Origin: Candidatus Omnitrophota bacterium
GTDB lineage: Bacteria > Omnitrophota > Gorgyraeia > Gygaellales > Profunditerraquicolaceae
Length of the DNA stretch: 64,000 nt
Assembly (NCBI GenBank): GCA_016208765.1
Contig: JACQXK010000001.1
Coordinates: 192,365 to 256,364, forward strand
Reading direction: 5' to 3'
In this document: piece after piece, positions 1 through 64,000 of the stretch
How positions within the stretch are numbered: the first letter of the stretch is position 1
Layout of the letters: every line of letters starts with the position of its first letter
The notes under the pieces: model-generated
What the model was told of the DNA's origin: nothing
What the model saw: only the letters and a program-made list of their open reading frames with translations
Database searches by the model: none
Translations under genes and position numbers: made by a program

Positions 1-2
1 TA

Positions 3-185
3 GATGTAATAGAAGGCGGCATGACTGATGGTGCAATTATTCATATGAATAGAGAAGGAGTCCCAACGGGTGTATTAAGTATCCCCACTCGCTATATTCA
101 TTCGCCAACCGGAGTTTTTAATATTGAAGATTTAAATTCTGCGGTGGAGTTGGCTGTAAAGGCGGTGGGAGATTTAGCAAAATAA
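3..185 (+). CDS. C-terminal fragment of an M42-family (FrvX/CelM-like) aminopeptidase. The gene starts upstream of the window.
   Basis: Open frame from the window edge to TAA at 183-185. It translates to ...[33 protein letters not shown], which matches the conserved C-terminus of M42 peptidases. Confidence 0.55.
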
Positions 186-202
186 GTTGGAAGGAGTTTG
201 AT

Positions 203-2473
203 GTGCCTAAGGATTTGATTTGCGGTATGGAAGTAGAAGAAGCTAAGGCTATAAAACTTGAGAAAAACGGCGAAACTTATTTCTTTTGTAGCAGAAGCTG
301 CCACGATAAATTTTTGAATAAAACAGAAGATAAGAAACTTAATAAAAAACATGAGTCTAGCAGTTTTTATATTTGTCCAATGCATCCAGAGATTGAGCAA
401 GATATGCCTGGTGATTGTCCGAAGTGCGGAATGTCTCTTGAGCCAAAGAGTGTTTCAGCCGGAGAACAAGATAGTGAGGAACTAAATATCCTGTCTCGTA
501 AATTCTGGATCGGGTTGATTTTGACAATTCCTATTTTTTTTCTGGCACTTGGCGAGATGATCCCGTTTTTTAGCCTGAGAGCTTTTTTGCCTTCCGGGTT
601 TTTGCGTTGGATGCAGTTTGTTTTAGCAACGCCGGTTGTTTTGTGGGCTGGAAATATTTTCTTTGTAAAAGCATGGAAATCAATCTTAAATAAAAGCCTT
701 AATATGTTTACCTTGATTGCTATGGGCGTGGGGACAGCTTATGGTTTTAGCGCGATAGCAATTCTTTTCCCGAATATTTTACCCGAATCATTAAAAATGC
801 ATGGTGAGATTAGCTTGTATTTTGAAGCTGCCGCAGTGATTACAGTTTTGGTGCTTTTGGGCCAGTTTCTTGAGGTAAGGGCTCGTAACAAAACAGGGCA
901 GGCGATTAAAGCATTGCTTGGGCTTGCAGCTAAACAAGCGCATCGTATTCGCGAAGGCAAAGAAGAAGAAGTCTTTATTGAGGATATTCAAAAAGGCGAT
1001 TTATTGCGTGTTCGTCCGGGTGAGAAAGTGCCTTTGGACGGTATTGTTATTGAAGGTAAAAGCACAATTGATGAATCAATGATTTCAGGCGAGCCGGTTC
1101 CTGTTGCCAAAAAAGAAGGCGACCGGGTTATCGGTGCGACTGTTAATCAAACAGGCACTTTTGTGATGAGGACGGAAAAGATTGGCTCTGAAACTTTGCT
1201 TTCTCAAATCGTTAAAATGGTAGCAGATGCCCAGCGCAGCCGCGCTCCTATTCAGAAACTTGCAGACCAGGTTTCAGGTTATTTTGTTCCCGGCGTGCTG
1301 GTGTGCGCGGTGCTTGCTTTTGTTGCCTGGAGTATATTTGGCCCGGCTCCGGTTTTAGCGTATGCTTTAGTTAGCGCCATCTCGGTTCTGATCATTGCCT
1401 GCCCTTGTGCTTTAGGGCTTGCAACACCAATGGCAATTATGGTGGGCGTTGGAAGAGGCGCGCAGTCAGGTATATTAATCAAAAACGCCGAGGCAATTGA
1501 AAAAGCCGAGATGATAACATATGTTCTTACAGATAAAACAGGGACATTAACAGCCGGTAAGCCGCAGGTAACTTCTGTTATTCCGACGGGTGTTTGGGAT
1601 GAGCATTCATTATTAAGTATAGCAGCTTCTATTGAACACAGCAGTGAACATCCGCTGGCGCGTTCAGTGGTTGATTATGCAAAAGAAAAAGGATATGAAC
1701 TAACGCCGGTTGATGGTTTTCAATCTGTAACAGGGGGCGGAGTTAAAGGCAAAATTAATGGTAGGGCAATTTTACTTGGAAAACAAAAATTCATTGAAGA
1801 TGATGGGATAAGCTTACCAGAAGAATTAAAAAAGAAGTCTGATGAGCTTCAGGAAAAGGCAGCAACAGTTATTTGGGTAGCTGTTGATAGGCAAATAGCA
1901 GGAGTCATTGGAATTTCAGATCCTATAAAGAAAACAACTCCTGATGCTATTCGCGCTTTGCATAAAATGGGCCTGAAGGTTGTCATGCTGACAGGTGATA
2001 ATGAAAAAACTGCAAGAGCAATTGCAAAAGAATTGGGAATTGTTGATCTTTATGCGGGGCTTGAGCCAAAAGATAAACAGGAGATTGTAAAAAAGTTAAA
2101 GAGCCAGGGCATAAGGGTGATGGTAGCTGGCGACGGTATTAATGATGCGCCGGCATTAGCTGAAGCAGAAGTTGGTGTTGCTATGGGCACAGGAACAGAC
2201 GTGGCAATTGAAAGCGCGGGAATTACTTTGGTTAAGGGAGACCTGAATGGAATTGTTAAGGCCTTGCATCTTAGCCGGGGTGTGATGAGTAATATTCGTC
2301 AAAATTTGTTTTTTGCTTTTATTTACAATGCTTTGGGTGTTCCCATTGCAGCCGGTGTGCTTTATCCGTTTTTTGGATTGCTTTTAAGCCCTATGATTGC
2401 AGGCGCTGCCATGAGTTTTAGCTCGGTTTCAGTAATCGGGAATTCTCTGAGGCTAAGAAATTTAAAGTTGTAG
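203..2473 (+). CDS. copA: Copper/heavy-metal translocating P-type ATPase (P1B type) with N-terminal CGM-type metal-binding repeats.
   Basis: 756 aa. It has N-terminal 'CGMEV' (TRASH/YHS-like) and 'CPKCGM' motifs, a membrane CPC motif ([12 protein letters not shown]), a DKTGTLT phosphorylation site and [10 protein letters not shown]. Confidence 0.9.
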
Positions 2474-2516
2474 AGAAGTAATGTTAATAAAATAACTTTT
2501 ATTTAGGCGGGCGTTT

Positions 2517-2720
2517 ATGGAATTTAAACTTAAAGCTGAATTTATTGAGCTTGATAATATGTTGAAAGTTTTAGAGCTTGTTGCAAGCGGCGCTGACGCG
2601 AAGCAGCAGATACAGGAGGGTTTAGTTAAGGTTAATGGGGTTGTTGAGTTACGTATCCGCCGAAAGCTTAAGCAGGGAGATTTAATTGAGTTTGGTGGAA
2701 ATATGATTACTATTACATAG
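2517..2720 (+). CDS. Small S4-domain RNA-binding protein (YbcJ/ribosome-associated family).
   Basis: 67 aa; the overall pattern is typical of S4-like small proteins. Confidence 0.6.
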   Translation: MEFKLKAEFIELDNMLKVLELVASGADAKQQIQEGLVKVNGVVELRIRRKLKQGDLIEFGGNMITIT

Positions 2721-2791
2721 AAAAAGGCAATAGATGGGTATGGGGAATTCTAAAAATATAAGCCATATTCTCAAGTTAAAGAGGTGTAAAT

Positions 2792-3505
2792 ATGCATGTA
2801 TTGATGTTTATGATTACCATAGTCATTCTGTTTATCGTAGCGAGAATTGGTGCTATTGCTTTTGAACTTACCGGACTTAAATTGCACATTTCCCGTTTTC
2901 AAGCACTATCTTGTTTTACGAATACTGGATTTAGTACTAAGGAATCCGAGCTTATTGTAAGTAGCCATCAAAGAAGGAAAATTGCATCGGTACTTATGAT
3001 TATAGGCTATGCAGGATTTGTTAGCCTGATCGCATCATTTGTAAATGCAATGAAACTTCCTGAGCATATAGAAAATACTTCTGTAACTTTTCTAAATTTC
3101 GTCTTTCCTGCTAATTTATTGCCTTCTATAAATCTGGCTTTAATTTTATTTTTTACTTATATTTCCTATAAAGTATTTTTTAGTTCAAAATTGGCGGATA
3201 GGTTAACTGAACTGTTGAAAAACCGCTTAATTAAACGGGGGATATTTGCTCCAATTCATCTTGAAGAATTTATGATTACCTCAAAAGGCCACTGTATTGC
3301 TAATGTTGAAGTTTGTGAAAATAGTTTTGTGTTAAATAAGGAAATAGGTGACCCATATTTTAGAGACTGTGGTATTTCAATATTAGCTATTGAGAGGGAG
3401 GGAGAGATATTGGCTAATTCTCCGGTAAACACCAAGTTGTGTTTGGGCGATAAAATTATTTGCTCAGGTAAAATAGAGAATATTAAAAAAAGTATTTTAA
3501 TTTAA
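2792..3505 (+). CDS. Membrane protein with a C-terminal TrkA-C/RCK_C-like domain.
   Basis: 237 aa with hydrophobic N-terminal segments and a C-terminal region resembling RCK_C (…ILAIEREGEILANSPVNTKLCLGDKIICSG). Confidence 0.5.
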   Translation: MHVLMFMITIVILFIVARIGAIAFELTGLKLHISRFQALSCFTNTGFSTKESELIVSSHQRRKIASVLMIIGYAGFVSLIASFVNAMKLPEHIENTSVTFLNFVFPANLLPSINLALILFFTYISYKVFFSSKLADRLTELLKNRLIKRGIFAPIHLEEFMITSKGHCIANVEVCENSFVLNKEIGDPYFRDCGISILAIEREGEILANSPVNTKLCLGDKIICSGKIENIKKSILI

Positions 3506-3594
3506 CTTGGATTAATGAGGAATAGGGACAGAGAGTTTAATTAGAAATAATATTGTGTCTTCGGAATTTGCCGTAATTTAAAAATTGCGTTATT

Positions 3595-3603
3595 GGGGGG
3601 GGG
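3595..3603 (+). repeat. G9 homopolymer immediately upstream (spacer/RBS position) of the secreted repeat-protein start codon.
   Basis: Nine consecutive G, read directly from the sequence, followed by ATATG. Confidence 0.9.
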
Positions 3604-3605
3604 AT

Positions 3606-4700
3606 ATGAAAAAGATATTTGTTGCATTACTTGTTATCGTAATTATTAATTTCCTTTGTTTTACTCAACTACCATCAGTAAGAGCTGAAGAAGCCAGAAC
3701 ATTTATAGGAACGATTGAATCTTTTAGGCCGGTTATGGGCAGGCCGCCAAAGTGGTATTTTGCCAGGTTTACGGCTGTTAATGATATTGGCGAAAAGAAA
3801 GAATTCTGGATATTGGGAGCTTCCGGTGCCTCTCCGACTTCTGTTACTGATTTTGATGGTAAGCCGATGGATAAACCAGGTTATAATCATAGGCCTCAAG
3901 TGGGTAAAAAAGTAGAAGTAAAGTATTCAACCGCTGGAAACGGACGCAATGAGGCTATTTCGATCCGCTATGTTCCTGCGGATTATGTGCCGCAGGTAAC
4001 AGCACCGGCTGCGCAACCAGGTTTAAATTCAACGTCCTCGGCAATCGCCGTTTCCGAAGCCGGAAATAATATCTTTGTAGGAAAAGTTGTAAAGGGCGGA
4101 GTCACTTTCAGCTTGAAATGTCCTTATAGGTTCGTAATTGTTATTGATAATGGCGAGAAGAAAGATGTTTGGATACCAAGGGATAATATGCGCATTACCG
4201 AGCTTAACGGTAATTCAGTATATGGCGCACCTCCGAGAGCAGGTAGAAAAATGGAGATCAAATATTTGACCGGGGACAACGGCCAATACGAAGCAGTCTC
4301 TATGCATTATGTTCCTGAGGATTATGTGCAGAAATCCACAACGCCAGTCTTACTAACACAAACCCCAGCCACGACTACGGAGCAGGAAGTAAAATTTCAG
4401 GGTAATGTTTTTGTGGGTAAACTGGAGAAGGCTACGCCGGTTTTTCACCATATTGACAAGTCACAGCCACGATGCAAGCTTTTGGTTGTAGCGGATAATG
4501 GGGAACAAAAACTTTTCTTTGTATCCGGACTTTGTCCGGTTATTGACGCAAGCGGAAAAGACATAAGCCAAACTTGGGGGAATATTGCATCTTTGCTTAA
4601 GAATGGTGAGCGCCTTGAGGTAAAATATTCGGTTATTAGAAATGGAAACTACATAACAAATGGACAGAACGGAGCGGATTCGATTCGTTGCCTGGATTAA
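3606..4700 (+). CDS. Secreted hypothetical protein containing three roughly 110-aa internal repeats.
   Basis: ATG at 3606 gives MKKIFVALLVIVIINFLCFTQLPSVRAEE, a signal peptide. The ORF track starts at TTG 3585, but the ATG sits just after a G9 tract. The three repeat units each end in '(E/V)(V/I)KY.T..NG.YEA.S..YVP.DYV'. Confidence 0.7.
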   Translation: MKKIFVALLVIVIINFLCFTQLPSVRAEEARTFIGTIESFRPVMGRPPKWYFARFTAVNDIGEKKEFWILGASGASPTSVTDFDGKPMDKPGYNHRPQVGKKVEVKYSTAGNGRNEAISIRYVPADYVPQVTAPAAQPGLNSTSSAIAVSEAGNNIFVGKVVKGGVTFSLKCPYRFVIVIDNGEKKDVWIPRDNMRITELNGNSVYGAPPRAGRKMEIKYLTGDNGQYEAVSMHYVPEDYVQKSTTPVLLTQTPATTTEQEVKFQGNVFVGKLEKATPVFHHIDKSQPRCKLLVVADNGEQKLFFVSGLCPVIDASGKDISQTWGNIASLLKNGERLEVKYSVIRNGNYITNGQNGADSIRCLD

Positions 4701-4804
4701 TATGAGCAAGCAAGAAGATAAGAAAAAAGTATTTCTTCCGCTTTGGGCTAACGGATGGTCTAAATACCGCGTGATGATTTTGGGGATTTTAATGAGGATG
4801 AATA

Positions 4805-5521
4805 ATGAGGGCTAAAATGGTTATGGAAAAAATTATTTTTGCCTGGAGCGGCGGTAAAGATAGCGCCATGGCGCTTTATGAATTGAAAAAGAACAGGGAT
4901 TATGAAATATCAGCATTGCTTACTACGATAACAGAAGATTACAGCAGGATAAGCATGCACGGCGTCCGGGAAATTCTTCTTGAGCAACAGGCAGATTCTT
5001 TAGGTCTGCCTTTGGAGAAAATCTATATTACAAAAAAATCATCTAATGAAGAGTATGAAACTAAGATGAGGGATACGTTGATCCGTTATCAAAGTAACGG
5101 TGTTTTCTCTGTAGCTTTCGGTGATATTTTTCTTGAAGACTTAAAGAAATATCGCGAGGGCAATTTGTTAAAAATAGGCATGAAAGGCATTTTTCCTGTC
5201 TGGAAAAGAAATTCTTTTGAGCTCGCTAATACATTTATTGATTTAGGTTTTAAAGCGGTTATTACTTGTATTGATTCAAAAGTTCTTGATAAGGCTTTTG
5301 CCGGCAGGAATTTTGATAAGCAATTTTTATCAGAACTTCCTCCCAATGTTGACCCCTGCGGAGAGAATGGGGAATTTCATTCATTTGTGTACGAGGGCCC
5401 AATATTTTCAAAGCGAATATTATATGAAAAGGGTGAGGTTGTTTTAAGAGATAACCGGTATTATTTCTGTGATTTGATGCCAGTTGAGAATAAATTGGCT
5501 GTTGGTGCAAACTTGCCCTGA
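4805..5521 (+). CDS. PP-loop ATP pyrophosphatase of the Dph6 / MJ0570-like (diphthine-ammonia-ligase-like) family.
   Basis: N-terminus …KIIFAWSGGKDSAMALYEL contains the SGGKDS PP-loop. Its size (about 235 aa) fits the MJ0570 family. The true start may be Met-5 or Met-7. Confidence 0.65.
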   Translation: MRAKMVMEKIIFAWSGGKDSAMALYELKKNRDYEISALLTTITEDYSRISMHGVREILLEQQADSLGLPLEKIYITKKSSNEEYETKMRDTLIRYQSNGVFSVAFGDIFLEDLKKYREGNLLKIGMKGIFPVWKRNSFELANTFIDLGFKAVITCIDSKVLDKAFAGRNFDKQFLSELPPNVDPCGENGEFHSFVYEGPIFSKRILYEKGEVVLRDNRYYFCDLMPVENKLAVGANLP

Positions 5522-5673
5522 GCCTGCCTAAGATGCGGGGGGACATAATACTTAATTAGAAATAAGTACTGTCTCCGGAATTCCTTGCGTCTATTGACCG
5601 TTGGTGCAAGTACAACGTGATGATTTTGGGGATATTGGAGCGGACAAATACTTTGGAATGAAGGGGTTAAGCT

Positions 5674-6672
5674 ATGAAAAATAAGATTACTGAAATACCG
5701 GTAAGGGGTGAAATTGCCATTTATCAGACTAAAGACAAGAAAGTCCAGCTGGAAGTTAAGCTGGAGCAGGAAATGGTTTGGCTTTCACAAGAGCAGATAG
5801 CGAATCTTTTCAAAACTGAACGAAGCGTTATTACTAAGCATCTCGGCAATATCTTCTGTTCCAATGAATTAGGAGAGAAAAGCAATGTGCATTTTTTGCA
5901 CATTCCCTTTTCGGATAAACCGGTAAAATTTTACAATCTTGATGTGATAATTTCAGTTGGGTACAGGGTTAATTCGTCTCGTGCTACACAGTTTCGTATC
6001 TGGGCTACAAATGTCCTGAAGCGGCATTTGATTGATGGTTATACCATTAATGAGAAACGCTTGAAACAGCAGACCCAAAAACTTGAAGCTTTACAGAAAG
6101 CAGTAAAGCTAATAAGCAGTATGAAGGATCGCAAGCAGCTTGAATATAAGGAAGCCATGGGGCTGCTTGAAGTAATCAGCGATTATAGCTACGCACTTGG
6201 GCTTTTAGATGATTATGATTATAAGCGGCTAAAGATAACCAAAACTTCAAAAGAAGAAAAGTTTATTTTAAGCTACGAATTGGCAATAGAAGCTGTAAAT
6301 AAGCTCAAAGACAGAATTGGTAGTTCAGATCTTTTTGGCACAGAGCGTGATAAATCATTTAAGAGTTCGGTATCTTCAATCTATCAAACGTTTGACAGGA
6401 AAGATTTATATCCAAGCATTGAAGAGAAGGCAGCTAATTTGCTTTATTTCATTGTTAAAAATCATTCTTTTGTTGATGGGAACAAACGAATCGCTGCTTC
6501 AATATTTTTGTGGTTCTTAGAGAATAATGGTATTCTGTATAAAGAAGACGGCTCAAAGCGCATCGCCGATAATGCATTAGTCGCTTTGACTCTGATGATT
6601 GCAGAAAGTAAGCCCAGTGAGCGAGATATTATCGTTACGCTGGTTGTGAATTTGATAAACAGGAATAATTAA
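5674..6672 (+). CDS. RhuM-family protein with a C-terminal Doc-type Fic domain.
   Basis: The N-terminal region matches the RhuM virulence-protein family (…VISVGYRVNSSRATQFRIWATNVLKRHLIDGY…). The C-terminus has HSFVDGNKRIAA, i.e. the Doc-type HxFx(D/N)(A/G)NKR motif rather than the AMPylating GNGR motif. Confidence 0.75.
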   Translation: MKNKITEIPVRGEIAIYQTKDKKVQLEVKLEQEMVWLSQEQIANLFKTERSVITKHLGNIFCSNELGEKSNVHFLHIPFSDKPVKFYNLDVIISVGYRVNSSRATQFRIWATNVLKRHLIDGYTINEKRLKQQTQKLEALQKAVKLISSMKDRKQLEYKEAMGLLEVISDYSYALGLLDDYDYKRLKITKTSKEEKFILSYELAIEAVNKLKDRIGSSDLFGTERDKSFKSSVSSIYQTFDRKDLYPSIEEKAANLLYFIVKNHSFVDGNKRIAASIFLWFLENNGILYKEDGSKRIADNALVALTLMIAESKPSERDIIVTLVVNLINRNN

Positions 6673-6821
6673 AAACAAGTTTTATTAAGGTTATGAGGGA
6701 TAGAATTTTTAATTAGACATAAGTATTGTTTCCCCGGAATTATCAATGCGTTACCATACAAAAATAATTATATTTGTTCCGTAACTTTAATAATTACAGG
6801 TAGTTTAGGAAAGCGTCATAT

Positions 6822-7964
6822 ATGCTGAAAACAGGTTTTTTATTGGGTGCTGGATTTTCTAAATATGGAGGAATGCCACTATCTTGTGATTTTGTTATAC
6901 AAGCCCAAAACATACTGGATAATAGGCTTGAAAGATCATATATACCTTCGCGTGAGCCTAAAAACTTGCAGAGTCTTGTTAGATTTAAAGATTTCGTTTC
7001 AGATGAGAAAGGAAGAGAGATTAACCATATTGAAGAAATCATTAAGTTGTCTGATCAATACCGGCTTACTAAAGATTGGGACAATATTGATAAAGAAGTT
7101 AGAGATGCAATTTATGAGATATTGATTGCAGCGCCTTTTATCATGTATTTAAAAGATAAAAATGAGTTATATAAAATGTTTGATATTTATTTAAGATTTT
7201 TGTTAATTGTTGCAGATTCCGAAGCTATGATTGCAACATTGAATTATGATCCTCTCCTGGAGCTTTTGTTACACACAGCAGCAATGTCAATAACACCGAA
7301 TAGCCAGCTATTTCATAAATTCGCTGAAATTGTTAGTTTTAATTATGGAATTGGAGATTTTTCATACCGACCTTTATGGGGTTCTTCTTCTAATATAGAT
7401 AGAGTAGATATATTATATTTTAAATTGCATGGAGCTACTAATTGGGAAGGTTGTGATCAACACGGATTAACAGAGGTTTGCGATCCACTAAAAACTAGGG
7501 CAATTGGGCGCTGTAGAGAGTGCAACATGCCAGCAAAACCATTTATTATTTATCCAGTTGAGGAAAAGAAATTAAATAGTCAGTTATCAGCATTGTGGGA
7601 TACCGCTTTTGGAGCATTAATGCAAGTGGAACAGATTGTTATAATTGGATGCCGATTCAATGAAACAGACAAAGATATATTTAAAAATGTTAACGAATTA
7701 ATTAGTAACAATAAAAGACTTGTAATTGTTGATCCGCAAGGCAGGCAAATTAAAGAAAGAATTGCCAAGCTAAATGAAAATGTTGTATACATCGATAATG
7801 GGAATGGCGAAGGAGCGGTATTTGAAGATATTTTCTGTGATGGTAAAACAGTAGCAAACGAAAATTTTCAAGAAATCACTAACTTAAGATTACGTAAAGA
7901 TGTGCAATATTTTCGAAACGAACAACCTTCTATGCCTTTTTTTGAAGAACCAGTCGCAACATGA
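6822..7964 (+). CDS. Standalone SIR2-like (SIR2_2/PF13289-type) domain protein; candidate NADase defence effector.
   Basis: N-terminal 'FLLGAGFS' glycine-rich motif typical of the SIR2_2 family, with a downstream 'YFKLHGATNW' histidine motif. 380 aa with no other recognisable domain. Confidence 0.65.
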   Translation: MLKTGFLLGAGFSKYGGMPLSCDFVIQAQNILDNRLERSYIPSREPKNLQSLVRFKDFVSDEKGREINHIEEIIKLSDQYRLTKDWDNIDKEVRDAIYEILIAAPFIMYLKDKNELYKMFDIYLRFLLIVADSEAMIATLNYDPLLELLLHTAAMSITPNSQLFHKFAEIVSFNYGIGDFSYRPLWGSSSNIDRVDILYFKLHGATNWEGCDQHGLTEVCDPLKTRAIGRCRECNMPAKPFIIYPVEEKKLNSQLSALWDTAFGALMQVEQIVIIGCRFNETDKDIFKNVNELISNNKRLVIVDPQGRQIKERIAKLNENVVYIDNGNGEGAVFEDIFCDGKTVANENFQEITNLRLRKDVQYFRNEQPSMPFFEEPVAT

Positions 7965-8203
7965 GCAGTTATCTTAATTGTATTGGTTAGATTGACCAGA
8001 CGGATATGTAGAGTTAGAGGTTTGTTAGTTATTAGATAATAATAAGTTATGAAAAATAAATATAGTATATACATGCGTACCTTTGGATGGCCGTTGGTTA
8101 CAGTGGCTAGGGATGGCACTGGATGTGTTAAAGAGGGTAAATGGCTTGGAGTGAAAGGGTTGCGGGAAAACAAGTCTGAAAACGAAAATCTTATTAATGT
8201 TGT

Positions 8204-8209
8204 ATAATG
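8204..8209 (+). promoter_or_regulatory. Extended -10 element (TGtTATAAT) upstream of the giant NTPase gene, followed by a (GTAAT)x3 micro-repeat.
   Basis: TG at 8201-8202 and TATAAT at 8204-8209; gtaatgtaatgtaatg lies immediately downstream. Assigned by pattern only. Confidence 0.35.
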
Positions 8210-8248
8210 TAATGTAATGTTGACCAGGGAAAATTAAACAAACAATAA

Positions 8249-11200
8249 TTGATAGCTATGCAAGAAGTAAATTGGAACAACTTTAAAGCAAAGTTTAACG
8301 GTAAAGAGCAAAAATCTTTCGAGTGGTTTTGCTATCTCTTGTTTTGTAAAGAATTCAAGAAGAACACCGGAATATCCAGGTATAAAAACCAAGCAGGGAT
8401 AGAAGCCGAGCCTATTGAACATAATGGTCAAATGATAGGGTTTCAGGTGAAATTCTATGAAACAAGGATTAGTGAGAATAAAGACGACATAAAAAAGTCT
8501 ATTGAAACGGCAAAGAGAAAGAATGGCAACCTTAACAAAATCATATTTTATATAAATCAGGAATTCTCAGAAAGTAGCAAAAAAGATAAGAAAGACCCCG
8601 CATACAAAATCGACATAGAAAATTATGCTAAGTTTCTTGGCGTGGAAATAGATTGGAGAAGCAGAAGCTTTTTTGACTCTTCATTTGTCTGTCAGGACAA
8701 TGCCGTAATAGCACAACACTTTTTTGACTTAGGCAAGAGCGCGATTGATTTCTTAAATGAGTTAACTCAGCATACCGAAGCTATCCTAGCGGCAATAAAT
8801 TCAAAAATAAACCTCAGAAATAATGAAATAAAAATAGATACGGCACAGAATATAAAAGTGCTACAAGATGTTCTGAATACTTCTCCCATGGCTATTTTAA
8901 GTGGAGAGGCAGGGGTAGGAAAAACCGCTCTCATCAAAGATTTTTATGACTCAAGCAAAGACAAGGCTCCTTTTTACATCTTTAAAGCTGCCGAATTCTG
9001 CATACCCAACATAAATCAACTTTTCGCCAATTACGGATCATTTACCCTGTCAGATTTCATGAGAGAACACCAAGATTTCCAAGAAAAATACATAGTAATC
9101 GATTCTGCTGAAAAGTTATCTGACATTGAATATAAGGAAGTTTTTCAGGAATTTTTATCCACCCTGCAAATTAACAAATGGAAAGTCATATTTACAACAA
9201 GACATAGCTACTTGGACGATTTAAGATTTCAGTTTATTGAGGTTTACCATGTCCGGTGTCAGCCAGTAAATATCGAAAATCTTACCTCGGCACAACTTGT
9301 CGAGATTTCAAAAAAATATGGTTTTGATCTGCCAAGGAATGACAGGTTGCTTGAGCTTTTGCGAACACCTTTCTATTTAAATGAATATCTACAAAATTAT
9401 GATAGTTTAGGAAACGCAATAAGTTTTTCTGATTTTAAAAATTTGTTGTGGAACAAGCAGATATCCAAAACTTCATATCAGAAGGATAACATACATATAA
9501 AACGGGAAAAATGCTTCCTGGAGATTGCTCATAAGAGGGCTGCTGAGGGCAGCTTTTTTGTAAAGGCTGATGGGTGTGATGATGAAGTTTTACGGGCTCT
9601 TGAGAACGATGAAATTATAAAATATAACTCCAATGCGGGCGGTTACTTTATTACACATGACATTTATGAAGAGTGGGCATTGGATAACATAATTGAAAGA
9701 ACGTTTTTGAATTCAAAAGATTACAGGGATTTCTTAAGGGGGATAGGAAGTTCTTTGCCAGTTCGTCGAGCTTTTCGGAATTGGCTCTCAGAAAAACTAT
9801 ATAATAATGGAAATGAAGTAAAAGCATTTATTGAATTTGCAATCAATGATGATACGATTGAGAGCTATTGGAAGGACGAAATCTACGTATCAATCTTGCT
9901 ATCCGATTACGCAGAGGTCTTTTTTGACATATTCAAAGACAAGCTTTTAGAAAATAACCAAACTCTCCTGGTGAAAATTATTTTTTTGCTGAGAATCGGT
10001 TGTAAAGAGATTGATGAAGACTTGCTTAATATATTTGGTATTCAAAAAACGGCGTGGAGCGCATTGAAAACTATCTTCACGAAACCAAAAGGCCGTGGAT
10101 GGAAATGCACCATCAATTTTATACATGAGCATAAAGGCGCATTGGGATTACAAAGAATGAATATAATCCTCCCCATGCTTGATGATTGGAATAACAAAAA
10201 TAAAGGGGGCGAAACTACAAAGCAAGCGAGCCAGATAGCGTTATATTATTATAACGAACTCACAAAACAACAATATTATCATATCTCTGACCGCAAAGAG
10301 GGGCAATTAATCAGAGTCATTTTGCAAGGCTCATCAGAAATTAAGGATGAGTTGAAAACTATCTTAGATGAAGTTATCTCTAACAAAGCGGTTGATTACA
10401 GGGATAGGTACTACGTTCTTATTAAGCCAATACTAACATCACTTACGGATTCCTTCGAGGTGGTTAAAGCTCTGCCGAATTATGTAATAAGATTAGCAGA
10501 TATTTTTTGGTTCCAAAATCCCAATGAATTAGATGAGGATTATAGATATTCAAGAAGAATGGACATGGAGGATTACTTTTGTATTTCATCAAGGCATAAC
10601 GACTTTTTACCAGCAAGTGCATTCCAAACACCTATATTCCAGCTTTTAAAGATATCTCCCCAAGAGACAACGGACTTTATTTTATCGTTTACCAACAAGA
10701 CGGTTGAATGCTATGCGAAATCTAAGCTTGATGGTGAAATAGAACAGGTAGACGTTTTTGTCGATAATAATAAAGCGATAAAGCAATATATAAGCAACAG
10801 GCTTTGGTGCATGTACCGTGGAACCCAAGTTTCTCCATACCTTCTTGAGTCTATACATATGGCTCTCGAAAAATGGCTTCTGGACGTCGCCAAATCAGCA
10901 TCAAAAGAGGTTATAGAAAGCCGGTGCCTGTATCTTATAAAAAACTCTAAATCTGCTTCAATAACCGCAGTTGTTTCAAGCGTGGTTTTAGCTCAACCGT
11001 CAAAGCTTTTCAATGTTGCAAAAATACTTTTCCAAACAAAACAATTCTTCCTTTACGACACGGCAAGGATGATGCTTGACCAATCACACAAAGGTCAATT
11101 ATTAGGGTTGAGAAATCTCTTTCCTCGTAACTACGATAATGAAATCTATGAAGATGAAAGAATAAAAGCTTGTGATGATAGCCACAGAAAATACGCATTA

Positions 11201-13009
11201 GAGCATTTAGCTCTTAATTATCAGTTATTCAGGACAGAAGAAGAAAGAGAGGATGAGGTTAAAGATAGACAAGAAATCATATGGGCCATATTCGATAAAT
11301 ATTATGCAGAGCTCCCAGACAAATCAACAGAAACGGAATCCGACAAGACATGGAAGCTATATTTGGCAAGAATGGATAGAAGAAAGATGAGTCCAGAAAT
11401 TGAGAAGACAGATGAAGGCACTTTCATTAAATTCAATCCCGAAATCGACGCCGATTTAAAAAAACATAGTGAAGATGCTCTGCAAGAAATTTCCGAGAAG
11501 ATGAAGTATACAGGTTTACGGCTATGGGCAGATAGCAGATTCAGAGGAGAAGAAGAGACCTACAAAAAATATCCTCAGTATGAAACCGAACCAAAACGTG
11601 TAATTACAGAAGCAAAGGAAATATTTGAAGGGCTAAAGACCACAAAAAGGGAAGAATTTTCCCTGTTTAACCGTTCAATACCCGCATATGCTTGCTCTGT
11701 TTTAATGCGTGATTTTTTTGGCAAACTTGATTCAGATGAAAAAGAATTCTGCAAAGAAGTAATTATTGGGTATGCAGCTATACCGTTAATGACAGAACAG
11801 TATATGTACCAGATATCCGATGGCACGGAAGCCGCAATTGCTCTTTTACCCAATCTTCTGGAGCATTTTCAAAAAGATAAGAAAGATATCAAAATGTTGT
11901 TGTTTAGATTGCTGCTCATCCCGTCCCGAGAAATATCAACATTTGTTGCAAGAGGCATTTTGCATAAGTTATGGAAAATCAGTTTTAATGATGCAAACTC
12001 TATGTTTCTAGGATATCTTTTGCTTTCACCCAAATATTATGCGCTTATCGATGAAATACGAGAAGAAAATTACAAAAGAAAAAATCACGGCGATTTAAGA
12101 ACACAGGTTTCTAAAGCATTTGAAGAAAAGTATAGAAAGGAACTTGAGAGGGTTAACAAGAACGGCATTTCTTATGATGAATTAGATGGCTTAGAAAAGA
12201 TAGATTTAGAAATTCTAAAATCGGCGTTTGAGTTATTGCCTTTGGAAACAACTGACAACGATCATAAGAAATTCTTGAGCGCAATCTTTCCCATTTTCGC
12301 AACGAAAATCTTACAGGATGATCGTGAGGACAGAATTGACTATACCCTAAGGCATAGATTCTTAGAAAAATTTGCATATTTTACCTTAAACCTCCCGAAA
12401 AAAGAAATAATGATATATTTGCGACCTTTTATCGATAATTTTCACAACTCAAGAGAAATGTCTGAATTCTTCCAAGAATTTATATTTGTAGAAGATAGGC
12501 TGTCCAAATATGACGAATTCTGGACAATATGGAATGCTTTTTATGAGAAGGTGGCAGATTTATGTAAGAGCAAGAGCAGTTATTATGCAAAAGAAGTCAT
12601 AAGTAGCTATCTCTTAGCAGGGATACCCTGGAATGAAAAAGCAAAAGAATGGCATACGCTAAAAGAACGAGAAAAGATATTCTATAAAAAGGTAGCTGAG
12701 GAAATGGGGCAGCACCCAGCGGTGTTGTATTCCATTTCCAAGGTTCTAAACGGCATCGGAAGCAATTTTATAGAAGACGGATTAACCTGGATAAGCTATA
12801 TCTTAGAAAACAACAAACAGCTAAGCTCGGAAGAATTAGAAACAAATACCATTTTTTACATAGAGACCTTTCTTCGACGATATATTCTAAATAATCGTCT
12901 ACATATTAGGAGGTCACTATTGATTAAGAAGCAACTTATCGTTGTTTTAAATTTCTTGATAGGAAGAGGTTCGATCGTAGGGTATTTATTACGAGATGAT
13001 ATTTTATAA
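8249..13009 (+). CDS. Giant STAND-like P-loop NTPase (1586 aa) with an N-terminal Mrr-like PD-(D/E)xK nuclease-fold domain and a long helical C-terminus; resembles the Avs (antiviral STAND) architecture.
   Basis: N-terminus FEWFCYLLFCKEF…GIEAEP…QMIGFQVKFYE follows the Mrr_cat pattern (FE.L…GID…I.QCK.Y). Walker A is [12 protein letters not shown] near aa 220 and Walker B is KYIVIDSAEKL near aa 280. More than 1200 aa of non-repetitive, helix-rich sequence follows. Confidence 0.6.
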   Translation: MIAMQEVNWNNFKAKFNGKEQKSFEWFCYLLFCKEFKKNTGISRYKNQAGIEAEPIEHNGQMIGFQVKFYETRISENKDDIKKSIETAKRKNGNLNKIIFYINQEFSESSKKDKKDPAYKIDIENYAKFLGVEIDWRSRSFFDSSFVCQDNAVIAQHFFDLGKSAIDFLNELTQHTEAILAAINSKINLRNNEIKIDTAQNIKVLQDVLNTSPMAILSGEAGVGKTALIKDFYDSSKDKAPFYIFKAAEFCIPNINQLFANYGSFTLSDFMREHQDFQEKYIVIDSAEKLSDIEYKEVFQEFLSTLQINKWKVIFTTRHSYLDDLRFQFIEVYHVRCQPVNIENLTSAQLVEISKKYGFDLPRNDRLLELLRTPFYLNEYLQNYDSLGNAISFSDFKNLLWNKQISKTSYQKDNIHIKREKCFLEIAHKRAAEGSFFVKADGCDDEVLRALENDEIIKYNSNAGGYFITHDIYEEWALDNIIERTFLNSKDYRDFLRGIGSSLPVRRAFRNWLSEKLYNNGNEVKAFIEFAINDDTIESYWKDEIYVSILLSDYAEVFFDIFKDKLLENNQTLLVKIIFLLRIGCKEIDEDLLNIFGIQKTAWSALKTIFTKPKGRGWKCTINFIHEHKGALGLQRMNIILPMLDDWNNKNKGGETTKQASQIALYYYNELTKQQYYHISDRKEGQLIRVILQGSSEIKDELKTILDEVISNKAVDYRDRYYVLIKPILTSLTDSFEVVKALPNYVIRLADIFWFQNPNELDEDYRYSRRMDMEDYFCISSRHNDFLPASAFQTPIFQLLKISPQETTDFILSFTNKTVECYAKSKLDGEIEQVDVFVDNNKAIKQYISNRLWCMYRGTQVSPYLLESIHMALEKWLLDVAKSASKEVIESRCLYLIKNSKSASITAVVSSVVLAQPSKLFNVAKILFQTKQFFLYDTARMMLDQSHKGQLLGLRNLFPRNYDNEIYEDERIKACDDSHRKYALEHLALNYQLFRTEEEREDEVKDRQEIIWAIFDKYYAELPDKSTETESDKTWKLYLARMDRRKMSPEIEKTDEGTFIKFNPEIDADLKKHSEDALQEISEKMKYTGLRLWADSRFRGEEETYKKYPQYETEPKRVITEAKEIFEGLKTTKREEFSLFNRSIPAYACSVLMRDFFGKLDSDEKEFCKEVIIGYAAIPLMTEQYMYQISDGTEAAIALLPNLLEHFQKDKKDIKMLLFRLLLIPSREISTFVARGILHKLWKISFNDANSMFLGYLLLSPKYYALIDEIREENYKRKNHGDLRTQVSKAFEEKYRKELERVNKNGISYDELDGLEKIDLEILKSAFELLPLETTDNDHKKFLSAIFPIFATKILQDDREDRIDYTLRHRFLEKFAYFTLNLPKKEIMIYLRPFIDNFHNSREMSEFFQEFIFVEDRLSKYDEFWTIWNAFYEKVADLCKSKSSYYAKEVISSYLLAGIPWNEKAKEWHTLKEREKIFYKKVAEEMGQHPAVLYSISKVLNGIGSNFIEDGLTWISYILENNKQLSSEELETNTIFYIETFLRRYILNNRLHIRRSLLIKKQLIVVLNFLIGRGSIVGYLLRDDIL

Positions 13010-13032
13010 GAAGGATAGCAAGAGGAGGATAT

Positions 13033-13695
13033 ATGCCGTATAAATTATCTACTGAACAAATTCGTGAATTAGTTAACCAGCCAGAAACCGGAATGGGTTA
13101 TCAGTATGTCGAAGCCTCTATGAGTAATTCTTCTATCTTGAAAGGAGTTGTGCTTAATTCAGAAGTTTTTATCCCTGAAGAAAAAATCGAAAAGATTATG
13201 GGTAAGCGATTTATAACCTACTCAGCAGTTCTTAATGAAGCAGAAAGTCCCGGATACATTAGAAAAATCAACGTCATTGGGCGAGATCGATTGCATCTCG
13301 GAGAAACAAAGTATTTTGCAAAATCTGCTGGAGTTCCTGCTTCGCAGGCCGTTATTTCTTTAACAGAAAAAAATCAAATTTTTAAAAGGTTCTCGCCTTA
13401 TAGAAATGATCATCGTATTAATGAAGATGGTAGTTTAAAATTAGGTGCATATGCCACTACAGAAGCCGATGCACGTAATGTTAGAACAGGAATAGATGCA
13501 ACAAATAGGTATGCATTACTGAGTGATGAGCCGGCAATATATGTTTTTACCATTCAACCGCCTGAAAAAACTTCTGTTCGCGTTGGAACAGTTGAACCTG
13601 CAAATGGCAAGCCTGGTGGCGGTGTTGAGGTTTTATTTGAAAACGGCTCTCCCAAAAACACTGTGACTGGACCCAACATAATTCCAGCAAATTAA
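13033..13695 (+). CDS. Hypothetical protein (220 aa) with an N-terminal 'PETGMGYQ' domain.
   Basis: Starts 24 bp after the giant NTPase stop, with GAGGAGG as RBS. Its N-terminal roughly 55 aa are paralogous to the next ORF. No recognised family. Confidence 0.6.
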   Translation: MPYKLSTEQIRELVNQPETGMGYQYVEASMSNSSILKGVVLNSEVFIPEEKIEKIMGKRFITYSAVLNEAESPGYIRKINVIGRDRLHLGETKYFAKSAGVPASQAVISLTEKNQIFKRFSPYRNDHRINEDGSLKLGAYATTEADARNVRTGIDATNRYALLSDEPAIYVFTIQPPEKTSVRVGTVEPANGKPGGGVEVLFENGSPKNTVTGPNIIPAN

Positions 13696-13914
13696 ATGAA
13701 ACTAAAATTAAATAAATACTGGACGGAGCACCTTCTTAAATACCCTGAAACAGGGATGGGGTATCAACGGGTTGATGTCATATTGAAATCTGGCCAGGTA
13801 ATCAAAAATATTGTTGTTTTGAACGCCGAAGACTTGGTGCTTTCTGACGAATATAAAGATTTAAGATTAGATGAAATTAAGGATTTACATGTTCTGATTA
13901 AAGGGAAAAGATAA
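13696..13914 (+). CDS. Hypothetical small protein (72 aa); a standalone paralog of the N-terminal 'PETGMGYQ' domain of the upstream gene.
   Basis: Starts 1 nt after the upstream stop. The alignment KYPETGMGYQRVDVILKSGQVIKNIVVLNAEDLV versus NQPETGMGYQYVEASMSNSSILKGVVLNSEVFI shows clear homology. Confidence 0.55.
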   Translation: MKLKLNKYWTEHLLKYPETGMGYQRVDVILKSGQVIKNIVVLNAEDLVLSDEYKDLRLDEIKDLHVLIKGKR

Positions 13915-14043
13915 AAATCGGCATAAGTTCTCAAGCGGAGGTGTTTATGAACGGTTTTAAAAAAGGATCTGGTTCTTTGTGATAAGGATGGCAAAGTTAT
14001 CAAAGTTTATCCATATGGCAGTGAAGAGCAGCTTAGATATGAA

Positions 14044-14361
14044 ATGGTTCTGGAAATTCTATTTGAGGCAGACAAGACAGCTCTAGAGAAACTCATAGAG
14101 AAAAGAGAGCATAAAGAACAGGTAATAGATAGTCAGATAGAAGAATGCGATAAGAAGGTTTTTCATAAATGTACCAAACGATCAGCCAAAAGATACAATA
14201 TGACCCAAACAGCAAGAATTTTAGGAGTTCATCGCGAGACATTATATTACTGGATCAAGAAAGGTTGGCTTAAGCCGAAGCGAGACTACAGGAATTATCC
14301 GGTTTTTACAGTTTTAGACATAGAAGAGCTGATAAAGTGGAAAGATACAATAAAATGTTGA
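14044..14361 (+). CDS. Small HTH DNA-binding protein (Xis/AlpA/MerR-like HTH_17) with a coiled N-terminal half.
   Basis: C-terminal MTQTARILGVHRETLYYWIKKGWLKPKR is a typical excisionase/MerR-type helix-turn-helix. No integrase gene is nearby. Confidence 0.6.
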   Translation: MVLEILFEADKTALEKLIEKREHKEQVIDSQIEECDKKVFHKCTKRSAKRYNMTQTARILGVHRETLYYWIKKGWLKPKRDYRNYPVFTVLDIEELIKWKDTIKC

Positions 14362-14500
14362 AATTATCTGGAAACCGCAGAAATAGATTTAACAGATTGA
14401 TTGACAAAGAGTTAACGGTATTTATGCATCTCGTACATTCATCGGTTTAGACAGTTTTATGCAAACCTCAAAACAAGGATATTAAAGTACACAACTAACT

Positions 14501-15724
14501 ATGAAACAAGAAGTTACATCAAAAAAAGTGTTCATTCGCACGCTGGGCTGTCAAATGAACGTCCGGGATTCGGAGGTAATTGGAGGGTTGCTTGCGAGAG
14601 CAGGGTATGAGATTACCGACGATGAACAGCAGGCGGATATTGTGATTTTTAATACCTGTTCTGTGCGTCAGATGGCTGAAGATAGGGTATGGAGCGCGGT
14701 GGGAAATGCTGTAAATAGAGAAAAGCATAGGGACAGTCCCCAAAAAGCGGGGACAGTCCCTATAATTGGTATTACAGGCTGTATGGCAAATAATTACCGG
14801 GAGGCAATTTTTGAGAAAGCGCCGGCTGTTGATTTTGTGGTCGGCACTGCGGATATTGGAAAGCTACCGGAAATCATAAAAGAAATCCAAAAACATAAAG
14901 GCAGCCTCAATGAAAAGAAGATTTATGAAACAGACGCAGAATTTCGCGAGGATGAAATTTATCACACTGGATTCAGGCTTGATAAAGAACATGCGTTTGT
15001 GGTAATCTCGGAGGGATGTGAGAATTTTTGTTCTTATTGTGTGGTGCCTTATGTGCGGGGAAAGTTGCGCTCGCGTGATCCTGAGGATATTTTAAAAGAA
15101 ATAAAAGCAGATGTTGATGCCGGGATTTCTAAGATTACTCTTTTGGGCCAGAATGTGAATGCGTATCATTGGGTAGATAAAAACAGGGACAGTCCCCAAA
15201 AACCGGGGACAGTCCCTGTTTTTACTTTTGATTTTGTAAAGCTCCTGACAATGGTTAATAGAATAAGCGGTTTAAAAGAGTTTACTTTTGTTACCTCACA
15301 CCCCAAGGATACATCAATAGAATTATTTAAGGCAATGGCTGAGTTGGATAAATTAAGAAAATACATGCATCTTCCGGTGCAGTCTGGTTCGGATAGGATC
15401 TTAAAAATGATGAATCGCAGGTATACCAGGGAAAATTATTTAAATTTAGCAAAGAGTTATCGTGAGATTGTCAGGGGTGGTGAGCTTACTACTGATATTA
15501 TTGTGGGTTTTCCCGGTGAGACAGAAAAAGATTTTCAGGATACCTTTGATTTGGTAAAAGAAGCGGAGTTTAATGCTGGTTTTATTTTTAAATATTCACC
15601 TCGGCCGCATACTGAGGCTTTAAAATTGCCTGATGATGTGTCAAGAGAGGAAAAAGAAAGGCGCCACGCCTTAATTTTAGAACTGCAGAAGAAAATATCA
15701 AAGAAGCTAAGAAAGAAAATATGA
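14501..15724 (+). CDS. miaB: tRNA-2-methylthio-N6-dimethylallyladenosine synthase (radical SAM methylthiotransferase). It carries two in-frame 11-aa palindromic-element insertions.
   Basis: VFIRTLGCQMN MTTase N-domain, CxxxCxxC radical-SAM cluster (CENFCSYCVVP) and a C-terminal TRAM region. Insertions 'RDSPQKAGTVP' and 'RDSPQKPGTVP' correspond to the DNA elements at 14729-14761 and 15185-15217. Confidence 0.9.
   Translation: MKQEVTSKKVFIRTLGCQMNVRDSEVIGGLLARAGYEITDDEQQADIVIFNTCSVRQMAEDRVWSAVGNAVNREKHRDSPQKAGTVPIIGITGCMANNYREAIFEKAPAVDFVVGTADIGKLPEIIKEIQKHKGSLNEKKIYETDAEFREDEIYHTGFRLDKEHAFVVISEGCENFCSYCVVPYVRGKLRSRDPEDILKEIKADVDAGISKITLLGQNVNAYHWVDKNRDSPQKPGTVPVFTFDFVKLLTMVNRISGLKEFTFVTSHPKDTSIELFKAMAELDKLRKYMHLPVQSGSDRILKMMNRRYTRENYLNLAKSYREIVRGGELTTDIIVGFPGETEKDFQDTFDLVKEAEFNAGFIFKYSPRPHTEALKLPDDVSREEKERRHALILELQKKISKKLRKKI
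14729..14761. repeat. 33-bp palindromic element AGGGACAGTCCCC-AAAAAGC-GGGGACAGTCCCT, inserted in-frame in miaB.
   Basis: Two copies of the near-palindrome GGGACAGTCCC separated by 7 nt. The same element recurs at 15185-15217 and, in reverse orientation, at 32625-32653 and 32828-32856. Confidence 0.85.
15185..15217. repeat. Second copy of the 33-bp palindromic element (AGGGACAGTCCCC-AAAAACC-GGGGACAGTCCCT), in-frame in miaB.
   Basis: Differs from the first copy by one spacer nucleotide. It is flanked by AAAAC/GTTTT, which extends the palindrome. Confidence 0.85.
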
Positions 15725-16617
15725 GTATTGCTGTTAAAAAGAAAATTATATTTTTAGTAGGGCCTACGGCAGCGGGTAAGTCAGAGATAGCAGTAAGGCT
15801 TGCCAGAAAAATTAACGCCGAAATTATTTCCTGTGATTCTATGCAGATTTATAAAGGAATGGATATTTTAACTGCAAAGCCTGCGCTTGCTTTACTTAGG
15901 AAGATCCCGCATCATTTAATCGGGATGATCGATCCTTCTAAAGAATATAATGTTTCAAGGTATCGCAGGGACGCGTTACGTATAATAAAAGAAATCTTTA
16001 AGAAAAATAAAACACCACTTTTTGTCGGAGGAACCGGGCTTTATATGAGTATTTTGCTTGATGGAATCTTTAAGGCTAAGGGAGAGAGCAAAAAAATAAG
16101 AAAGCAGCTTTTTGAAGAGGCTAAGAGAATCACAAGCCCTGAGTTGCACGATAGGTTAAAGAAAATTGACCCTCAGGCAGCAGAGAAAATTCATCCTAAT
16201 GATACAAGGCGGATTGTGCGCGCTTTGGAAGTTTTCTTGGTTACGGGTAAACCTATTTCAGTTTTACAGAAAGAACGCATTGGGCTTGCAGATGAATATG
16301 ATGTAGAGGTTTATTGCCTTAGTATGCCGCTTGATAAGCTTTATGAAAAGATTAACAAGCGAGTGGATAAAATGTTTAAGCTTGGGTTGGTTAATGAAGT
16401 AAAGAAACTATTAAAAAAGAAACTAAGTAAAACTGCCCAATTTGCCATTGGCATTAGAGAGTTAAAGGGTTATTTTGATGGTGATTGCAGCTTGGAGCAG
16501 GTAAAAGAAATGATCAAGTATAACAGCCGTCAGTACGCTCGTCGGCAATTGACTTGGTTCAGGAAGGATAAGCGGATAAAGTGGGTTGAGGCTGATGCCA
16601 TTACTCAGAAAGGTTAA
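15721..16617 (+). CDS. miaA: tRNA dimethylallyltransferase.
   Basis: P-loop LVGPTAAGKSEIAV and the overall MiaA pattern. It overlaps the miaB stop by 4 nt. Confidence 0.9.
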   Translation: MSIAVKKKIIFLVGPTAAGKSEIAVRLARKINAEIISCDSMQIYKGMDILTAKPALALLRKIPHHLIGMIDPSKEYNVSRYRRDALRIIKEIFKKNKTPLFVGGTGLYMSILLDGIFKAKGESKKIRKQLFEEAKRITSPELHDRLKKIDPQAAEKIHPNDTRRIVRALEVFLVTGKPISVLQKERIGLADEYDVEVYCLSMPLDKLYEKINKRVDKMFKLGLVNEVKKLLKKKLSKTAQFAIGIRELKGYFDGDCSLEQVKEMIKYNSRQYARRQLTWFRKDKRIKWVEADAITQKG

Positions 16618-16624
16618 ATAAACC

Positions 16625-17884
16625 ATGGAGAAAGCGCTATTAGTTACAATAAAATTTAAGCATGTAGAAACAAAGTGGCGTATGCAGGATGTTGCCGAGG
16701 AGATTGAGGAGCTGGCCCAGACTTGCGGCGCAGAAGTTTTGGACAATATTTCCTGTATTTGCGAGAAGCCAACGCCAAATTTTCTTATTGGTAAGGGCAA
16801 AGTTGATGAGATTGCATTGCTTGCTCAGGAGATGGATGCTGATGTTATAATTTTTAGCCATGATTTATCCGGGACACAGCAGAGAAATCTTGAAGGAGTT
16901 ATTAATAAGAAAACCATTGACCGCACGCAGTTGATCCTGGATATTTTCGCGCGTCACGCCAAAAGCCCCGAGGGTAAAATGCAGGTTGCGCTTGCCCAGC
17001 TGCAATATCTTATGCCGCGGCTTATCGGTAAAGGTATAATTTTGTCCCGTCTTGGCGGTGGTATCGGAACGCGCGGCCCGGGTGAACAGAAGCTGGAAGT
17101 TGACCGCCGGAGGATTAGGAAAACAATTGATAATTTAAAAAGTGAACTTAAACAAGTAAGAATCCATCGTAAAACACAGCGCAAGAAAAGAGAAGAAAGG
17201 CAGGTGCCGGTAGTGGCTTTGGTTGGTTATACGAATGCCGGTAAATCCACGCTTTTAAACGCGCTGACTAACGCAGAGCAGGTTGTTTCCGACGGGCTTT
17301 TTACTACGCTTGATACAGTTTCGCGGACATTGCAATTAAGTAGCGGAGAGAATATTATAGTTTCTGATACTGTCGGTTTTTTAAATGAACTGCCGCATCA
17401 TTTGATTGAATCGTTCCAGGCAACATTAGAGGAAGTTGCGCAGGCAGATTTATTGATCCATGTTTTAGATGTAAATCACCCGCGTATTTACGAGCGCAGT
17501 AAGGCAGTTTTTGAGGTGTTAAAACAATTGCATGTGGATCAAAAGCCGATGATTACAGCTCTAAATAAGATTGATCTTTTAGATGATAAGACCTGGCTTG
17601 CAAAGTTAAAGGAAGATTTTGTAAATCCGATTGCAATCTCTGCCAAGTTAAAAGAAAATCTGGGAATTTTATTAGCTGAGATTCAGCAAAATTTTACCGG
17701 TAAAATGGCCTCGGTGGAAATTAAGATTCCGCATAAGCGTATGGATTTGGTGGATTTATTTTACCGTGAAGGCAAGGTAAAAGAAATAAAATATGAACAG
17801 GATGGAATAAAAATTAAGCTAAACCTACCTAAAATCCTCTATGATAAACTCTTGAGCAGTAGAGAGATAGAGGATGTCTGTTAG
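16625..17884 (+). CDS. hflX: Ribosome-rescue GTPase HflX.
   Basis: HflX N-domain (…LQYLMPRL…[11 protein letters not shown]…), G1 motif [14 protein letters not shown] and NKID. Confidence 0.9.
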
Positions 17885-17970
17885 AATATCAAATTTATTC
17901 TATCAGAATAACTTGACAAGCCAGTTAAGTTATGTTATATTTCTATTGAGCCACTTAAAAGGAGACAGAC

Positions 17971-18234
17971 GTGCCTTTATTTGATATTTATATAAGCCCG
18001 GATGAGCCGGTTTATGTAATTAGCGTGGTAAGTAAATTGGTTGAGTTGCCGATTTGGACTTTGCGCCAATTAGATAAAGCTGGAATTGTTTGTCCCAAAA
18101 GAATTGGCAAGAAAAGCAGATTGTATTCATTAAAGGATATGAAGAGATTGGAATATATTCATTATTTGATGCTGGATAAACATGTTAATATTCACGGCAT
18201 TAGAATTATTTTAGAAAAAGAAACGCAGGAATAA
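17971..18234 (+). CDS. hspR: MerR-family heat-shock regulator, HspR-like.
   Basis: 87 aa MerR-type HTH, located immediately upstream of clpB as in hspR-clpB arrangements. Confidence 0.6.
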   Translation: MPLFDIYISPDEPVYVISVVSKLVELPIWTLRQLDKAGIVCPKRIGKKSRLYSLKDMKRLEYIHYLMLDKHVNIHGIRIILEKETQE

Positions 18235-18251
18235 ATTTTTTTAATCTTTTG

Positions 18252-18278
18252 TTAGCACTCGTAAGTAAAGAGTGCTAA
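18252..18278. promoter_or_regulatory. CIRCE operator (HrcA binding site) upstream of clpB.
   Basis: TTAGCACTC-N9-GAGTGCTAA, a perfect match to the CIRCE consensus, 19 bp before the clpB start. Confidence 0.85.
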
Positions 18279-18296
18279 AGAATTGGAGGCAGCCTA

Positions 18297-20879
18297 ATGA
18301 AATTAGATAAGTTTACGATTAAGTCGCAGGAAGCAACTCAGGATGCGGTTAATATTGCTGATAGTTTTAAAAATCAGCAGGTTGAGCCTGAGCATCTGGC
18401 TTTGGCCATGCTTCGTCAGAAAGACGGGATAATCCCAGAGCTTGTTGAGTCATTGGGGATTTCTGCTTATTCATTAATTAGAAAATTAGAAGAAGAATTA
18501 AAAACTAAGCCAGAGGTTCACGGGCATGCATCTGAAGCATATATTTCTGCAAGGCTTAACCAGGTATTAAAAGAAGCTTTTAATGAGGCGCAAAAATTAA
18601 AAGATGAATATGTTTCTGTGGAGCATATTTTCCTGGCAATGGCTGAGGAAAAAGATAGTTTTTTGGCCAAGGAATTAAAGGCGCAGGGAATTAGCAAAGA
18701 TAAAATTCTATCGGCATTAGGAAATTTGCGTGGCAATCAAAGGGTTACCGACCAGAATCCGGAAGATAAATTTAAGCCGCTTGAGAAATTCGGGCGCGAT
18801 TTGACTGAATTGGCAAGCCGTGGAAAGCTTGACCCTGTAATCGGGCGCGACGATGAAATTAGAAGGCTTATTCAGGTAACTTTGCGCCGCACAAAAAATA
18901 ATCCGGTTTTAATCGGAGAGGCTGGCGTGGGTAAGACTGCAATTGTAGAGGGGCTTGCTCAGCGTATTGCCCAGCACGACGTGCCTGAGGGGCTGAAAAA
19001 TAAACGTATTATTACTTTGGATTTAGGCAGCCTTGTTGCCGGGACAAAATTTCGCGGTGAATTTGAAGACAGGCTCAAGGCGGTAATGAAGGAGATTGAG
19101 GCAAGTAATGGAGAAATAATTTTATTTATTGATGAGCTGCATACTTTGGTTGGAGCAGGCGCGGCAGAAGGTGCGATTGACGCATCAAATATGTTAAAGC
19201 CGGCTTTAAGCCGCGGGCAGCTGCGTTGTATCGGAGCAACAACACTTAATGAATATCGTAAATACATTGAAAAAGACGCTGCGCTTGAACGCAGGTTTCA
19301 GCCGATCTATGTTGATCAGCCAAGCGTTGAGGACACGATTGCAATTTTGCGCGGCCTGAAAGAGCGTTATGAGATTCACCATGGTGTGCGTATTAAGGAT
19401 AGTGCCATTATCGCTGCAGCACAGCTATCTCAACGTTATATCACCGAGCGGTTTTTGCCGGATAAGGCAATTGATTTAATTGACGAGGCTGCCAGCCGTT
19501 TACGTATGGAGATTGACAGCAAGCCTCAGAAGCTGGACGAGATTGACCGCAAAATCTTGCAACTTGAAATTGAACGCGAGGCGCTTAAAAAAGAAAAAGA
19601 TGTTTCTTCAAAACAGCGGCTTGATATTCTGGAAAAAGAACTGGAGAAATTGCAGAAAGAAAGCCAGAAATTTTCCAAGGAGTGGAAAGAAGAAAAAGAT
19701 CTAATTACTAATGTGCGTAAAGTTAAAGAAGAAATAGATACGGCAAGAAGCGAGGAAAAAAAGGCGCAGATGAACGCGGATTTGGCAAAAGTAGCTGAGA
19801 TTCGTTATGGTAAATTGCGCGAGCTGGAAGAGAAGCTTGGGCAATCAAGTAAAAAACTTGCTGAATTACAGAAAAAAGGGCCTCTACTGAAAGAAGAGGT
19901 AGATGAGGATGATGTGGCTCAGGTTGTTTCCAAGTGGACAGGTGTTCCTTTAACAAAATTGCTTGAAGGCGAAACTGAGAAATTATTAAAAATTGAGGAT
20001 CGTCTGAAGGAGCGCGTGGTTGGGCAGGATGAGGCTGTTGATTTAGTGGCTGCTGCGATCAGGCGTTCACGAAGCGGGCTTTCTGATCCGCATCGGCCAA
20101 CGGGCGTGTTTATTTTTGTCGGGCCGACTGGCGTGGGGAAGACTGAATTAGCCAAGGCCTTGGCAGGATTTTTGTTTGATGATGAACAATCTTTGGTGCG
20201 CATTGATATGTCCGAGTATATGGAAAAGCATGCCGTGTCTCGTCTGGTGGGAGCGCCTCCGGGTTATGTTGGTTATGAAGAGGGCGGGCAGTTAACTGAG
20301 GCAATCCGTAGAAGGCCGTATTCAGTTATTTTGTTTGATGAGATTGAAAAGGCGCACCCGGATGTGTTTAATTTGCTGCTGCAGATTTTTGACGACGGCA
20401 GGCTCACTGATGGCCAGGGCCGTACGGTTAATTTTAGAAATACCATAATTATTATGACCTCTAATTTAGGCACTCAGCGTTTTGGGCCGGATGATACTCA
20501 GGCACAAATGAAACGGGTGATTGATGAAGAATTTAAGGCTCATTTTCGCCCGGAATTCCTTAATCGGGTGGATGAGGTAATTATTTTCAGGCATTTGTCG
20601 CAAAAAGATATGTCTAAGATTGTAAACATCCAGCTTGATTTGATTAAGACTCGCCTTAAAGAAAATAACCAGATAGAATTAGTAGATACTGATAAGGCGC
20701 TTGAGTATCTTGCTAAGGAAGGTTTTGACCCGATTTTTGGCGCTCGGCCTTTAAAACGCCTGATCCAGAAAAAAGTAGTGGATCCTTTGGCATTAAAGAT
20801 ATTGGATGGTGATATTAAACCCAATGCTAAGGTGCGCATTGACGCTAAAGAAGAAAAAATTGTATTTACAGGACAGTAA
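18297..20879 (+). CDS. clpB: ATP-dependent chaperone/disaggregase ClpB.
   Basis: 860 aa with two AAA+ modules ([15 protein letters not shown]; [15 protein letters not shown]) and a coiled-coil middle domain. Confidence 0.95.
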
Positions 20880-20898
20880 TTTGTGCTAAAATTACTGT

Positions 20899-20925
20899 TT
20901 AGCATTCTTACGGTGAGAGTGCTAA
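20899..20925. promoter_or_regulatory. CIRCE-like operator upstream of hrcA, with one mismatch.
   Basis: TTAGCATTC-N9-GAGTGCTAA. It overlaps a second inverted repeat, TGCTAAA-N8-TTTAGCA. Confidence 0.7.
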
Positions 20926-20940
20926 ATATGGGAATAAACT

Positions 20941-21678
20941 ATGGTGAAAAGCGTAGATTATCAATCAAGAAAAAAGAGAGTTTTAGGAAGGACTATAAAC
21001 CAATATATCCGTGAAGCAGCTCCTGTTTCTTCAGAGATTATTGCCCGGGAGTTTGGTTTGAGTTCAGCCACAATACGAAATGTCTTTTCTGAATTAGAGG
21101 AAGACGGCTACCTTACTCATCCCTATACTTCTGGCGGAAGGATCCCCACAAAAAATGGCTATCGTTATTTCGTGGATTTCTTGTTTTCCGAGATTGACCT
21201 CTTAGATGAAGAAAAAGAAAAAATAGTCCATGAATATAAGAATGAAATTAATAAACTTGAAGATGTTTTGGATAAAACTTCTGATGTTATCTCAACTATC
21301 ACGCATTATGCGGGGATTGCTTCTTTTTTAGAGTGGCATGACCGGGTTTTTTATAAAGGGATCAGCCAGATTTTAAATCAACCGGAGTTTCAGGATTTAG
21401 AAAAGATTCGCTTGTTGATCAAGATGATGGAAGAGAAGCGAAGAATCTTAGAGTTGGTCAACCGTGATTTTGACGGTAAGATAAAGGTATATATCGGGGA
21501 AGAATTAGGATTCCCTGAGATTGAAAATTGCGCTTTAGTGGTTTCCAGTTATACGGTTAAAGATAAGCCTTCGGGGAGAGTGGCAGTACTTGGCCCGATG
21601 CGCATGCAGTATCATCATACGATTTCGGCGCTTGAATATATTTCAGAAATTTTAACTGAAACAATAGAGAAGATATGA
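20941..21678 (+). CDS. hrcA: Heat-inducible transcription repressor HrcA (short form).
   Basis: N-terminal winged-helix region …GLSSATIRNVFSELEEDGYLTHPYTSGGRIPTKNGYRYFVD matches HrcA. It is followed by grpE-dnaK-dnaJ. Confidence 0.8.
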   Translation: MVKSVDYQSRKKRVLGRTINQYIREAAPVSSEIIAREFGLSSATIRNVFSELEEDGYLTHPYTSGGRIPTKNGYRYFVDFLFSEIDLLDEEKEKIVHEYKNEINKLEDVLDKTSDVISTITHYAGIASFLEWHDRVFYKGISQILNQPEFQDLEKIRLLIKMMEEKRRILELVNRDFDGKIKVYIGEELGFPEIENCALVVSSYTVKDKPSGRVAVLGPMRMQYHHTISALEYISEILTETIEKI

Positions 21679-22211
21679 TGAATAATAAAAAAGAAGGCGA
21701 AGAGAAAAAAGAAGAAAAGCCAGATGAGAAAACAGTAACTTTGGCTCAGGAAGAATATCTGCAGCTAAAACAGGAAGCTGATAAAGCCAAGGAATATTGG
21801 GATAAAATACTTAGGTTGCAGGCTGATTTTGACAATATCCGCAAACGTTCTGAACGCGAAAAACAGGAATTTATTAAATTTGCCAACGAGGGCTTAATTG
21901 CTCAGTTGTTAAATATTCTGGATGATTTGGAGCGGGCAGTAGAGTTAGCTGAATCAAAACATCAGGATCTGCCGGTTTTCTTAAAAGGAATTGAAATGAT
22001 CTTGGCGCATCTTTATCAAATGCTTAAAGAGCATGGAGTTAAACCGATTGATGCCCAGGGAAAGATTTTTGATCCGCATTTTCACGAAGCATTAATGCAG
22101 GTAGAGGATAAAAATATGCCGGAGCATACAGTGGTTGAGGAGATGCAAAAAGGGTATTTGTTGAATGACAGGGTGTTAAGGACATCAAAAGTTAAAGTGT
22201 CAAAGAGATAA
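21675..22211 (+). CDS. grpE: Nucleotide exchange factor GrpE.
   Basis: 178 aa with a coiled N-terminus and C-terminal GrpE signature (…DFDNIRKRSERE…). Sits in the hrcA-grpE-dnaK-dnaJ operon position. Confidence 0.9.
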   Translation: MMNNKKEGEEKKEEKPDEKTVTLAQEEYLQLKQEADKAKEYWDKILRLQADFDNIRKRSEREKQEFIKFANEGLIAQLLNILDDLERAVELAESKHQDLPVFLKGIEMILAHLYQMLKEHGVKPIDAQGKIFDPHFHEALMQVEDKNMPEHTVVEEMQKGYLLNDRVLRTSKVKVSKR

Positions 22212-22263
22212 AATTATTGGGTTTTTGATAAATTAAATATTTTAAATTTCAAGGAGGTAGGAT

Positions 22264-24198
22264 ATGGCAAAGGTAATCGGAATTGATTTAGGAACTTCAA
22301 ATTCAGCAGCAGCAGTAATGGAAGGCGGCAGGCCGGTAATTATTCCGTCGGCAGAAGGAGCAGGAGTTTCTTCCGGCAAGGCGTTTCCTTCTTATGTTGC
22401 ATTTACTAAAGATGGACAAAGATTAGTGGGTGAGCCGGCAAGGCGTCAGGCGGCAATTAATGCCGAAGGCACTATTCAGGCGGCTAAGCGCAAGATGGGG
22501 CAGGATTATCATTTTAAAGTTTACGGGAAAGAATACACCCCGCAGCAGATTTCAGCGTTTATTTTACAGAAAATTAAGCAGGATGCCGAGGCTTATCTGG
22601 GAGACAAAGTTGAAGAAGTTGTAATTACTTGCCCTGCGTATTTTGATGATAATCAGAGAACTGCTACAAAGGATGCCGGTGAGATAGCCGGTTTAAAAGT
22701 CCTGAGAATTATCAATGAGCCGACAGCAGCTTGTTTGGCTTACGGGCTTGAAAAAGCAGGAAAAGAATTAAAAATATTGGTTTTTGATTTTGGCGGCGGC
22801 ACCCTTGATGTTACGATTATGGAAATGTGGCAGGAGGGTGGTTTTAAGGTCATGTCCACAAGCGGCGACACACAGCTCGGCGGAACTGATATGGATAATG
22901 TTTTAATAGATTACATTTCAAATCAGTTTAAGCGCGATACCGGCATTGACTTAAAGAATGATAAAATGGCGATGCAGCGTTTGCGCGAGGGAGCAGAGAA
23001 GGCAAAGGTGGAGTTGTCCAGCACTCTTACTACGGATATTAATCTGCCTTTTATTACTGCTGATGCCAGTGGGCCGAAACATTTGACCATGACCATTAAC
23101 CGCGCAAAACTTGAGGAATTAGTCGGCCCGATTATTGACCGTTGCCGCGGCCCGTTAGAGCAGGCTATGCGTGATGCAAAGACGGCATTTGAGAAAGAAG
23201 GTATTAATTTTGCTGATAAAGGTGTGGATAAAATAATTATGGTAGGTGGACCTACTCGTATGCCGATTGTGCAGAAATTTGTAGAAGATTATTTTGGCAA
23301 GAAAATTGAACGCGGCATTGACCCGATGGAGTGCGTTGCTTTGGGCGCAGCCGTACAGGCGGCGATTATTAAGGGTGATGTGAAAGATGTTTTGCTTCTG
23401 GATGTTACTCCTTTGTCTTTAGGGATTGAAACATTAGGAGGCGTAAACACCCGTTTAATTGAAAGAAACACTACAATACCGACGAGAAAATCGCAGGTAT
23501 TTTCAACTGCTGCAGACAGCCAAACCGCGGTAACGATCCGGGTTTTGCAGGGCGAGCGGGCAATGGCAGAAGATACTGTTGAGCTGGGAAGATTTGATTT
23601 AGTGGGGATTCCTCCTGCTCCTCGTGGCGTGCCTCAGATTGAAGTTGCTTTTGATATTGATGCCAATGGCATTGTGCATGTTTCAGCAAAAGACCTTGGC
23701 ACAGGCAAAGAGCAGTCTGTGAGGATCACTGCCCCAAAGAAACTTTCTAAAGAAGAAATTGATAAGATGGTAAAAGATGCAGATAAGTTTGCTGCCGAAG
23801 ACACCAAGAGAAAAGAATTAGTTGAGGCGATAAATCAGGCGGATAATTTAGTGTATGCTACTGAGAAGTCGCTCAAGGATTATGGCGATAAAGTTTCTCA
23901 AGAAGATCGTGCAGCAATAGAGTCTTCTGCCAATGAACTAAAGGCAGCAATTAAAGACAAAAACTTGGATCGTGTTAAAAAAGGCATGGAAGACCTGACT
24001 AAGGCTTCGCATAAGCTCGCCGAGGAAGTTTATAAACAGGCTGCCCAAAAGCAGAAGGCTCAGGGAGCAGCAGGTGGCGCGGGGCAACAAGGGCCAAGCG
24101 GACAAGAGTCAACAGAAGAGCCAAAGCAGGAAAATAAAAAGAGCGACGAAGAAGTGATTGATGCGGAATTTAAAGAAGAAGATGAGGGTAAGAAATAA
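22264..24198 (+). CDS. dnaK: Hsp70 chaperone DnaK.
   Basis: [18 protein letters not shown] and other Hsp70 signatures; 644 aa. Confidence 0.97.
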
Positions 24199-24201
24199 TT
24201 A

Positions 24202-25365
24202 ATGGCTTCTACCAAACGCGATTATTACGAAATTTTAGGAGTTAAGAAAAGTGCCAGCCTTGATGAAATCCGCAAGGCTTATCGTGAGATGGCTTTGCGC
24301 TTTCATCCTGACCGTGTTCCTCATGAGCAAAAAAAGGAAGCTGAGGAAAAGTTTAAAGAAGTTTCTGAGGCTTATGCTATTCTTTCTGATTCTCAGAAAA
24401 GAGCGCTCTATGATCAATACGGCCACTCCGGCATAGACCAGAAATATGCCTATGAAGATATCTTTAAGGGCGCTGATTTTTCAAGTGTCTTTGAAGGCAT
24501 GGGAGATTATGGCGTCGGCGGCGGTCTTTTTGAAGAAATATTTTCTGACCTTGGATTTGATATTTTTGGCTCCCGTGGAAGGCGCGGCCAAGCATCTGGA
24601 AAACGCGGGCATGATTTAGAAATTGCGCTTACAATTACATTGGAAGAAGCGGTTTCAGGTGTTGAAAAAACCATAAACGTGCCGCGTTATGAAACTTGCT
24701 CTACTTGCTCCGGAAGCGGGGCAAAGCCAGGAACAAAGAAGACTGTTTGCAGCCAGTGCAAGGGTTCCGGACAGGTGGTAATGTCTAATGGTTTTTTTAG
24801 GGTTGCCCAGACCTGCCCGCGTTGCCGAGGAGAAGGTGAAAGTATTCAGACCCCATGCCCGGATTGCCATGGAGAAGGAAGGACCAAGGTATCCAGGCAT
24901 ATAAAAGTAAAGGTGCCTCCGGGAGTTGATACTGGTTCTCATCTAAGGATCCGCGGCGAAGGCGAAGCTGGCAGGGGTGGAAAAGGGGATTTGTATGTGA
25001 TCATTGAGGTTGAGCCACATAATGTTTTTCAGAGGCATAATAACGATTTATATACGCAAGTGAATGTCAGTTTGACCAGGGCAATTTTGGGAGCAGAGGT
25101 AAGTGTCCCTACGATAGACGGGCATGTGAGTATGAAGATTCCTGCCGGAACACAAAGCGGAAAGATCTTTCGCCTCCATGACAAAGGCGTTCCTGATGTG
25201 CATAATCCTGCGCAAAAAGGAGATGAGTTGGTTAAGGTTGATGTGGAAATACCCAAGAGCCTTAATGCAGAACAGCGCCGTTTAATTGAAGAATTCGCCA
25301 GGATTTCAGGAGAAAGTTCCGGTAAAACAAGCTTCGGGGATAAAATAAAAAAAGCGTTTAAATAA
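24202..25365 (+). CDS. dnaJ: Hsp40 co-chaperone DnaJ.
   Basis: J-domain with HPD, a G/F-rich region and four CxxCxGxG zinc-finger repeats. Confidence 0.95.
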
Positions 25366-25379
25366 TTGAGGAGATTAAA

Positions 25380-25640
25380 ATGCCAACATATGAATACGAA
25401 TGTACACATTGCGGGCACAGTTTTGAACGGTTTCAGAAGATTACCGACCAGGCGCTGGACAAGTGCCCTAAGTGCGAAAAGAAAGTCCGCAGGCTCATCG
25501 GCAGCGGTGCAGGGATAATTTTTAAGGGTTCCGGGTTTTATGCTACTGATTATCGCAAGCCTTCTGCGTCAAGTTCAGAAAAACCATCATCTCCTTGTCA
25601 AAAAGGCGATGGATGTAAAACTTGTCCTCATAGCAAATAA
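25380..25640 (+). CDS. FmdB-family zinc-ribbon protein.
   Basis: MPTYEYECTHCGHSFE…CPKCEKKV is the FmdB pattern (CxxC…CxxC). Confidence 0.75.
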   Translation: MPTYEYECTHCGHSFERFQKITDQALDKCPKCEKKVRRLIGSGAGIIFKGSGFYATDYRKPSASSSEKPSSPCQKGDGCKTCPHSK

Positions 25641-25648
25641 TTTTCTAA

Positions 25649-25993
25649 ATGGCTAAAATTATTAAATTCTGGATGCCGGTGTTGATGTGTATGGGGCTTA
25701 TTTTTTATATGTCATCTATCCCCGGCACAAATATCCCCTCAGTTATTCCATTCCAAAATATCATTTACCATTCCGGTGTTTTTTTTATTCTGGCACTTGT
25801 TTTTAAAAGGGCCCTTAAAAATACTTCCAGGTTAACTTATGGTAAAATAATTGTTTCTACGCTAATTTTTGGTATAATTTATGCTTTCACTGATGAGTTG
25901 CATCAAGCCTATGTGCCTAACAGGACAGTTTCAGGGTTTGATGTGTTTATTGACGCATTAGGAGTAACTTTGGGGAGTTTAATTTACCGATGA
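25649..25993 (+). CDS. VanZ-like family membrane protein.
   Basis: Small membrane protein with a TDELHQAYVPNR motif typical of the VanZ family. Confidence 0.55.
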   Translation: MAKIIKFWMPVLMCMGLIFYMSSIPGTNIPSVIPFQNIIYHSGVFFILALVFKRALKNTSRLTYGKIIVSTLIFGIIYAFTDELHQAYVPNRTVSGFDVFIDALGVTLGSLIYR

Positions 25994-27282
25994 GCAAGAT
26001 AAAACCTTTTCAGGCTGTAATTTATAATCAGGAGAAAATTAAAGACATGTCGCAGGTGGTCTGCCCGCCGTATGATGTTATTTCTCCGGTTGAACAAGAA
26101 CGTTATCATAAAATAAGCCCGTATAATTTTTTGCACATTCTTCTGGGTAAAGACATTGCAGGAGAGGATAAATATAAAAGGTCAGGAGATTATTTTGTCA
26201 GCTGGTTAAGGGAAAATATCCTGATACATGATCAAAAGCCTGCGATTTATTTTTATAGCCAGCAGTATAAGGTTAAAGGAGAAACAAAGACACGTTTTGG
26301 TTTTATTTCTCTTTTGCACTTAGAAGAAAGCAAGTCTTCCTTGTTCGTGCATGAGCATACACGTCTTGAGGCAAAAGAAGACAGGTTCAGGCTGATGAAT
26401 CAGGTTAATGCAAATCTAAGCCCGATCTTTATTGTTTTTGAAGACAAGAAGCGGATTATCCAACGAACGTTAAGCCAGCATATTCAGGGAAAAACTCCGT
26501 TTATAGAAGTAACCGATGATGAGAAAACCGTTCACAGGGTTTGGCGGCTTGACCAGCCTGAAACCATCAAAGGCATTCAAGACAGCCTTGAGCAGGAGGA
26601 TATTTTTATTGCCGACGGGCATCATCGTTATGAAGTTGCCTGTGCTTACCGCGACCAGATGCGAAAAATGCTGGGAGAAAAAACCAATGGCGAAGAAAGC
26701 TTTAATTACGTTTTAACATATTTTACCAATACCGACCAGCGCGGGCTTTCAATCTTTCCGATCCATAGGCTCCTGAAATTGTCTTTGAATATTGATATGA
26801 ACGAATTCAAATTGAAACTTAAGGAGTTTTTTGATGTTGAAGAGATCAAGGATAAAGACCGTTTTTTCTTTTTAATGCACAAGGCTGGATGCAACGAACA
26901 TCTGATCGGAATGTATAAGGATAAGAAATACTTTCTCTTGCGCTTAAAGAATGTGAAGATCTTAGATAAAATGATCAGTGACAAACCTAAGGAATACAGG
27001 GCCCTTGACGTGGCGATCTTGAATTATCTTATCCTTAAAAATATGCTTAATTGCGACTTGGATAATAAGGATCTGATCGTTTTTAGCCCTCATGCAGATG
27101 ATTTTATTGAACAGGTTGATAAGAATCCTGCTTATATGGCATTTTTCTTAAACCCGGTTAAGGTTGAACAAATTATTGCAGTTGCCAGAAAAGGTGAAAG
27201 GATGCCTCCTAAGTCCACGTATTTTTATCCAAAGGTTTTGTCGGGATTAGTGATAAACAAATTTGACAAGGAGAGTGCTTGA
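25990..27282 (+). CDS. DUF1015 family protein.
   Basis: N-terminal …PFQAVIYNQEKI…VVCPPYDVIS is the DUF1015 signature. Confidence 0.65.
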   Translation: MSKIKPFQAVIYNQEKIKDMSQVVCPPYDVISPVEQERYHKISPYNFLHILLGKDIAGEDKYKRSGDYFVSWLRENILIHDQKPAIYFYSQQYKVKGETKTRFGFISLLHLEESKSSLFVHEHTRLEAKEDRFRLMNQVNANLSPIFIVFEDKKRIIQRTLSQHIQGKTPFIEVTDDEKTVHRVWRLDQPETIKGIQDSLEQEDIFIADGHHRYEVACAYRDQMRKMLGEKTNGEESFNYVLTYFTNTDQRGLSIFPIHRLLKLSLNIDMNEFKLKLKEFFDVEEIKDKDRFFFLMHKAGCNEHLIGMYKDKKYFLLRLKNVKILDKMISDKPKEYRALDVAILNYLILKNMLNCDLDNKDLIVFSPHADDFIEQVDKNPAYMAFFLNPVKVEQIIAVARKGERMPPKSTYFYPKVLSGLVINKFDKESA

Positions 27283-28121
27283 TGGCGCTTTTTGGTAAAC
27301 CTAAATACACGATTGTCAGGATAAAGAAAAAGGACATTCCCGACGGCCTTTGGACAAAATGCGAAGAATGCGGGGAAACTTTATATAACAAAACCCTGGA
27401 AGAAAATTTAAAGGTTTGCCCCAAGTGCAATTATCATTTTGTTTTAAACGCCTACGAAAGAATTAATACCTTATTAGATAAAGACACATTTGAAGAGCAT
27501 GATAAAGACATGGTTTCCGTTGACCCAATTGATTTTAAAGGGCCAAAGACCTATAAAGATAAATTGGCTAGTGACCAGCAATTGACCGGTTTAAAAGATG
27601 CCGTTATCTCCGGCTGTGGAAAAATTGAAAATAAAAAGGCAATGATAGCTGTTACTGATTCGCGTTTTATTATGGGTTCAATGGGGTCGGTCGTCGGTGA
27701 GAAAATCACCCGGACGATTGAAGAGGCAACAAAAAATAAATTACCTGTAATTATTGTTTCAGGGTCCGGCGGAGGGGCAAGGATGTATGAGGGGATGTAC
27801 AGCCTGATGCAGATGACAAAAACCTGTGCTGCGCTGGCGTACCATAAAGATGCAAAACTGCCTTTTATTTCGGTATTAACAAATCCGACCATGGCGGGGG
27901 TTATGGCTTCATTTGCCGGAATAGGAGATGTTATTATTGCCGAGCCTAAGGCTTTGATTGGTTTTACAGGCCCCAGGGTCATTGAACAGACCATCAGGCA
28001 GAAATTGCCTGCTGGTTTCCAGCGTTCTGAATTTCTCCTGGAACATGGCTTGATTGATATGATTGTTCATCGTAAGAACCTAAAGCAGACATTAGCTCAG
28101 TTAATCGGATATTTAAGTTAG
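27279..28121 (+). CDS. accD: Acetyl-CoA carboxylase carboxyltransferase beta subunit.
   Basis: N-terminal Zn-ribbon (CEECGETLY…CPKCNYH) followed by a carboxyltransferase domain. Confidence 0.9.
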   Translation: MMALFGKPKYTIVRIKKKDIPDGLWTKCEECGETLYNKTLEENLKVCPKCNYHFVLNAYERINTLLDKDTFEEHDKDMVSVDPIDFKGPKTYKDKLASDQQLTGLKDAVISGCGKIENKKAMIAVTDSRFIMGSMGSVVGEKITRTIEEATKNKLPVIIVSGSGGGARMYEGMYSLMQMTKTCAALAYHKDAKLPFISVLTNPTMAGVMASFAGIGDVIIAEPKALIGFTGPRVIEQTIRQKLPAGFQRSEFLLEHGLIDMIVHRKNLKQTLAQLIGYLS

Positions 28122-28205
28122 AGTTGACAGGGAGTAAAATTATATTATAATACCTATATTTCGTTAATTTCGTTAAATCCGAATAAAATATTGGAGGAGC
28201 CAAAA

Positions 28206-29309
28206 GTGGCGCAGGTAAGTTTAAGGGGTGTTTCAAAGATTTACGCAGGTGGAGTAAGGGCAGTAGACAGGATAGGCCTCGGCGTAGAAAATAAAGAATT
28301 CATGGTTTTGGTCGGGCCTTCTGGTTGCGGAAAGTCAACGACATTAAGGATGGTTGCCGGATTAGAGGATATTAGCGAAGGCGATATTTTCATCGGTAAT
28401 AAAAGGGTTAATGACGTCCCGGCAAAAGACCGCGATATAGCCATGGTTTTTCAGAATTACGCGCTTTATCCTCATATGACTGTTTTTGAAAACATGTCTT
28501 TTGGTTTAAGGCTTAGGCATATCCCTAAACATGAAATTACTCAGCGCGTAAATGATGCGGCGGAAATCCTGGGTATCAAGCGTTTGCTTGGGCGCCGCCC
28601 AAAGGAACTTTCCGGAGGTGAGCGTCAACGTGTGGCCGTGGGCAGGGCTATAGTGCGTAAACCCATGGTTTTCTTGTTTGATGAACCTCTAAGCAATCTT
28701 GACGCAAAAATGCGCGTTCAGATGCGCACAGAAATTCATAAATTACATATCAGGCTCCAGACAACCATTATTTATGTCACCCATGACCAGGTGGAAGCTA
28801 TGACCATGGGAGACAGGATCGCTGTTATGAAAGACGGCCTCCTGCAGCAGGTTGCTGACCCGATCACGGTTTATGACCGTCCTAAAAATAAATTTGTCGC
28901 CGGTTTCATAGGCTCTCCTCCGATGAATTTTATGAACGGTAAGATCATAAAAAAAGAGGGAAAGCTTTATTTTAATGAGGGAAGGCTTAACGTAAGGATC
29001 GTAGAGGAGATGTATCCCAAGATGATGCCTTATGCCGGTAAAGATATAATTTTTGGCATCCGTTCAGAGGATGTTTATGATAAATTGTTTGTTTCTGATG
29101 CGCCGCAGGAAAATATTGTCCGGGTTACCTGTGAGGTGTTTGAACCCATGGGTTCTGAGGTCTATCTGTACCTGAATACCGGAAAACATACTTTTATCGC
29201 TCGCGTTGGCGCACACGATAAGCCGAATCTTAATCAGGACATGGACCTTGTTTTTGATATGAGCAAAGTCCACTTTTTTGATAAAGACACAGAGGAAACA
29301 ATAGTTTAG
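28206..29309 (+). CDS. ABC transporter ATP-binding protein of the MalK/UgpC sugar-import type, with a C-terminal TOBE domain.
   Basis: Walker A GPSGCGKST, LSGGERQRVA signature and FLFDEPLSNLD. GTG at 28206 is preferred as the start over the TTG at 28191 in the ORF track, because GGAGGAG lies 6 nt upstream. Confidence 0.85.
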   Translation: MAQVSLRGVSKIYAGGVRAVDRIGLGVENKEFMVLVGPSGCGKSTTLRMVAGLEDISEGDIFIGNKRVNDVPAKDRDIAMVFQNYALYPHMTVFENMSFGLRLRHIPKHEITQRVNDAAEILGIKRLLGRRPKELSGGERQRVAVGRAIVRKPMVFLFDEPLSNLDAKMRVQMRTEIHKLHIRLQTTIIYVTHDQVEAMTMGDRIAVMKDGLLQQVADPITVYDRPKNKFVAGFIGSPPMNFMNGKIIKKEGKLYFNEGRLNVRIVEEMYPKMMPYAGKDIIFGIRSEDVYDKLFVSDAPQENIVRVTCEVFEPMGSEVYLYLNTGKHTFIARVGAHDKPNLNQDMDLVFDMSKVHFFDKDTEETIV

Positions 29310-29310
29310 T

Positions 29311-30588
29311 TTGCCTATTTTCCTGAAAAATACCTTCCGGTTAATTTTTCTTCTCGTTATATTCTTAGCCTTGCCAGTTTTTTTTCTTCAAAAGAAACTC
29401 CTTTCTTCAGGCCCATTCTTCTTGTTTTACCTGATTAATCTTACGTTTATTATCATTTCGGCAAACAGGGTTTCTAAAAGAAAATTTGCAGTTCAATACG
29501 AAAGCCAGAAGATTGAAGAAGGCCTGAATGTTTTGTCCGCGGATAATCTTAAAGAAGATAAACACAATATCAACCTGCAGCAAAAAACAATCCGCTATAA
29601 CAGTCTCAAAGAAATAATTGAAGAATTAAATCAAAGGCTTGATGTTGATTTTGTCGCCGGTAAGCTCTCGGGAATTGTATTTTCTTTGCTTGCCGCAAAT
29701 AAAGGGGCCTGTCTGTTGTATTTAGTGGATAACCAGACGCAAAGGCTCTCTTTGTTTAAAACAAAAAAAGAAAATTCCGGCATGGTGGTTAAGGCAAAAG
29801 AAGGCGATATGTTTGATTTGTGGGTACTCAGGCATACGAGCCCATTATTGGTTGAGGATGCAAAAAAAGATTTTCGTTTTGATTTAGATAAGTTTAAAAA
29901 GGATGATTCAAGGCAGGTTGAATCTTTAATCAGCTCTCCTTTGGTAAGCGGGCAGAAACTGATTGGGATCTTGCGCCTTGATTCTCCTGTTAAAAATGCA
30001 TTTAGCCAGGATGATCTGCGTTTCTTGGCTACGGTTTGTGAAATAGGAGCAGTGGCCCTGGAAAACAGCCAGTTGTTCCAGAAAACGAGGGATTTGGCGA
30101 TCCACGACGGGTTGACCTCGCTTTATACCAAGGGATATTTTCTGGAGCGGTTAAAAGAGGAATGCCGCAGGGCGTTGCGTCACGGCTCAGAGTTGAGCCT
30201 GTTAATGCTTGATATTGATTTCTTTAAAAATTATAACGATAAGTTTGGGCATAGCGCAGGAGATATTGTTTTAAAGAATTTAACGCGCTTATTGAATGAA
30301 TCCTCTAAGGGTGAAGATGCGGTTTTAGGCCGTTTTGGAGGAGAGGAATTTTGTGTGATCTTAAAAGGAAAAGACAAAAAAGATGCGCTTATTTTTGCGG
30401 ATGGATTGCGCCAGAAGATTGAAGGCGAGTCCGTAACCTTGCGCAGGGAAAGAACAAGCATTACTGTATCAATAGGCGTTGCAAGTTTTCCTCCGGATAC
30501 AACCGATGAAAATGACCTGGTGCGTAAGGCAGATGCGGCAATGTATGAGGCAAAGAAAAAAGGAAGAAATCAGGTATGCTGTATTTAA
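29311..30588 (+). CDS. Membrane-anchored GAF-GGDEF diguanylate cyclase.
   Basis: N-terminal TM helices, a GAF-like middle region and a GGDEF domain with RFGGEEF. Confidence 0.8.
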   Translation: MPIFLKNTFRLIFLLVIFLALPVFFLQKKLLSSGPFFLFYLINLTFIIISANRVSKRKFAVQYESQKIEEGLNVLSADNLKEDKHNINLQQKTIRYNSLKEIIEELNQRLDVDFVAGKLSGIVFSLLAANKGACLLYLVDNQTQRLSLFKTKKENSGMVVKAKEGDMFDLWVLRHTSPLLVEDAKKDFRFDLDKFKKDDSRQVESLISSPLVSGQKLIGILRLDSPVKNAFSQDDLRFLATVCEIGAVALENSQLFQKTRDLAIHDGLTSLYTKGYFLERLKEECRRALRHGSELSLLMLDIDFFKNYNDKFGHSAGDIVLKNLTRLLNESSKGEDAVLGRFGGEEFCVILKGKDKKDALIFADGLRQKIEGESVTLRRERTSITVSIGVASFPPDTTDENDLVRKADAAMYEAKKKGRNQVCCI

Positions 30589-31559
30589 CCGCACTGTTTT
30601 TACTGACTTTAATTCTGCAGGTTTATGTTTTAAGATTGCTGCGCATTAATTTTAATAAGGCAGATACAAAATTGAAACAATTAACAAGAAAGCACGCCAA
30701 TTTATTTAAGAAAAATGCTGCGCTTAAATCCGAGAACGCAGTTTTAGGAAAAAGTACTGAAGAAATTATCCAGATATATGAAGTTACCAAAAATATCTGC
30801 AAGAGCCTTGATGAAGAACAGGTCTTTAATAGTTTCCGTGAAGATGTAAGCCGGTTCATTAAATTGGATGATTGCAAATTCCTGAGTGCTGGAGAAGATA
30901 CTTCTCGGTATGATAAAGAAAATGTTTTGCCGATAAATATTGACGATAGTTTGGTTGGGTATCTTGCTGCTATTAATTTGCGCGCTGACGAACGCGAAGA
31001 ATTTTTTATTCTTGGAGGACAGTTCAAGCTTGGAATTGAAAGGGCGATTCTTTACAAAAAAGTCCAGGAGCTTGCGATTACCGACGGACTTACACAACTT
31101 TTGAGCCGCAGGTATTTCTTGGAAAAGTTTGCTGAAGAAATAGAGCGTTCACAGAAATTTGGGCTAAGTTTTGCTTTTTTGATGATTGATTTGGATAATT
31201 TTAAAAGCTTTAATGACCGTTACGGGCATTTAGTGGGAGATGCATTGTTAAGAGAAGTGGCGAATGGTATTAAAGAAAATATAAGGCAGATAGATTTTAT
31301 CTGTCGTTATGGCGGTGAAGAAATTGCGCTGGTGTTGGCTGAAACGAACCAGGAACATGCCCGGCTGGCAGCTGAGCGTATACGCAGGTCAATTGAATCA
31401 AAAAATATTAACATTTATGATGAAGTGCTTAAGATTACAATCAGTATAGGTATGTCTAATTTCCCGGATGGAAAGGCAGACGCAAAGTCGCTTATTGAAA
31501 AAGCAGATAAGGCTTTGTATAAGGCAAAGCAATCCGGCCGCAACAAAGTTTGTTTCTAA
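30576..31559 (+). CDS. GGDEF-domain protein (variant GGEEI active-site motif) with an N-terminal TM/coiled-coil and a GAF-like region.
   Basis: RYGGEEIAL in the GGDEF domain. It overlaps the upstream GGDEF gene by 13 nt. Confidence 0.75.
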   Translation: MLYLTALFLLTLILQVYVLRLLRINFNKADTKLKQLTRKHANLFKKNAALKSENAVLGKSTEEIIQIYEVTKNICKSLDEEQVFNSFREDVSRFIKLDDCKFLSAGEDTSRYDKENVLPINIDDSLVGYLAAINLRADEREEFFILGGQFKLGIERAILYKKVQELAITDGLTQLLSRRYFLEKFAEEIERSQKFGLSFAFLMIDLDNFKSFNDRYGHLVGDALLREVANGIKENIRQIDFICRYGGEEIALVLAETNQEHARLAAERIRRSIESKNINIYDEVLKITISIGMSNFPDGKADAKSLIEKADKALYKAKQSGRNKVCF

Positions 31560-31639
31560 AGAAACCCCTTTCTTTTTACCCCTGCTTTACCCTTGTTTCA
31601 CTCTCCCTGTATATTATACTTATCTTACCTATTATATTT

Positions 31640-31722
31640 AGGGACGGTTCTGATTTGCGCTTAAAAGTGTCCCTTACTATTTAAAGCAGGGACAGTTTTA
31701 ACCGTGTTTCAGAACCGTCCCT
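31640..31722. repeat. 83-bp nested palindrome in the GGGAC family: AGGGACGGTTCTGA…AAAAGTGTCCCT-N13-AGGGACAGTTTT…TCAGAACCGTCCCT.
   Basis: Outer 14-bp perfect inverted repeat and inner roughly 12-bp inverted repeat. It lies 25 bp upstream of the giant gene start. Confidence 0.8.
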
Positions 31723-31746
31723 AACTTACACACTTTTCACTACCTT

Positions 31747-34700
31747 ATGACTAAAAGACTCTCTAAACTAATTGCCTTACTTTTAAGCTTTCTACTGCTA
31801 ATAGAGCAAGCAGGCTTTGCAGCTGGTGGTGCCATAGACCTATCAAGCCAATTCTCTAAGCTTGCCTCAGGCATATCTACTACTCTATCATCTGCTACTA
31901 CAGCTACCTTTCGTCCCATACACCTAAGATACCTGGAGTATCTACCTAAAGATAACAGCTTTAAGCTGCTCTTAGATAAAGGTAGCGTAGATACGTCATT
32001 GCGAGGCGCTTCACAGAGTAGGATAACGAAGCAATCTCAAAACCAGATTGCTTCGTCGCTCGTTTCGCTCGCTCCTCGCAATGACGATTTACACACCTTA
32101 CACCCCATATCGCAAGCTGAACTACAAGACCTCCAATCCACCACCCAAGACCTAATGAACTACTTCTACATAGGCCTCACACTACCTAATGATTCCTTCT
32201 GGGTTAACCTAAGACCTGCCCCGTTGATGACCGAAGGTCAATCTACGGGGACTGACTCACCCAACAACATCATAGACTCCTACCTATCTAAAACAGATAT
32301 AGGCAGAATTCTTCTTGAAGCTGATGTACAGCTAAAGAAAGACACCTCAAGCTACACTAACCCAGCTACTCCTATAGGAAAGCAATACTGGAATAAGCTC
32401 TACAAGAAAGCCTCTGATCTCTTTGGAACAGACCAGATTACTATCCCTACCCTAACAAGACCATGGATAGTTCCAGGAGAGATAATCATAAGAGAAAGTC
32501 TGTCACCTGTTGCCAGTGTTGGACAGGAGACAGGTGACAGGAGACAGGCGACACATCCCTCTGCCTACATCTACAAAGCTACCCTTAAAGTAATGCTTGA
32601 AGAAGACTACTTGAAGGGACTGTCCCCGAAGGGGACTGTCCCTGGTTCAACAGACTACTCCTTCACTGATCCGCGCCTTAAAGAACTCAACTCCTACTCT
32701 ACAGAACTAATCAAAGAACTAATCATCCCCAAACTGACTAAAGAGGTAAACTCCTCTAAAAGATACTCTAAGCTAAGACAGGTATACTACTCTCTAATAC
32801 TTGCTCAATGGTTTAAGTCAAGGCAGAAGGGACTGTCCCCGAAGGGAACTGTCCCTGATTTGATTGACTCTAAAAATCTCTCTAACCTAACCTCTAAAAC
32901 TACTTGGGATAAAGCTACCTACTTCAACCAATACCAACAATCCTTCACTAAAGGAGAATACAATACCAAGGAAACAGTCTATACACCTTCTGGACAGGTG
33001 ATCAGGAGTTATATGAGTGGAGGGATTACCTTGATGCAAGGGAGTTTTCCTATTCAGCAAGGGGCTACTTTTGAAAGCCAAGCCGGAAGCCCGATTAAAG
33101 TAGTCCCTGCCAACAGCCCTATTCCAGAAACTCTAAAAAATATCGCAGTAGAAATTAGTTGTTCGGTTTTAAATTCAGACAATTCTACAGTACAGTTAAT
33201 TCCAGAAGTATCATCTGAGAAAATGTATACGCCAGCCAGTTCTTCAGTAGTAAATCACGAAACTAGCGTAGGGCAACTTGTGCTTTTAGAAAAAAGAGAA
33301 TTCCGCTGGCTTCCGGAAGATATTACTAAAGTTGAACAACTGATTCCTGAATTGAAGAAATTTAGCCGAGGCGCAGAGGGTGTTGTGAAGCAGGAGGTAG
33401 CAATCTCACTTTTAGCGGGGCTGATTAGAAAGGAAAACTCAAAATCAATCGCAGCTTTTGAGGATTTAGCTGGACAGATAAAAGAATTTATTGCTCCGAA
33501 ACAAAGGCTTAGCTTAAAGTATGTATCGCTGAAGATTATAAATGCCGCAGCGCAAAATGGAAATCCGGTGGCATTAAAGCTAATCAAGGAATCAACAAGT
33601 GATTTAATAAAAACAATTATTGCGATTGAGCAAAAAGGAGATGTTTATGAAGGGCTTCAAGATATGGTGTTGGATGAGATGCTGGCGTTGTTGATTAGAG
33701 GCGAAAATAACGCATTATTAGAAATAGCAACAGCTTTATCCCAAGGATTAAGGGAAAATCTTCCATCAAGCCAGGATATAAATGAGATCAAGGGAATTCG
33801 TCAGCTCTTTAAACAAGCTCTCAATATGTCAGGTCTTAAGGTAATATTTAAGCTCCGTGAGATCGCAGCAATCCGCGCAACCAATAGTCTCATTCAGGCA
33901 TTGGAGCTTGATACGGAAGACATAATTTACGGTTACTGCGAAGAGCTAAATAAGAAGATGGTGCAGGAAGCAATTGAAAAAGGAGAGCTTCCTCCCGGCT
34001 ATTCTACTAAAAAATATACAGATTCGGCGGATCAGCATCAAAAGGATATCGTAGTAATATTTAATGATAATCAGTCTTTAGGCAGATCAGCCGACAAATT
34101 ACAATTACCTTATTACATTTTTAAATACGGGCTGCCAGAACCATTACCGCAGGAAATTGTAGCTAGAATGCGGCAAGAGATGAATATAGGAAAGCGCAAA
34201 GTGATTGTCGCCGGGTCAGTTGATCGGCAAGAAATAGGCGTTTTAATGGCTGCTTATAATAGTTTATACCGCAATCTCCCTGTAGAACAGCGTCCGTTAT
34301 TAGTTTTGGCTCCTCGGGATATAATCGATTTAGATGATGTGGATTTAAGTCAGCCAGATGCGCCTCTTGTGCTTAAGCAGGGAGAATTGTTAAAATCTTA
34401 TGCCTTAGCCGATGTTTGTATTGTAGGTAGCGATCGTAATATTTTAGAGCCATCAAGCCAGAGAAAATTGGTGTTGTATTTCTCGGGTTATTGGCGCAGC
34501 AATCAGCAAGCGAAAGATATGCTAGTTTCTTCGGGCGGAGCAATAGAGTTTAATCAAGATAATCTCTCTCTAGCGGTAAATAATCCGCAGATAACGCAAG
34601 AATTGGGAGAGAAAGGTTTTAAGATAGTGCAAGAATTCAAAAATAAGATTATTCCACAAACAACGGATATCGCGGCAATCTTCGGATTGTCTTTGTTGAT

Positions 34701-37700
34701 TAAGAAAGTAGCACAGCAACGCGCCGCCTCATCGGTAGTGGAGAAAAAAACAGAAACGTCATCTGGCTTTCTCCAAGGGTCTTCGTCTTCGGCTGTCGCA
34801 ATAAGTGATTTCTACGCAGAACAGTTAAAAACAAAATTTTATATCTCACCGCACCAGCAGGAAGCAATAGATATTTTGGAAAAATACAAAGCGTATTTTA
34901 GCAGTGGCATGAATATTCAGCAGAAGGATGGAGATTGCTTTAGCGGTGGAGTTGTCAATTACGCTCAAGCTTTGATAGGAATTATAGCGGGTTTTATTGT
35001 TGTCAGCCAAGATAAAAAAAGCTTAGTTTTTCTTCAAGCACAAGGCCTTGTTAATCTTCGTGGCATGGTTAACGCTTTAGAGTTTTTGGAAAAAAACAAA
35101 ACTTCCTATGAAAAAAGGGGAATGATTAGGGATGAGGTTGGGGCAATAGGCATAGGCTTTTCATATCAAGAGGCAAAAGCTGGGATAATATCCGGGGTTG
35201 TGATTGTCTCGCTTAAAGGGGATGAATTATTGGTCAAGCAGGGTAAAAACAGGTCAGATGTCCCTTCTTATGTTGTTGTTGATATTTGGGGCCGGCCGAT
35301 GGTTGTTACTATCGGGTTTGCCGATAAATTAATGTCTGCTGCTGTGGCAGGGCGTAGGGCTAAAATTGAAAAAAATCCATCAGAGCGAGAAAGGCTTGCC
35401 TTGGAACAGTCTCAATATCTAAGCGCAGTAATTGATGGTGTTTCTATTGCTCACGTTGGAGATTATTTTGAGGCGAATGGAAATCTTTTCATAGTTAATA
35501 AGGTATATATAGAAACTGATGAAAATGGCAGGTTAGTATCTTTTAATTATTTTGGTGAACAAGCCCCTCTTCAGCAAGGACAATTGAGTTTTGCGTCTCG
35601 GCGGTTGCAATTAAATCATTATTATCAGCCATTATCTCAAAAAGAGGTAGAGGATTTTCTTAAAGCCAGGGAGAATGAAAAACAACAAGCGGATAGAAGG
35701 AATTTACAGGTTAATGTGGAGTCATTAGAAAAGAAAGTTAATAATGGGCTTAACTGGGGAACAGAAGGCAACGTAGCCAAACTCTTGTCTGAATGTGAAA
35801 AAGCAGGGTTTGAAGATTTGCTTGGGCGTATGAGAAATGTCTGCGCAGGGTTTGTTGATATTCGGCGCATCTATGATACATACGGTAAAGATATTAATAA
35901 AATATCTGTTTTATTAGAGCAACTTGCTTTTAGTCGGGCCGAGAAATTAGTTGAAGTTTTATCTCTACGTTCTCAACTGGAAGAAATTATAAAACAAATT
36001 GAGCAAGATAATGGGAATAAAGCAGCTTTAGAATTCTGGGACAAGGAAGCGAAACATTTGCTTGGAAAAGTTAATAAGTTGTTGGGCCGTTTAGAGCAGG
36101 ATGCTTCTTGGCGTAGAAGGCAAGTTGCGCGCAGGCAAGTTCCGATGAAGCGTTTGGGTTCTCTGTATCCCGGAGAAAGAAGGCAGGAAGCAAAAGAGCT
36201 TTTTTGCGATTCGGAAAATCCCGTAACTATTATTATTGGTAGTGGAACGATATTGGAAATAGGTAAAGATAGTTTCGGTTTTTTTGTGGTTCGTGCTAAT
36301 GAGGTAGACAGAGAATTTGGGAGAAGGGTATATATCAGTGAGCAAGGCATAAAGATAGGCAGTGACAGGCAAACGGGTTATTTGCGTATAGGGGATGTAG
36401 TTTCTACTGCTCATAAGGATTCCTTGGTTTCTAGGGAACATCTGGAGATTAGTGTTATTGACCAGCAGACTATTAAATTAGCTGATAAAGGTTCTCTTAA
36501 TGGCACAAGTTATAGAGTTTTTGAGGGGGAGCTGGTTAATCCTGTTTATGAACGTTCGGAGGTTGAAGAATTAGCCTTGGCTGTGGCGGCAAGGTTAGGC
36601 GGCGGGGGATTGTACTTTGATTCAGACAAAAGGAAAATAGGGGAAAACAGGGTTTTTGAAGCCCGCGACAGTCTTGAGGTGATTTTTGGACAGCGGGAAG
36701 GAAATAAAGAAGAAGCATCAGAAAATCTTTTTAAATTCTTCCGCAGATATGGGATTATTTTTATCTATGAAAATAATTTTGCTTTATTAGGCAAAGTTGA
36801 GAGCGTTATTCCTGTTTCCTACCGGTTTTTCAAAAGGGTATTATTGATAAAGCCGTGGTATCAAAAGGGAATGGAAAATATATTGGGATTTTATTCAGGG
36901 CGAATCCAATCACTAACCGAAGGATACGCAATCTTAGGCCAGCGCGGAGAACAGGAAACATCAGAAGAAAATCGTCTTACTGGAGTTCACGAGGCTAATC
37001 ATGGGTTTGATTCAAGCGAAATAATTGAACTTAACAGAATTGGCAAAAGAGTTGCGGTTGATGCCACAATGTTTGAATATACAGCTTATTTGGCGATGTT
37101 GTTGGTAGAGGATGAAAAGGCTGCTTATCATGCCTATATGGAAATGTATGAAGTTTATCAGCAGTATAATTTTAAAGGCAACTATCCAAATCCGAATATT
37201 GCCGCACAATGCAGAATTATCGGCGAGTACCAAGAACAAGGTCATCACGGAGACTCTTTAACTAATGAAACTATTAGGAAGATGGCACAACAATTAAGAA
37301 ATAACTATTATAATGAATTTTTTGGTTTTGTTCCTTCTTATCCTGATGTTTGGCAGGCATTTTCAAAAGCTCAAAACGCCTCCTCGGCTGTGACAGGCGA
37401 CTCCTCGACTAAGCTCGGAGTAAATAGTCGACTGGAGACTGGTGACACTAAAGGCGGTATTGACTTCCGTAGCCTCCCCATCGTCACCCAAGCTGTCTCT
37501 AACTTAGGCTTAACTACTATGAATCAGGAGCTAAGGAATAGATTAATGAATTTTAATCTAAGCTCTGAGCTAAATGAAATAGAGAAACTCACTAATGCAG
37601 GTATTACCCCCTCAACCCAAAGAATTAAAGAATACATTCAAGCAAGCTCCATCTCTATTAATTCCCCAGAAGATACCCAGAAACTACTCTCCTGTATTGC

Positions 37701-37791
37701 AGATATCCTCAGAAAACAGGAAGAAGAATGCTGCCCTACAGATCCTACCTTAAAAGATATTCTTGTAGTATTGGAATCAGGGATAAGTTAA
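31747..37791 (+). CDS. Giant secreted multidomain protein (2014 aa) with a GT30/Kdo-transferase-like region and a C-terminal-proximal FHA domain. It also carries two in-frame palindromic-element insertions.
   Basis: Signal peptide MTKRLSKLIALLLSFLLLIEQAGFA. Region …RKVIVAGSVDRQEIGVLMAAYN…LLVLAPRD…ADVCIVGSDRNILEPSSQ…SSGGAIEF resembles the KdtA C-terminal fold. FHA-like region …YLRIGD…SREHLEI…DKGSLNGT. The insertion peptides are GLSPKGTVP, twice. Confidence 0.6.
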   Translation: MTKRLSKLIALLLSFLLLIEQAGFAAGGAIDLSSQFSKLASGISTTLSSATTATFRPIHLRYLEYLPKDNSFKLLLDKGSVDTSLRGASQSRITKQSQNQIASSLVSLAPRNDDLHTLHPISQAELQDLQSTTQDLMNYFYIGLTLPNDSFWVNLRPAPLMTEGQSTGTDSPNNIIDSYLSKTDIGRILLEADVQLKKDTSSYTNPATPIGKQYWNKLYKKASDLFGTDQITIPTLTRPWIVPGEIIIRESLSPVASVGQETGDRRQATHPSAYIYKATLKVMLEEDYLKGLSPKGTVPGSTDYSFTDPRLKELNSYSTELIKELIIPKLTKEVNSSKRYSKLRQVYYSLILAQWFKSRQKGLSPKGTVPDLIDSKNLSNLTSKTTWDKATYFNQYQQSFTKGEYNTKETVYTPSGQVIRSYMSGGITLMQGSFPIQQGATFESQAGSPIKVVPANSPIPETLKNIAVEISCSVLNSDNSTVQLIPEVSSEKMYTPASSSVVNHETSVGQLVLLEKREFRWLPEDITKVEQLIPELKKFSRGAEGVVKQEVAISLLAGLIRKENSKSIAAFEDLAGQIKEFIAPKQRLSLKYVSLKIINAAAQNGNPVALKLIKESTSDLIKTIIAIEQKGDVYEGLQDMVLDEMLALLIRGENNALLEIATALSQGLRENLPSSQDINEIKGIRQLFKQALNMSGLKVIFKLREIAAIRATNSLIQALELDTEDIIYGYCEELNKKMVQEAIEKGELPPGYSTKKYTDSADQHQKDIVVIFNDNQSLGRSADKLQLPYYIFKYGLPEPLPQEIVARMRQEMNIGKRKVIVAGSVDRQEIGVLMAAYNSLYRNLPVEQRPLLVLAPRDIIDLDDVDLSQPDAPLVLKQGELLKSYALADVCIVGSDRNILEPSSQRKLVLYFSGYWRSNQQAKDMLVSSGGAIEFNQDNLSLAVNNPQITQELGEKGFKIVQEFKNKIIPQTTDIAAIFGLSLLIKKVAQQRAASSVVEKKTETSSGFLQGSSSSAVAISDFYAEQLKTKFYISPHQQEAIDILEKYKAYFSSGMNIQQKDGDCFSGGVVNYAQALIGIIAGFIVVSQDKKSLVFLQAQGLVNLRGMVNALEFLEKNKTSYEKRGMIRDEVGAIGIGFSYQEAKAGIISGVVIVSLKGDELLVKQGKNRSDVPSYVVVDIWGRPMVVTIGFADKLMSAAVAGRRAKIEKNPSERERLALEQSQYLSAVIDGVSIAHVGDYFEANGNLFIVNKVYIETDENGRLVSFNYFGEQAPLQQGQLSFASRRLQLNHYYQPLSQKEVEDFLKARENEKQQADRRNLQVNVESLEKKVNNGLNWGTEGNVAKLLSECEKAGFEDLLGRMRNVCAGFVDIRRIYDTYGKDINKISVLLEQLAFSRAEKLVEVLSLRSQLEEIIKQIEQDNGNKAALEFWDKEAKHLLGKVNKLLGRLEQDASWRRRQVARRQVPMKRLGSLYPGERRQEAKELFCDSENPVTIIIGSGTILEIGKDSFGFFVVRANEVDREFGRRVYISEQGIKIGSDRQTGYLRIGDVVSTAHKDSLVSREHLEISVIDQQTIKLADKGSLNGTSYRVFEGELVNPVYERSEVEELALAVAARLGGGGLYFDSDKRKIGENRVFEARDSLEVIFGQREGNKEEASENLFKFFRRYGIIFIYENNFALLGKVESVIPVSYRFFKRVLLIKPWYQKGMENILGFYSGRIQSLTEGYAILGQRGEQETSEENRLTGVHEANHGFDSSEIIELNRIGKRVAVDATMFEYTAYLAMLLVEDEKAAYHAYMEMYEVYQQYNFKGNYPNPNIAAQCRIIGEYQEQGHHGDSLTNETIRKMAQQLRNNYYNEFFGFVPSYPDVWQAFSKAQNASSAVTGDSSTKLGVNSRLETGDTKGGIDFRSLPIVTQAVSNLGLTTMNQELRNRLMNFNLSSELNEIEKLTNAGITPSTQRIKEYIQASSISINSPEDTQKLLSCIADILRKQEEECCPTDPTLKDILVVLESGIS
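32625..32653. repeat. Palindromic element in reverse orientation (AGGGACTGTCCCC-GAA-GGGGACTGTCCCT), in-frame in the giant gene.
   Basis: Reverse complement of the miaB element core. It encodes GLSPKGTVP. Confidence 0.85.
32828..32856. repeat. Second reverse-orientation palindromic element (AGGGACTGTCCCC-GAAG-GGAACTGTCCCT), in-frame in the giant gene.
   Basis: Same core with one substitution. It encodes GLSPKGTVP. Confidence 0.85.
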
Positions 37792-37886
37792 CCCAAAGTT
37801 CCATTTAATTAACCAATTAAAGTACTGTAAATTAACGCAACTATAATTCTTGCATTGGAAGTATTTTTAATATAAAATACTTCAAA

Positions 37887-38807
37887 ATGAAGAACAAATA
37901 TATTATTAGTATAGATTTAGGCGGGACGAATTTAAGGATCGCCTTAGTAGATAAAGACTTGCAAATTAAAGATAGATTTGTTTTGTGCACTCCGGTTTTT
38001 ACCACAAAACAGAGCCTGATTTCTGCAGTTGTTTCTTCAATTAATAAAATCATTTCTACAAATCATTTAACTAAATCTGATGTTTTAGGAATCGGCCTTG
38101 GTTTGCCCGGGCCCATTGACTATAAGAACGGGATAGTGCATTTTTTTCCGAATATTCCCGGTTGGAAGAATGTTTTGCTTAAGGATAACTTAGAGACAAA
38201 GCTTGGCATTAAGGTATTTGTTGATAATGATGCTAAGGTTATGACTTTAGCTGAGTCAAGAATCGGTGCTGCAAGAGGAGCGAAACATGTTGTCTGCGTT
38301 ACACTTGGGACTGGCGTAGGTGGTGGTTTAATTTTAGATGGCAAACTCTTTCGTGCAAGTACAAATGCCACTGGCGAGCTTGGCCATATCCCAATAAATG
38401 AAACAGGCCCAAAATGCAACTGTGGAGGCATAGCTTGTCTTGAGGCGTACATTGGTAATAAGCGGATTCTTCAGCAGGCTGAGAAGATCTTTAAAAAGAA
38501 AATAACCCTTGAGCAATTAAGCGCATTAGCAAGGAAAGGTAATCTTAATGCCATTAAAATCTGGAAAGATGTTGGCAGGATCTTAGGAGTTGCTCTTTCT
38601 GGTGTGGTTAACTTGCTTAGCCCTGATTGCATTGTAATTGGTGGTGGCGTGGCTAATGCCGGTAAAGTATTATTTGATCAGGTTAGGGAAACAATTTTAG
38701 AACGCGCAATGAGCGTGCAGGCAAAGCATGTAAAAATTTATAAAGCTGCTTTAGGAAAAGATGCCGGCTTAATTGGCGCTGCGATTTTAGTAAGAGAAGG
38801 GGTTTGA
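37887..38807 (+). CDS. ROK-family sugar kinase (glucokinase-like).
   Basis: [15 protein letters not shown]-terminal ATPase motif and a CNCGGIAC zinc motif characteristic of ROK kinases. Confidence 0.85.
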
Positions 38808-39454
38808 GGATGAAAATCTTTATTGATACTGCTAATGTGAATGAAATTAAAGAAGCATTAAATTTGGGTGTTATTGATGGGGTGACTACTAATCCCAGTT
38901 TAATTTCAAAAGAGAAGCGCCCTGCGCAGGAATTATTAAAAGAAATTTGCGCCTTGGTTTCAGGGCCGGTAAGCGGTGAGGTAATCAGTTTAGATACAGA
39001 TGGCATGGTTAAAGAAGCGCGCGAGTTAACAAAGCTTGCAAAAAATATTGTTATCAAGATCCCTTTGACTAAAGATGGTTTAAAGGCAGTAAAAATTTTG
39101 GCCAAAGAAAATATTAAGACTAATGTAACATTATGTTTCTCTGCAACACAGGCATTGCTTGCGGCAAAGGCAGGAGCAGATTATATTTCGCCATTTATTG
39201 GTCGTCTTGATGATATTGCGCAAGTGGGGATGGACCTGATCAGGAATATTAAAACTATTTACAGTAATTATGGTTTTAAAACTCAGATTATTGTTGCTTC
39301 AGTGCGTAATCCTGTGCATGTGCTGGATGCGGCTTTGGCGGGAGCTGATATTGCGACTATCCCTTTTAATGTCATTGAGCAGTTAATTAAGCATCCTTTA
39401 ACAGACATTGGAATACAAAGATTTCTGGAAGATTACAAAAAGATACCTAAATAA
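38804..39454 (+). CDS. Fructose-6-phosphate aldolase / short transaldolase (TalC/Fsa family).
   Basis: [32 protein letters not shown]; 216 aa, in the short-transaldolase class. Confidence 0.85.
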
Positions 39455-41917
39455 ATGATAGAAAACTTGGAAAATAAAGGTCCGGAAAAACCAAAGTCAA
39501 ACTACAAAAGAAATTTTCTTTTGGTTGTTTTTTGCGGCCTCATTATTTTTGCGCAGGTTTACATTGGAGCTAAGTTTTTTTCATATGCCCAGGAAGAAAA
39601 TCGCGCCAATGCAAAAAAAGAGAACGTGGCAAAGGAGCTGGATAATGTAGAAACAAAAGATCCCGTTCAGGAAGTTAAGGTGGATTCTTCTTTAGATGGT
39701 AAGGCCGCTGCATCAGGAACACAAAAAACCGGAGGTTCATCTGATATTTCAGTAGAGGTTGAAGATACGGCAAGTGGTGATTCTGGTTGGGATAATGGAG
39801 GAATTGCTGAGGCAGCTGTCTGGAATGAACCTGTTATTGTCAAAGATGGCCAGGAGCCTCTGGTGGTCAACGGAGATGTGGTTGAATACGCAGGCGCTAA
39901 AAATGAAGTTAATGCTTTAGGAAACGTAGAGATTGACTACAAGGGTTCAAAATTGAGCTGCCAGAGCTTGAAAGTGGATACATTAACAAAAGAAGGCCTT
40001 GCTGAAGGCAATGTTAAGATTGCAGATAAAGAATCTGTGATTGAAGGAAGCAAAGTCAGTTATAATTTTGCCACACAATCAGGAGTCATTAATGATGCTG
40101 TTTTTCATTCAGATCCGTATTTCGGAAAGGCGCTAAAAATTGAGAAAGTCGGGACAGGTCAATTCATTGCTTTAAATTCCAAGATTACTACTTGTAACTT
40201 TGACCATCCGCATTATCGCATGGGAGCGCAAGAAGTTAATGTTTATCCAAAAAACAAAATTCAGATTAAGGGCGCCGAGTTTTATGTTAGCAAATTCCCG
40301 TTGCTGTATATTCCCCAATACAACCAGAGTTTAAAAGACCCGATGATGCATGTTCAGGTAATGCCGGGAAGCAATAAAGATTGGGGGCCGTATATGCTAA
40401 GCGCTTGGAGGTATAATCTTACAGATAATGTTAACGGAAATTTATTTTTGGATTATCGTAGCAAGCTTGGTTTAGCAGAGGGCGTGGATCTTAATTATAA
40501 GAACGAAAATTTTGGCAAAGGTGATTATAAGTTTTATTTCACCGATGAAAGCCCGAGCAGTGTCCCTGACGGTAAACAAAAAAGCTATGAGCGTTACCTC
40601 TCGCGCTGGCGTCATCAGTGGGCGATTGATGAGCATACCAATTTTACCTCTGAGTTTTATAAGATAAAAGACGAAGAGCGAAAGATCCTTGACCCTAACA
40701 AAAACATCCTTAAAGATTTCTTTTTTCGTGAATATGAAAAAGATTCTCAGCCGTTGACCTACGCATTATTCCACCACAGCTTTCCATCTGCCAGTTTGGA
40801 TTTGTTGATGCAGAAGAATATTAATCACTGGTTTAACCAATTGGATAAACTCCCGGAGCTATCTTATACATTGCCGAGTTATCAGATTGCAGATTCAATG
40901 TTCTATTTTGAGAATAATTCAACTTTGTCAAGTTTAAGTAAAGGGCCTGATGTTTCTCCGACATCTCCCGAGAAGGTAAGTTTTACCCGTTTAGATACAG
41001 CTAATAAGTTTTCTCTTCCGGTTAAAATTGCGATTTTTGATTTTACCCCGTTTGTAGGCAGCAGGGAAACGATCTATGATAGAGGGCTTGATGGCACGTC
41101 GCTTCCTGCGAGGACAATTTTTACCGCAGGCAGCGGTTTAAGTACAAAATTTTACCGTAACTTTGATATTACAACCAGGTTCTTGGGAATGGAGATTAAT
41201 GATTTAAGGCATGTTATTTCACCGATTATAGACTATACCTATAATCATACTCCGACTATCCCCGAGTCTGATTTACGCCAGATTGATTCTGTGGATGCGC
41301 TTACCTCCAGTAATACTGCAAGCTTCGGCCTGGCAAATAAATTGCAGACCAAGCGAAACGGGATGAGTGTTGATTTAGTTGATTTCAGGGTTACGAGTGC
41401 ATATAATTTCAGCCCGCAAGTGAGCAGTACTTATAAAGGCGGTGGAGGGCTTTCAGATCTATTCTTTAAATTGAAAGTTTTGCCTTATTCTTGGCTTAGG
41501 CTTGAATCTGATGCTACTTTTAATAACAGAAAAAATAGTTTTACTGATGTAAACTACGATTTAAATTTTGACCTTGGCAAAGAACGCTCATTTGCTTTAG
41601 GGCAGCGGTACCAGCTCAGCGGCGGTAACCAGATTACCGAATCATTCAATTGGAGGCTGACGCCTAAATGGAAATTTAGCACATACCATCGTTTTAACAT
41701 AAATGGCGGCTCTGATTCAACAAACGGGTTGCAGGAACAGCAGTATACTTTTACCAGGGATTTGCATTGTTGGTTAATGGACGTTACTTTTCGTACTACT
41801 AAAAATGAAGGCTCAACGGTTTATTTTATGTTTAGGCTGAAGGCGTTCCCTGAGACAGCATTTGGTTTCAACCAGAGCTATCAGAGCCCGGAATCAGGTT
41901 CCCAGTCTAACCCATAA
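39455..41917 (+). CDS. lptD: LPS-assembly outer-membrane protein LptD (OstA family).
   Basis: N-terminal OstA-like beta-jellyroll (…VVNGDVVEYAGAKNEVNALGNVEIDYKGSKLSCQSL…) followed by a large beta-barrel region; 820 aa. Confidence 0.75.
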   Translation: MIENLENKGPEKPKSNYKRNFLLVVFCGLIIFAQVYIGAKFFSYAQEENRANAKKENVAKELDNVETKDPVQEVKVDSSLDGKAAASGTQKTGGSSDISVEVEDTASGDSGWDNGGIAEAAVWNEPVIVKDGQEPLVVNGDVVEYAGAKNEVNALGNVEIDYKGSKLSCQSLKVDTLTKEGLAEGNVKIADKESVIEGSKVSYNFATQSGVINDAVFHSDPYFGKALKIEKVGTGQFIALNSKITTCNFDHPHYRMGAQEVNVYPKNKIQIKGAEFYVSKFPLLYIPQYNQSLKDPMMHVQVMPGSNKDWGPYMLSAWRYNLTDNVNGNLFLDYRSKLGLAEGVDLNYKNENFGKGDYKFYFTDESPSSVPDGKQKSYERYLSRWRHQWAIDEHTNFTSEFYKIKDEERKILDPNKNILKDFFFREYEKDSQPLTYALFHHSFPSASLDLLMQKNINHWFNQLDKLPELSYTLPSYQIADSMFYFENNSTLSSLSKGPDVSPTSPEKVSFTRLDTANKFSLPVKIAIFDFTPFVGSRETIYDRGLDGTSLPARTIFTAGSGLSTKFYRNFDITTRFLGMEINDLRHVISPIIDYTYNHTPTIPESDLRQIDSVDALTSSNTASFGLANKLQTKRNGMSVDLVDFRVTSAYNFSPQVSSTYKGGGGLSDLFFKLKVLPYSWLRLESDATFNNRKNSFTDVNYDLNFDLGKERSFALGQRYQLSGGNQITESFNWRLTPKWKFSTYHRFNINGGSDSTNGLQEQQYTFTRDLHCWLMDVTFRTTKNEGSTVYFMFRLKAFPETAFGFNQSYQSPESGSQSNP

Positions 41918-41952
41918 ATACTGCCAACCATTCACAAAATTAAGGTAGAGAG

Positions 41953-43254
41953 ATGAATATTTCAATTATTGGTTCTGGTTATGTAGGTTTGGTCAGCGGG
42001 ACCTGTTTTGCCGAACTTGGCAATAAGGTTATTTGTGCCGATAATGATGCAAAAAAGATCGCCCAGCTTAAAAAAGGCAATCTTCCGATATATGAACCCG
42101 GGTTAGAGGAATTAATCAAAGGAAATTTAAAAAAAGGCAGGTTAAGATTTTCTACAAACATTAAAGAGGCGGTAGTTAACTCTGAAGTTATTTTTATTGC
42201 CGTAGGCACGCCGCCGCTTGATAACGGAGAAGCAGATTTGACCGGCATAGAAAATGTCGCGCGAAATATCGCAAAGATCTTGCCCGGCTATCGCTTGATT
42301 GTTGAGAAATCAACTGTTCCTGTGGAAACAGGCGAAAGAGTAAAAGACACCATTGAAACTTATGTAAAGCGTAAGGTTAAATTTGATGTGGCTTCTAACC
42401 CTGAGTTTTTAAGAGAAGGCACTGCTATAAATGATTTTATGCATCCTGACCGTATTGTAATCGGCGTTGAATCAAAGAAAGCGCGGGATACCTTGGTGAG
42501 TTTGTATCAGCCGCTTAACGTGCCAATAGTTGTGACTAATATCAAATCAGCGGAGTTGATCAAGCATGCTTCAAACGCGTTTCTTGCCACAAAGATCTCC
42601 TTTATTAACGCTGTGTCTCGCGTCTGCGATAAGGTCGGGGCAAATGTTGAGGAGGTCGCCAAGGGCATGGGTTTGGATAAAAGGATCGGCAGGGCATTCC
42701 TGGATGCCGGTATCGGCTATGGCGGATCGTGTTTTCCTAAAGACCTGGATGCATTTGTAACGATTTCAGAAAATGTAGGTTATGATTTTGAGTTGTTAAA
42801 AGTTGCCCGTAATGTTAATGAAGAACAAAAGAGATTTTACATTAAAAAGATCAAAGATGCCTTGTGGGTGCTTAAAGATAAGAATATCGGTATTTTGGGC
42901 CTTTCTTTCAAGCCGAATACCGACGATATTCGCAGCGCCCCCTCTTTAGATATAGTTAAATTTTTGCTGCAGGAGGGCGTTAAGATCCGTGCTTATGACC
43001 CGCAGGCTATGCCCAAGTTTAAAAATGAAATAAACCAAGTTACCTTTTGCAAGAATTCTTATGAAGCGGCAAAACAAGCGGATTGCCTTTTGATTATTAC
43101 AGAATGGAATGAGTTTAAAGAGATTGATTTTAAGCGCTTAAAGAAACAGATGCGTTGCGCCCTGATTATTGACGGCAGGAATATTTACGCACCCGAAGTA
43201 ATGTGTAAATTAGGTTTTAAATATATTAGTATCGGAAGACCAAGCTGCAAGTAG
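41953..43254 (+). CDS. ugd: UDP-glucose 6-dehydrogenase.
   Basis: N-terminal Rossmann IIGSGYVGLVSG, a catalytic GGSCFPKD motif and a C-terminal UDP-binding domain. Confidence 0.85.
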   Translation: MNISIIGSGYVGLVSGTCFAELGNKVICADNDAKKIAQLKKGNLPIYEPGLEELIKGNLKKGRLRFSTNIKEAVVNSEVIFIAVGTPPLDNGEADLTGIENVARNIAKILPGYRLIVEKSTVPVETGERVKDTIETYVKRKVKFDVASNPEFLREGTAINDFMHPDRIVIGVESKKARDTLVSLYQPLNVPIVVTNIKSAELIKHASNAFLATKISFINAVSRVCDKVGANVEEVAKGMGLDKRIGRAFLDAGIGYGGSCFPKDLDAFVTISENVGYDFELLKVARNVNEEQKRFYIKKIKDALWVLKDKNIGILGLSFKPNTDDIRSAPSLDIVKFLLQEGVKIRAYDPQAMPKFKNEINQVTFCKNSYEAAKQADCLLIITEWNEFKEIDFKRLKKQMRCALIIDGRNIYAPEVMCKLGFKYISIGRPSCK

Positions 43255-43261
43255 AGCAAAT

Positions 43262-44572
43262 ATGAGCCAATTTGTGAGTAATTATAAAAAAAGAATACAA
43301 AAAAAAGAAATTAAGATTGGCGTTGTGGGGTTAGGTTATGTGGGTTTGCCTTTGGCGCTGGAATTTGCCAAGAAAAAAGTGAATGTGCTTGGCATAGAGA
43401 TTGATAAAGACAGGTTAAGCCAGATTGAAAACGGAGTTTCCTACATTACTGATGTTACTACCAAGGAATTAAAGCATATTTTAAAGGCCGGTTATTTTGA
43501 GGCAAGCGGAGATTTTGAACAGCTTAAGGCTGCTGATGCGGTGATTATTTGCGTTCCGACTCCGTTAAAAAGAAAATACCATCCGAATATTTCGTATATT
43601 AAGGAGGCAGTAAAAGAAATCTCCAAGAATATAAAAAAAGGCGCATTGGTGATCCTGGAAAGCACTACTTATCCCGGAACAACTGATGAAGTGATCCTGC
43701 CTTTATTAGAAAACGCCGGCTTAATACATAATAAGGATTTCTTTCTTTGTTTTTCCCCCGAGAGAATTGACCCGGGGAATGTTAGCTTTCCCGTAAATAA
43801 AATACCAAAAATTGTAGGTGGAATCAGCAAGGAAGCAACCGAATTAGCTGCTTTAACTTATGGGATCATTATTGATAAGATTGTTAAGGTTTCCTCGGCG
43901 CGCAGCGCTGAGGCGGCAAAGTTATTGGAGAATACCTTTCGCTTGATCAATATCGGGATGATTGACGAGCTGGCAATGATGGCAAATAAGATGAATATTG
44001 ACATCTGGGAAGTGATTGATGCCGCAAAGACCAAACCGTTTGGTTTTATGCCGTTTTATCCGGGCCCGGGAGTTGGCGGGCACTGCATTCCAAAAGACCC
44101 GTTGTATCTTTATTGGAAGGCGAAGCATTTTGGCTTCAGGTCTAAATTTATCAAACTTGCCTCTGATGTTATCAGCCGGATGCCTGAGTATGTTGTAGAG
44201 CGGGTTGAGGAAGTCCTGGAAAAGCAGGGATGTGAAATTAAGAATGCAAAGATTTTGGTAGTTGGTGTTACTTATAAAAAAGATATAAAAGATTTGAGGA
44301 AATCTCCACCGTTAGATATTATTTCAACTTTGCAGAAGAAAAAGAGCGGCGTATCTTATTATGATCCCTTAGTTACTTATTTAAAAATTGGCCACATTGA
44401 TTTAGGCAGCATTTCCCTAAGCGCGGAAAAACTGGCTGATTTTGATTGTGTGATTATTGCCACTGACCATACCAGCACAGATTATAAATTTATCCTTAAG
44501 CATGCAAAATTGATTTTTGATACGCGTAATATATATAAAGGAATAGAGGACAGAAAGGTCATCAGACTATGA
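43262..44572 (+). CDS. Nucleotide-sugar dehydrogenase of the UDP-N-acetyl-D-mannosamine/glucosamine dehydrogenase type (WecC/TviB-like).
   Basis: VGLGYVGLPLA Rossmann and a GGHCIPKD catalytic motif; 436 aa. Confidence 0.75.
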   Translation: MSQFVSNYKKRIQKKEIKIGVVGLGYVGLPLALEFAKKKVNVLGIEIDKDRLSQIENGVSYITDVTTKELKHILKAGYFEASGDFEQLKAADAVIICVPTPLKRKYHPNISYIKEAVKEISKNIKKGALVILESTTYPGTTDEVILPLLENAGLIHNKDFFLCFSPERIDPGNVSFPVNKIPKIVGGISKEATELAALTYGIIIDKIVKVSSARSAEAAKLLENTFRLINIGMIDELAMMANKMNIDIWEVIDAAKTKPFGFMPFYPGPGVGGHCIPKDPLYLYWKAKHFGFRSKFIKLASDVISRMPEYVVERVEEVLEKQGCEIKNAKILVVGVTYKKDIKDLRKSPPLDIISTLQKKKSGVSYYDPLVTYLKIGHIDLGSISLSAEKLADFDCVIIATDHTSTDYKFILKHAKLIFDTRNIYKGIEDRKVIRL

Positions 44573-45501
44573 GCAGGTTTTTAGTTACCGGTGGTGCAGG
44601 ATTTATCGGTTCGCATATTGTTGAGGAACTGGTTGCAAAGAGGCATTTTGTGCGTATTTTGGATAATTTCTCAAGCGGGAAAACTGAGAATCTTAAAAAT
44701 GTTTTTGATAAAATTGAATTATTCAGGGGAGATATCCGCTCAAGTTCCGATTGCAACAAAGCTTGCGCAGGAATAGATTTTGTTTTGCATCAAGCTGCCC
44801 TAAGAAGTGTCCCTAAGTCAATGAAGAACCCTGCTGAATATAACGATGTTAACATCGCAGGGACCCTTAATATGCTGCAGGCGGCATTAAGCGCTAAGGT
44901 GAAGCGTTTTGTTTTTGCTTCGTCAAGTTCTGTTTATGGGGATGTGGACAAATTTCCTGAAAAAGAGGATTTTCTCCCGCAGTTAATTTCTCCTTATGCG
45001 CTTAGTAAACTGGCTGGTGAATATTATTGCCGGATATTCAGCCAGAATTATGGTTTAGAAACTGCGTGTTTGCGTTATTTTAATGTGTTCGGGCAGCGCC
45101 AGGCTTTGGATGATGAATATGCAGTGGTAATTCCGAAATTTATTTCCTGTATGCTTAATAATGAAAACCCCCCGATATACGGGACCGGAAAACAGTCGCG
45201 TGATTTTACTTACGTTAAGAATGTTGTTAATGCCAATTTGCTTGCTGCAAAAAAGCCAGGGCTTAAGGGCGAGGTTTTTAACGTGGCTTCAGGAAAAGAT
45301 TATAGCGTGTTGGAATTGGTTAAATTCTTAAATCAGATCTTAAAGAAAGATATTAAGCCTGCATTTCTTAAGCCTCGTCAGGGAGATGTTTTTAGGACAA
45401 GCGCAAGCCTTTTGAAAATAAAGAAAGTCCTCGGATTTTGCCCAAAAGTGAATTTTGTTGAAGGTTTAAAGCTGACTGTAGAGTATTTTAAAAATAAATG
45501 A
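44569..45501 (+). CDS. NAD-dependent nucleotide-sugar epimerase (UDP-GlcNAcA/GlcA 4-epimerase-like; TviC/WbpP family).
   Basis: [10 protein letters not shown] Rossmann and a YxxxK motif (YALSKLAGE). Confidence 0.75.
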
Positions 45502-46427
45502 AGAAGACATTAGTTATCACCGGAGGTGCAGGTTTTATCGGTTCGCATTTATGCGAAAGGTTCCTATCTGAGGGCCTTCGTGTTATTTGCATGGATAATT
45601 TTATTACCAGCGACAAAGAGAATATCAGGCATTTATTCAGGAATAATAACTTTAAATTTGTGGAACATAATGTAACTAAGTATATTAATGTTGCCGGCAA
45701 GGTTGATTATGTTTTGCATTTTGCTTCCTTGGCCTCGCCTGAAGATTATCTGAAATATCCCATCCAGACTTTAAAGGTTGGCTCACTCGGGACGCATAAT
45801 GCGCTCGGCCTTGCCAAGGAGAAGAAGGCCGTGTTCATGATAGCCTCAACATCCGAAGTTTACGGCGATCCGTTAATTCATCCTCAGCCGGAAAGTTATT
45901 GGGGCAATGTTAACCCCATCGGCGTGCGCGGTTGTTATGATGAGTCAAAGCGTTTTGCCGAAGCAATTACCATGGCATATCACCGTATACATAAAATTGA
46001 TACGCGAATCGTGCGCATATTCAATACTTATGGCCCGCGCATGAGAATGCATGACGGCAGGGTTGTGCCGAATTTTATTTATCAGGTATTGCACAACAAA
46101 CCATTAACTGTCTTTGGAAAAGGAACTCAGACCAGGAGTTTTTGTTATATTGACGATTTGGTGGAAGGCATTCATAGATTTTTATTCAGCAATATTAACG
46201 AGCCTTTAAATTTAGGCAATCCGGGTGAATTTAGCGTGATGCAATTGGCAAAATTAGTATTAAAACTTACCGGGTCAAAGAACAAAATTATCTTTAAGAA
46301 CCTGCCTCAAGATGATCCAAAGCAGCGCCAGCCTGATATTTCAAAAGCAAAGAAATTGCTTAAGTGGGAACCAAAAATACCTCTGGAAACCGGCCTGCAA
46401 AAGACCGTAAATTGGTTCAAGTCATAA
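45498..46427 (+). CDS. UDP-glucuronate decarboxylase (UDP-xylose synthase, UXS family).
   Basis: [15 protein letters not shown] and the overall pattern of bacterial UXS/ArnA-decarboxylase-like SDRs; 309 aa. Confidence 0.75.
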
Positions 46428-46443
46428 AAAGAAAGCGCTTTCC

Positions 46444-46472
46444 TTGACAATGACTATTCCATATGTTATACT
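46444..46472 (+). promoter_or_regulatory. Near-consensus sigma-70 promoter: TTGACA, a 17-bp spacer, then TATACT.
   Basis: Read directly from the sequence: ccTTGACAatgactattccatatgtTATACTttt, about 50 bp upstream of cvpA. Confidence 0.5.
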
Positions 46473-46521
46473 TTTAATAATTTTCAGCCTATCTCTGATA
46501 TTTTTATCTTAAGAATAATAA

Positions 46522-47100
46522 ATGCCAAATTTTATAAGACAGATTAACTGGGTAGATCTTTTTGTTATAACTCTTTTATTAAGAGTCTGTTACGTTGCAG
46601 CAGGTACCGGCATTCTAATTGAATCTTTTAAGATTGCAGGAACCATCTTTGCAACCTATTTTTCACTTCATTATTACTCAGATTTGGCCGGTTTCTTAAA
46701 AGACAGATTCGGGTCAGAATACATACCTCTAACTTTACTGGAATTTATATCTTTTTTTATTTTGGCATTTGGTGTTTATTTATTGTTTGTATTCCTGCGT
46801 AAGATTTTCTGCCGTTTTGTTAAGATGGAAGCAGTGGAAAATTTGAATAAATGGGGCGGTTTAATTATAGGGGTTATTCGCGGTTTGCTGCTAATAAGTT
46901 TGTTTACTTTTGGATTCGTGCTTTCTAATATTAGTTATTTTCAGGAGAGCCTGCAGCATTCATACACTGGCAGGCGTATTTTTTATCTGGCTCCATCTGT
47001 TTATCGCTGGTCATGGGAGAATATCGCTTCAAAATTTTCCAGTGACGATAAAATGAATGAAGCTGTTTTAAAAGCTGAGGATAAAATTAAAGAAAAATGA
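46522..47100 (+). CDS. cvpA: CvpA-family membrane protein (colicin V production protein homolog).
   Basis: Four hydrophobic segments and the start MPNFIRQINWVDLFVITLLLRVCYV, which is typical of CvpA. Confidence 0.6.
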   Translation: MPNFIRQINWVDLFVITLLLRVCYVAAGTGILIESFKIAGTIFATYFSLHYYSDLAGFLKDRFGSEYIPLTLLEFISFFILAFGVYLLFVFLRKIFCRFVKMEAVENLNKWGGLIIGVIRGLLLISLFTFGFVLSNISYFQESLQHSYTGRRIFYLAPSVYRWSWENIASKFSSDDKMNEAVLKAEDKIKEK

Positions 47101-47969
47101 AACTCGGGCATCTTTATAATCAAGTTGTGAAGTTTGGAAGAGACCGTGACCCAAGAAAAGATAAGGGTAATATTACTTCTTATGCCGATACTGCCGTTCT
47201 TTACGGCAATCTTGAAACAGAAGTAAAGAAGGTTATGATCGGTATTGATATTGAAGTTGCGGAATTATTATTGGCAGACAGGATCCGCCAGAGGCAGGGG
47301 CTGGATCTGGTTATTGCGCATCATCCGGAGGGCCGTGCGTTTGCCAGGCTCCATGATGTAATGCGGCTGCAGATTGATTTATTAAAAGATGCAGGTATAT
47401 CAGCAGCAGTTGCAAAAAAGCTTCTTGGGGAAAGAATGATTGAAGTAGAAAGAAGGATCCTGCCGCAGAATCATACGCGCCCTGTTGATGCTGCGCGCCT
47501 TTTGGATATGCCATTTATGTGCATGCATACTCCGGCGGATAATCACGTGTACAGGTTTATAGAAAAGCTAATGGATGATAAAAAACCGCGCAAGGTTAAG
47601 GATGTGGTTGATATTTTATCCGAGGTCCCTGAATATAAAGAAGCCTCCAAGATCAATGCCGGGCCGTCTATTATTATTGGCAATCCCAACAGGCCGGTTG
47701 GCAAAATTCTTATTGAAATGACCGGCGGGACCGAAGGATCAAAAGATGTTTTTGAAAAGTTGTATAAAACCGGCGTGCGCACTCTTATTTCAATGCATTT
47801 AAGTGAAGAACATTTTAAGAAAGTCAAAGACGCAAACCTCAATGCTGTAATTGCAGGGCATATCTCTTCTGACACCTTAGGGCTTAACCTGCTTCTGGAC
47901 AGGCTGGAGAATGAAGAACCGTTTCAGATAATCAACTCTTCCGGTTTTTACCGTATAAAAAGAAATTAA
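47097..47969 (+). CDS. Nif3-family dinuclear metal-centre protein (YqfO/YbgI-like).
   Basis: …LDLVIAHHPEG… motif. It sits upstream of dnaG-rpoD, as yqfO does in Firmicutes. Confidence 0.5.
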   Translation: MKLGHLYNQVVKFGRDRDPRKDKGNITSYADTAVLYGNLETEVKKVMIGIDIEVAELLLADRIRQRQGLDLVIAHHPEGRAFARLHDVMRLQIDLLKDAGISAAVAKKLLGERMIEVERRILPQNHTRPVDAARLLDMPFMCMHTPADNHVYRFIEKLMDDKKPRKVKDVVDILSEVPEYKEASKINAGPSIIIGNPNRPVGKILIEMTGGTEGSKDVFEKLYKTGVRTLISMHLSEEHFKKVKDANLNAVIAGHISSDTLGLNLLLDRLENEEPFQIINSSGFYRIKRN

Positions 47970-47987
47970 TTATTTTGAGGTTAAATT

Positions 47988-49757
47988 ATGGCAGGGCTTA
48001 TCCCGGATAATTGTTTAGAGGATATTTTAAGCCGGGTCAATATTGTAGAAGTAATTTCGGCTTATGTCCCGTTAAAACGCGCAGGGCGCAATTTTAAGGC
48101 CTGTTGCCCGTTTCATGAGGAGAAGACGCCTTCTTTTGTTGTCTCTGCTGACCGCCAGATTTATCATTGTTTCGGATGCGGCGAATCGGGAAATGCGTTT
48201 AAATTCCTGATGCGCTACGAACGTATGGAATTCCTGGAGGCAGTGGAGTTGTTGGCAAAAAAAGCAGGCGTAATCCTTCCGGAGTCCAAAAAGCAGGACC
48301 CTGCAGCGGTTAATTTTATAACCCAGCTTTATAAATTAAACGAATTATCCGGTTTGTTTTATGAAAACAACCTGAGTTTACCATCGGCGAGGCTGGCAAA
48401 AGATTATTTGTTAAAACGAGGCCTTAACGAAGAGACGATCAAGCTTTTTAAACTTGGGTTTGTTCCCGATAAATGGGACATGCTTTTAAGCCACCTGAGG
48501 TCAAAGAATATAAGTTTGTCTCTAATGGAAAAAGCCGGGCTTGTTGTGCCAAAAGATAATGGCGGGTATTATGACAGGTATCGTAACCGGATAATTTTTC
48601 CTATCCTTGATCCAAGAGAACGAGTGATTGGTTTCGGCGCGAGAGTTTTGGATAATTCTTTGCCCAAATATATCAATTCTCCGGAAACCCCGGTTTATGT
48701 TAAAGGTAGGAATCTATATGGATTGAATCTGTCCAAAGACAGTATTAGAGAATTGGATTTTGTTGTTATTGTTGAGGGTTATCTGGATGTTATCGTTCCT
48801 TTCCAAGCAGGTTTAAAGAATATTGTTGCTTCTTCCGGCACAGCTTTTACTCCTGAGCAGGCGCGCCTTATAAAAAGATACACTTCTAATGTCGTGGTGG
48901 TCTATGACGGAGATGCGGCGGGCCAAATTGCAAGCCTGCGAAGTTTAGAGATCTTTATTGAAGAAGAAATGAATGTAAAAATTGTTTCTCTTTCGGAGGG
49001 ACTTGACCCTGATTCATTTGTGCGTAAAAACGGCGTTGATGCGCTTAGAGAAGAAATTTCTAATGCAAAAAGTCTTTTTGATTATAAGTTGAGCATTTTA
49101 AAATCACGGTTTAATTATAGGAATATTGATGATAAAACTAAAATTGCGCAGGCAATGCTGGAGATTCTTGCTAAGATCAAGAACGCTGTGTTAAGGTCGG
49201 AATATTTGAAGAAGCTTGCCCAGGATTTGGACATAAAGGAAGACGCTCTTTTTCAGGAATTGAAGAAATTTGATACGGGAAAACCGTCTGCTAATCCTGT
49301 AGCACCAAATCAGAGAAAGCAGTTAAACATAAGCCCGACTGAAAAACTGCTGATTAAATTAATGCTGGAAGAAAACGATTTAATTACCAGGATCAAGGAC
49401 AGCCTGCATCCGCGAGATTTTCTTGATGAAAGATCAACTAAAATAGTTTCACATATTTTTAAACTTTTTGATGAAGGGCGTTCAGTTGAGCCAAATTTAC
49501 TGATGTCTCATTTAGGGTCTGATGATTTTTCGCAGCTTCTTTGTGAGTCAATTTTTATGCCGGATCAACTTAGTAGCGAGGAAAAAGAAAAAGTAGCTGA
49601 TGATTGTGTCAAGCGCCTTAAGCACGAGAAATCTCGTCAACACAGGCAGAGCCTTGAGCAGGAAATAAAAATAGCTCAAAATTCAGGAGATGAGGATAAA
49701 TTGCAGAGTTTACTTCAGGAGTTTCACGGGTTAATTAAAAAAGGGGTAAGAATATGA
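47988..49757 (+). CDS. dnaG: DNA primase.
   Basis: CHC2 zinc finger ([12 protein letters not shown]…CFGCG) and a TOPRIM domain (IVEGYLDVI…DGDAAG). Confidence 0.95.
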
Positions 49758-51328
49758 AAAAGAAAGAATCCGTAGCTAAGGATATGGAGAAGATCATTGC
49801 TTTGGGTAAGCAAAAGGGTTATTTGACATATGATGATGTAAATGAGCTTTTACCCGAAGACGTGTCTTCTTCCGAGGAAATAGACCGTTTGTTTGAATTA
49901 TTAGGCAACGAAGATATTGAGATCGTTGAAGGCTCAGATGATAAGTCCCAGGAGAAAACAGAAGCCATTTTAAAGGAGGAGTCCTTAAAGGAAGAATCTT
50001 TAAGGGAAGAGGCTTTAAGAGAAGAGGCGATTACCGAGCAGCTTAAGCTTGAAGAGCGGGCATTGCCTTTGGATGATCCTGTTAAAATGTACCTTAAGCA
50101 GATGGGTTCCATATCTCTTTTGTCCAGGGAAAATGAAATTGAGCTTGCTAAAAAGATAGAAGACGCAGAGGAGAAATTCAAGCGCGCGGCCATGGTTACC
50201 AGATTTGTGCGTAATGAAATCGCGGCAGTGGCGAATGAGATTATAGAGGGCAGGCTTAATCCGGAAGAAGTTGTTAAAGAAGATATCAAGGTGCAAAAAA
50301 ATAATGTTTCCGGAAAGATCCGCAGGATTGCCCGCCGCCTCAGGTATTCGCGCAGCAGCTCCGAGACCCTGAATTTATTGCTGCAGTTTAATTTTGTCAC
50401 TTCTGTTATTGAAACAGCGGTACGCAAGCTCATTGGTTTAATCAAGGAGATTGATTATATTGAGCGCAGCAGCCGCGGCAATAACCAGAGAAAAAAGGCA
50501 ATTTTAAGGCAGCTCGGCGACCCATATGCCAAGTTAAAAGAGCAGATGAAATTAATCCGCTCAACGCATCTGAAGTTTAACCGCACAAAGAAAAAACTTG
50601 TGGAGGCAAATTTAAGGCTTGTGGTCAGTATTGCCAAAAAATATACAAACCGCGGTTTGTCTTTTCTTGATTTGATTCAAGAAGGCAATATCGGATTGAT
50701 GCGTGCAGTAGAGAAGTTTGAATATAAAAGAGGCTATAAATTTTCTACTTATGCCACATGGTGGATCAGGCAGGCAATTACGCGTTCCATAGCTGACCAG
50801 GCGCGCACAATCAGAATTCCTGTGCATATGACAGAGACGATAAATAAGATCATCAGATTTTCGCGTGTTTTTGTGCAGGAGAATGGCAGGGAGCCTACGC
50901 CTGAGGAGATTGGACAGAAAATGCGCCTTCCGCAGGAAAAAGTTAAGTCTATTTTAAAGATAGCACAAGAACCTATATCGCTACAGATGCCCATAGGCGA
51001 CGAGGGGGATACTCATTTTGGAGATTTTATCCAGGATAAAAAAGCTGTTTCTCCTGCGAATGAGACGGTGCGTTCAATGCTTAAGGAAGAAATGTTTACT
51101 GCGCTTGGGACATTAACTGAACGTGAGAAAAAGATATTAGTCCTTCGTTTTGGAGTAAATGACGGATGCGCGCGCACCCTGGAAGAAGTCGGGAATATTT
51201 TTAAGGTTACCCGCGAACGAGTGCGCCAGATTGAGGCAAAGGCATTGAAGAAATTACGCCACCCTACGCGTTCACGACGCCTGAGAACATTTTTAGACAT
51301 GACTATTGCGCATCAGAGAGAGTGCTAA
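49754..51328 (+). CDS. rpoD: Primary RNA polymerase sigma factor (sigma-70/RpoD) with an acidic pentapeptide-repeat linker.
   Basis: Regions 1.2-4.2 are conserved ([19 protein letters not shown]…; …[24 protein letters not shown]). Repeats [20 protein letters not shown] lie in the region 1.1 linker. Confidence 0.95.
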
Positions 51329-51346
51329 TCTACTTAGGAGGGTTTA

Positions 51347-51760
51347 ATGAAAAAGGTTTTATTTGTTTTGCTGACGGTGCTTTGTTTAACTGGTAATATC
51401 CTTGCAGAAGAAACTAAAGATGTATCGCCTGCGCCAGTTGCTAAACCCGGGTGCACAAGCATTGACACCGACGATGTGTCTATCCAGAAGACCCCTCTTA
51501 ATAAATTGGTTCGCGGTTCAGTTAACTCAGCAACATTCTTTTTGGAGATTCCTGCTTCAATTTGGGATGTTTCAGCCAAATCTAATTTCTTCAAAGGGTA
51601 TACCGTGGGTTTTTTTGACGGGTTACTCACCTCTGTAATGCGCTTAGGAACAGGTATTTTTGACGTGGTCACTTTTATTATACCACCGTATAACAAACCC
51701 CTGCTTGAACCCGAATATGCCTTTGATAGCGCAATAAAAAAGATGAGCAGGGGTTGGTAG
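51347..51760 (+). CDS. Small secreted protein, paralog of the convergent neighbour.
   Basis: Signal peptide MKKVLFVLLTVLCLTGNILA. C-terminal motif G.G.FD…PPYNKPLLEPEYAFD is shared with the ORF at 51766..52248 (-). Confidence 0.6.
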   Translation: MKKVLFVLLTVLCLTGNILAEETKDVSPAPVAKPGCTSIDTDDVSIQKTPLNKLVRGSVNSATFFLEIPASIWDVSAKSNFFKGYTVGFFDGLLTSVMRLGTGIFDVVTFIIPPYNKPLLEPEYAFDSAIKKMSRGW

Positions 51761-51765
51761 TAATC

Positions 51766-52248
51766 CTACCATTTTAAAAGCGGTATTTTATATCCTTCCT
51801 TGTTTGGGTCGTCTACTTTATATTTTGGTTTCATTAACGGTTTATCATAAGGAGGCAATCCGCTTGTTGCCACATCAACGCTGCCTGCTATTCCACGTGC
51901 GATTCCTGTGACTATCCCTTCTCCAAAGCCCACAATTGAGCCGACAACAACATTGCTTTTCTTTGAATTTTCTTGAATTTTATCCGGGACATCAACCCAG
52001 GATGTTAACACGTTAATTAGGCCTTCGCCCATTTTATAACCGGCAGTATTTTTATCAAGTTTATTTGTGTTGACGTTTTCCAGAAAAGCGCTTGGGATGG
52101 GCCTTAGGCTCACTCCGGCTACAGAAGGTGCAACTATTTCAGGTTGGGCGTAAATATTTGCGCAGGCAAAGAAGATCAAAGCTAAACTTGCCATTAAGAG
52201 CACTAATTTCTTCATCTTCCACCTCCTTGGCAGCCCCTCTATCCACAC
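51766..52248 (-). CDS. Small secreted protein, paralog of 51347..51760.
   Basis: Signal peptide MKKLVLLMASLALIFFACANIYA. C-terminal motif …GLPPYDKPLMKPKYKVD. Confidence 0.6.
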   Translation of the reverse strand: MWIEGLPRRWKMKKLVLLMASLALIFFACANIYAQPEIVAPSVAGVSLRPIPSAFLENVNTNKLDKNTAGYKMGEGLINVLTSWVDVPDKIQENSKKSNVVVGSIVGFGEGIVTGIARGIAGSVDVATSGLPPYDKPLMKPKYKVDDPNKEGYKIPLLKW

Positions 52249-52427
52249 ACTGGTCGGTGTAGGGACAGGTAACTTTGCGCCCCAGCATTGCTGCTGGTTT
52301 GCCTTTTTTCAATAGGTCCAAAGTAAATATAACATATTTGATTTGCTTATTCAAGGCAGAGGCTGGAAAAGTATTGTAATTAATGTAGGGGTATATATAA
52401 TAAGAATAGCCAGAAAAGGGGGGTTAT

Positions 52428-52820
52428 ATGGTTAGAATGATTATATTTATTGCCTGTGTGTTGACATTTTGTGGTTGTTCTCTTGATAAGAATAGGCCTG
52501 TAAGGTTCTCTGTCGGGATGAGTAAAAGAGCAGTAGTTGATATGGTTGGTAAGGACAAGATTAGGACAGGTTATACATGGGGAGCCGACGATGTGAGCCA
52601 GGGGTACGGAGATAGATATAAATCAGAAGTTTTTGATAACCATGATGCAGAATTAGAAGTTTTGTATTTTTGTGCCAATCCCGATAAAACTGCAAGTGAA
52701 ATGAGTGAAAGCGAAATGATCCCGCTTATCTTTAAGGATGGGTTTCTTGCCGGCTGGGGCAGGGATTATTACGAAAAATCAATTCCTGATGATAAAATGT
52801 TAAATAAATTCTTGAAATAA
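52428..52820 (+). CDS. Putative lipoprotein.
   Basis: N-terminal hydrophobic segment ending …LTFCGCSL, a lipobox-like motif; 130 aa. Confidence 0.45.
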   Translation: MVRMIIFIACVLTFCGCSLDKNRPVRFSVGMSKRAVVDMVGKDKIRTGYTWGADDVSQGYGDRYKSEVFDNHDAELEVLYFCANPDKTASEMSESEMIPLIFKDGFLAGWGRDYYEKSIPDDKMLNKFLK

Positions 52821-53084
52821 TTTGCTCTAAATTGCCTCAAAATTGCCTCAAATTTCACTTGTCGCGCGAGCCTTCCTGTGTTAAACTATTAAATCTGAAT
52901 TATTTGCTAAGCCCCTATGCAGCACTAATTTTAATTTTTTGTGTTTTAAAGGCATAAATTAGGGCCCATAGCTCAGCCCCGACGTGCTCATTTCATTCGC
53001 GGTCGGGGTTCCGACCGAGCGAAAGCGAGCGTCGGGATTGGTTAAAAGGTTTTCGCTATGGGTAGCGCAGATTTAAGAAGATTA

Positions 53085-53158
53085 GGGCCCATAGCTCAGT
53101 TGGTCAGAGCAGGTGACTCATAATCACTTGGTCCGGGGTTCAAGTCCCTGTGGGCCCA
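53085..53158 (+). tRNA. tRNA with anticodon CAT. It is an elongator Met or a lysidine-modified Ile2 tRNA; it is not an initiator type.
   Basis: Cloverleaf folded by hand: acceptor GGGCCCA/TGGGCCC, D-arm GCTC-AGTTGGTCA-GAGC, anticodon arm GGTGA-CTCATAA-TCACT, T-arm CGGGG-TTCAAGT-CCCTG, discriminator A. Confidence 0.85.
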
Positions 53159-53174
53159 GAGATGAAATTGACGA

Positions 53175-53248
53175 GGGCATTTAGCTCAGTTGGTTAGAGC
53201 GCTACATTCACATTGTAGAGGTCAGAGGTTCAAGTCCTCTAATGCCCA
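53175..53248 (+). tRNA. tRNA-Val (anticodon CAC).
   Basis: Acceptor GGGCATT/AATGCCC, anticodon arm CTACA-TTCACAT-TGTAG, T-arm AGAGG-TTCAAGT-CCTCT, discriminator A. Confidence 0.85.
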
Positions 53249-53347
53249 TTTGAAAAAAATAATGCAGCTTGGCCCCGACGCTAACAAAAAAGCTAGTTCG
53301 GGAAAGTTCTTTAATACACTATATTATCAAAGAAAAGGAGAGCTAAT

Positions 53348-54064
53348 TTGCCAGTAGATCTTAAAACTCAGCTTGGGAGTTTGATTAAGCTTCAAACCAT
53401 TGATAGCGAAATCCATGTCTTAAATACTGAAAAGTCGGCTAAGCCGCAGGAAATCAAGGCGTTACAGGATATTTTTGAAAGCAAGAAACAACATTTAAAC
53501 GAGCTTGAAAAGCAACTTTTGGATTTACAAAAACAACGAAAAGATAAGGAGCTTGAGCTGGCTTCAAAAGATGAAAACGTAAAAAAACTGCAAGGGCAAC
53601 TATTTTCGTTAAAGACCAACAAAGAATATTCTACGATGTTACAGCAAATCCAGGATGCAAAAGCTGATTCTTCTTTGATTGAAGACAAGGTATTACAATT
53701 ATTTGAACAAGCAGATAAGATTAGGCTTGAAGTGGATCGGGAAAAACTGCATTTAAAGGAAGAAGAAAAAAGTTTTAATGCAGAAAAAGCAAAAGTTGAT
53801 AATCGTGTTAAAGAGATTGATGATAGGCTCGCCCAGTTAGAGGCTCAGAGAAAGCAGGCTATTCCGGATATTGATCAGAAGATACTGTCTCAATATGATC
53901 GTATTCTTAAGAATCGCGACGGCTTGGCTATTGCCTTGGTTAAAAATGACTCCTGCGGCGGGTGCAACATGCTTGTTCCGGCCCAGGTAATTAATTTAAT
54001 AAAAATGTATGAGCGCATTATTACTTGTGAAACTTGTAACCGCATGCTTTATGTGGAAGAATGA
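53348..54064 (+). CDS. COG1579/DUF164-type coiled-coil protein with a C-terminal C4 zinc ribbon.
   Basis: Long coiled-coil followed by CGGCNMLVP…CETCNRMLY. Confidence 0.65.
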   Translation: MPVDLKTQLGSLIKLQTIDSEIHVLNTEKSAKPQEIKALQDIFESKKQHLNELEKQLLDLQKQRKDKELELASKDENVKKLQGQLFSLKTNKEYSTMLQQIQDAKADSSLIEDKVLQLFEQADKIRLEVDREKLHLKEEEKSFNAEKAKVDNRVKEIDDRLAQLEAQRKQAIPDIDQKILSQYDRILKNRDGLAIALVKNDSCGGCNMLVPAQVINLIKMYERIITCETCNRMLYVEE

Positions 54065-54471
54065 GCGAATTAGAAATCTATATTGATGGAGCCTCCAAGG
54101 GCAATCCCGGCCCGAGCGGAGTGGGTGTTGTTATTTGTCATAACGGTGAAATTGTCAAAAAGATCTCAAATTATATCGGGGAGGCCACAAACAATGTGGC
54201 TGAATACACCGCTCTTATTCACGCTTTGCAGGAAAGTTTGATCCTCAGAGCGAAAAAATTAAAAATATTTACAGATAGCGAATTGCTCTATCGCCAGCTT
54301 AAGAAAGTTTACCGGGTAAAAAATGAAAACATCCTGATTTTGTATAAGCAGGCGGAGCATCTTTTAACCGGGTTTGAAATATTTTCTATAAATCATATTC
54401 CTCGGGAAAACAATAAAGAAGCAGATAAATTAGCAACATTAGCAGTAAAAAACGCTTTTAAGAAATCGTAA
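54061..54471 (+). CDS. rnhA: Ribonuclease HI.
   Basis: IYIDGASKGNPGPSGVGVV N-terminus with the conserved DEDD residues; 136 aa. Confidence 0.85.
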   Translation: MSELEIYIDGASKGNPGPSGVGVVICHNGEIVKKISNYIGEATNNVAEYTALIHALQESLILRAKKLKIFTDSELLYRQLKKVYRVKNENILILYKQAEHLLTGFEIFSINHIPRENNKEADKLATLAVKNAFKKS

Positions 54472-54481
54472 CTTTGATAAT

Positions 54482-54846
54482 TTGGGGTAGGTGGAATGTG
54501 GCTGCCCCTGCGTCAATTGGCGTAGGGGAGGAAAGTCCGGGCTCCGGAGGACAACGTAATGGCTAACAGCCATCCCTCGGTGATAAACCGGGGAGGATTA
54601 GAGCTACAGAGACGAGCCCCCGCGCCTTGGTGCGGGGGAGTGAAACGAGCAATCTCTACGTGGAGCAAGGTTCAATAGGGGATGAGCTTCGTAAAGAAAT
54701 TTATGAGGCAGGTGCTGGTCCGGCGCGTTATTAATCCCGGGTAGACTGCTTGAGTCCCGGCAGAAATGCCGAGGAACAGAGAAATGGTCACTAATGGTGC
54801 GGATATTCGTACTGAAACAGAACCCGGCTTATTCTTCTTGCCCCAA
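54482..54846 (+). ncRNA. rnpB: RNase P RNA (bacterial type-A-like).
   Basis: Contains the universally conserved GGAAAGTCCGGGCTCC (P4 5' strand) and ACAGAACCCGGCTTA (P4 3' strand). The 5' TTGGGGTAGG and 3' CTTGCCCCAA can form P1. Confidence 0.85.
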
Positions 54847-54957
54847 TATTAGTTTAGGGCTAATAGTATATTGTTTGTTGCAAAATCTTGCGATAGGCGA
54901 TATGCGATAAGCATAATGATTTAAAATAAAAAATCAATTCTAAAGGGAGGTAATACA

Positions 54958-55713
54958 ATGTCAGGTCATTCTAAATGGAAGACAAATAAAGGCAAAAAAA
55001 TGGTTGCCGACGCCAAAAAAGGAGCAACTTATACCAGGATCATTAAGGAACTTACTGTAATTGCCCGTGAAGGCGGCGGTAACCCGGATACTAATCCGCG
55101 ATTACGCGCTGTAATGCAAAAAGCAAAAGAAGCAAATATGCCTAACGATAATGTGAAGATGGCAATCAAGCGCGGTACAGGCGAGCTTCCCGGCGTGGTT
55201 TATGAAACAGTGACTTATGAAGCCTATGGCCCGGGCGGTGTTGCAATTATGATTGAAGCGTTAACGGATAATAAGAATAGGGCTACTGCGGAATTGCGCA
55301 ACATCCTTTCAAAAAAAGGCGGTAATATGGCGGGTGCCGGTTCTGTGAGTTGGATGTTTACCAAAAAAGGGTATTTTTTGATTGAGAAGAGCCAGATCCA
55401 GGAAGATGCTTTAATGGATATCGTGCTTAATGCTGGTGCAGAAGATATCAAAACCGAAGGCGATAACTACGAAATTACCACTCCAGTGCAGGATTTTGAG
55501 AAAGTAAAACAGGCGCTTGAAGCCAAAGGTGTTAAATGGCAGGATGCAGAATTAACTATGGTTCCTTCATCTACAGTTAAGGTAGCTGGAAATGAAGCAA
55601 AGCAAGTGTTGTCATTAGTTGAATCATTGGAAGAACACGATGATGTGCAGCAGGTTTATGCAAATTTTGATATTCCTGACGAGATCTTGGAACAGGCTGC
55701 AAATGAAGAATGA
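54958..55713 (+). CDS. yebC: YebC/PmpR-family transcriptional regulator.
   Basis: MSGHSKWKTNKGKK… is the hallmark YebC N-terminus; 251 aa. Confidence 0.9.
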   Translation: MSGHSKWKTNKGKKMVADAKKGATYTRIIKELTVIAREGGGNPDTNPRLRAVMQKAKEANMPNDNVKMAIKRGTGELPGVVYETVTYEAYGPGGVAIMIEALTDNKNRATAELRNILSKKGGNMAGAGSVSWMFTKKGYFLIEKSQIQEDALMDIVLNAGAEDIKTEGDNYEITTPVQDFEKVKQALEAKGVKWQDAELTMVPSSTVKVAGNEAKQVLSLVESLEEHDDVQQVYANFDIPDEILEQAANEE

Positions 55714-56192
55714 TAATTTTAGGAGTTGACCCTGCTTTATCTGTTACCGGGTACGGGGTGGTAGATGTAAGAAAGAATAGTATCTCTCTGATTGAAGCAG
55801 GTGTAATAACAACTCAAGCCAATGATCTTTTACCGCAGCGTTTAGGAAAGATTCATCAGGCAATTAACAAATTGATCATTGATACAAAACCGCAAGTTCT
55901 AGTCTTGGAAAAAGTTTATTCGCATTATCGGCATCCGGTAACTGCGTTTCTTTTAGGACAGGCTCGCGGAGTTATTTGTCTTTCTTGTGCAACTGCAAAG
56001 ATTCCGCTTGTTGAATATGCGGCAACCAGAGTAAAAAAAGCAATTGTGGGCAAAGGGCTTGCTGCAAAATCTCAGGTTCAGCGGATGGTGGCAGATACAC
56101 TGGGTTTAAAGGTTTTGCCAAAATATACCGACGTTACTGATGCCTTGGCTTTGGCGATTGCGCATAGTTATATTGCAAGGCCGCAAATATGA
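55710..56192 (+). CDS. ruvC: Holliday-junction resolvase RuvC.
   Basis: MIILGVDPALSVTGYGV… with the RuvC catalytic Asp pattern; 160 aa. Confidence 0.9.
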   Translation: MIILGVDPALSVTGYGVVDVRKNSISLIEAGVITTQANDLLPQRLGKIHQAINKLIIDTKPQVLVLEKVYSHYRHPVTAFLLGQARGVICLSCATAKIPLVEYAATRVKKAIVGKGLAAKSQVQRMVADTLGLKVLPKYTDVTDALALAIAHSYIARPQI

Positions 56193-56818
56193 TATCAAGA
56201 ATATCCGGAAAAATTGTTGAAAAAGGAAATAATTACCTGATTATTGAAATCGGTAATTTGTGTTATGAGGTTTTAATCCCGACTGCAGTTATGCAGCGTT
56301 TGGATGAAAATTCGTTAAATAACGGAAATATAAATTTAGTCACGTTTCATTATCATCAGGTTGAGCCTTCTAAGTCAATACCTGTTCTAATTGGGTTCTT
56401 GAATGATATTGAGCGTGATTTTTTTGAGACTTTTATCACGGTTTCAGGGATTGGCCCGCGGGCAGCATTAAGGGCGATCAATAAGCCCATATCATTAATT
56501 GCAAAAGCTATTGATGAAGCGGATTTAAAATTCTTAAAATCTCTTCCGGGGATAGGGGAGCAGCGTGCAAAAGAAATTGTCGCTAAGCTTCAGAATAAAG
56601 TAGGAAAATTCGGTTTACTGCAGGATACTGCGTCGGAAAAGAAAACAGATGATAAGAACTCCGGTATTATTGCCGAGGCATTGGCAGTGTTGATGCAGCT
56701 TGAATACAGGAAGCCGGAGGCAACAATGATGCTAAAAAAAGCAATGGAGATGTCTCCTGAAATTGAAACAACAGAAGAATTGTTGAACCTTGTTTATAAG
56801 CAAAAAAAGGCAGGATAA
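56189..56818 (+). CDS. ruvA: Holliday-junction branch-migration protein RuvA.
   Basis: MISRISGKI… N-terminus and HhH motifs (…LPGIGEQRAKEIV…). Confidence 0.9.
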   Translation: MISRISGKIVEKGNNYLIIEIGNLCYEVLIPTAVMQRLDENSLNNGNINLVTFHYHQVEPSKSIPVLIGFLNDIERDFFETFITVSGIGPRAALRAINKPISLIAKAIDEADLKFLKSLPGIGEQRAKEIVAKLQNKVGKFGLLQDTASEKKTDDKNSGIIAEALAVLMQLEYRKPEATMMLKKAMEMSPEIETTEELLNLVYKQKKAG

Positions 56819-56821
56819 ATT

Positions 56822-57463
56822 ATGGCTGAAGATAATGTTAAATCCGCACTTGAGGCATTGATATTTGCCAGCGATAAACCTTTAACTATTGAACAGGCAA
56901 AAAAAGTTTTAGGTGATATTGATTCAACTCAAATCAGAAAAGTCCTGGAAGAATTAAAAACAGATTATGAAGTTCATGGCAGAGGGATACGTATTACAGA
57001 AGTCGCAGGCGGTTTTCAGATGATCACCTCTCCTGTGTTTGCGTCTTTTTTAAAGAAATTATTTAAAGAGCGCCATACCGACAGATTATCAAAGCCTGCA
57101 CTTGAAACATTGGCAATTATTGCCTATAAACAGCCGTTAACGCGGCTTGAGATAGAGTCTTTGCGTAATGTTAATGTTGACGGAGTAATGAAAAGCCTTG
57201 CTGATAAAAATATGGTTCGCGTTGTAGGAAGAAAAAAAATCCCAGGAAGGCCTTTTGTTTATGGGACCACGCGGCAGTTCCTGGAATATTTCGGCTTAAA
57301 ATCATTGAATGAATTGCCTAAAATGGAAGATTTCTCAAGCCTTGTTTCCCAGACGACAAAAGAATCGGAAGTAGAGGAGATCGCCGAGGAGCACAAAGGA
57401 CAGGGCATAGATCAAACTATGGAGGAGAAGCATGAACCTAAAGAACCTGCGTCAGCAAATTGA
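56822..57463 (+). CDS. scpB: Segregation and condensation protein B.
   Basis: Tandem winged-helix pattern (…ALEALIFASDKPLTIEQ… ; …LETLAIIAYKQPLTRLEIE…). Confidence 0.85.
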   Translation: MAEDNVKSALEALIFASDKPLTIEQAKKVLGDIDSTQIRKVLEELKTDYEVHGRGIRITEVAGGFQMITSPVFASFLKKLFKERHTDRLSKPALETLAIIAYKQPLTRLEIESLRNVNVDGVMKSLADKNMVRVVGRKKIPGRPFVYGTTRQFLEYFGLKSLNELPKMEDFSSLVSQTTKESEVEEIAEEHKGQGIDQTMEEKHEPKEPASAN

Positions 57464-58493
57464 CGGTATAGATAAGAAACTTACAGAACTTTTAAACTTG
57501 CGCGCAAAGATTACTTTATCAGTTGCAAAAGAAAAAGAGAAAAGCGGCAGGAGTATTTATTCCCCTGACAGGGAAAGAGAAGTATTAAGGAAAATAGTTT
57601 CCGAAAATAAAGGCCCTTTGACCGGCAATGCCTTAGAGGCGATTTACCGCGAGATTATGTCTTCAAGCCTTGTCTTGGAAAAAGGTTTAAAGATTGCTTA
57701 TATGGGGCCAAAGGCTTCTTTTTCGCATCTGGCTGCTTTAAAAAGATTTGGCACACAGCTTGAATACGTTGCTTGTGAAAGCATACCCGGAGTATTTTTG
57801 GAAGTAGAGCGGGGCAATGCAGACTATGGTGTGGTCCCGATTGAAAATTCTATTGAAGGTGCAATCAGCTACACCTTGGATGTGTTCATGGATTCTGATT
57901 TAAAGATATGCGCGCAGATACTTTTGGATGTTTCACACAATTTATTGGCAAATTGCGCAAAGGCTAAAATAAAACGGATTTATTCAAATCCACAGGTTTT
58001 CGGGCAGTGCCGGATTTGGCTGCAGAAAAATTTGCCCGGCTTAGAGTTAATTGAGGTTTCAAGCACTACGCGCGCAGCTCAAATTGCAGCAAAAGAAAAA
58101 AACAGCGCTTGTATCGCTTCTTTGCTGGCTGCAAAGGTGTATAAGTTAAGGGTGCTTGCTTCCGATATTGAAGATTCACCGCATAATATCACGCGGTTCT
58201 TGGTAATAGGAAAAACTATTGTTGCACCAACTGGAAATGATAAAACTTCTGTAGTTTTCTCAATTAAAGACAAGGTTGGGGCTTTATATGATATGCTGGT
58301 GTCATTTAAGAAATATAAGATCAACCTGACGAAGATTGAATCGCGGCCTTCCAAGAAAAAGGCCTGGGATTATTATTTCTTCGTGGACTTGATCGGGCAT
58401 CAGGGTGATCCGCGCATAAAAAAGGCGCTTCTTGAGCTGGAAAATAAATGTAAATTCTTAAAAATACTTGGTTCATATCCCGTCGGAGAATAA
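57432..58493 (+). CDS. pheA: Bifunctional chorismate mutase / prephenate dehydratase.
   Basis: N-terminal CM (LRQQIDGIDKKLTELLNLRAKI), a PDT domain and a C-terminal ACT domain. Confidence 0.85.
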   Translation: MNLKNLRQQIDGIDKKLTELLNLRAKITLSVAKEKEKSGRSIYSPDREREVLRKIVSENKGPLTGNALEAIYREIMSSSLVLEKGLKIAYMGPKASFSHLAALKRFGTQLEYVACESIPGVFLEVERGNADYGVVPIENSIEGAISYTLDVFMDSDLKICAQILLDVSHNLLANCAKAKIKRIYSNPQVFGQCRIWLQKNLPGLELIEVSSTTRAAQIAAKEKNSACIASLLAAKVYKLRVLASDIEDSPHNITRFLVIGKTIVAPTGNDKTSVVFSIKDKVGALYDMLVSFKKYKINLTKIESRPSKKKAWDYYFFVDLIGHQGDPRIKKALLELENKCKFLKILGSYPVGE

Positions 58494-59576
58494 ATGAGCA
58501 CTCTTGTCAGAAAACATATCCTGAAAATTGATCCTTATGAGGCAGGCAAACCCATTGAGGAGGTAAAACGCCAGCTAGGGCTAAAAGAAGTTATTAAATT
58601 AGCTTCCAATGAAAACTCCCTCGGGGTTTCTCCTAAGGCAATCGCTGCAATGAAAAAAGCGCTGCCTCAGGTAAACCGTTATCCTGATTCAAGCGGATTT
58701 TATTTAAAAAGGAAATTGGCAAAGTCACTGGGGGTGGCACCTGCAAACATTGTGTTAGGCAATGGTTCTGACGAGTTGATTGATATAATTATTAAGACCT
58801 TTGTGGAAGAAGATGAACATATTTTAACCGCGGACCACACCTTTCTTGAGTATAAGATTATCGGCAGCGTAAAGGGCCGCACTGTAACTACTGTGCCGCT
58901 AAAATATTTTAAATATGATTTAGTTTCATTAAAAAAGAAAATTGAGCGTAATACCAAGTTGATTTTTATTGCAAACCCCAATAATCCAACCGGAACCTAC
59001 GTAACTAAATATGAACTTGAAGATTTTCTTAAGGATCTGCCCCAGGGAGTGATCCTGGTTCTTGATGAAGCTTATGATGCTTTTATTGATGTTGATGATT
59101 TTCCGAATAGCTTAAGCCTGATCAGGAATAAAAATGTGATTATCTTAAAAACTTTCTCCAAGGCTTATGGTTTGGCCGGGATCAGGCTTGGTTATGCTGT
59201 AACTAAGCCTGAACTTGCTGCTTATATGGAAATTTCCCGACAGCCATTTAATGTGAATTTACTTGCACAGGCAGCAGGCATGGCAGCAATTGAAGACAAG
59301 GCCTTCTTGCAGAAAACCCGCAGGATGGTACTTGAAGGGAAAAAATATCTTTATGATAATTTAAAAAGACTCGGCCTTGCTTATGTGCCGAGTGCGGCTA
59401 ATTTTATTCTTATTGACGTCGGAAAAGATGGAGTTGAATTATTCCGGGAGATGCTGAAGTTCGGCGTGATCATACGCAATATGCGCCAGTATGGTTTAAA
59501 AAATTATATTAGAGTAACTATCGGGACAAAAAGAGAGAATGAGAGATTTATTAAGGTGTTGAAAAAAGCCTTATAG
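58494..59576 (+). CDS. hisC: Histidinol-phosphate / aromatic aminotransferase (class II).
   Basis: LASNENSLGVSP…, plus the PLP-lysine region KTFSKAYGLAGIRLGY. Confidence 0.85.
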   Translation: MSTLVRKHILKIDPYEAGKPIEEVKRQLGLKEVIKLASNENSLGVSPKAIAAMKKALPQVNRYPDSSGFYLKRKLAKSLGVAPANIVLGNGSDELIDIIIKTFVEEDEHILTADHTFLEYKIIGSVKGRTVTTVPLKYFKYDLVSLKKKIERNTKLIFIANPNNPTGTYVTKYELEDFLKDLPQGVILVLDEAYDAFIDVDDFPNSLSLIRNKNVIILKTFSKAYGLAGIRLGYAVTKPELAAYMEISRQPFNVNLLAQAAGMAAIEDKAFLQKTRRMVLEGKKYLYDNLKRLGLAYVPSAANFILIDVGKDGVELFREMLKFGVIIRNMRQYGLKNYIRVTIGTKRENERFIKVLKKAL

Positions 59577-59588
59577 GGGAGGAGAGTT

Positions 59589-60605
59589 ATGATTATAGTG
59601 CTTCGTCCAGATGCAAGCCAGGCGCAGGTAGAGCATATTATTGAAAAAGTAACTAAGCTCGGGCTTACTCCTCATGTGTCAAAAGGGACTGAGCGTACAA
59701 TTATAGGGGTAATTGGCCCCGAGGATATCCTTCGGGTCACTCCTTTAGAAGTTTTCCCCGGCGTTGAAAAGGTAATGCCGGTTTTGGCCCCGTACAAGTT
59801 GGTTTCCCGGGAATTCCGAAAAGAAAATTCAATTATTGATTTGGGTAAAGGTGTTAGTATCGGCGGCAAAAGGATTGTGGTTATGGCCGGGCCTTGTGCA
59901 ATTGAAAATTTTGAGACTGTCAGAGAGATTGCTTTTGAAATTAAGAAAGCTGGTGCAACGGTTTTGCGGGGTGGGGCATTTAAACCAAGAACCTCGCCTT
60001 ATAGTTTTCAGGGGCTTGGCGAGGAGGGCTTAAAGATTCTAAAAAAGGTCGGTGACGAATTGGGCCTTGTCACAGTTACCGAGGTAATGGACCCGCGCGA
60101 TGTCGGGCTTGTGGCAAGTTTCGTGGATGTCTTGCAGATAGGTGCACGCAACATGCAAAATTTTAATTTACTTAAAGAAGTTGGCTTGACCAAAAAGCCG
60201 GTACTTTTAAAACGCGGGCTCTCATCAACAATCAAAGAGATGCTTATGTCGGCAGAATATATTGTGGCAGGCGGAAATTTTAATGTTGTTTTATGCGAAC
60301 GCGGTATCCGGACGTTTGAAGATTCAACCAGAAATACCCTGGATATAAGTGCTGTCCCGGTTTCAAAACAGCTTTCGCATCTTCCGATTATTATTGACCC
60401 CTCGCATGCCGCCGGAAAGTGGGGCCTGATTTCTCCGCTTTCAAAAGCAGCAGTTGCCTGCGGAGCTGACGGATTGATCATTGAAGTGCATAGCCATCCA
60501 GAAGATGCAAAGTCAGACGGCGCACAATCATTGCTACCGTCAAATTTCCAGAATTTAATGCAGGAATTAAAAATATTAGCCAATGTAGTAGGGAGAGAAT
60601 TGTGA
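59589..60605 (+). CDS. aroF: 3-deoxy-7-phosphoheptulonate (DAHP) synthase, type I-beta, with an N-terminal ferredoxin-like regulatory domain.
   Basis: …IVVMAGPCAIEN…KPRTSPYSFQG…IIDPSHA… KDO8P/DAHPS-I-beta motifs, preceded by a roughly 70-aa FL domain as in Thermotoga-type enzymes. Confidence 0.85.
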   Translation: MIIVLRPDASQAQVEHIIEKVTKLGLTPHVSKGTERTIIGVIGPEDILRVTPLEVFPGVEKVMPVLAPYKLVSREFRKENSIIDLGKGVSIGGKRIVVMAGPCAIENFETVREIAFEIKKAGATVLRGGAFKPRTSPYSFQGLGEEGLKILKKVGDELGLVTVTEVMDPRDVGLVASFVDVLQIGARNMQNFNLLKEVGLTKKPVLLKRGLSSTIKEMLMSAEYIVAGGNFNVVLCERGIRTFEDSTRNTLDISAVPVSKQLSHLPIIIDPSHAAGKWGLISPLSKAAVACGADGLIIEVHSHPEDAKSDGAQSLLPSNFQNLMQELKILANVVGREL

Positions 60606-61429
60606 GTTTGTTTAGAAAAGTTGCAATTATTGGCACAGGATTAATCGGCGGCTCCATCGGGCTTGCTTTAAAGAAACACAGGCTTGCAGCAGAAGTTGTC
60701 GGGGTGAGCCGGCATAAAGAAAGCATTTCTTTAGCCAGGAAAACCGGAGCCATTGATAATGGGGGGACTTCTTTAGAAATTATCCGCGGAGCTGATTTGG
60801 TGATTTTTGCAACTCCTGTAAATGTGATTATTGATCTCGCTCCCAAGGTGGCAAAGATCATTGAAAGAAACTGCATTGTTACTGATGTTGCCAGCACAAA
60901 AGAAGAGATTGTCAGGTTATTAGAAAAGATTTTCCCCGATTTTGTCGGGGGGCATCCATTGGCAGGCTCGGAAAAAAGAAGCATTTCTTATGCTTCGGCA
61001 GGCATTTTTCAGGGCTCGGTTTGTTTGCTTACTCCGGCCAAGAAAACTAAGCAGGATTCTTTAAGGAAAATAAGGACGCTTTGGGAAAATATTGGTGCAA
61101 AGGTGATTTTGCTATCTGCGCCTGAGCATGACAAGGTTTTAGCCATGGTGAGCCACTTGCCGCATATAGCAGCGTTTTCTTTGATTAATTCCGTTCCAAA
61201 AGGGTATTTAAAGTTTGCTGCCGGAGGCCTTAAAGATACCACTCGCATTGCCGCTTCCGACGCAGAGATCTGGGCGCAGATTTTTATGAGTAACCGCAAG
61301 AATGTATTGAAAAGTATTGAAGCATTAGAAAGAAACATATCGGTAATAAAATCGGCAATAAAACAAAATAAAAAACAACTTAGTGTTATTCTTAACGCGG
61401 CAAAGAATAAAAGAGAGAGCGTAGTTTAG
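60602..61429 (+). CDS. tyrA: Prephenate (arogenate) dehydrogenase.
   Basis: VAIIGTGLIGGSIGLAL Rossmann and a HPLAGSE catalytic motif. Confidence 0.85.
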   Translation: MSLFRKVAIIGTGLIGGSIGLALKKHRLAAEVVGVSRHKESISLARKTGAIDNGGTSLEIIRGADLVIFATPVNVIIDLAPKVAKIIERNCIVTDVASTKEEIVRLLEKIFPDFVGGHPLAGSEKRSISYASAGIFQGSVCLLTPAKKTKQDSLRKIRTLWENIGAKVILLSAPEHDKVLAMVSHLPHIAAFSLINSVPKGYLKFAAGGLKDTTRIAASDAEIWAQIFMSNRKNVLKSIEALERNISVIKSAIKQNKKQLSVILNAAKNKRESVV

Positions 61430-61431
61430 TA

Positions 61432-62085
61432 ATGATCATAGCAATTGATGGACCTGCTGGCGCCGGTAAAAGCACGATCGCCAAAATAATAGCCCAGAAA
61501 CTGGGCTTTCTTTATATTGATACAGGCGCTATGTATCGTGCCCTTACGCTTAAAGTTTTGGATGAGGGCATTGATATAGAAAATACATCTGCAATTATCA
61601 GCCTTGCCCATAAAACTGTCATCAACCTTATTAATAACCCGGATGGTTCGCTAAAGGTAGCGCTTGATTCAAAAGAAGTGAGCTTTAAAATCAGGGAACC
61701 GCGCATTACCAAGTATGTTTCAGATGTAGCAAAGATCAAGGAAGTGAGGCAAATAATGCTAAAGCTCCAGCGTGATTTTGGAAAGCGGGGTAATAGCATT
61801 TTAGATGGAAGAGATATAGGCACGGTAGTTTTTCCCGATGCTGATAAGAAATTTTACCTTGATGCGCATCTTGGGGAAAGGGCAAACCGCAGGCATAAGG
61901 AATTGCATGGATTAGGGCAGAAAGTAACTTTGTGTTCTGTGGAAGCTGATTTGCACAATCGTGATACAATTGATTCAACCCGTGAAGTAGCTCCGCTAAA
62001 AAAAGCAGATGATGCTATTTATATTGATACGACTAATTTAACCATTGAACAAGTTGTACAAAAGGTTTTAAGTTATCTTAAATAA
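61432..62085 (+). CDS. cmk: Cytidylate kinase.
   Basis: IAIDGPAGAGKST…DTGAMYR…. Confidence 0.9.
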   Translation: MIIAIDGPAGAGKSTIAKIIAQKLGFLYIDTGAMYRALTLKVLDEGIDIENTSAIISLAHKTVINLINNPDGSLKVALDSKEVSFKIREPRITKYVSDVAKIKEVRQIMLKLQRDFGKRGNSILDGRDIGTVVFPDADKKFYLDAHLGERANRRHKELHGLGQKVTLCSVEADLHNRDTIDSTREVAPLKKADDAIYIDTTNLTIEQVVQKVLSYLK

Positions 62086-62091
62086 ATTCTC

Positions 62092-63888
62092 ATGGATAAA
62101 TCATTGATCAGGAATTTTTCAATTATTGCGCACATTGACCATGGCAAATCCACGCTTGCAGACCGTATTTTGGAGGTGACTGGAGCTGTGGAGCGTTCGC
62201 ACAAGGGAGATCAGCTTTTGGATGATATGGATCTTGAAAAAGAACGCGGCATAACCATAAAAGCTTCAATGGTGCGGCTTAAATTCCACTCTAATAAACA
62301 GAATAAAGATTTTATTTTTAACTTGATTGATACCCCCGGGCACGTGGATTTTACTTACGAGGTTTCCAAATCGTTGGCAGCCTGCGAGGGAGCGCTGTTG
62401 GTGGTTGATGCAGGCCAGGGCATTGAGGCACAGACTGTTGCCAATTATTATCTTGCTTTGGAGAATAATCTGGAAATCATCCCGGTGATCAACAAGATTG
62501 ATTTAAGTTCTGCTGATGTGCCGCGCGTGGAAAGGCAGATTGAGGGTGTTTTGGGTTTTAGGCATGAAGATATTATTCGTGCCTCAGCAAAAGAGGGAAC
62601 AGGTGTAACTGAAATTTTGGAGAGAATTGTAGAAATTATCCCATCTCCATTGGGAGATCCGGGCAACCCTTTAAAAGCGCTTGTTTTTGACTGCCGTTTT
62701 GATATTTATAAAGGCGTGGTTGTTTTTGTTAAAATTGTTGACGGCAGTATTGATAAAAATACACAGTTGAGAATGATGCACTCCGGTGAACTTTACAAGA
62801 TTGAGGAATTGGGTGTGTTTACCATGAAATACGAAGTGGCGGATTCTTTGACCTGCGGAGAGGTTGGTTATTTTACGGCTAATATCAGGGATGCGCGGGA
62901 AATAGTCATCGGTGATACGATCACAAGTGTTAAAAACCCGTGCGCCGAGGCTTTGCCGGGTTACCGAACGCTTAAGCCATTGGTTTTCTGCGGTATTTAT
63001 CCGATTAATCCGGCAGATTTTCCGGAATTGCGCGAGTCAATGGATAAATTAAAACTTTCCGACGCATCTTTTGTTTTTGAGCCGGAAAATTCGCAGTCTT
63101 TCGGTTCTGGTTTTCGCTGCGGGTTTCTCGGGTTATTGCATATGGAGATCGTGCAGGAGCGTTTAAAAAGAGAATACGGGCTTAATTTAATCCTCACCGT
63201 TCCTAACGTTGTCTACAGGGTTTTAAAACGAGACGGCGCAATGATAGAAGTGGACATGCCTTCAGACCTGCCCGGATCTCAGGATATTCAGGAAGCTCAG
63301 GAGCCTTTTGCAAGCCTTTTGATGATTGTGCCTACTGATTCTATTGAGGCGGTGTGCGACTTTACAAAATCGCGCCGCGGTATTTTTCAATCTAACGAAT
63401 ATCTTGGTGAAGACAGGGTAAAAATACTTTTTCATGTCCCCCTTTCAGAAATTATTGTTGATTTTTATGACCGTATAAAATCCATAACAAGAGGTTACGG
63501 TTCACTGGATTATGAATTCAAGGAATATCTTCCGACAAAACTTGTTAGGCTTGATGTCCTATTAAATAGCCAGATTTGCGATGCATTCTCGTCGTTAATC
63601 TTTAAGGATAAGGCATCTGCGCGCGCGCATACGTTAGTGAACAAGCTTAAAGAGTTGATTCCCCGTCAGTTATTTGAGGTGGCAATACAGGCGTCAGTAG
63701 GCACTCAGATACTCGCCTCGGAAAAAGTTAAGGCAGTGGGAAAGCATGTAACTGCCAAATGTTACGGAGGAGATATTACCCGCAAACGTAAACTTTGGGA
63801 TTCCCAGAAAGAAGGCAAAAAACGTTTAAAGCAGTTCGGAAAAGTGGAAATTCCGCAGGAAGCATTTTTGGAGGTATTAAAAATATGA
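62092..63888 (+). CDS. lepA: Elongation factor 4 (LepA).
   Basis: IRNFSIIAHIDHGKSTLADR… GTPase and a LepA-specific C-terminal domain; 598 aa. Confidence 0.95.
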   Translation: MDKSLIRNFSIIAHIDHGKSTLADRILEVTGAVERSHKGDQLLDDMDLEKERGITIKASMVRLKFHSNKQNKDFIFNLIDTPGHVDFTYEVSKSLAACEGALLVVDAGQGIEAQTVANYYLALENNLEIIPVINKIDLSSADVPRVERQIEGVLGFRHEDIIRASAKEGTGVTEILERIVEIIPSPLGDPGNPLKALVFDCRFDIYKGVVVFVKIVDGSIDKNTQLRMMHSGELYKIEELGVFTMKYEVADSLTCGEVGYFTANIRDAREIVIGDTITSVKNPCAEALPGYRTLKPLVFCGIYPINPADFPELRESMDKLKLSDASFVFEPENSQSFGSGFRCGFLGLLHMEIVQERLKREYGLNLILTVPNVVYRVLKRDGAMIEVDMPSDLPGSQDIQEAQEPFASLLMIVPTDSIEAVCDFTKSRRGIFQSNEYLGEDRVKILFHVPLSEIIVDFYDRIKSITRGYGSLDYEFKEYLPTKLVRLDVLLNSQICDAFSSLIFKDKASARAHTLVNKLKELIPRQLFEVAIQASVGTQILASEKVKAVGKHVTAKCYGGDITRKRKLWDSQKEGKKRLKQFGKVEIPQEAFLEVLKI

Positions 63889-64000
63889 AATCAGGCAAGA
63901 AAAATATTATCAGAGAGTGGGTTGAATCAATTGTCATCGCCTTTTTATTGGCAATGGTCATCAGGGCTTTTGTGGTGCAGGCGTTTAAGATACCCACAGG
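63885..64000 (+). CDS. lepB: Signal peptidase I; N-terminal fragment that continues beyond the window.
   Basis: MKSGKKNIIREWVESIVIAFLLAMVIRAFVVQAFKIPT is the typical LepB start. The gene follows lepA. Confidence 0.75.
   Translation, partial: MKSGKKNIIREWVESIVIAFLLAMVIRAFVVQAFKIPT

Follow-up and report, generated by a model that had tools for sequence, protein, structure and literature searches.

The tRNA-modification gene miaB of this Candidatus Omnitrophota genome raises the question of how one palindromic sequence comes to be read twice within the same protein, and whether the thing repeated is a peptide, a nucleic acid structure or a piece of mobile DNA. A preliminary description of the locus took the two copies for selfish elements comparable to the Rickettsia palindromic elements (RPEs). 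Our analysis of the 64-kb stretch of DNA around the gene (hereafter the window), and of related sequences elsewhere, leads us to think that the two 33-bp sequences are probably a very short, non-autonomous repeat of REP/REPIN type that is tolerated when translated.

Palindromic repeats within two reading frames

The pattern AGGGACAGTCCCC-N7-GGGGACAGTCCCT is present twice in the window, and both copies are in frame within the 407-aa MiaB, as originally described (Table 1). The product has the Pfam domains UPF0004 (residues 9-115) and Radical_SAM (residues 167-352), matches the solved MiaB structure PDB 7mjv with E = 2.7e-80 and contains the invariant cluster cysteines of both domains. The alignment covers the 457-aa solved MiaB only up to residue 390. 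A TRAM domain is absent from this protein and from its Omnitrophota homologs, which thus depart from the standard three-domain MiaB. The gene had been called essential, which is not established; in E. coli and Salmonella, miaB can be mutated without loss of viability.

The inserted residues (aa 77-87 and 229-239) had been assigned to the MTTase/radical-SAM and radical-SAM/TRAM linkers. They lie instead within the UPF0004 and radical SAM domains, in internal loops. In an AlphaFold model of the protein (mean pLDDT 86.4) the inserts occupy low-confidence coil, in loops spanning residues 73-87 and 225-241: the mean pLDDT of the 10-residue blocks is 68 and 73 at site 1 and 72 and 58 at site 2, with values below 50 at residues 230-232. 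Both inserts are accordingly predicted by the model to be disordered loops between secondary-structure elements.

Copies 1 and 2 each form a hairpin in which a 7-nt loop caps a 13-bp stem containing a single A.A mismatch; the free energy is -25.1 kcal/mol for copy 1 (z-score -6.1) and -32.1 kcal/mol for copy 2 (z-score -7.1). They are thus short imperfect palindromes with a stable hairpin, within the size range (~20-65 nt) of REPs and REPINs. The copy 1 hairpin reaches 14727-14763, and copy 2 forms a 47-nt palindrome (15178-15224) because its AAAAAC and GTTTTT flanks lengthen the stem. A T-rich tract 3' of copy 2 lends it the appearance of a terminator. An intrinsic terminator is a hairpin with a U tract at the end of a transcription unit, a description that does not fit the window copies since all four are within ORFs. 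An Rfam scan of 14400-15800 returned only sub-threshold noise and matched no family.

Two further copies, missed by the preliminary description, lie within the ORF of a giant protein, bringing the number of doublets within the window to four. In the window the basic unit GGGACAGTCCC (allowing one mismatch) yields 15 strand-matches where 0.30 would be expected, and the doublet pattern yields 3 where 0.00 would be. An intergenic nested palindrome is possibly a related REPIN-like element. The genes upstream resemble those of defence or mobile islands (Fic/RhuM, SIR2/AbiH-like, a large ATPase and a MerR-type HTH protein).

Table 1. Host genes, repeat copies and a nested palindrome in the window
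Feature	Positions	Strand	Description
miaB, host gene 1	14501..15724	+	407 aa; UPF0004 + radical SAM; TRAM-less
Repeat copy 1	14729..14761	+	AGGGACAGTCCCCAAAAAGCGGGGACAGTCCCT; 7-nt A-rich spacer subfamily; in frame in miaB, peptide RDSPQKAGTVP
Repeat copy 2	15185..15217	+	AGGGACAGTCCCCAAAAACCGGGGACAGTCCCT; in frame in miaB, peptide RDSPQKPGTVP
Nested palindrome, intergenic	31638..31724	.	87 nt; four arms start AGGGAC(G/A)(G/C); -50.1 kcal/mol, z = -10.7
Second host gene	31747..37791	+	2014-aa protein; Omnitrophota-specific; no Pfam match
Repeat copy 3	32615..32643	-	3-nt spacer, opposite orientation; sense strand AGGGACTGTCCCCGAAGGGGACTGTCCCT; in frame in the 2014-aa ORF, KGLSPKGTVP
Repeat copy 4	32828..32856	-	Copy 3 form with one arm mutation, GGGAACTGTCCC; in frame, KGLSPKGTVP

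Filled and empty sites, and the frames in which the repeat is read

The closest ortholog, the MiaB of P0002 (89% amino acid identity), is without both copies. At site 2, comparison of a filled relative (P0003) with an empty one (P0011) reveals an indel block of 45 nt that contains the repeat, between flanks that are identical over 33+ nt and 40 nt. The statement that each copy adds 11 codons therefore holds for the core, whereas the full indel relative to an empty site is 45 nt in this relative. An AAT direct repeat is found at the borders of the block. A MITE, being derived from a DDE insertion sequence, would have terminal inverted repeats and a target-site duplication. The AAT repeat could be such a duplication, but it is 3 nt long, comes from a single filled/empty pair and could equally be deletion microhomology; no parent insertion sequence for the repeat was found.

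These empty sites agree with the lineage-specific insertion that had been anticipated from ortholog alignment. The counter-test proposed alongside it, a search for matching peptides in the orthologs, has an ambiguous outcome: in many Omnitrophota MiaB orthologs the sites hold identical or frame-shifted peptides, and decayed remnants of the repeat are visible in others. The shared peptides reflect recurrent or persistent repeat DNA and not an ancestral protein feature. Across lineages, the MiaB sites are read in all three sense frames (RDSPQKAGTVP, GTVPKKRGQSP and KGQSPKSGDSP), and the repeat in reverse orientation reads KGLSPKGTVP or RDSPLRGQSL. This use of three frames and both orientations marks the repeat as a DNA-level palindromic element, as first proposed, and not a protein motif. 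The converse reading, in which RDSPQK[A/P]GTVP is a functional motif of this MiaB lineage and the palindrome is incidental, would account for the recurrence of the peptide at both sites and in several orthologs. Yet it is the DNA that is conserved, giving unrelated peptides at the same site. The segments are also predicted to be disordered, and they are absent from both the closest ortholog and the solved MiaB. The frame and orientation data effectively refute this reading, and we give it very little credence.

The repeat is free of stop codons in all six frames, a property of only 3.3% of the 33-mers in the window. Each of the six frames yields Gly-x-x-Pro turn-like peptides, which are Lys/Gln-rich in one orientation and Phe/Leu/Cys/Trp-rich in the other. 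Copies would be able to persist inside genes because they bring no stop codon in any frame and land in floppy surface loops. Such persistence would be confined to cases in which the reading frame is kept, the frame and orientation are acceptable and the loop tolerates the extra residues.

A widespread family and its concentration in Omnitrophota miaB

The unit of the family is a 13-nt near-palindrome, (G/A)GGGAC-W-GTCCC(C/T), that usually occurs as a same-orientation doublet with the units 1-15 nt apart and folded as a single long hairpin; 353 of 391 units are at most 45 nt from another unit. Owing to the central bases, the doublets are direct and not inverted repeats of the unit. The right-hand unit of a doublet starts with GGGGACAG, and the left-hand unit starts with AGGGACAG in the window and with GGGGACAG in most other copies. 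With variants and flanks the element measures 27-47 bp, around the 33-bp core seen in miaB, and multiples of three are not enriched among total lengths across all phyla. Among 71 distinct copies the sequence 5' of the repeat varies and is rich in A, with no GTAG or CGTC tag at the hairpin base; only in some Planctomycetota copies is the repeat preceded by CTAC.

Doublets of GGGGAC-W-GTCCCC recur in many phyla. By our own estimate the motif would be expected ~0.06 times, and it is present in more than 119 stretches. A number of MAGs have several repeat loci per genome, and in-frame copies also occur in the genes for ValRS, MetRS, GluRS, GlmS, the ATP synthase gamma subunit, RmlB and glycosyltransferases, so that the prediction of further copies beyond miaB is borne out in other genes and other genomes. 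Viral contigs yielded 1 match in 2.9 million, and 7.3 Gb of plasmid sequence gave no exact or high-coverage match and three weak ones (87.5% identity over 71% of the query, E = 0.7). On this near-absence we reject a phage or plasmid vector. An all-against-all BLAST of 4239 ORFs for a gene family common to the motif loci recovered only the ubiquitous SDR and ABC families. Literature searches found neither the 11-mer in a bacterial context nor the peptide set, and those on palindromes in Omnitrophica or candidate phyla radiation (CPR) bacteria found nothing specific. The anticodon stem of E. coli tRNA-Phe is GGGGA/UCCCC. We considered mimicry of such a stem and dropped the idea, since the loops do not resemble that of an anticodon arm and the polarity of the long hairpin is the reverse.

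In Omnitrophota, miaB is a marked hot spot of this dispersed family. In a metagenome scan 30 of the 61 copies of the subfamily were in miaB, and in a genome scan miaB held 2-3 of ~14 Omnitrophota matches. Signature peptides are present in 23/120 MiaB homologs and in 0/120 homologs of HflX, a protein of similar length and divergence whose gene neighbours miaB and has no copies. There are three recurrent insertion sites in Omnitrophota miaB, and the same three are also occupied by unrelated repeat-encoded peptides. One orientation is shared by 51 of the 52 repeat clusters in miaB. No clear rule for target sites was found. Random insertion of a selfish element followed by tolerance in a permissive loop, which was the original suggestion, does not explain this concentration. 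Neither does it explain the likeness of the two copies within one miaB, which resemble each other more than they do copies elsewhere.

The extreme preference for miaB, the reuse of fixed sites and the uniform orientation are what would be expected if the hairpins were selected functional structures of the gene or its mRNA, acting as a translation-coupled terminator or attenuator, a ribosome pause or a binding site for MiaB or another protein. The repeat would then have been co-opted and kept because it is useful. This possibility draws further support from the order of A-tract, GC stem and T-tract, which is the architecture of an intrinsic terminator, and from compensatory covariation in the stem flanks, which are paired in 62.5% of cases against 50.5% after shuffling (0/500 shuffles reach the observed value). 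Against it, many orthologs including that of P0002 are without the hairpin and others hold only its decayed remains, many unrelated genes contain in-frame copies, and the family of the giant protein behaves in the same way, with the same two sites being variable hot spots in 15/120 homologs. In addition, selection on the peptide would explain the orientation bias equally well, no Rfam family is matched, and a sense-strand terminator within its own gene would be costly. On balance we regard selected function as unlikely, although it is the alternative we take most seriously.

The clustering of copies also invites an explanation that needs no transposase, in which replication template switching (quasipalindrome correction or snap-back synthesis) and gene conversion multiply the repeat and the hot spots mark past hairpin sites. 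Pairs with the same gene and orientation are close together (456 nt apart in miaB, and copy 4 sits 213 nt downstream of copy 3), two or three copies per miaB are found in L022, L147, L164, L174 and L179, and tandem triplets and quadruplets occur. In P0004 the two miaB copies have a common 25-nt spacer (23/25 identical), which is missing from a third copy in miaA. Moreover, in many cases the downstream flank mirrors the upstream one as its inverted complement, as templated stem extension predicts. However, the 13-nt core is identical in unlinked genes, genomes and phyla, and this requires propagation or recognition that is sequence-specific; the same units also flank RAYT-like genes. Local processes of this kind could operate on top of transposition but could not seed new loci, and as a full account we consider them improbable.

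A candidate mobilizing enzyme and comparison with known repeats

A link to a transposase surfaced only when the motif loci were searched for HUH motifs. In two Planctomycetota MAGs, L053 (enzyme MBC8309405.1) and L077 (enzyme MFM7136204.1), exact units lie on either side of the Y1_Tnp genes, the flanking doublets of L077 being in inverted orientation. The enzymes match Pfam with E = 3e-15 and 8e-15, and among NCBIfam models 'REP-associated tyrosine transposase' fits them best, with scores of 79.6 and 67.6 that are just below the curated cut-off of 80. The best PDB match of the L053 enzyme is TnpA-REP (4er8). Both have the Y---NP motif, which was observed in the variants YVDQNP, YVERNP and YIERNP. 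An Omnitrophota-type contig that also has a repeat-bearing miaB (L167) carries a RAYT-like gene bordered by inverted hairpins, which match the unit at 12/15 positions, and in L081 a transposase gene is likewise flanked by related GGGAC-headed hairpins. The window itself contains neither a Y1 transposase nor an insertion sequence.

Taking the repeat to be REP/REPIN-like, we propose that it is a non-autonomous family that depends for its spread, or for its uniformity, on a HUH tyrosine (Y1) transposase of RAYT/TIRYT type acting in trans. Such an enzyme would act on single-stranded hairpin DNA, for which GGGGACAGTCCCC hairpins are the candidate substrates, and would be encoded outside the window. 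The covariation of the stem flanks across copies also counts in favour of this proposal. We infer both that an enzyme of this type moved copies in this genome and the manner in which it chose its target sites.

On this REP/REPIN-like reading, 'selfish DNA inside proteins', famous from Rickettsia, extends to uncultivated Omnitrophota and CPR bacteria, where the element is only ~30 bp and enters tRNA synthetases, ATP synthase and MiaB. The behaviour would be tied to a RAYT-like Y1 transposase through the sequence GGGG[AT][CG]A[CG], hitherto familiar chiefly from the flanks of transposase genes. Such repeats lengthen and diversify the loops of orthologs. They give rise to spurious small ORFs and odd peptides in MAG annotation, and can mislead alignments and structure predictions. 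The concentration in miaB presents a testable puzzle about either the target choice or the function of REP-like repeats.

The resemblance to RPEs lies in behaviour, as both are selfish-looking palindromes in frame within housekeeping genes at positions compatible with the fold. RPEs are, however, ~150 bp long and genus-specific, comprising ten Rickettsia families, each with one conserved peptide (PMC10969869). The present repeat spans 27-47 bp and is translated in several frames and in either orientation; it occurs in Omnitrophota, with a core common to many phyla and a nameable candidate family of mobilizing enzymes. The early comparison thus stands as an analogy, and membership of the RPE family, or acquisition from it, appears remote in the extreme. 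Nor are reports of such behaviour outside Rickettsia as rare as had been stated: intragenic REPs have been described, and in recB different REPs occupy roughly one and the same position (PMC3733652). The GC-rich hairpin between A and T tracts, with its look of a bidirectional terminator, recalls terminator-like mobile repeats such as the SPRITE of S. pneumoniae (PMC10969869), but the window copies lie inside ORFs and their likeness to terminators is read from the sequence.

The closest parallels are with REPs and REPINs, which are likewise short (21-65 nt) dispersed hairpin repeats in doublets and clusters, with intragenic copies and a transposase gene flanked by the repeats (a REPtron), the arrangement seen in the L053 and L077 genomes. 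Unlike classical REPs, which have a 5' GTAG/GT[AG]G or CGTC tag, the present repeat has no such guide tetranucleotide. Its unit is itself a 13-nt palindrome arranged in direct repeats, its core is identical over many phyla whereas REPs are lineage-specific, and the Omnitrophota copies found are mostly intragenic and translated, not extragenic. A second parallel is with the repeats flanking TIRYT or subclass 2.1 TnpA-REP-like genes, which form dimers and clusters with the consensus GGGG[AT][CG]A[CG] (PMC3733652, PMC6006769), a sequence matched here by GGGGACAG. The TIR repeats of TIRYT genes (Di Nocera 2013) are those of TnpA-Y1 subclass 2.1, or RAYT group 1 (Quentin 2018). Like the present family, they occur as dimers and clusters, some of them self-complementary and close together, and are patchy across phyla. 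The enzymes flanked by the repeats show the Y---NP motif of class 2, but the C-terminal HTH/DnaA_C-like extension typical of subclass 2.1 went undetected even at E <= 10, and placement of the L053, L077 and L167 enzymes in that subclass is tentative. Quentin et al. reported no REP-like dispersed families beside subclass 2.1 genes, whereas the motif described here forms abundant dispersed doublets. It is conceivable, though we would hold it only as a speculative extension, that the GGGGAC-W-GTCCCC doublets are the missing dispersed repeats of this TIRYT/subclass 2.1 (group 1) RAYT-like branch. They would then be one hairpin family shared by many phyla and a persistent translated part of Omnitrophota and CPR housekeeping genes, with the three-site hot spot in miaB kept because the hairpins or their turnover serve the gene, for instance in sensing of translation coupling or in regulation of expression.

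Hairpin repeats translated within host genes

The ORF at 14501-15724 encodes MiaB: it carries Pfam UPF0004 (residues 9-115) and Radical_SAM (residues 167-352), matches Bacteroides MiaB 7mjv (E = 2.7e-80), and is identical to a protein deposited under the name MiaB from a Candidatus Omnitrophica MAG. The two in-frame miaB repeats of the preliminary description are borne out by the sequence, which also holds two overlooked copies in the 2014-aa ORF. Across the window the 11-nt unit gives 15 strand-matches against 0.30 expected, and the doublet pattern (two same-orientation units plus spacer) three against 0.00.

In each miaB copy a 13-bp stem, interrupted by one A.A mismatch at its center, closes a 7-nt loop (copy 1, -25.1 kcal/mol, z-score -6.1; copy 2, -32.1 kcal/mol, z-score -7.1). 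The palindrome of copy 2 is extended to 47 nt by AAAAAC/GTTTTT flanks and is followed by a T-rich tract. All six frames of the element are free of stop triplets, which is true of only 3.3% of the window's 33-mers, and each frame encodes Gly-x-x-Pro. The intergenic 87-nt palindrome (-50.1 kcal/mol, z = -10.7), with outer arms TTAGGGACGGTTCTGA / TCAGAACCGTCCCTAA and inner arms AAAAGTGTCCCT / AGGGACAGTTTT, is possibly related to the repeat, as a longer form.

Repeat copies, miaB insertion sites and other features of the window
Feature	Position	Context	Details
Copy 1, AGGGACAGTCCCCAAAAAGCGGGGACAGTCCCT	14729-14761	In frame in ORF 14501-15724	Reads RDSPQKAGTVP
Copy 2, AGGGACAGTCCCCAAAAACCGGGGACAGTCCCT	15185-15217	In frame in ORF 14501-15724	Reads RDSPQKPGTVP
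Copies 3 and 4	32615-32643, 32828-32856	In frame in 2014-aa ORF	Opposite orientation, 3-nt spacer; read KGLSPKGTVP
Nested palindrome, 87 nt	31638-31724	Intergenic, just upstream of 2014-aa ORF	AGGGAC-headed arms
GACAGGN tandem heptamer	32516-32545	In 2014-aa ORF	~4.5 copies; reads GQETGDRRQAT
Further translated palindromes	32026-32090, 33060-33108	In 2014-aa ORF	ACGAAGCAATCT-N7-AGATTGCTTCGT, then ...CTCCTCGCAATGACGA, peptide ITKQSQNQIASSLVSLAPRNDD; second, AGGGGCTACTTT...AAAGTAGTCCCT
Defence or mobile island by appearance	5674-14361	Upstream of miaB	Fic/RhuM, SIR2/AbiH-like, 1586-aa protein with weak AAA match, 220-aa protein of unknown function, small MerR/excisionase-type HTH
16-nt copy of tRNA-Met 5' end, AGGGCCCATAGCTCAG	Region 52961-53080	~120 nt upstream of real gene (53085-53158)	Followed by GC-rich hairpins
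miaB site 1	Reference aa 72-84		17 clusters
miaB site B	aa 130-135	True N-domain/radical-SAM linker	26 clusters; empty in window
miaB site 2	aa 227-236		9 clusters

The inserts form residues 77-87 of the N-terminal domain and 229-239 of the radical-SAM domain. The C-terminal, RNA-binding TRAM domain is absent from this MiaB and from essentially all its Omnitrophota homologs (349-480 aa). Given these domain bounds and the missing TRAM, both inserts lie inside domains and not, as first proposed, in MTTase/radical-SAM and radical-SAM/TRAM linkers. In an AlphaFold model (91 homologs, mean pLDDT 86.4) both are coil, the first between helix 57-72 and strand 88-93 and the second between strand 211-215 and helix 245-253, in agreement with the suggestion of loops. 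Confidence is locally low at both: 10-residue blocks average 68 and 73 at site 1, and 72 and 58 at site 2 (below 50 at residues 230-232). The repeats sit in loops predicted to be disordered. Many relatives have a TPR/SPOR-domain gene directly after miaB, and in a few (P0034, P0070, P0096) this gene is fused to it.

Other repeats were also noted. The period of the GACAGGN heptamer, 7 nt, is not a multiple of three, and in L120, the closest relative, MiaB site 2 is occupied by a similar heptamer-type, GGTCAC-like repeat. Peptides like those of the further translated palindromes (PRNDD, IPAKAGIH, PRVKPEDD) recur at other loci (L067, L072, L097), in the genes for ValRS, ATP synthase gamma and glycosyltransferases, which suggests translation of several hairpin families in these phyla. 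The region matching the island differs partly in gene content in relatives L120 and L124. The partial tRNA-Met copy could be a scar of integration at the tRNA gene.

Presence, absence and clustering of repeats in miaB

The inserts are lineage-specific, as had been expected: the closest MiaB ortholog (P0002, 89% identical) lacks both copies, and presence is also polymorphic at site 2 between orthologs P0003 and P0011 (86.5% aa and 79.6% nt identity overall; genes compared, L125 4244-5503 and L126 289-1377). These differ there by a 45-nt block, comprising the repeat and a 12-nt tail and bordered on both sides by an AAT repeat; the flanks match perfectly (100%) for at least 33 nt and 40 nt. Such identical flanks suggest that the tract either recombined recently or is under strong local constraint.

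GTVP, xDSP, GQSP or GLSP peptides occur in 23 of 120 MiaB homologs, and decayed remnants such as RRDSSQKAGTVS and GESPSGIVP in others. At the same MiaB sites, different lineages read the sense strand as RDSPQKAGTVP, GTVPKKRGQSP or KGQSPKSGDSP, and the reverse orientation is read as KGLSPKGTVP or RDSPLRGQSL. Because one DNA is used in several frames and orientations, to which it is neutral, what the repeat conserves is the DNA rather than the peptide.

A metagenome-wide scan restricted to the window's subfamily, with its A-rich 7-nt spacer, found 61 copies in 55 stretches, with 30 of the copies in miaB homologs. Across 35 miaB genes analyzed at the DNA level there are 52 repeat clusters, confined to three sites and representing all three frames. 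Site 1 shows two or more kinds of junction, and 51 of the 52 clusters have a common orientation. Further orthologs carry, at these sites, peptides encoded by other, unrelated repeats. Signature peptides are found in none of 120 homologs of HflX, whose gene adjoins miaB and is similar in length and divergence; homolog length has a standard deviation of 4.3 aa for HflX versus 43.6 aa for MiaB. The family of the 2014-aa giant protein behaves like MiaB, with the signature in 15 of 120 homologs and two hot spots. The miaB excess may in part reflect ascertainment: the subfamily was defined from miaB, a gene conserved throughout the phylum. Even so, tolerance alone seems insufficient to explain it; candidate contributors are a preference for certain targets, gene conversion together with local hopping, and a putative function of the hairpin in miaB. 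This hot spot, and the translated life of the repeat in housekeeping genes of Omnitrophota and CPR, merit follow-up.

Dispersal across phyla and association with transposase genes

We scanned one genome per species for doublets with spacers of 1-15 nt. The matches listed comprise more than 119 stretches against ~0.06 expected by our own estimate, and come from Omnitrophota, Planctomycetota, Gaiellaceae and other Actinomycetota, Aminicenantes, Kiritimatiellia, Lachnospiraceae, Novosphingobium, Patescibacteria and Saccharibacteria, often with several loci per genome. Among these listed matches, spacers peak at 3 nt (36), 4 nt (23), 15 nt (18, in tandem arrays) and 7 nt (14). Of 393 units, 391 have A or T as the central base, and 353 of 391 units have a neighbor within 45 nt. 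Adjacent units share their central base in 185 cases and differ in 13, in a search pattern biased towards sharing. In-frame hosts include MetRS, ValRS, GluRS, GlmS, ATP synthase gamma, RmlB and glycosyltransferases. Viral contigs yielded one match, and plasmids only three weak partial ones (87.5% identity, 71% of query, E = 0.7). Some Actinomycetota, Acidobacteriota and Lachnospiraceae (L009, L011, L037, L071) have tandem arrays of 3-5 units with a 25-28-nt period (13-nt unit, 12-15-nt spacers), at times with two alternating spacer types; these are array-like, not doublets.

An HUH-motif search over all fetched repeat loci revealed RAYT-like transposase genes of 198-210 aa on two Planctomycetota contigs, L053 and L077 (Pfam Y1_Tnp, E = 3e-15 and 8e-15). 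Among NCBIfam models they score highest with 'REP-associated tyrosine transposase' (79.6 and 67.6 bits, against a curated cut-off of 80), both enzymes have the class-2 Y---NP motif, and the best solved relative of the L053 enzyme is E. coli TnpA-REP (PDB 4er8, E = 1.5e-4). Exact repeat units lie within ~100 nt on both sides of each gene, as inverted doublets in L077. A 314-kb Omnitrophota-type contig with a repeat-bearing miaB (L167) has a RAYT-like gene between inverted AAATAGGGACACATCCTATTT hairpins (12/15 identity to the unit); in another related case, GGGGACAYGTACC-N3-GGTACRTGTCCCC flanks the L081 gene. No Y1 gene is present within the 64-kb window.

Published work agrees with these arrangements. 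RAYT-like 'TIRYT' genes are flanked by repeats with GGGGWSAS in common, frequently in dimers or clusters, and intragenic REPs have been reported, including different REPs at about the same recB site (Di Nocera et al., PMC3733652). Most TIRYTs belong to TnpA-Y1 subclass 2.1, with consensus GGGG[AT][CG]A[CG], and no dispersed REP-like family was found adjoining them (Quentin et al., PMC6006769). GGGGACAG conforms to this consensus. That so many phyla have an identical core is most simply explained if the core is a conserved motif recognized by an enzyme family that has spread horizontally.

Proposed mechanism and relation to known repeats

A RAYT/TIRYT-like enzyme acting on single-stranded hairpins would seed copies and perhaps maintain their uniformity. 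Selection would then purge all but in-frame copies in tolerant loops, favoring the orientation whose spacer codes for Lys/Gln/Arg over that coding for Phe/Leu/Cys/Trp; the A-rich spacer lies on the sense strand in 30 of 30 miaB copies and most other intragenic ones. Stem flanks outside the core vary between copies yet are complementary (pairing 62.5% versus 50.5% in shuffles; 0 of 500 as high), which could reflect hairpin selection or templated stem extension. Local processes are clearly also at work: copies occur in same-gene, same-orientation pairs, and a 25-nt spacer common to both miaB copies in P0004 is missing from a third copy in miaA. This third doublet (L124 9103-9150) has a different 25-nt spacer and supplies the last miaA codons (…KKGQSPLITGKLKTGTVPVI*). 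The stop codon falls just after the hairpin, so the repeat forms the miaA C-terminus and possibly a terminator as well.

The proposed likeness to Rickettsia palindromic elements holds for behavior and fails for membership, as the repeat differs in size and host and is not confined to a single peptide frame. It has no GTAG tag, unlike classical REPs, and shares the hairpin with REPs and REPINs; its units also form doublets, and the REPtron arrangement is found, for this repeat family, in other genomes only. In kind the repeat is best read as REP/REPIN-like, within the GGGG[AT][CG]A[CG] class that accompanies RAYT-like transposases.

Follow-up and report, generated by a model that had tools for sequence, protein, structure and literature searches.

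The window, i.e. the whole 64,000-nt stretch of Omnitrophota DNA analyzed here, possesses two genes which carry copies of a short palindromic repeat within their reading frames. The larger host is the ORF at 31747-37791 (+ strand), which encodes a secreted protein of 2014 aa and is referred to as the giant gene. The giant protein belongs to a very large family of Omnitrophota proteins with a conserved N-module and C-module and a variable middle; in this member they span residues 1 to about 430-470 and about 1900-2014. A Pfam search of the giant protein returned no domain, and the structure model of an N-module fragment had a pLDDT of 39.7, too poor to be used. NCBI's model of the gene begins downstream of one of the inserts. 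At least two more palindromic or repeat insertions, unrelated to the family described here, are present in the giant gene. The second host is miaB (14501-15724, + strand), coding for a tRNA methylthiotransferase of 407 aa, which matches a protein of a Candidatus Omnitrophica MAG in NCBI with 100% identity. Each gene possesses two copies, and the initial annotation was right in counting four of them within genes over the 64 kb.

The copies in the giant gene, named C and D, share the general form AGGGACTGTCCCC-GAA-GGG(G/A)ACTGTCCCT. Copy C (32615-32643, + strand) is composed of AGGGACTGTCCCC-GAA-GGGGACTGTCCCT and is T-centred on the coding strand. Its full sequence of 29 nt is AGGGACTGTCCCCGAAGGGGACTGTCCCT, and together with the preceding A (32614) it forms 10 codons read as KGLSPKGTVP, residues K290-P299 of the giant protein. 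Copy D (32828-32856, + strand; AGGGACTGTCCCC-GAA-GGGAACTGTCCCT, in full AGGGACTGTCCCCGAAGGGAACTGTCCCT) is read as the same peptide at residues K361-P370, and one G>A change weakens its stem. The hairpin of copy C has -14 kcal/mol (z -5.9) with a T.T mismatch at its centre, and that of copy D has -9.2 kcal/mol. Copy D had been placed rightly at 32828, while copy C, earlier put at 32625, starts 10 nt further left.

In miaB, copy 1 (14729-14761, + strand) is AGGGACAGTCCCC-AAAAAGC-GGGGACAGTCCCT, A-centred with a 7-nt loop; its 33 nt form 11 codons, RDSPQKAGTVP, at MiaB residues 77-87. Copy 2 (15178-15224, + strand) is a 47-nt palindrome with 20-nt arms which are 95% complementary. Its core (15185-15217, AGGGACAGTCCCC-AAAAACC-GGGGACAGTCCCT) is read as RDSPQKPGTVP, residues 229-239, and is lengthened to 47 nt by TAAAAAC/GTTTTTA flanks; the hairpin has -18.9 kcal/mol (z -8.7). 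The AlphaFold model places copy 1 in the coil between helix 57-74 and strand 88-93, and in the structure model copy 2 lies in coil 226-241 with pLDDT <50 at residues 230-235. As modelled, the MiaB inserts sit in low-confidence coils and are predicted to be compatible with the fold.

A related hairpin of 87 nt is situated between genes at 31638-31724 (+ strand), 23 nt upstream of the start codon of the giant gene. It has the termini AGGGACGGTTCTG...CAGAACCGTCCCT and the inner pair GTGTCCCT/AGGGACAGT, and its folding energy is -29 kcal/mol (z -10). The same long hairpin family is also found in frame at the site of copy C in one homologue of the giant gene (L149).

The unit of the repeat family is the 13-mer GGGGACWGTCCCC, an odd palindrome, and two adjacent units form a doublet. 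The 11-mer GGGACWGTCCC occurs 8 times in the window, every time inside the four doublets. When up to one mismatch was allowed on both strands, 15 matches were found against 0.27 expected, a number reached by none of 100 shuffles; two-mismatch matches were at chance level in the window. All four copies fold as single-stranded DNA hairpins of -9 to -19 kcal/mol (z -3.2 to -8.7), and the centre base is unpaired in each of them. The giant-gene pair and the miaB pair have the same stems, oppositely oriented (centre T vs A), as had been proposed for one palindromic family. The description of the giant-gene pair as the same element reversed holds at the level of the family only, because the loops differ (3 nt vs 7 nt), and the two pairs are thus two variants of one family and not one flipped sequence.

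Pairing was analyzed both between the two halves of the doublet and within each half. Between the halves 93.7% of cells are paired, and the covariation score of 0.168 (0.114 in shuffles) was reached by none of 500 shuffles. A sub-family with compensatory A-T to T-A changes, GGGTCTGTCCCC..GGGGACTGACCC, was also found. The palindrome within a half showed no excess, and the pairing unit is the hairpin formed between halves. The centre mismatch is kept in all 23 Omnitrophota copies. A structure specific to the sense RNA was ruled out, as there is no excess of G.T over A.C mismatches (15 vs 11).

All six reading frames of the element are free of stop codons. The frame GGG-ACW-GTC-CCN gives GTVP in either orientation, the central W being the third base of the Thr codon, while the other two frames depend on orientation (GQSP vs GLSP, GDSP vs GDCP). 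The proposal that palindromy preserves the encoded peptide in either orientation is therefore true for one frame of three and fails for the other two. In the two genes of the window the second arms share one frame (GTVP), and the first arms do not (RDSP vs GLSP), since the loops differ in length. Insertion into coding sequence is made possible by the stop-free six frames, by a length which is a multiple of three and by loop peptides rich in Gly, Pro, Ser and Thr.

The close resemblance of copies C and D raises the question whether a segment of the host gene was duplicated internally, for which extended flanking homology had been named as the sign. In the right flanks, 10 of the 14 bases which follow the core are indeed common to both copies, and the repeat pair thereby measures 44 nt at 86% identity, but past these 44 nt homology is absent on either side. 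The protein segments between and around the copies align to different, non-repeated parts of the N-module, one or both copies are missing from most N-module homologues, and the same element is found in miaB, in other genes and in other genomes. As homology ends within about 44 nt, segmental duplication was ruled out and retains next to no credibility.

Comparison with homologues revealed that all four copies of the window are situated at indel hotspots. At the site of copy C an empty form, K(D/G)SATY, is found in about 22 of 59 N-module homologues, and copy C adds 27 nt to it. The empty form at the site of copy D, xRFxGKxGxYxx, is present in about 30 of the 59; here the element replaces the ancestral GKxGxYxx with a net gain of about 2 aa and is not a plain addition. 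To the left and right of each element the giant gene keeps its reading frame, and the in-frame insertion earlier proposed is borne out by flanks which are both conserved relative to homologues lacking the element. The syntenic miaB of the closest orthologue (L121, ~90% nucleotide identity) lacks both copies and has a heptamer repeat in place of copy 2, and copy 1 is missing from many MiaB proteins of Omnitrophota. No target-site duplication was definable, and no clean empty site was found in a very close relative.

The same hotspots are occupied in other genomes in several states. An element identical to copy D is found at the site of copy D, with frame and orientation unchanged, in three homologues (L122, L160 and L150), while two others (L158 and L152) show the opposite orientation at the N-module sites, where the G-type state is spread over at least five groups of the tree. 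Site 1 of MiaB is read as RDSP..GTVP in the window and as GTVP..GQSP, with the register shifted by 1 nt, in L030, which also carries a partial extra unit at its site 3; in P0009 the same site has KGLSPKGTVP, i.e. the opposite orientation. Decayed copies or unrelated fillers such as heptamer arrays and other palindromes occupy the same sites in many lineages. Insertion at the shared hotspots is recurrent and independent, because other genomes have the element there in other frames, orientations and loop variants. Copies within one gene always share variant, frame and orientation, and this sameness agrees with transposition no better than with gene conversion or copying over a short distance.

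Conservation of the encoded loop by selection, with the DNA palindrome as a by-product, would explain why KGLSPKGTVP is seen at three hotspots of the N-module family. It would also suit the T-type genic copies, which occur in one frame only, free of Cys; their single frame may stem from common descent or from selection, and not from insertion at random. Against this, the same element DNA occurs in no fewer than five combinations of frame and orientation (RDSP..GTVP, GTVP..GQSP, GQSP..GDSP, GLSP.GTVP and RDSPLRGQS) and is found between genes too. Among genes which are only 52-60% identical, codon identity at identical amino acids was 89% inside the element and 40% elsewhere, and the element codons kept identical are rare GC-ending ones. 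On the basis of this difference in codon identity, conservation acts on the DNA rather than on the peptide. Selection at the peptide level was ruled out by the several reading frames of the same DNA and is highly improbable as the origin of the palindrome.

The conserved synonymous sites and the stem covariation are also what would be expected of functional cis-elements under nucleic-acid selection, such as attenuators or terminators within the gene, hairpins for stabilising or processing the mRNA, sites of translational pausing or binding sites of a conserved protein. The conservation of the 13-mer across phyla, its over-representation relative to controls and the retained centre mismatch agree with this, and at one locus (L071) the element lies exactly at gene 3' ends, directly 3' of the argF and argG stop codons. 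In the window miaB copy 2 fits the terminator consensus on both strands, yet it lies in the middle of the gene and is a candidate terminator only. Copy C was not flagged by the terminator scan; for copy D it reported nothing beyond a short sub-stem of 5 bp (32843-32856) whose tail is poor in T, and the 3 terminator-like matches in its region were not above shuffles (mean 1.8). A conserved cis-element is hard to reconcile with the closest miaB orthologue, which has neither copy, with the decayed copies and unrelated fillers at the same sites, and with orientations which differ between two host genes transcribed in the same direction. The similar frequencies of G.T and A.C mismatches give no sign of selection on the sense RNA either, and the loop variants follow the genome and not the site. 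As the loop variants are genome-specific, they point to recent copying and not to site-wise conservation. A cis-regulatory function as the main explanation is unlikely.

Doublets of the family were found in more than 120 loci from many phyla. In IMG/VR, 13 loci carry the doublet while three composition-matched palindromic doublets had 2, 1 and 0 (6-13x commoner), and with only 13 such contigs a phage origin was ruled out. Of the pairs of copies taken from one locus, 55% agree in length and 16% are identical, while for pairs from different loci the figures are 9% and 0.8%; such genome-specific variants are expected from REP families. Longer arrays of units are present at seven loci (L013, L014, L040, L070, L105, L213 and L215). 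In other genomes with GC <0.5, 38% of copies fell in ORFs of >=200 aa compared with 79% of random positions. Elsewhere the element is mostly intergenic, while in the window four of four canonical copies are intragenic.

Some loci with GGGGACWGTCCCC units contain a gene for a Y1 (HUH) tyrosine transposase which resembles RAYT, the REP-associated tyrosine transposase. The Y1 gene of L099 matches PF01797 (Y1_Tnp) with 56.7 bits, and in this locus and its orthologues (L221-L227) GGGGACWGTCCCC units are situated on both sides of the gene, within about 15-200 nt. The Y1 gene of L204 is likewise flanked on both sides. The settings belong to Planctomycetota and to one IMG/VR contig of unknown host; the Y1 gene is single-copy and syntenically conserved, and the number of flanking units varies between samples. 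The window and ~400 kb of Omnitrophota sequence were searched by tblastn with E. coli RayT and with an HMM built from 120 homologues, and no Y1/RAYT gene was detected.

The absence of a RAYT from the Omnitrophota sequence searched agrees with an origin which needs no transposase, i.e. slippage or template switching with short-patch gene conversion at indel-prone sites, as for the heptamer arrays. A 14-20-nt unit duplicated in tandem is one way to read the doublet, and this reading is in line with the longer arrays and the partial extra unit at site 3 of L030, along with the identical variants within a gene and the simple heptamer repeats among the hotspot fillers. But slippage cannot put the same 27-33-nt sequence in unlinked genes, in different frames and in different genomes, and 13-bp stems offer little length for conversion which depends on RecA. 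The REPtron-like Y1 setting in two unrelated backgrounds points instead to an enzyme-linked family. An origin by these processes without a transposase is improbable.

The family resembles the REP/REPIN-RAYT system (REPtron) in many respects. It is a GC-rich imperfect palindrome, repeated and with genome-specific variants; its units pair as a doublet into a larger hairpin, as in REPINs; its copies in other genomes are mostly extragenic and often at gene 3' ends; and a Y1 gene flanked on both sides by units is found in Planctomycetota and the IMG/VR contig. It differs in that the unit is a 13-nt odd palindrome with the same centre base in both halves, so that a W.W mismatch stays, in that all four window copies are intragenic, and in the lack of a GTAG or CGTC tag. 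Only 6 of 280 flanks (120 genome loci) have GTA before GGGAC, and the flanks of the window copies are ATAG, ACAG, GAAG and GAAG, the canonical GTAG being missing; L071 is an exception on the tag, with CCAGTAGGGAC. These flanks ruled out membership in the GTAG-tagged REPs, and because the tag is rare in its flanks the GGGGACWGTCCCC family lies outside both tagged super-families, GTAG and CGTC (Di Nocera et al. 2013, PMC3733652).

Intragenic GTAG/CGTC REPs have been described in Opitutus terrae, Thauera and Xanthomonas, and as RPE-4/6 in Rickettsia conorii (Di Nocera et al. 2013, PMC3733652). In that survey REPs, single or dimeric, add some 10-30 residues to known proteins from within their ORFs, with two REPs in one ORF at times, and were suggested to be neutral since they lie in linkers and loops; they are mostly at different sites, Xanthomonas recB being the exception (PMC3733652). 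The copies described here are similarly in ORFs, two per ORF, and O. terrae belongs to the PVC group, as do Omnitrophota. The present sequence family is another one, untagged, and here several unrelated repeat families make renewed use of the same hotspots in hundreds of paralogues and orthologues.

Other known repeats were also compared. The Rickettsia palindromic elements (RPE-1 and others) are reportedly selfish palindromic DNA which is inserted in frame in coding genes and translated, at sites which suit the protein fold; they are about 100-150 bp long and restricted to Rickettsia. The present element shares with them the in-frame palindromic repeat in ORFs, both flanks conserved, and the predicted location of the MiaB inserts in low-pLDDT coils. 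It differs in its length of 27-47 nt, its host and the spread of its unit over many phyla. Membership in the RPE family by sequence was ruled out by this length, by a host other than Rickettsia and by the want of an Rfam or literature match. MITEs carry terminal inverted repeats which stem from a DDE-type IS, and their insertion produces target-site duplications. Like them the element is non-autonomous, hairpin-capable, multi-copy and sometimes in frame in genes, but it is far shorter, forms one hairpin over its whole length, has no definable target-site duplication and is accompanied by no IS seen in the window. DNA uptake sequences (DUS of Neisseria, USS of Pasteurellaceae) are lineage-specific, number thousands per genome and often form terminators as inverted pairs. 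They too are short over-represented motifs, often in inverted pairs, which coding regions accept in certain frames where constraint is weaker; nothing ties GGGGACWGTCCCC to competence, and it is tied instead to a Y1 transposase gene. A search of Rfam returned no match at gathering thresholds or at E<=1, barring generic hairpin matches to miRNA models far under the cut-offs. A literature search with the 11- and 13-mer found unrelated eukaryotic primers only, and in two papers on giant genes of Omnitrophota the words palindrome, hairpin and in-frame are absent.

Taken together, the element is probably a REP/REPIN-type repeat which is tolerated in frame at permissive hotspots. Two adjacent GGGGACWGTCCCC units pair into a 13-bp hairpin with the centre base always unpaired, and repeats of this kind spread through a genome by copying, RAYT being the enzyme class thought to mobilise REPs. 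We infer that the element of this Omnitrophota genome is moved by an enzyme of the RAYT type and not by gene conversion or template switching. Most copies would land between genes. A copy within a gene would survive only if the frame remains intact, as the 30- and 33-nt forms allow by being multiples of three, if the sequence brings no stop codon, as this element does in none of its six frames, and if the target is a tolerant surface loop. The inserted copy would then be translated as a short loop rich in Gly, Pro, Ser and Thr, e.g. KGLSPKGTVP or RDSPQKAGTVP. The two giant-gene and two miaB copies are probably such survivors at permissive indel hotspots, and they would need no function for the host proteins.

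A broader reading is conceivable, though it is rather doubtful at present. REP-type hairpins of several kinds (GGGGACWGTCCCC, CGTC-type, GTAG-type and heptamer) might re-colonise the same small set of loops in conserved Omnitrophota proteins time and again, as a standing generator of diversity in loop length and sequence and possibly as intragenic attenuators, driven by a RAYT clade whose specificity for the hairpin is conserved across phyla. The loops colonised would include those of the N-terminal module common to hundreds of large secreted proteins, and copies within a gene would be homogenised or locally copied. The specificity of such a clade would consist of the 13-bp stem and the obligatory W.W centre mismatch, with no GTAG tag.

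The phenomenon is a known one, and what is new is the lineage and the repeat family. In-frame selfish palindromes, known from the RPEs of Rickettsia and from the intragenic REPs of a few Proteobacteria and of Opitutus, are now extended to Omnitrophota, an uncultured phylum noted for very large proteins, and an untagged REP family, GGGGACWGTCCCC, is identified across many phyla with a RAYT-like link in Planctomycetota and one IMG/VR contig. Such inserts inflate or fragment gene models and create spurious small ORFs, e.g. those of the GTVP and GDSP peptides. They also mark permissive loops of proteins, and their use as strain markers is possible. The shared hotspots along with the identical copies within a gene offer a tractable case for studying the movement of REPs and their effect on protein evolution.

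The element is present in the window as four doublets in two genes. The giant gene (plus-strand ORF 31747-37791, 2014 codons) contains both of its copies, of which copy C (AGGGACTGTCCCCGAAGGGGACTGTCCCT) lies at 32615-32643 and copy D (AGGGACTGTCCCCGAAGGGAACTGTCCCT) at 32828-32856; both are read KGLSPKGTVP, at residues 290-299 and 361-370. The initial annotation had placed them at 32625 and 32828; the sequence is indeed present twice and the second start is right, while the first is wrong by 10 nt. The miaB-like ORF (14501-15724) carries two copies of the form AGGGACAGTCCCC-AAAAA(G/C)C-GGGGACAGTCCCT, at 14729-14761 and 15185-15217, read RDSPQK(A/P)GTVP. All eight occurrences of the 11-mer GGGACWGTCCC in the window fall inside these doublets, within the two ORFs, so that the claimed number of four intragenic copies in 64 kb stands. 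Allowing at most one mismatch gave 15 matches on both strands of the window against 0.27 expected, and looser matches there were at chance level. All four copies fold as single-stranded hairpins (-9 to -19 kcal/mol); the two arms of each carry the same centre letter, which leaves the centre base unpaired. The stems are identical in the giant gene and miaB and the orientation is opposite, as had been noticed from the sequence. The loop is 3 nt in the giant-gene pair versus 7 nt in the miaB pair, and the copies are therefore two variants of one family. No stop codon occurs in any of the six reading frames of the four copies, and all frames encode GxxP-type peptides rich in Gly, Pro, Ser and Thr. 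The proposal that palindromy preserves the peptide in either orientation was correct for the GTVP frame only, since the Thr codon there ends in the centre W; the remaining frames are orientation-dependent, giving GQSP or GLSP, and GDSP or GDCP.

The window MiaB matches, at 100% identity, a protein that NCBI lists for a Candidatus Omnitrophica MAG. The giant protein is a member of a very large protein family of Omnitrophota, with hundreds of members (1,100-3,500 aa), in which the first ~430-470 residues, including a signal peptide, and the last ~110 are found family-wide and the middle is variable. Copies C and D both lie within the conserved N-module. Pfam search found no domain in the giant protein, and no match for the N-module (~430 aa) or C-module (~110 aa) of the family. 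The AlphaFold model of residues 222-432 has a pLDDT of 39.7. The middle of the family proteins (window 31747-37791 and homologue loci L122-L202) forms a highly variable, enzyme-rich cargo. Within 31747-32157, the NCBI model of the giant gene (P0121, HY761_01220, 1878 aa) begins only at residue 137, directly after an element starting with CGTC; residues 1-136, with the signal peptide and a FRPxHLRYL motif, are alignable to 30 homologues, and the deposited model is probably truncated by the CGTC repeat. Two GGDEF genes (29311-30588 and 30576-31559) are situated just upstream of the giant gene. The window also contains a minus-strand c-di-GMP-I riboswitch (52226-52313, 58.4 bits) overlapping the 5' end of the minus-strand ORF 51766-52248, two tRNAs (53085-53248) and RNase P RNA (54485-54847). 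GC skew is strongly positive (0.08-0.24) across 1-64000 and the plus strand carries by far most of the long ORFs; probably the whole window is one stretch of leading strand.

Segmental duplication of the giant gene was rejected as the source of its two copies. The similarity between C and D ends after 44 nt (86% identity), and the surrounding protein segments match different, non-repeated parts of the conserved module. The copies are, as first proposed, in-frame insertions, and their sites are indel hotspots; at site C the copy is a clean 27-nt addition relative to short-form homologues. For another 80 N-module genes the DNA was retrieved, and 59 genes were aligned; at site C about 22 of the 59 are short, reading K(D/G/N)S(A/S/T)T, and at site D about 30 show xRFxGKxGxYxx. 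When 28 Omnitrophota MiaB proteins are aligned, length varies chiefly at the two element positions, where many orthologues are empty. The syntenic miaB orthologue L121, with ~90% DNA identity, has neither copy; its site 1 falls short of the window's by 27 nt, and site 2 has a (CGGTCAC)n-like heptamer array in place of a 47-nt palindrome. In the AlphaFold model of MiaB (mean pLDDT 78.6), residues 77-87 are part of the coil that links helix 57-74 to strand 88-93, and residues 229-239 belong to a coil with pLDDT below 50.

Insertion at these hotspots is recurrent and independent. MiaB site 1 is known in three element states: RDSP..GTVP in the window, GTVP..GQSP in L030 (window orientation, register offset by one base) and KGLSPKGTVP in P0009 (opposite orientation, deduced from the peptide). 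Site 2 of L030 miaB holds a 45-nt copy identical to that at its site 1. In the N-module the element takes the opposite orientation at site C of L158 and site D of L152. The element-bearing state of site D is spread across at least five groups of the poorly resolved N-module tree, and the state is not the same in L184 as in its sister gene L196. In other genomes the hotspots are filled by GTAG-type palindromes, CGTCATTGCGAG family members, a 78-nt AGGGACGGTTCT...AGAACCGTCCCT element and heptamer arrays.

Other repeats were observed nearby. A 93-nt composite palindrome with a CGTC start (CGTCATTGCGAGG...CCTCGCAATGACG, 31994-32086, -28 kcal/mol) is in frame in the giant gene, encodes SLRGASQSRITKQSQNQIASSLVSLAPRNDD and is missing from most homologues. 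It resembles the CGTC-tagged REP super-family, and its relatives occupy hotspots of L123, L126 and the MiaB protein P0116. At 32500-32555, GACAGGN heptamer repeats with an 18-nt inverted repeat (SLSPVASVGQETGDRRQATHPS) form a third in-frame insertion in the giant gene compared with homologues; GTCACCN, CTCAGCN and CAGAGYA arrays fill the same hotspots elsewhere, and also site 2 of L121 miaB. An intergenic hairpin of 87 nt with the termini AGGGACGGTTCTG...CAGAACCGTCCCT (31638-31724, -29 kcal/mol, z -10) is located 23 nt upstream of the giant-gene start codon, and its long family provides an in-frame insert at site C of L149 (P0150: RDGSQPEAKVSPKEGHFKIGLRTVPD). The 47-nt palindrome of miaB (15178-15224) fits the consensus of an intrinsic terminator on either strand, with TTTTTACTTT or TTTTTATCTA after the stem, and site 3 of L030 miaB has a still cleaner look-alike in mid-gene, GGGGACAGTCCCC-A7-GGGGACAGTCCCC-T8.

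The element is conserved as DNA. The suggested dN/dS-style comparison was run as a codon-identity test on four genes with KGLSPKGTVP at site D (52-60% identical in the module), and element codons were far more alike: 89% codon identity at identical amino acids inside the element versus 40% outside. This synonymous-site conservation, along with the terminator-like form of the second miaB copy, would fit a functional intragenic hairpin, the main rival explanation; it is unlikely, as the closest orthologue lacks the copies and the elements decay and are replaced at the same sites. Among 25 distinct copies, 93.7% of cells of the between-half hairpin are paired, and between-half covariation exceeded 500 of 500 shuffles, though some cells may share a single event; the within-half palindrome showed no excess in this test. 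A compensatory A-T to T-A sub-family, GGGTCTGTCCCC..GGGGACTGACCC, is present at different sites. G.T and A.C mismatches occur with equal frequency (15 vs 11), and therefore give no sign of sense-RNA-specific constraint. Copy pairs have the same length in 55% of cases within one locus versus 9% between loci, and variants track the genome and not the site, which favours recent copying or homogenisation inside genomes over old site-by-site conservation.

A partial census of ~350 kb of Omnitrophota DNA gave 23 doublets, whose halves share the centre base in 23/23. T-centred copies read KGLSP(K/Q)GT(V/D/L)P make up 17/19 genic copies of the N-module family, a count inflated by shared ancestry, and the two Cys-containing frames are absent from genic copies in this census. 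In the species-representative genome set, the doublet GGGACNGTCCC-N3-12-GGGACNGTCCC occurred at more than 120 loci among the matches listed, with hits in, among others, Omnitrophota, Planctomycetota, Gaiellaceae and other Actinomycetota, Oxalobacteraceae, Aminicenantes and Patescibacteria. Of the doublets among these matches, 140/164 have A or T at the centre of both halves (same base 100 times, complementary 40 times). IMG/VR has the doublet in 13 contigs versus 2, 1 and 0 for three control doublets, likewise palindromic and matched in composition. Outside the window most copies lie between genes; those of the Omnitrophota MAG E14_maxbin.165 are placed directly 3' of the argF and argG stop codons. 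Tandem arrays of the 11-mer (period 14-21 nt) replace doublets at seven loci (L013, L014, L040, L070, L105, L213 and L215), and the doublet may represent a minisatellite-like array of two units.

Y1 transposase genes were searched by tblastn with E. coli RayT and then by an HMM built from 120 homologues. A Y1_Tnp (PF01797) gene was found in 4 of 133 element-bearing loci (L001-L120, L203-L215), and none in the window or the examined Omnitrophota loci. In the Planctomycetota MAG NIOZ-UU85 (L099, 3000-3990), GGGGACTGTCCCC units flank the Y1 gene on either side. Loci from independent metagenomes (L221-L227) encode orthologues with 65-72% identity in the same neighbourhood, between genes for a 499-515-aa protein and a BPD_transp_1 permease. 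There, too, two, three or four successive units (GGGGACWGTCCCC) lie on both sides of the Y1 gene. The unit number varies between samples encoding identical Y1 protein (L221 vs L222, L226 vs L227). IMG/VR contig L204 (33% GC; 1-900) has a like arrangement around a Y1 protein 31% identical. The layout of all these loci is that of the REPtron known for REP-associated tyrosine transposases (RAYTs; PMC3733652). The GTAG tag canonical in REPs, in contrast, occurs here in 6/280 flanks and in 0/4 window copies. Mobilisation of the element by a RAYT-like enzyme in the window's genome is inferred.

The intragenic doublets are real. Most likely they are REP/REPIN-type selfish DNA whose in-frame presence is tolerated. 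Intragenic REPs are known from Opitutus terrae, Thauera, Xanthomonas and Rickettsia (RPE-4/6 and the longer RPE-1); these cases include dimers that encode 20-30 residues, and a pair of inserts within a single ORF (PMC3733652). New here are Omnitrophota as a lineage for intragenic REP-type repeats, an untagged GGGGACWGTCCCC family with an obligatory centre mismatch that is spread across phyla, and the finding that several repeat families re-use the same protein loops.

What the first reader, a model, noticed from the sequence alone, without database searches (positions are those of the whole stretch)
31747..37791. 2014-aa secreted giant protein combining a Kdo-transferase-like (GT30) region with an FHA domain
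After a signal peptide and more than 500 aa of low-complexity Ser/Thr-rich sequence, a segment (…VIVAGSVDRQEIGVLMAAYN…LLVLAPRD…ADVCIVGSDRNILEPSSQ…GGAIEF…) resembles the C-terminal half of KdtA/WaaA-type glycosyltransferases. About 600 aa later there is an FHA phosphopeptide-binding domain (GD…SREHLEI…DKGSLNGT). This combination on an exported multi-kb protein is unusual. The gene sits just upstream of lptD and a UDP-sugar cluster, so it may be an envelope-associated scaffold or enzyme.
Basis: inference. Interest (0 to 1): 0.55.

Follow-up and report, generated by a model that had tools for sequence, protein, structure and literature searches.

The report
Omnitrophota frame-and-payload exported protein family
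The 2014-residue gene is real, and its Kdo-transferase-like and FHA-like pieces are just the variable payload of one member of a large, undescribed Omnitrophota protein family in which a conserved signal peptide plus N-terminal domain and a conserved C-terminal domain frame an almost freely exchangeable middle.

Summary
The ORF 31747..37791 (+, 2014 aa) is real. The GT30 resemblance holds. A profile of aa ~700-990 and its relatives hits WaaA structures (2xci, E 1.3e-13) and more than 100 true Kdo transferases. hhalign gives 99.4%. Only the C-terminal CMP-binding Rossmann half is present; the catalytic N-domain has no counterpart. The FHA call is weaker: a partial signature, above the Pfam cutoff only in homologues, lacking the phosphate-binding Arg, and not confirmed by fold search.

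The more important result concerns the termini. A Sec-type signal peptide plus an N-cap of about 400 aa, and a C-cap of about 115 aa, are shared at 45-60% identity with at least 761 proteins and 387 genomic loci. Nearly all named sources are Omnitrophota, with several paralogues per genome. The middles are unrelated to one another: only 4% of pairs share any similarity. They carry methyltransferase, GNAT, phosphatase, radical-SAM, J-domain, kinase and other domains. A 609-aa member has the caps and no payload.

The parts
31747..37791 (+). Whole gene, 2014 codons plus stop. It is identical to NCBI MAG protein HY761_01220 (P0001), whose annotated start at aa 137 is too short.
   Evidence: Of the 119 related proteins, 57 align from their own residue 1 and most of the rest from within their first 10 residues, which supports the 31747 start.
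31747..31821 (+). Sec-type signal peptide (aa 1-25), with a predicted signal-peptidase I site after GFA.
   Evidence: Read directly from the sequence. The pattern is conserved across the family.
31822..33042 (+). N-cap (aa 26-~432), the conserved N-terminal frame domain. Signature motifs are FRPxHLRY, FWVNLRP, IPTLTRPWIVP, LRQVYYSLI and RSYxSGG.
   Evidence: Identity is 45-55% to all 119 top hits, always at their own N-terminus. The AF2 core has pLDDT 75-92. There is no family or PDB match.
32614..32646 (+). In-frame palindromic DNA element, copy 1 (GGGACTGTCCC twice), translated KGLSPKGTVPG. It falls in a loop that is a gap in the family alignment.
32827..32859 (+). In-frame palindromic DNA element, copy 2, translated KGLSPKGTVPD.
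33043..34122 (+). Start of the payload (aa 433-792): a poorly conserved linker followed by a helix-rich region. It is not a GT-B N-domain.
   Evidence: No Pfam hit. hhalign finds no match to WaaA columns 1-229. Two relatives of module A carry HEAT repeats.
34123..34626 (+). Module A core (aa 793-960): a WaaA/GT30-derived C-terminal Rossmann half. CMP-contact residues are kept: P-R in LAPRD (aa 854-858), G and L in QGELL (aa 878-882), N and E in RNILEP (aa 897-902).
   Evidence: The residue roles come from PMC6286764. The wider module, aa 702-990, recurs in about 85 proteins.
34717..35691 (+). Orphan payload region (aa 991-1315). It has no relative in any search and contains one hydrophobic stretch at aa 1067-1087.
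35692..36126 (+). Module B, helical part (aa 1316-1460): a long helical bundle.
36148..36516 (+). Module B, beta-sandwich with the FHA-like signature (aa ~1468-1590). RIGD lies at aa 1547-1550, SREH at 1562-1565 and SLNGT at 1583-1587.
   Evidence: Pfam FHA gives 18.9 bits here, and 24.2 and 31.2 bits in homologues. PDB profile hits are all FHA domains but weak (best E 0.0013). The model has 11 strands. Foldseek found no FHA.
36664..37362 (+). Module B, C-terminal part (aa 1640-1872). It has a conserved HExxH (HEANH, aa 1748-1752) and a downstream EYTAYLAM (aa 1777-1784). This may be a metallopeptidase-like domain.
   Evidence: The motif is conserved in P0121 and P0122 but not in P0206. No family or PDB hit. 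AF2 confidence is below 50, so the fold is unknown.
37444..37788 (+). C-cap (aa ~1900-2014): the conserved helical C-terminal frame domain, beginning at GGIDFR (aa 1903-1908).
   Evidence: Identity is 40-60% to all 119 top hits, always within 0-38 residues of their C-terminus. AF2 predicts six helices at pLDDT 73-91.
31640..31723 (.). 14-nt inverted repeat (AGGGACGGTTCTGA ... TCAGAACCGTCCCT) in the 5' intergenic region. It is related to the intragenic palindromic element.

Best explanation
The gene encodes one member of a large paralogous protein family found almost exclusively in Omnitrophota. The family is built as frame plus payload.

The frame has three parts: a Sec signal peptide, an N-terminal domain of about 400 aa (N-cap), and a helical C-terminal domain of about 115 aa (C-cap). 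The frame is held constant. The 550-2950 aa between the caps is exchanged almost freely.

In this member the payload runs in this order:
- a helix-rich stretch;
- the C-terminal, CMP-binding Rossmann half of a WaaA-type (GT30) glycosyltransferase, without the catalytic acceptor half;
- an orphan region of about 325 aa;
- a helical bundle;
- a divergent, partial FHA-like beta-sandwich that lacks the phosphate-binding Arg;
- a conserved HExxH domain.

Shown:
- the architecture and the family;
- the GT30-half homology;
- the absence of any known family or solved fold for the caps.

Inferred:
- The protein is exported through Sec and the signal is cleaved after GFA.
- The two caps fold together into one unit. 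That unit would be the common handle for routing, anchoring or delivery after export, so any payload placed between them gets the same fate.
- The GT30 half works as a cytidine-nucleotide or nucleotide-sugar binding module, not as a Kdo transferase.
- The payload acts outside the producer's cytoplasm. Payloads in sister proteins need ATP, SAM, Fe-S clusters or Hsp70, so the most plausible site of action is on or in a partner (host or prey) cell.
For: Family and architecture:
- All 119 listed relatives share only aa 1-~430 (at their own N-terminus) and aa ~1900-2014 (at their own C-terminus).
- Only 4% of 7140 payload pairs share any similarity, and the query's payload shares none with the 119.
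- 387 loci were found in species-representative genomes. Almost all of the 80 best, the only ones listed, are labelled Omnitrophota (a few 'uncultured Planctomycetales' or 'bacterium'). Several genomes have at least 5 paralogues.
- A 609-aa member is caps plus a linker only. Complete members range from 609 to 2416 aa in the loci.

The frame as one unit:
- A cap-only chimera modelled with a 40-sequence alignment gave pTM 0.68 even though 26% of residues are disordered inserts. I read this as the two caps being placed confidently relative to each other. This is an inference.

Export:
- The signal-peptide pattern is conserved across the family.

GT30 half:
- establish the homology.
- Six of seven CMP-contact residues are kept.

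FHA-like:
-.

Payload modules are shuffled within Omnitrophota:
-.

Sister payloads look catalytically intact:
- GNH[DE] in 8 of 8 metallophosphatases, CxxxCxxC in the radical-SAM member, and HPD in 4 of 4 J-domains.

Literature context:
- The same domain repertoire (methyltransferase, HATPase, GNAT, HAD, HD, GT1, radical SAM, ROK) is reported in signal-peptide-bearing Omnitrophota proteins of at least 10 kaa (10.64898/2026.06.07.730766). It is also listed for Dockerin-type giants (10.1101/2023.11.21.568195).
Against: - There is no experimental evidence of export, cleavage or localisation.
- Cytoplasm-type payloads (radical SAM, J-domain, SAM methyltransferases) sit oddly with Sec export.
- No conserved secretion or accessory gene lies next to family members.
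- The cap model is only moderately confident (mean pLDDT 67.9), and no coordinates or PAE were available to verify N-cap/C-cap contact.
- The nucleotide-binding role of the GT30 half rests on residue conservation only.
- The FHA fold was not recovered by Foldseek (best E 0.043).
- The HExxH domain could not be modelled.
- A divergent N-cap subfamily uses a different C-terminal module, so the frame is not strictly invariant.
Confidence: 0.6

Rival explanations
1. The protein is an envelope-associated enzyme or scaffold of LPS and cell-envelope biogenesis. It would be a GT30-type Kdo or sugar transferase, regulated or scaffolded by an FHA domain, working with the neighbouring lptD-like and UDP-sugar genes.
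For: - There is genuine homology to WaaA, with the CMP-binding residues kept.
- A signal peptide is present.
- UDP-glucose/GDP-mannose dehydrogenases and epimerases lie downstream.
- The 820-aa neighbour has a weak LptC/OstA-like hit.
Against: - The acceptor-binding and catalytic N-domain of WaaA is absent. NCBIfam equivalog scores are 15.7 bits against a cutoff of 438.
- WaaA acts on the cytoplasmic face of the inner membrane (established knowledge), whereas this protein carries an export signal.
- The module is a mobile payload piece found in many unrelated architectures.
- The genes immediately downstream are a ROK kinase and a transaldolase.
- Family members have no conserved neighbourhood.
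Confidence: 0.07
2. The protein is not exported. The hydrophobic N-terminus would be a membrane tether or a buried helix. The caps would assemble family members at the cytoplasmic side of the membrane or into an intracellular structure, forming a scaffold that co-localises many cytoplasmic enzymes and regulators.
For: - Payloads across the family are classic cytoplasmic domains with intact catalytic motifs that need ATP, SAM, acetyl-CoA, Fe-S clusters or DnaK.
- Two GGDEF genes and housekeeping genes flank the gene.
- No secretion genes are nearby.
Against: - The N-terminus fits a cleavable Sec signal in every respect: a basic n-region, an h-region of only 12-14 residues (too short for a stable membrane helix), small residues at -3 and -1, and a conserved Gln at +1.
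- The positive-inside rule would place the bulk of the protein outside even if the signal were uncleaved.
- The 2026 preprint reports that about 94% of very long Omnitrophota proteins are predicted to carry a signal peptide and/or membrane helices.
Confidence: 0.2
3. The caps are self-assembling structural units. They would form a surface coat or lattice, comparable to an S-layer or to the coat of 'coated coccus' Velamenicoccus. The payloads would be displayed on that lattice, with no delivery into other cells.
For: - Strong conservation of the caps across paralogues with unrelated payloads fits a shared assembly interface.
- A payload-free minimal member exists.
- The literature proposes an extracellular coat for Omnitrophota giant proteins (PMC10066038).
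Against: - Displayed enzymes that need cytoplasmic cofactors would be inactive outside a cell.
- No oligomerisation data exist.
Confidence: 0.1

Closest known systems
WaaA/KdtA, lipid IVA Kdo transferase (CAZy GT30; PDB 2xci/2xcu, 4bfc)
   Same: Residues ~793-960 are homologous to the C-terminal Rossmann domain of WaaA, from the NLKYD linker to the last helices. hhalign gives 99.4% probability and E 7e-22. The CMP contacts P211, R212, G248, L250, N273 and E276 are conserved as LAPRD, QGELL and RNILEP.
   Different: - There is no N-terminal acceptor and catalytic domain (PF04413; G30, E31, E98, K162).
- The GGSLxxxGGHN loop is shortened to GSDRN, and F247 is replaced by Gln.
- The module is embedded in a 2014-aa protein that carries a signal peptide.
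- It scores far below the NCBIfam equivalog cutoffs.
- It is a derived half-domain, not a GT30 enzyme.
FHA phosphothreonine-binding domain (Pfam PF00498)
   Same: The central signature is present (SRxH, then S-x-NGT), inside a predicted beta-sandwich. The homologous stretch of two relatives passes the Pfam gathering score. PDB profile hits are exclusively FHA domains.
   Different: - Only model positions ~3-45 of 67 are matched.
- The Gly-Arg that binds the phosphate is Gly-Asp here, and Gly-Gly, Gly-Glu or Asn-Gly in relatives.
- The window protein itself is under the cutoff.
- Fold searches did not return FHA structures.
MARTX toxins and other polymorphic, modular secreted toxins or effectors
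   Same: The logic is the same: conserved terminal regions flank a central region in which unrelated enzymatic modules are swapped between paralogues and strains. This statement about MARTX comes from my own knowledge.
   Different: - There is no sequence or fold similarity to MARTX repeats, CPD, Rhs, or the N-terminal trafficking domains of polymorphic toxins.
- This family has a Sec signal rather than a type I signal.
- No immunity or secretion genes are adjacent.
- Toxicity and delivery are untested.
Omnitrophota giant 'multi-enzyme' proteins (>=10-147 kaa), Archaeovorin and Dockerin-type giants
   Same: Same phylum and the same unusual mixture of cytoplasm-type domains (methyltransferase, HATPase, GNAT, HAD, HD, GT1, radical SAM, ROK, HEAT/TPR). 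For the >=10-kaa proteins that mixture sits behind predicted signal peptides. Function is equally unknown. Module A also occurs in proteins of 4.5-5.1 kaa, and one of these (P0142) has a divergent N-cap.
   Different: - Members here are 0.6-3.5 kaa.
- They are defined by a shared N-cap and C-cap that those papers do not describe, at least in the text I could search.
- Whether the giants carry the same caps was not tested.
Type I-secreted RTX adhesins of the LapA type, autotransporters and T9SS cargo
   Same: All are large exported proteins in which a conserved terminal element handles secretion or retention and the rest is variable. This is an analogy from my own knowledge.
   Different: - The C-cap is helical, not a beta-barrel or an Ig-like CTD.
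- There are no RTX repeats.
- A Sec signal is present, unlike type I substrates.
- No homology was detected.

Membership tests
Omnitrophota cap-payload-cap family (defined here) | N-cap domain at the extreme N-terminus, directly after a signal peptide | tested here: met
   Residues 1-~430 align at 45-55% identity to the N-termini of all 119 listed relatives.
Omnitrophota cap-payload-cap family (defined here) | C-cap domain starting with GGIDFR at the extreme C-terminus | tested here: met
   Residues ~1900-2014 align at 40-60% identity to the C-termini of all 119 relatives. The window protein lacks the 10-25 aa tail that follows the cap in most members.
Omnitrophota cap-payload-cap family (defined here) | Variable, unrelated payload between the caps | tested here: met
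   The query's payload shares nothing with the 119 relatives. Only 4% of all pairs share any similarity.
GT30 Kdo transferase (WaaA/KdtA) | C-terminal GT-B Rossmann domain that binds CMP-Kdo | tested here: met
   The profile hits 2xci at E 1.3e-13. hhalign gives 99.4% over WaaA columns 230-434. Six of seven CMP contacts are conserved.
GT30 Kdo transferase (WaaA/KdtA) | N-terminal GT-B domain (PF04413) with the lipid IVA pocket and catalytic G30/E31, E98 and K162 | tested here: not met
   hhalign leaves WaaA columns 1-229 unaligned. There is no PF04413 hit in the window protein. The upstream sequence is helix-rich and has no Pfam hit.
GT30 Kdo transferase (WaaA/KdtA) | Score above the curated NCBIfam equivalog cutoff | tested here: not met
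   15.7 bits against 438, and 12.6 bits against 524.
GT30 Kdo transferase (WaaA/KdtA) | Kdo transfer to lipid IVA | not testable with these tools
   This needs an enzyme assay or complementation of a waaA mutant.
FHA domain (PF00498) | Pfam score at or above the gathering threshold | tested here: inconclusive
   The window protein scores 18.9 bits, below 20.7. The homologous stretch scores 24.2 bits in P0121 and 31.2 bits in P0206. Only about 2/3 of the model is matched in each case.
FHA domain (PF00498) | Phosphothreonine-binding residues: Arg of the G-R motif, Ser and His of S-x-x-H, and Asn of N-G | tested here: not met
   The motifs read RIGD (Arg replaced by Asp), SREH (kept) and SLNGT (kept). 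Relatives also lack the Arg. The residue roles come from my own knowledge of FHA domains.
FHA domain (PF00498) | Eleven-stranded beta-sandwich fold similar to solved FHA domains | tested here: inconclusive
MARTX / polymorphic toxin systems | Homology to the known trafficking or repeat regions, an autoprocessing CPD, or adjacent immunity and secretion genes | tested here: not met
   No Pfam, NCBIfam or PADLOC hits. No fold match. No conserved neighbours in 80 loci.
HExxH zinc metallopeptidases | HExxH plus a third ligand, in a recognisable metallopeptidase fold or family | tested here: inconclusive
   HEANH and a Glu about 25 residues downstream are conserved in 3 of 4 sequences. No family or PDB hit was found. 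The model is unreliable in this region.

The most novel reading that the evidence does not exclude
The caps would be a previously unrecognised, self-contained delivery frame. It would let these ultra-small, probably host-dependent bacteria send almost any cytoplasmic-type enzyme or binding module across their own membrane and onto or into a partner cell. That would amount to a new polymorphic effector platform with hundreds of payloads. It would also be a small, tractable version of the unexplained Omnitrophota giant proteins. The conserved SGG motif at the end of the N-cap and the GGID motif at the start of the C-terminal module could be processing sites that release the payload.
Probability: 0.25. 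Interest if true: 0.85.

Novelty: new variant of a known kind. Interest (0 to 1): 0.68.

Why it matters
Omnitrophota are widespread, uncultured nanobacteria thought to depend on other cells. They are known for enormous proteins that carry signal peptides and are packed with cytoplasm-type enzyme domains, and nobody knows what these do.

This analysis shows that many of their mid-sized proteins (0.6-3.5 kaa) share one conserved bipartite frame around a freely exchanged payload. The frame has no known family or solved fold. Several useful things follow:
- There is now a defined domain pair to annotate. Hundreds of proteins are currently named only after their payload, such as 'methyltransferase', 'GNAT' or 'metallophosphoesterase'.
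- The 609-aa minimal member is small enough for structural and export experiments.
- The phylum's odd proteome can be stated as a testable hypothesis: a common export or delivery handle.
- Automatic annotation is likely to mislabel such proteins from fragments like the GT30 half.

Tried and rejected
- The first structure job used pasted cap chimeras of the homologues (A1).
- An 80-sequence full-length alignment crashed. It was replaced by a 40-sequence alignment (A2).
- A single 1200-aa payload alignment (A6) misaligned module B onto module A and was discarded.
- The afdb50 fold library was unavailable.
- Single-sequence PDB searches of the N-terminal 500 aa and of the remainder gave nothing. 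Cap profiles A1 and A7 gave no significant PDB hit for the caps. The only hint was a penton protein at E 0.011, which I treat as chance.
- The word-index search with the payload (aa 500-1900) found only the protein itself. The exhaustive phmmer search was needed to find modules A and B.
- PHROGs and PADLOC gave no hits.
- The viral contig scan found only 2 loci among 2.9 million contigs, so this is not a viral family.
- Clustering of neighbouring genes in 80 loci found only housekeeping genes (glmS, rsmI, gyrA) and no conserved partner.
- The other long ORF in the window (8249..13009) was tested as a possible paralogue and is not one.
- A covariation test of N-cap/C-cap contact was considered and dropped. 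Only 14 sequences remain at under 62% identity.
- Literature searches found no description of the caps.

Full report
**1. The observation**

The window holds an uninterrupted ATG-started ORF at 31747..37791 (+) of 2014 codons. It is 100% identical to an NCBI MAG protein, HY761_01220 of a Candidatus Omnitrophica bacterium. That record is annotated from Met137 (P0001, 1878 aa). Relatives align from at or near their own N-terminus (57 of 119 from residue 1) to residue 1 of this ORF, so the longer start is the right one.

Single-sequence family scans gave only borderline hits:
- Pfam FHA at aa 1552-1588: E 0.0021, 18.9 bits, gathering score 20.7.
- Two NCBIfam Kdo-transferase equivalog models at aa 805-863 and 878-966: E 0.04 and 0.004, 15.7 bits against a cutoff of 438.

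**2. The unexpected main result: a conserved frame around a variable middle**

A homologue search returned 761 proteins at E<=0.001. Almost all named hits are Omnitrophota, and they range from 1100 to 3500 aa.

Local BLAST showed one pattern in all 119 listed relatives:
- They share aa 1-~430 of the query, located at their own N-terminus, at 45-55% identity.
- They share aa ~1900-2014, ending 0-38 residues from their own C-terminus, at 40-60% identity.
- They share nothing in between.

Their middles carry very different precomputed Pfam domains. Examples are SAM methyltransferases, GNAT, metallophosphatase with or without FHA, HEAT and TPR repeats, DnaJ, radical SAM, PEP-utilisers, HPr and HPr kinase, protein kinases, NUDIX, HD, GGDEF, M23/M48/M20 peptidases, transglutaminase, GT1/GT9, and glutamate dehydrogenase. 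Only 4% of 7140 payload pairs share any similarity at E<1e-6. The query's payload shares none with the 119.

A scan of one genome per species, seeded with two invariant cap peptides, found 387 loci. The 80 best, the only ones listed, are essentially all in Omnitrophota MAGs; a few are labelled 'uncultured Planctomycetales' or 'bacterium'. Several genomes have at least 5 copies within the 80 best loci alone. Viral contigs hold only 2 loci.

One locus encodes a 609-aa member made of N-cap, a linker of about 140 aa, and C-cap, with no payload. Complete members in the fetched loci range from 609 to 2416 aa.

Neighbouring genes are housekeeping (glmS, rsmI, gyrA), and no conserved accessory gene appears. 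N-caps are somewhat more alike within a genome (median 64%) than between genomes (57%). For 17 of 27 paralogues the nearest N-cap is in the same genome, so part of the expansion is lineage-specific.

**3. The caps**

N-termini across the family show a basic n-region, a hydrophobic stretch of 12-14 residues, and a conserved QQxGFA|QVA. This is a textbook cleavable Sec signal. That reading comes from the sequence and from the established signal-peptidase I rules.

It has dozens of invariant residues in motifs such as FRPxHLRY, FWVNLRP, IPTLTRPWIVP, LRQVYYSLI and RSYxSGG. The truly variable stretches are short inserts.

The C-cap begins at GGIDFRxLPIV and is helical.

An AlphaFold2 model was built of a cap-only construct (aa 1-450 joined to aa 1895-2014) with a 40-sequence alignment. 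It gave mean pLDDT 67.9 and pTM 0.68. The conserved blocks scored 75-92 and the inserts scored below 50. About a quarter of the chain is disordered, so a pTM of 0.68 suggests the two caps are placed as one body. That is my inference. No coordinates or PAE were returned.

- Pfam or NCBIfam;
- PHROGs or PADLOC;
- PDB sequence profiles, including a more diverse profile.

A more distant N-cap subfamily, at about 30% identity, was seen in 19 of the 91 payload relatives. It ends in a different C-terminal module that starts with the same GGID motif: GGIDLT...GFxPVIIxIQP.

**4. The payload of this member**

A word-index search with aa 500-1900 found only the protein itself. An exhaustive phmmer search of 1.84 billion representatives with aa 700-1899 found two recurring modules.

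*Module A (aa ~702-990)* occurs in about 85 proteins, including ones of 4.5-5.1 kaa. Every one that carries a source name is from Omnitrophota.
- A profile of module A hits the WaaA structures 2xci (E 1.3e-13) and 4bfc (E 4.5e-10).
- It hits more than 100 annotated Kdo transferases.
- hhalign against a WaaA alignment gives 99.4% probability and E 7e-22. It covers only WaaA columns 230-434 of 466, which is the stretch from the NLKYD linker through the C-terminal Rossmann domain (aa 793-960 here).

The published CMP contacts of Aquifex WaaA are P211, R212, F247, G248, L250, N273 and E276 (PMC6286764). The window protein keeps six of the seven, in LAPRD, QGELL and RNILEP. The catalytic N-domain residues G30, E31, E98 and K162 have no counterpart. 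The preceding sequence is helix-rich and has no family hit.

The GT30 homology is therefore real, but this is a half enzyme. I infer a nucleotide or nucleotide-sugar binding module, not a Kdo transferase.

*Module B (aa 1316-1872)* is shared with P0121 (E 2e-108), P0122 and, more distantly, P0206. P0121 and P0122 end in the standard C-cap. P0206 carries the divergent N-cap and its alternative C-terminal module.
- The FHA Pfam model passes its cutoff in the homologous stretch of P0121 (24.2 bits) and P0206 (31.2 bits).
- The only PDB profile hits are FHA domains, and they are weak (3gqs, E 0.0013).
- Only positions ~3-45 of 67 are matched.
- The phosphate-binding Arg of the G-R motif is Asp here, and Gly or Glu in relatives. 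SRxH and NG are kept.
- The AF2 model, built from a 4-sequence alignment, shows a helical bundle followed by an 11-strand sandwich at pLDDT 60-90.

I rate the FHA assignment as plausible but divergent and probably non-canonical.

Downstream, HEANH (aa 1748-1752) and a Glu about 25 residues later are conserved in three of four sequences. This hints at a metallopeptidase-like domain. No family, PDB or reliable model supports it.

Residues 991-1315 have no relative anywhere.

**5. How it most likely works**

Shown:
- the frame-plus-payload architecture;
- the size of the family and its near-restriction to Omnitrophota among named sources;
- the existence of a payload-free member;
- the GT30-half homology.

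Inferred:
- Sec export and cleavage after GFA;
- the caps acting together as a common handle for what happens after export (routing, anchoring or delivery);
- the payload supplying specificity.

A real tension remains. Sister payloads have intact catalytic motifs and need cytoplasmic cofactors or partners. GNH[DE] is present in 8 of 8 metallophosphatases, CxxxCxxC in the radical-SAM member, and HPD in 4 of 4 J-domains. Such payloads make sense outside the producer only if they reach another cell's cytoplasm, or if the proteins are not exported at all.

The literature reports the same paradox for Omnitrophota proteins of at least 10 kaa, which combine signal peptides with multi-enzyme content (10.64898/2026.06.07.730766). 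It also proposes host-dependent or predatory lifestyles for the phylum (PMC10066038; 10.1101/2023.11.21.568195). None of these texts mentions the shared caps.

**6. Comparison and novelty**

- The protein is not a member of GT30, because a defining feature was tested and not met.
- It is at best a divergent relative of FHA.
- By logic it resembles MARTX-type and polymorphic modular exported proteins, with conserved ends and a swappable middle. It shares no homology, secretion signal type or gene context with them.
- Its closest biological relatives are the unexplained Omnitrophota giant proteins.

I file it as a new variant of a known kind, namely modular polymorphic exported proteins, built on a domain pair that has no described family or solved fold.

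**7. Context claims**

The gene is preceded by two GGDEF genes. It is followed by a ROK kinase, a transaldolase/FSA, an 820-aa ORF with only a sub-threshold LptC/OstA-like hit, two UDP-glucose/GDP-mannose dehydrogenase genes and two epimerases. This context is not conserved among family members.

Noticed in passing
window 14730-14760, 15186-15216, 32616-32642, 32829-32855; also L002-L080 (24 of 80 loci): A short palindromic DNA element is inserted in frame inside coding genes. It consists of GGGAC(A/T)GTCCC twice, 16-20 nt apart. Two copies lie in the MiaB-like radical-SAM gene (translated RDSPQK(A/P)GTVP). Two lie in the giant gene's N-cap (translated KGLSPKGTVP), at loop positions that are gaps in the family alignment. 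The window has 8 matches against 0.35 expected. The same element and the same peptides recur in N-caps of many other Omnitrophota genomes. This resembles the Rickettsia palindromic elements that insert into ORFs (my own knowledge).
   Followed up: partly
window 31640-31723: A perfect 14-nt inverted repeat (AGGGACGGTTCTGA ... TCAGAACCGTCCCT, arms 56 nt apart) lies in the 5' intergenic region just upstream of the giant gene's start codon. It is related in sequence to the intragenic palindrome. It could be a mobile-element remnant or a regulatory hairpin.
   Followed up: no
window 8249-13009 (+): A second long ORF (1586 aa, TTG start) has only a sub-threshold AAA_16/P-loop hit. It looks like a STAND-type NTPase. 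It is not a paralogue of the cap family. A gene with RhuM and Fic/DOC domains lies just upstream at 5674-6672, so this may be a small defence or toxin island.
   Followed up: partly
Its only hit is a weak LptC/OstA-like match (E 0.057, 13.5 bits against a cutoff of 21). The lptD label is unverified.
   Followed up: partly
window 29311-31559 (+): Two consecutive GGDEF diguanylate cyclase genes, one of them with a GAF domain, lie directly upstream of the giant gene. The arrangement is not conserved near other family members.
   Followed up: no
P0123, P0124, P0134, P0140 and others (relatives found): A divergent N-cap subfamily (about 30% identity) ends in a different conserved C-terminal module: GGIDLTxxxMxLQ...DPAxLxxLxNAxGFxPVIIxIQP...FLG. 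It begins with the same GGID motif as the standard C-cap. In these proteins the GT30-half module often sits directly before that C-terminal module.
   Followed up: partly
window 37744-37791: The window protein stops right after ...VVLESGIS. It lacks the 10-25 aa tail (consensus S..ELK..F.G) that follows the C-cap in most relatives. No remnant of the tail is visible in the downstream DNA.
   Followed up: yes
L009 52-12300; L075 17-7830: Family members sometimes occur in tandem. In L009, a 2102-aa ORF that ends in a C-cap is followed 21 nt later by a 1972-aa ORF that starts with an N-cap. In L075, a 1995-aa ORF overlaps by 4 nt the start of the 609-aa payload-free member.
   Followed up: partly

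Follow-up and report, generated by a model that had tools for sequence, protein, structure and literature searches.

Why is the 5′ end of a tRNA gene written twice, when only the second copy leads into a tRNA? This question is raised by the tRNA(CAT) locus of the window, by which we mean the whole 64,000-nt (64-kb) stretch of Candidatus Omnitrophota DNA analyzed here. The first-pass annotation had described a 16-nt exact duplicate of the tRNA 5′ end. By direct count, AGGGCCCATAGCTCAG occurs exactly twice in the 64-kb window (52961-52976 and 53084-53099), compared with a chance expectation of 0.03, and none of 100 shuffles contained two matches. The duplicate is real, but it is longer than originally stated: on direct reading, the identity of the two copies reaches 19 nt (ATTAGGGCCCATAGCTCAG, 52958-52976 versus 53081-53099). 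The tRNA begins at the second of these copies (53081-53099) only. The repeats are separated by 123 nt from start to start, and the insert itself is 104 nt long and holds no ORF. The parts of the locus are as follows.

52958-52976, + strand: upstream direct repeat ATTAGGGCCCATAGCTCAG, an exact 19-nt match to 53081-53099, in which no tRNA is called.
52977-53037, no strand assigned: GC-rich double-hairpin module of 61 bp, recognized by covariance model R1 and placed after GCTCAG, where the displaced tRNA fragment would have its D-loop.
53038-53054, + strand: tail TTGGTTAAAAGGTTTTC, a degenerate D-loop/D-stem remainder of the displaced copy followed by a TTC(G) linker.
53055-53062, + strand: "anti" segment GCTATGGG, the complement of CCCATAGC at 52965-52972 in the predicted fold.
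53063-53080, + strand: AT-rich spacer TAGCGCAGATTTAAGAAG, which separates the hairpin from the intact tRNA and is homologous to the spacer CATCTCAGATTTAAAAAT of the related locus L004.
53081-53099, + strand: downstream direct repeat, the true 5′ end of the intact tRNA, from direct reading and the tRNA call.
53085-53158, + strand: intact tRNA with anticodon CAT, called by ARAGORN (as Met) and by Rfam (71.6 bits).
53175-53248, + strand: tRNA-Val (CAC), the second gene of a conserved pair, called by ARAGORN and Infernal.
53266-53303, + strand: probable decayed remnant of a second unit, AGCTTGG^CCCCGACGCT...AGCTAGTTCGGGA, a tentative assignment.

The upstream repeat contains 4 nt of leader, the 5′ strand of the acceptor stem and the 5′ strand of the D-stem plus AG. 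The displaced fragment corresponds to tRNA positions -4 to +16 followed by the degenerate D-arm remainder TTGGTTAAAAGG; for this assignment, the tail TTGGTTAAAAGGTTTTC was compared with the true tRNA stretch TTGGTCAGAGCAGG. ARAGORN and Infernal (RF00005) called no tRNA in the upstream repeat and segment (52958-53083), even at E ≤ 10, in agreement with the earlier observation that the upstream copy lacks a tRNA body. Only positions 1-16 and the degenerate D-arm remainder are present there, and no cloverleaf can be recognized. The term tRNA pseudogene, which had been proposed for this region, is therefore accurate in the limited sense of a displaced and truncated 5′ fragment. We also considered a pseudo-tRNA interrupted by an intron and rejected it, because neither ARAGORN nor Infernal found a cloverleaf.

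The insert is dominated by two adjacent hairpins. CCCCGAC at 52977-52983 pairs with GTCGGGG at 53002-53008 (H1), and TTCCGAC at 53009-53015 pairs with GTCGGGA at 53031-53037 (H2). In the predicted fold, the anti segment closes the displaced fragment and the module into one long hairpin. Both stems and the pairing of GCTATGGG with CCCATAGC were confirmed, as was the earlier description of GC-rich hairpins in AT-rich surroundings, the GC content being 0.54-0.57 for the segment versus 0.40 for the window. The predicted folding energy of the 127-nt segment is -47.9 kcal/mol on the + strand (z = -3.1 versus shuffles) and -45.4 kcal/mol on the - strand (z = -4.5 versus shuffles).

The two tRNA genes belong to a conserved neighborhood. 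Because the best E. coli matches of the CAT tRNA are genes annotated as tRNA-Ile (86-87% identity over 62 nt), it is probably a tRNA-Ile2 of the lysidine type, despite the ARAGORN call of Met. The conserved order runs dnaG, rpoD, ..., a DUF3192 gene, tRNA(CAT), tRNA-Val and a Zn-ribbon (DUF164-type) gene, and continues 3′ of the latter with an RNase HI gene, RNase P RNA, yebC, ruvC and ruvA. The protein encoded by the Zn-ribbon gene of the window places the DNA in Candidatus Omnitrophota. Of 80 species-representative Omnitrophota loci, about 75 have the tRNA pair upstream of this gene. A promoter and terminator scan of the locus returned no site that passed its criteria and no consensus promoter. 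By eye, TTGCTA-16 nt-TATATA lies 4 nt before the tRNA in the related loci L001 and L004; in the window, the corresponding -10 element is degenerate and 26 extra nt lie in between.

These same close relatives show whether the segment is a fixed part of the locus. L001, L002 and L004 are mutually 100% identical across the tRNA spacer, except for one 134-nt unit in L004, and this indel relative to L001 and L002 is bounded by the repeat AATTAGGGCCCATAGCTCAG. At the empty site of L001 and L002, the repeat sequence ATTAGGGCCCATAGCTCAG is present in a single copy. The L004 unit is 81% identical to the window unit over 137 aligned positions and has the same site, tail and spacer, and the apical parts of the two units differ freely. 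Because the L004 unit is precisely missing from the otherwise identical L001 and L002, the segment represents a clean presence/absence polymorphism rather than a fixed part of the locus. Among genomes that are otherwise almost the same, the unit has come or gone precisely at the 19-nt direct repeat; the indel could reflect a deletion across the repeat instead of an insertion. Thus, the comparison of orthologous loci that the first-pass annotation had called for uncovered an indel at the repeat, not a conserved annotated RNA. Two Logan contigs from the same species offer no confirmation of the insert, as both break off within the tRNA region. More widely, the unit is missing from most of 80 related Omnitrophota loci, and gene order is the same in genomes with and without it.

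Foreign-looking, GC-rich DNA flanked by a direct repeat of a tRNA segment could be an attL/attR-type scar, left after a large integrative element such as a prophage or genomic island had entered the tRNA gene and later lost nearly all of its sequence. This history is extremely improbable given the unchanged gene order at occupied and empty sites. In addition, homologous units of 123-134 nt occur as such in other genomes, some of them in tandem, and there is no match in viral contigs or in phage or plasmid records. The idea of an integration or excision scar had been raised at the outset, and it holds insofar as the 19-nt repeat bounds a clean indel; it does not hold for the remainder, because there is no integrase or island gene, the insert spans only 104 nt and the repeat comes from the 5′ end of the tRNA, not the usual 3′ end.

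The core of the insert belongs to a dispersed family. We scanned metagenome contigs with a pattern for the module core (CCGACG-N10-40-GGTCGGRGYYCCGACC) and recovered at least 120 stretches; among the matches listed, 90 low-GC contigs contain 86 full modules. When 47 modules were aligned, both side-by-side hairpins were 99.4% paired, with compensatory pairs at 2-53 (UA in 26, CG in 20), 55-101 (CG in 25, UA in 21) and 56-100 (CG in 37, UA in 7). An alternative fold with an outer stem and GGTCGGRGYYCCGACC as a central palindrome was rejected, because it leaves pair 1-101 unpaired in 21 of the 47 modules and pair 53-56 unpaired in 23. The covariance model R1, built from this alignment, scored the window module at 53.6 bits on the + strand and 39.2 bits on the - strand, and this is the sole copy in the 64-kb window. 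From the end of the repeat through the module to TTGGT, the window is 92% identical over 74 nt to the element that precedes tRNA-Thr(CGT) in L103.

Modules are about 45-90 nt long and very GC-rich, and their ends are terminal inverted repeats of the form YYCCGACG...CGTCGGRR. Nested and tandem YYCCGAC...GTCGGRR hairpins are found, and because further hairpins of this type often lie inside the inner loops of modules, new hairpins apparently settle in the loops of older ones. Relative to the tRNA, the internal sub-motif GAGCGNAAGCGAG is found in both orientations (window and L103 versus L173 and L095), which fits a selfish element that acts at the DNA level.

Rfam 15 gave no match to the segment or to related units, either at the gathering threshold or at E ≤ 10, and Rfam matches were restricted to tRNAs, RNase P RNA and a c-di-GMP-I riboswitch; membership in a known RNA family was therefore rejected. 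The first-pass annotation had named two findings that would overturn it, namely a known covariance-model family and a conserved annotated RNA, and we found neither. An origin from phages or plasmids was rejected as well, because viral contigs contained no exact match to the core pattern and blastn searches of phage and plasmid collections returned no match.

Modules are also found at other sites. Two lie inside RNase P RNA genes (L056, 4266-4342; L055, 2916-2974), and both of these genes still score well above threshold; L167 has modules in rRNA spacers and inside the 23S gene. Among the matches listed, 27 of 86 modules (31%) are read through by frames of at least 50 codons on either side, which reach up to 2,137 codons. 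Homes in ORFs, RNase P RNA and rRNA, together with the two orientations of the sub-motif, point to a selfish palindrome that acts as DNA, not to an RNA gene in its own right. As a claim about a dedicated RNA gene, the suggestion that the segment is an undescribed structured RNA co-transcribed with the tRNAs is not supported, because the core is a dispersed palindrome that also resides in coding frames, RNase P RNA and rRNA operons.

The unit might nevertheless serve the host as a structured 5′ leader of the tRNA operon, acting as a signal for processing or stability or as a decoy that competes for the acceptor 3′ strand. It has the likely promoter region on one side and the tRNA on the other, its fold is significantly stable by the z-scores given above, and a hairpin with a tRNA-matched anti segment is present in several Omnitrophota species, with a compensatory switch between the CAT-tRNA and Val units. 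In the ViennaRNA fold predicted for the whole precursor (leader plus tRNA), the pseudo 5′ strand also pairs with the true 3′ acceptor strand. Against this, the unit is missing from the near-identical L001 and L002 and from most related loci, its core is a dispersed repeat also present in ORFs, rRNA and RNase P RNA, and its apical parts vary freely between the window and L004. Moreover, scrambling the anti segment left the predicted leader-tRNA fold unchanged in ViennaRNA, which models no co-transcriptional or tertiary effects, and there is no Rfam family. We therefore regard a leader function as very unlikely. The related idea that the anti segment neutralizes the pseudo 5′ strand for tRNA folding gained no support from ViennaRNA, in which the predicted fold swaps partners.

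Within the module family, tRNA genes are a preferred setting. Among the matches listed, 18 of 86 modules (21%) are within 100 nt of an intact tRNA, compared with 3.4% expected (P = 6e-10), and these tRNA-near modules comprise 16 upstream and 2 downstream copies (P = 0.001, again among the matches listed). Most of these modules occupy or adjoin the D-loop (for example, GCTCAG^...^TTGG) of a truncated copy of the 5′ part of the tRNA that follows, with the intact tRNA 20-70 nt downstream of this module-bearing copy. At CAT-tRNA loci, the module lies just past the D-arm. Truncated 5′ copies with a module lie upstream of intact genes for Thr-CGT (L103), Thr-GGT (L107), Cys (L115), Arg-TCT (L147, L085), Arg-GCG (L149, L171), Asn (L161), Tyr (L168), Ala (L195), Lys (L176), Ile(GAT) (L167) and CAT tRNAs (L027, L095, L173), and Phe (L174) and Val-GAC (L093, L178) have a diverged 5′ fragment only. 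The same layout at so many tRNA species indicates that the arrangement in the window is recurrent and not a local accident.

Complete units recur as well. L167 carries two tandem 123-nt units, which match the period of the window and are 82% identical to its unit, including the tail TTGGTTAATAGGAATTTCGCTATGGGC and the anti segment. The tRNA-Ile(GAT) gene that they precede is part of an operon of 16S, tRNA-Ile, tRNA-Ala and 23S, and its first 16 nt are the same as in the CAT tRNA of the window. The tail motif TTGGTTARAGGnnTTCG is common to L004, L167, L035, L066 and L178. In Omnitrophota, the scaffold consists of a tRNA 5′ copy, a hairpin insert, a TTCG linker, a complementary segment and a 14-22-nt spacer, and its apical hairpins vary. 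It is present in L022 (two tandem 59-nt units) and L066 and less complete in L016, and tRNA-Val versions are found in L035 (two tandem units) and L066. The anti segment GCTATGGG is also present in L004, L167 (twice), L022 (twice) and L066; the Val units of L035 and L066 have GCCAATC instead, the complement of GATTGGC. Thus, the anti segment tracks the tRNA, with GCTATGGG accompanying CAT and GAT tRNAs and GCCAATC accompanying Val. It is missing in most cases outside Omnitrophota, which counts against reading the unit as a cassette.

We considered whether such units arise in place: slippage or unequal exchange would duplicate the tRNA 5′ end in tandem, the redundant upstream copy would then receive a module independently and decay, and no travelling cassette would be involved. 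The truncated copies are specific to the adjacent tRNA, often exactly over 9-29 nt, at more than 10 tRNA species, which is most easily explained locally. tRNA-specific fragments at many tRNAs are hard to obtain from a cassette with a fixed piece, and local duplication plus module insertion fits them equally well. The constant-period tandem arrays in L022, L035 and L167 and the independent insertion of modules into ORFs and RNase P RNA point in the same direction. On the other hand, truncated 5′ copies free of hairpins were not seen at any of the 80 Omnitrophota loci. Furthermore, the window unit and the L167 units, which precede a different tRNA gene, have homologous non-tRNA tails, anti segments and spacing, and L010, L013, L020 and L082 contain partial 3′ copies unlike the resident T-stem, implying a foreign source. 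On balance, an origin in place seems unlikely.

A second trace of the family may lie on the other side of the tRNA pair, where CCCCGACG recurs at 53273-53280. The two CCCCGACG motifs had been interpreted as repeats that bracket the pair. Two or more matches were found in 5 of 100 shuffles, so the recurrence is weak when taken alone; the match extends further, with AGCTTGGCCCCGACG versus AGCTCAGCCCCGACG being 87% identical, and L001, L002 and L004 have a conserved counterpart of the region, TAGTTCAGCCTCGACGGTAACAAA, at the same position. Given the longer match and a junction conserved in three relatives, the second CCCCGACG looks like a decayed copy rather than a bracket, and the downstream occurrence is better described as the remnant of another copy. 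Tentatively, the remnant at 53266-53303 would comprise a D-arm-like junction, a module start and a degenerate module end. R1 did not detect it in the window scan. In L027, full modules occupy the equivalent position.

Larger relatives of the unit carry a nuclease gene. Among the matches listed, 13 loci have a GIY-YIG ORF of 86-98 aa, including L027, L095, L173, L171, L085, L142 and L176, and the three proteins scanned matched PF01541 with E values of 1e-11 to 2e-14. Among solved structures, UPF0213 proteins come closest, similarity to the catalytic domain of I-TevI is weak, and the nuclease is a bare UPF0213-type catalytic domain without a DNA-binding domain. In most of these loci, a 5′ tRNA fragment with a module is followed by the ORF and then by the intact tRNA, and the gap between ORF and tRNA is 0-25 nt. 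The downstream tRNAs are Met(CAT), Arg, Ile(TAT), Thr, Lys, Phe and His. In L142 and L154, a module alone, without a tRNA fragment, precedes the ORF, and L093 is exceptional in that the ORF is downstream of the tRNA. No GIY-YIG homologue was found within the 64-kb window, and the unit is without an ORF. The window unit is a miniature form that lacks the ORF. The link to the nuclease is one of association alone, which taxonomy may confound. We also considered the spacer (53063-53084) as a 3′ remnant of a GIY-YIG ORF and rejected it, because the similarity seen by eye was too weak.

Together, these results suggest a selfish insertion cassette that occupies the 5′ ends of tRNA genes in groundwater bacteria, Omnitrophota among them, and of which the segment would be a copy without an ORF, a reading to which we assign a probability of roughly 0.7. 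The cassette would combine a displaced tRNA 5′ fragment with a palindromic module from a widespread and apparently undescribed family, and would leave the tRNA gene intact. Four parts can be envisaged: the displaced tRNA 5′ end with its decayed D-arm remainder, the module in the D-loop, the complementary 8-nt segment, and the spacer with the fresh 5′ end. It is this fresh copy that would keep the tRNA gene functional. The cassette could spread when the shared tRNA 5′ segment undergoes recombination or the repair of double-strand breaks. Whether the UPF0213-type GIY-YIG nuclease of the larger relatives drives that spread by supplying the break is more doubtful, and we lean against it.

The selfish-cassette reading also offers an account of where modules are found. 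Hairpin modules may favor the loops of existing stem-loops. Copies that enter a functional tRNA would be lethal, and survivors would be limited to displaced, non-functional fragments, which would explain the 16:2 upstream bias. Judging from its position, the unit would be transcribed from the tRNA promoter as a pre-tRNA leader and removed by RNase P. It would have no host function, and the window copy is most likely neutral baggage in the pre-tRNA leader. The module is single-copy and unaccompanied by a GIY-YIG gene in the 64-kb window, which counts against the cassette reading; mobility within the host genome is therefore putative.

A more specific version of this model is tentative, and we would not bet on it at even odds. 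It envisages undescribed tRNA-invading selfish cassettes in which a bare GIY-YIG gene and a module enter the 5′ part of a tRNA gene together and bring a fresh 5′ end; the window would hold a miniature, ORF-less derivative, and the modules themselves would be loop-seeking. In such a scheme, the cassette would ride the tRNA promoter, and the old 5′ end would be left as a hairpin-capped fragment. The modules would colonize the genes of structured RNAs (tRNA fragments, RNase P RNA and rRNA) as well as ORFs in frame.

If the cassette reading is true, bacteria possess a counterpart to both mitochondrial GC-rich hairpins and the coding palindromes of Rickettsia. It would also mean that selfish DNA can occupy an essential single-copy tRNA gene, the host surviving through regeneration of the 5′ end, and it would suggest a testable role for the very common GIY-YIG proteins of the UPF0213 group, whose function is unknown. 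Several oddities of metagenome-assembled genomes would be explained, including spacers, pseudo-tRNA fragments, expanded RNase P and rRNA genes, and contig breaks at tRNA loci. The full texts searched, which cover the literature incompletely, describe neither the module family nor truncated tRNA 5′ copies with a hairpin nor GIY-YIG cassettes at the 5′ end of tRNA genes, even when queried by sequence motif.

The unit resembles several known systems in part. As at att sites in tRNA genes, the insert is flanked by a directly repeated piece of the tRNA, which itself is intact; the usual repeat at att sites is the 3′ end, whereas here it is the 5′ end, with a 104-nt insert and no integrase. The inverted-repeat termini of the module are those of a MITE. 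In contrast to MITEs, the module shows no consistent short target-site duplication on inspection of the flanks of non-tRNA copies, and the repeat flanking the window unit is 19 nt long and tRNA-derived, compared with MITE duplications of 2-10 bp. No relative resembling an autonomous IS with a transposase was retrieved, the associated ORFs being GIY-YIG only.

Free-standing GIY-YIG homing cassettes of fungal mitochondria, such as that of Allomyces atp6, carry a substitute for part of the host gene, and the part they displace stays behind as a partial duplicate. The same order of displaced fragment, ORF and intact gene is found in L027, L095, L173, L171, L085, L176 and others, and partial target duplication, a regenerated intact gene and presence/absence polymorphism are all observed here. 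Homing cassettes target the end of a protein-coding gene, whereas the apparent target here is a tRNA 5′ end, the nuclease is a bare catalytic domain of 86-98 aa, and the window copy has no ORF.

Among bacterial repeats, the Rickettsia palindromic elements (RPEs), reportedly described by Ogata and colleagues in 2000 and 2002, are likewise short, palindromic and selfish, and the module also enters ORFs in frame and stable-RNA genes (27 of 86 modules among the matches listed, RNase P RNA and 23S). Frame-keeping insertion of the RPE kind is seen in the module family, though not in the window copy. The host phyla differ, the module is shorter (about 45-90 nt) and very GC-rich, and the two are likened by description, with no sequence relationship expected. 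In addition, RPEs are not known to show the strong link of the module family to truncated tRNA 5′ copies and GIY-YIG ORFs. The REP, BIME and REPIN elements of proteobacteria are mobilized by RAYT transposases, and REPs are essentially extragenic. Like the module (86 copies among the matches listed), they are multi-copy, GC-rich imperfect palindromes with compensatory stems, which occur singly, in tandem or nested and often in transcribed regions. The module departs from the extragenic habit of REPs, since 31% of copies among the matches listed lie in ORFs, and no conserved GTAG-type head was seen. To our knowledge, REPs show neither a bias to tRNA 5′ sides nor partial tRNA duplication.

The GC-rich hairpins of mitochondria include Neurospora palindromes flanking tRNA genes, yeast GC clusters, Allomyces double-hairpins and sponge RHEs located 5′ of tRNA genes (PMC2800124, PMC4478555). 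According to PMC2800124, these elements reside in AT-rich genomes, are mobile or polymorphic between close relatives, and lie in spacers, in rRNA genes and 5′ of tRNA genes. They share with the module its GC-rich hairpin or double-hairpin form, its AT-rich setting, its polymorphism between close relatives and its locations (PMC2800124). They differ in being organellar, whereas the module occurs in free-living bacteria, and the passages of PMC2800124 on these elements make no mention of a truncated tRNA copy that contains the element. The nearest bacterial analogues of the module are therefore RPE and REP/BIME elements, and its nearest analogues overall are the GC-rich hairpin elements of mitochondria.

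The window tRNA with a CAT anticodon is called Met by ARAGORN, but it lacks initiator features and its top matches are E. coli genes annotated as tRNA-Ile (86-87% identity over 62 nt); because of these two properties, it is probably a lysidine-type tRNA-Ile2 instead. The pair formed by this gene and tRNA-Val is followed by a Zn-ribbon gene, an RNase HI gene and then, approximately 1.2 kb downstream of the pair, the RNase P RNA gene. This arrangement is kept in every one of the 15 related loci from Omnitrophota that the Rfam scan covered, and species differ in the length of the RNase P RNA, with 353 nt as the shortest and 491 nt as the longest. Two Logan short-read contigs (L204 and L205) that encode the Zn-ribbon protein of the window itself both end inside the tRNA(CAT)/tRNA-Val region. 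The locus therefore breaks assemblies, and these contigs provide no independent check of the window insert.

Features of the window
51347-51760 (+), ORF
51766-52248 (-), small ORF
52226-52313 (-), c-di-GMP-I riboswitch, 58.4 bits
52928-52953, additional AT-rich bases
53085-53158, tRNA, anticodon CAT
54485-54847, RNase P RNA gene

Compared to two close relatives at the same tRNA spacer (L001 and L004), the window carries 26 additional AT-rich bases, TTTAATTTTTTGTGTTTTAAAGGCAT, placed after a promoter-like TTGCTA-16 nt-TATATA region and before the first copy of the repeat. In the window, the hexamer of this region that resembles a -10 box is degenerate. Farther away, the riboswitch lies upstream of the small minus-strand ORF, to which the plus-strand ORF is divergent. 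These two ORFs look like paralogues and have the C-terminal motif PPY(N/D)KPL(L/M)xPxY in common.

In at least ten Omnitrophota species, tRNA(CAT) is separated from tRNA-Val by a conserved, structured segment of ~125 nt, which reads in order CGACCAAAAAGGGGTGCGGGGAAA..TTTCCCCGCG..GGGGTGACAGCGA..GCCAGAGGGGCARAGCCCCTATGGGG..TGGTCG and is joined to a copy of the tRNA T-arm and acceptor 3' strand. The segment is tandemly duplicated in L006, has no match in Rfam, shows only modest covariation and is absent from the window. In addition, L006, L044 and L066 (the last at two places) have partial 3' copies of tRNA(CAT) and tRNA-Val whose T-loop is interrupted precisely at TTCG^AA by a 20-nt palindrome, CCTGCCTGCCGGCAGGCAGG. 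Two different GC-rich hairpins occur in the T-loop of partial 3' tRNA copies in L010, L013, L020, L058 and L082, and some of these copies have a T-stem unlike that of the resident tRNA.

Inter-tRNA segment of ~125 nt, by compared locus
L006, 2503-2846
L008, 1483-1629
L056, 2554-2705
Further loci: L017, L028, L032, L044, L063, L073, L081

Copies of the GC-rich double-hairpin module of the window insert are found within the RNase P RNA genes of two compared loci, L055 and L056. These genes are 476-491 nt long, compared to the usual ~360 nt, and still score 161 and 207 bits against RF00010. One rRNA operon, in locus L167, holds five modules: two in tandem units preceding tRNA-Ile, a third in the spacer that separates this gene from tRNA-Ala, a fourth directly before the 23S gene and a fifth within it. 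The 16S match in this operon spreads 632 model positions over 1,455 nt, and therefore the 16S gene has large insertions as well.

Modules in stable-RNA loci
L056, 4266-4342, in RNase P RNA gene
L055, 2916-2974, in RNase P RNA gene
L167, 4097-4159, 3974-4036, 3626-3677, 3167-3244 and 1834-1906, in rRNA operon

Small UPF0213-type GIY-YIG ORFs directly precede intact tRNA genes at the loci listed below; the exception is L093, where the ORF is downstream of the tRNA. Usually, a truncated copy of the 5' part of the adjoining tRNA, carrying the module, comes first, then the GIY-YIG ORF and then the intact tRNA. The open frame of L027 continues into the tRNA, where the TAA in the anticodon loop serves as its stop codon.

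GIY-YIG ORFs at tRNA genes
L027, 2248-2505
L095, 1645-1902
L173, 562-819
L085, 140-385
L142, 248-496
Further loci: L171, L104, L174, L176, L154, L193, L093

Long ORFs, with frames of up to 2,137 codons, read straight across modules in at least 27 metagenome loci (for example, L160 8558-8614, L175 260-334, L129 12120-12179 and L106 4486-4539). In lying inside ORFs that read through them, these modules resemble the coding palindromes of Rickettsia.
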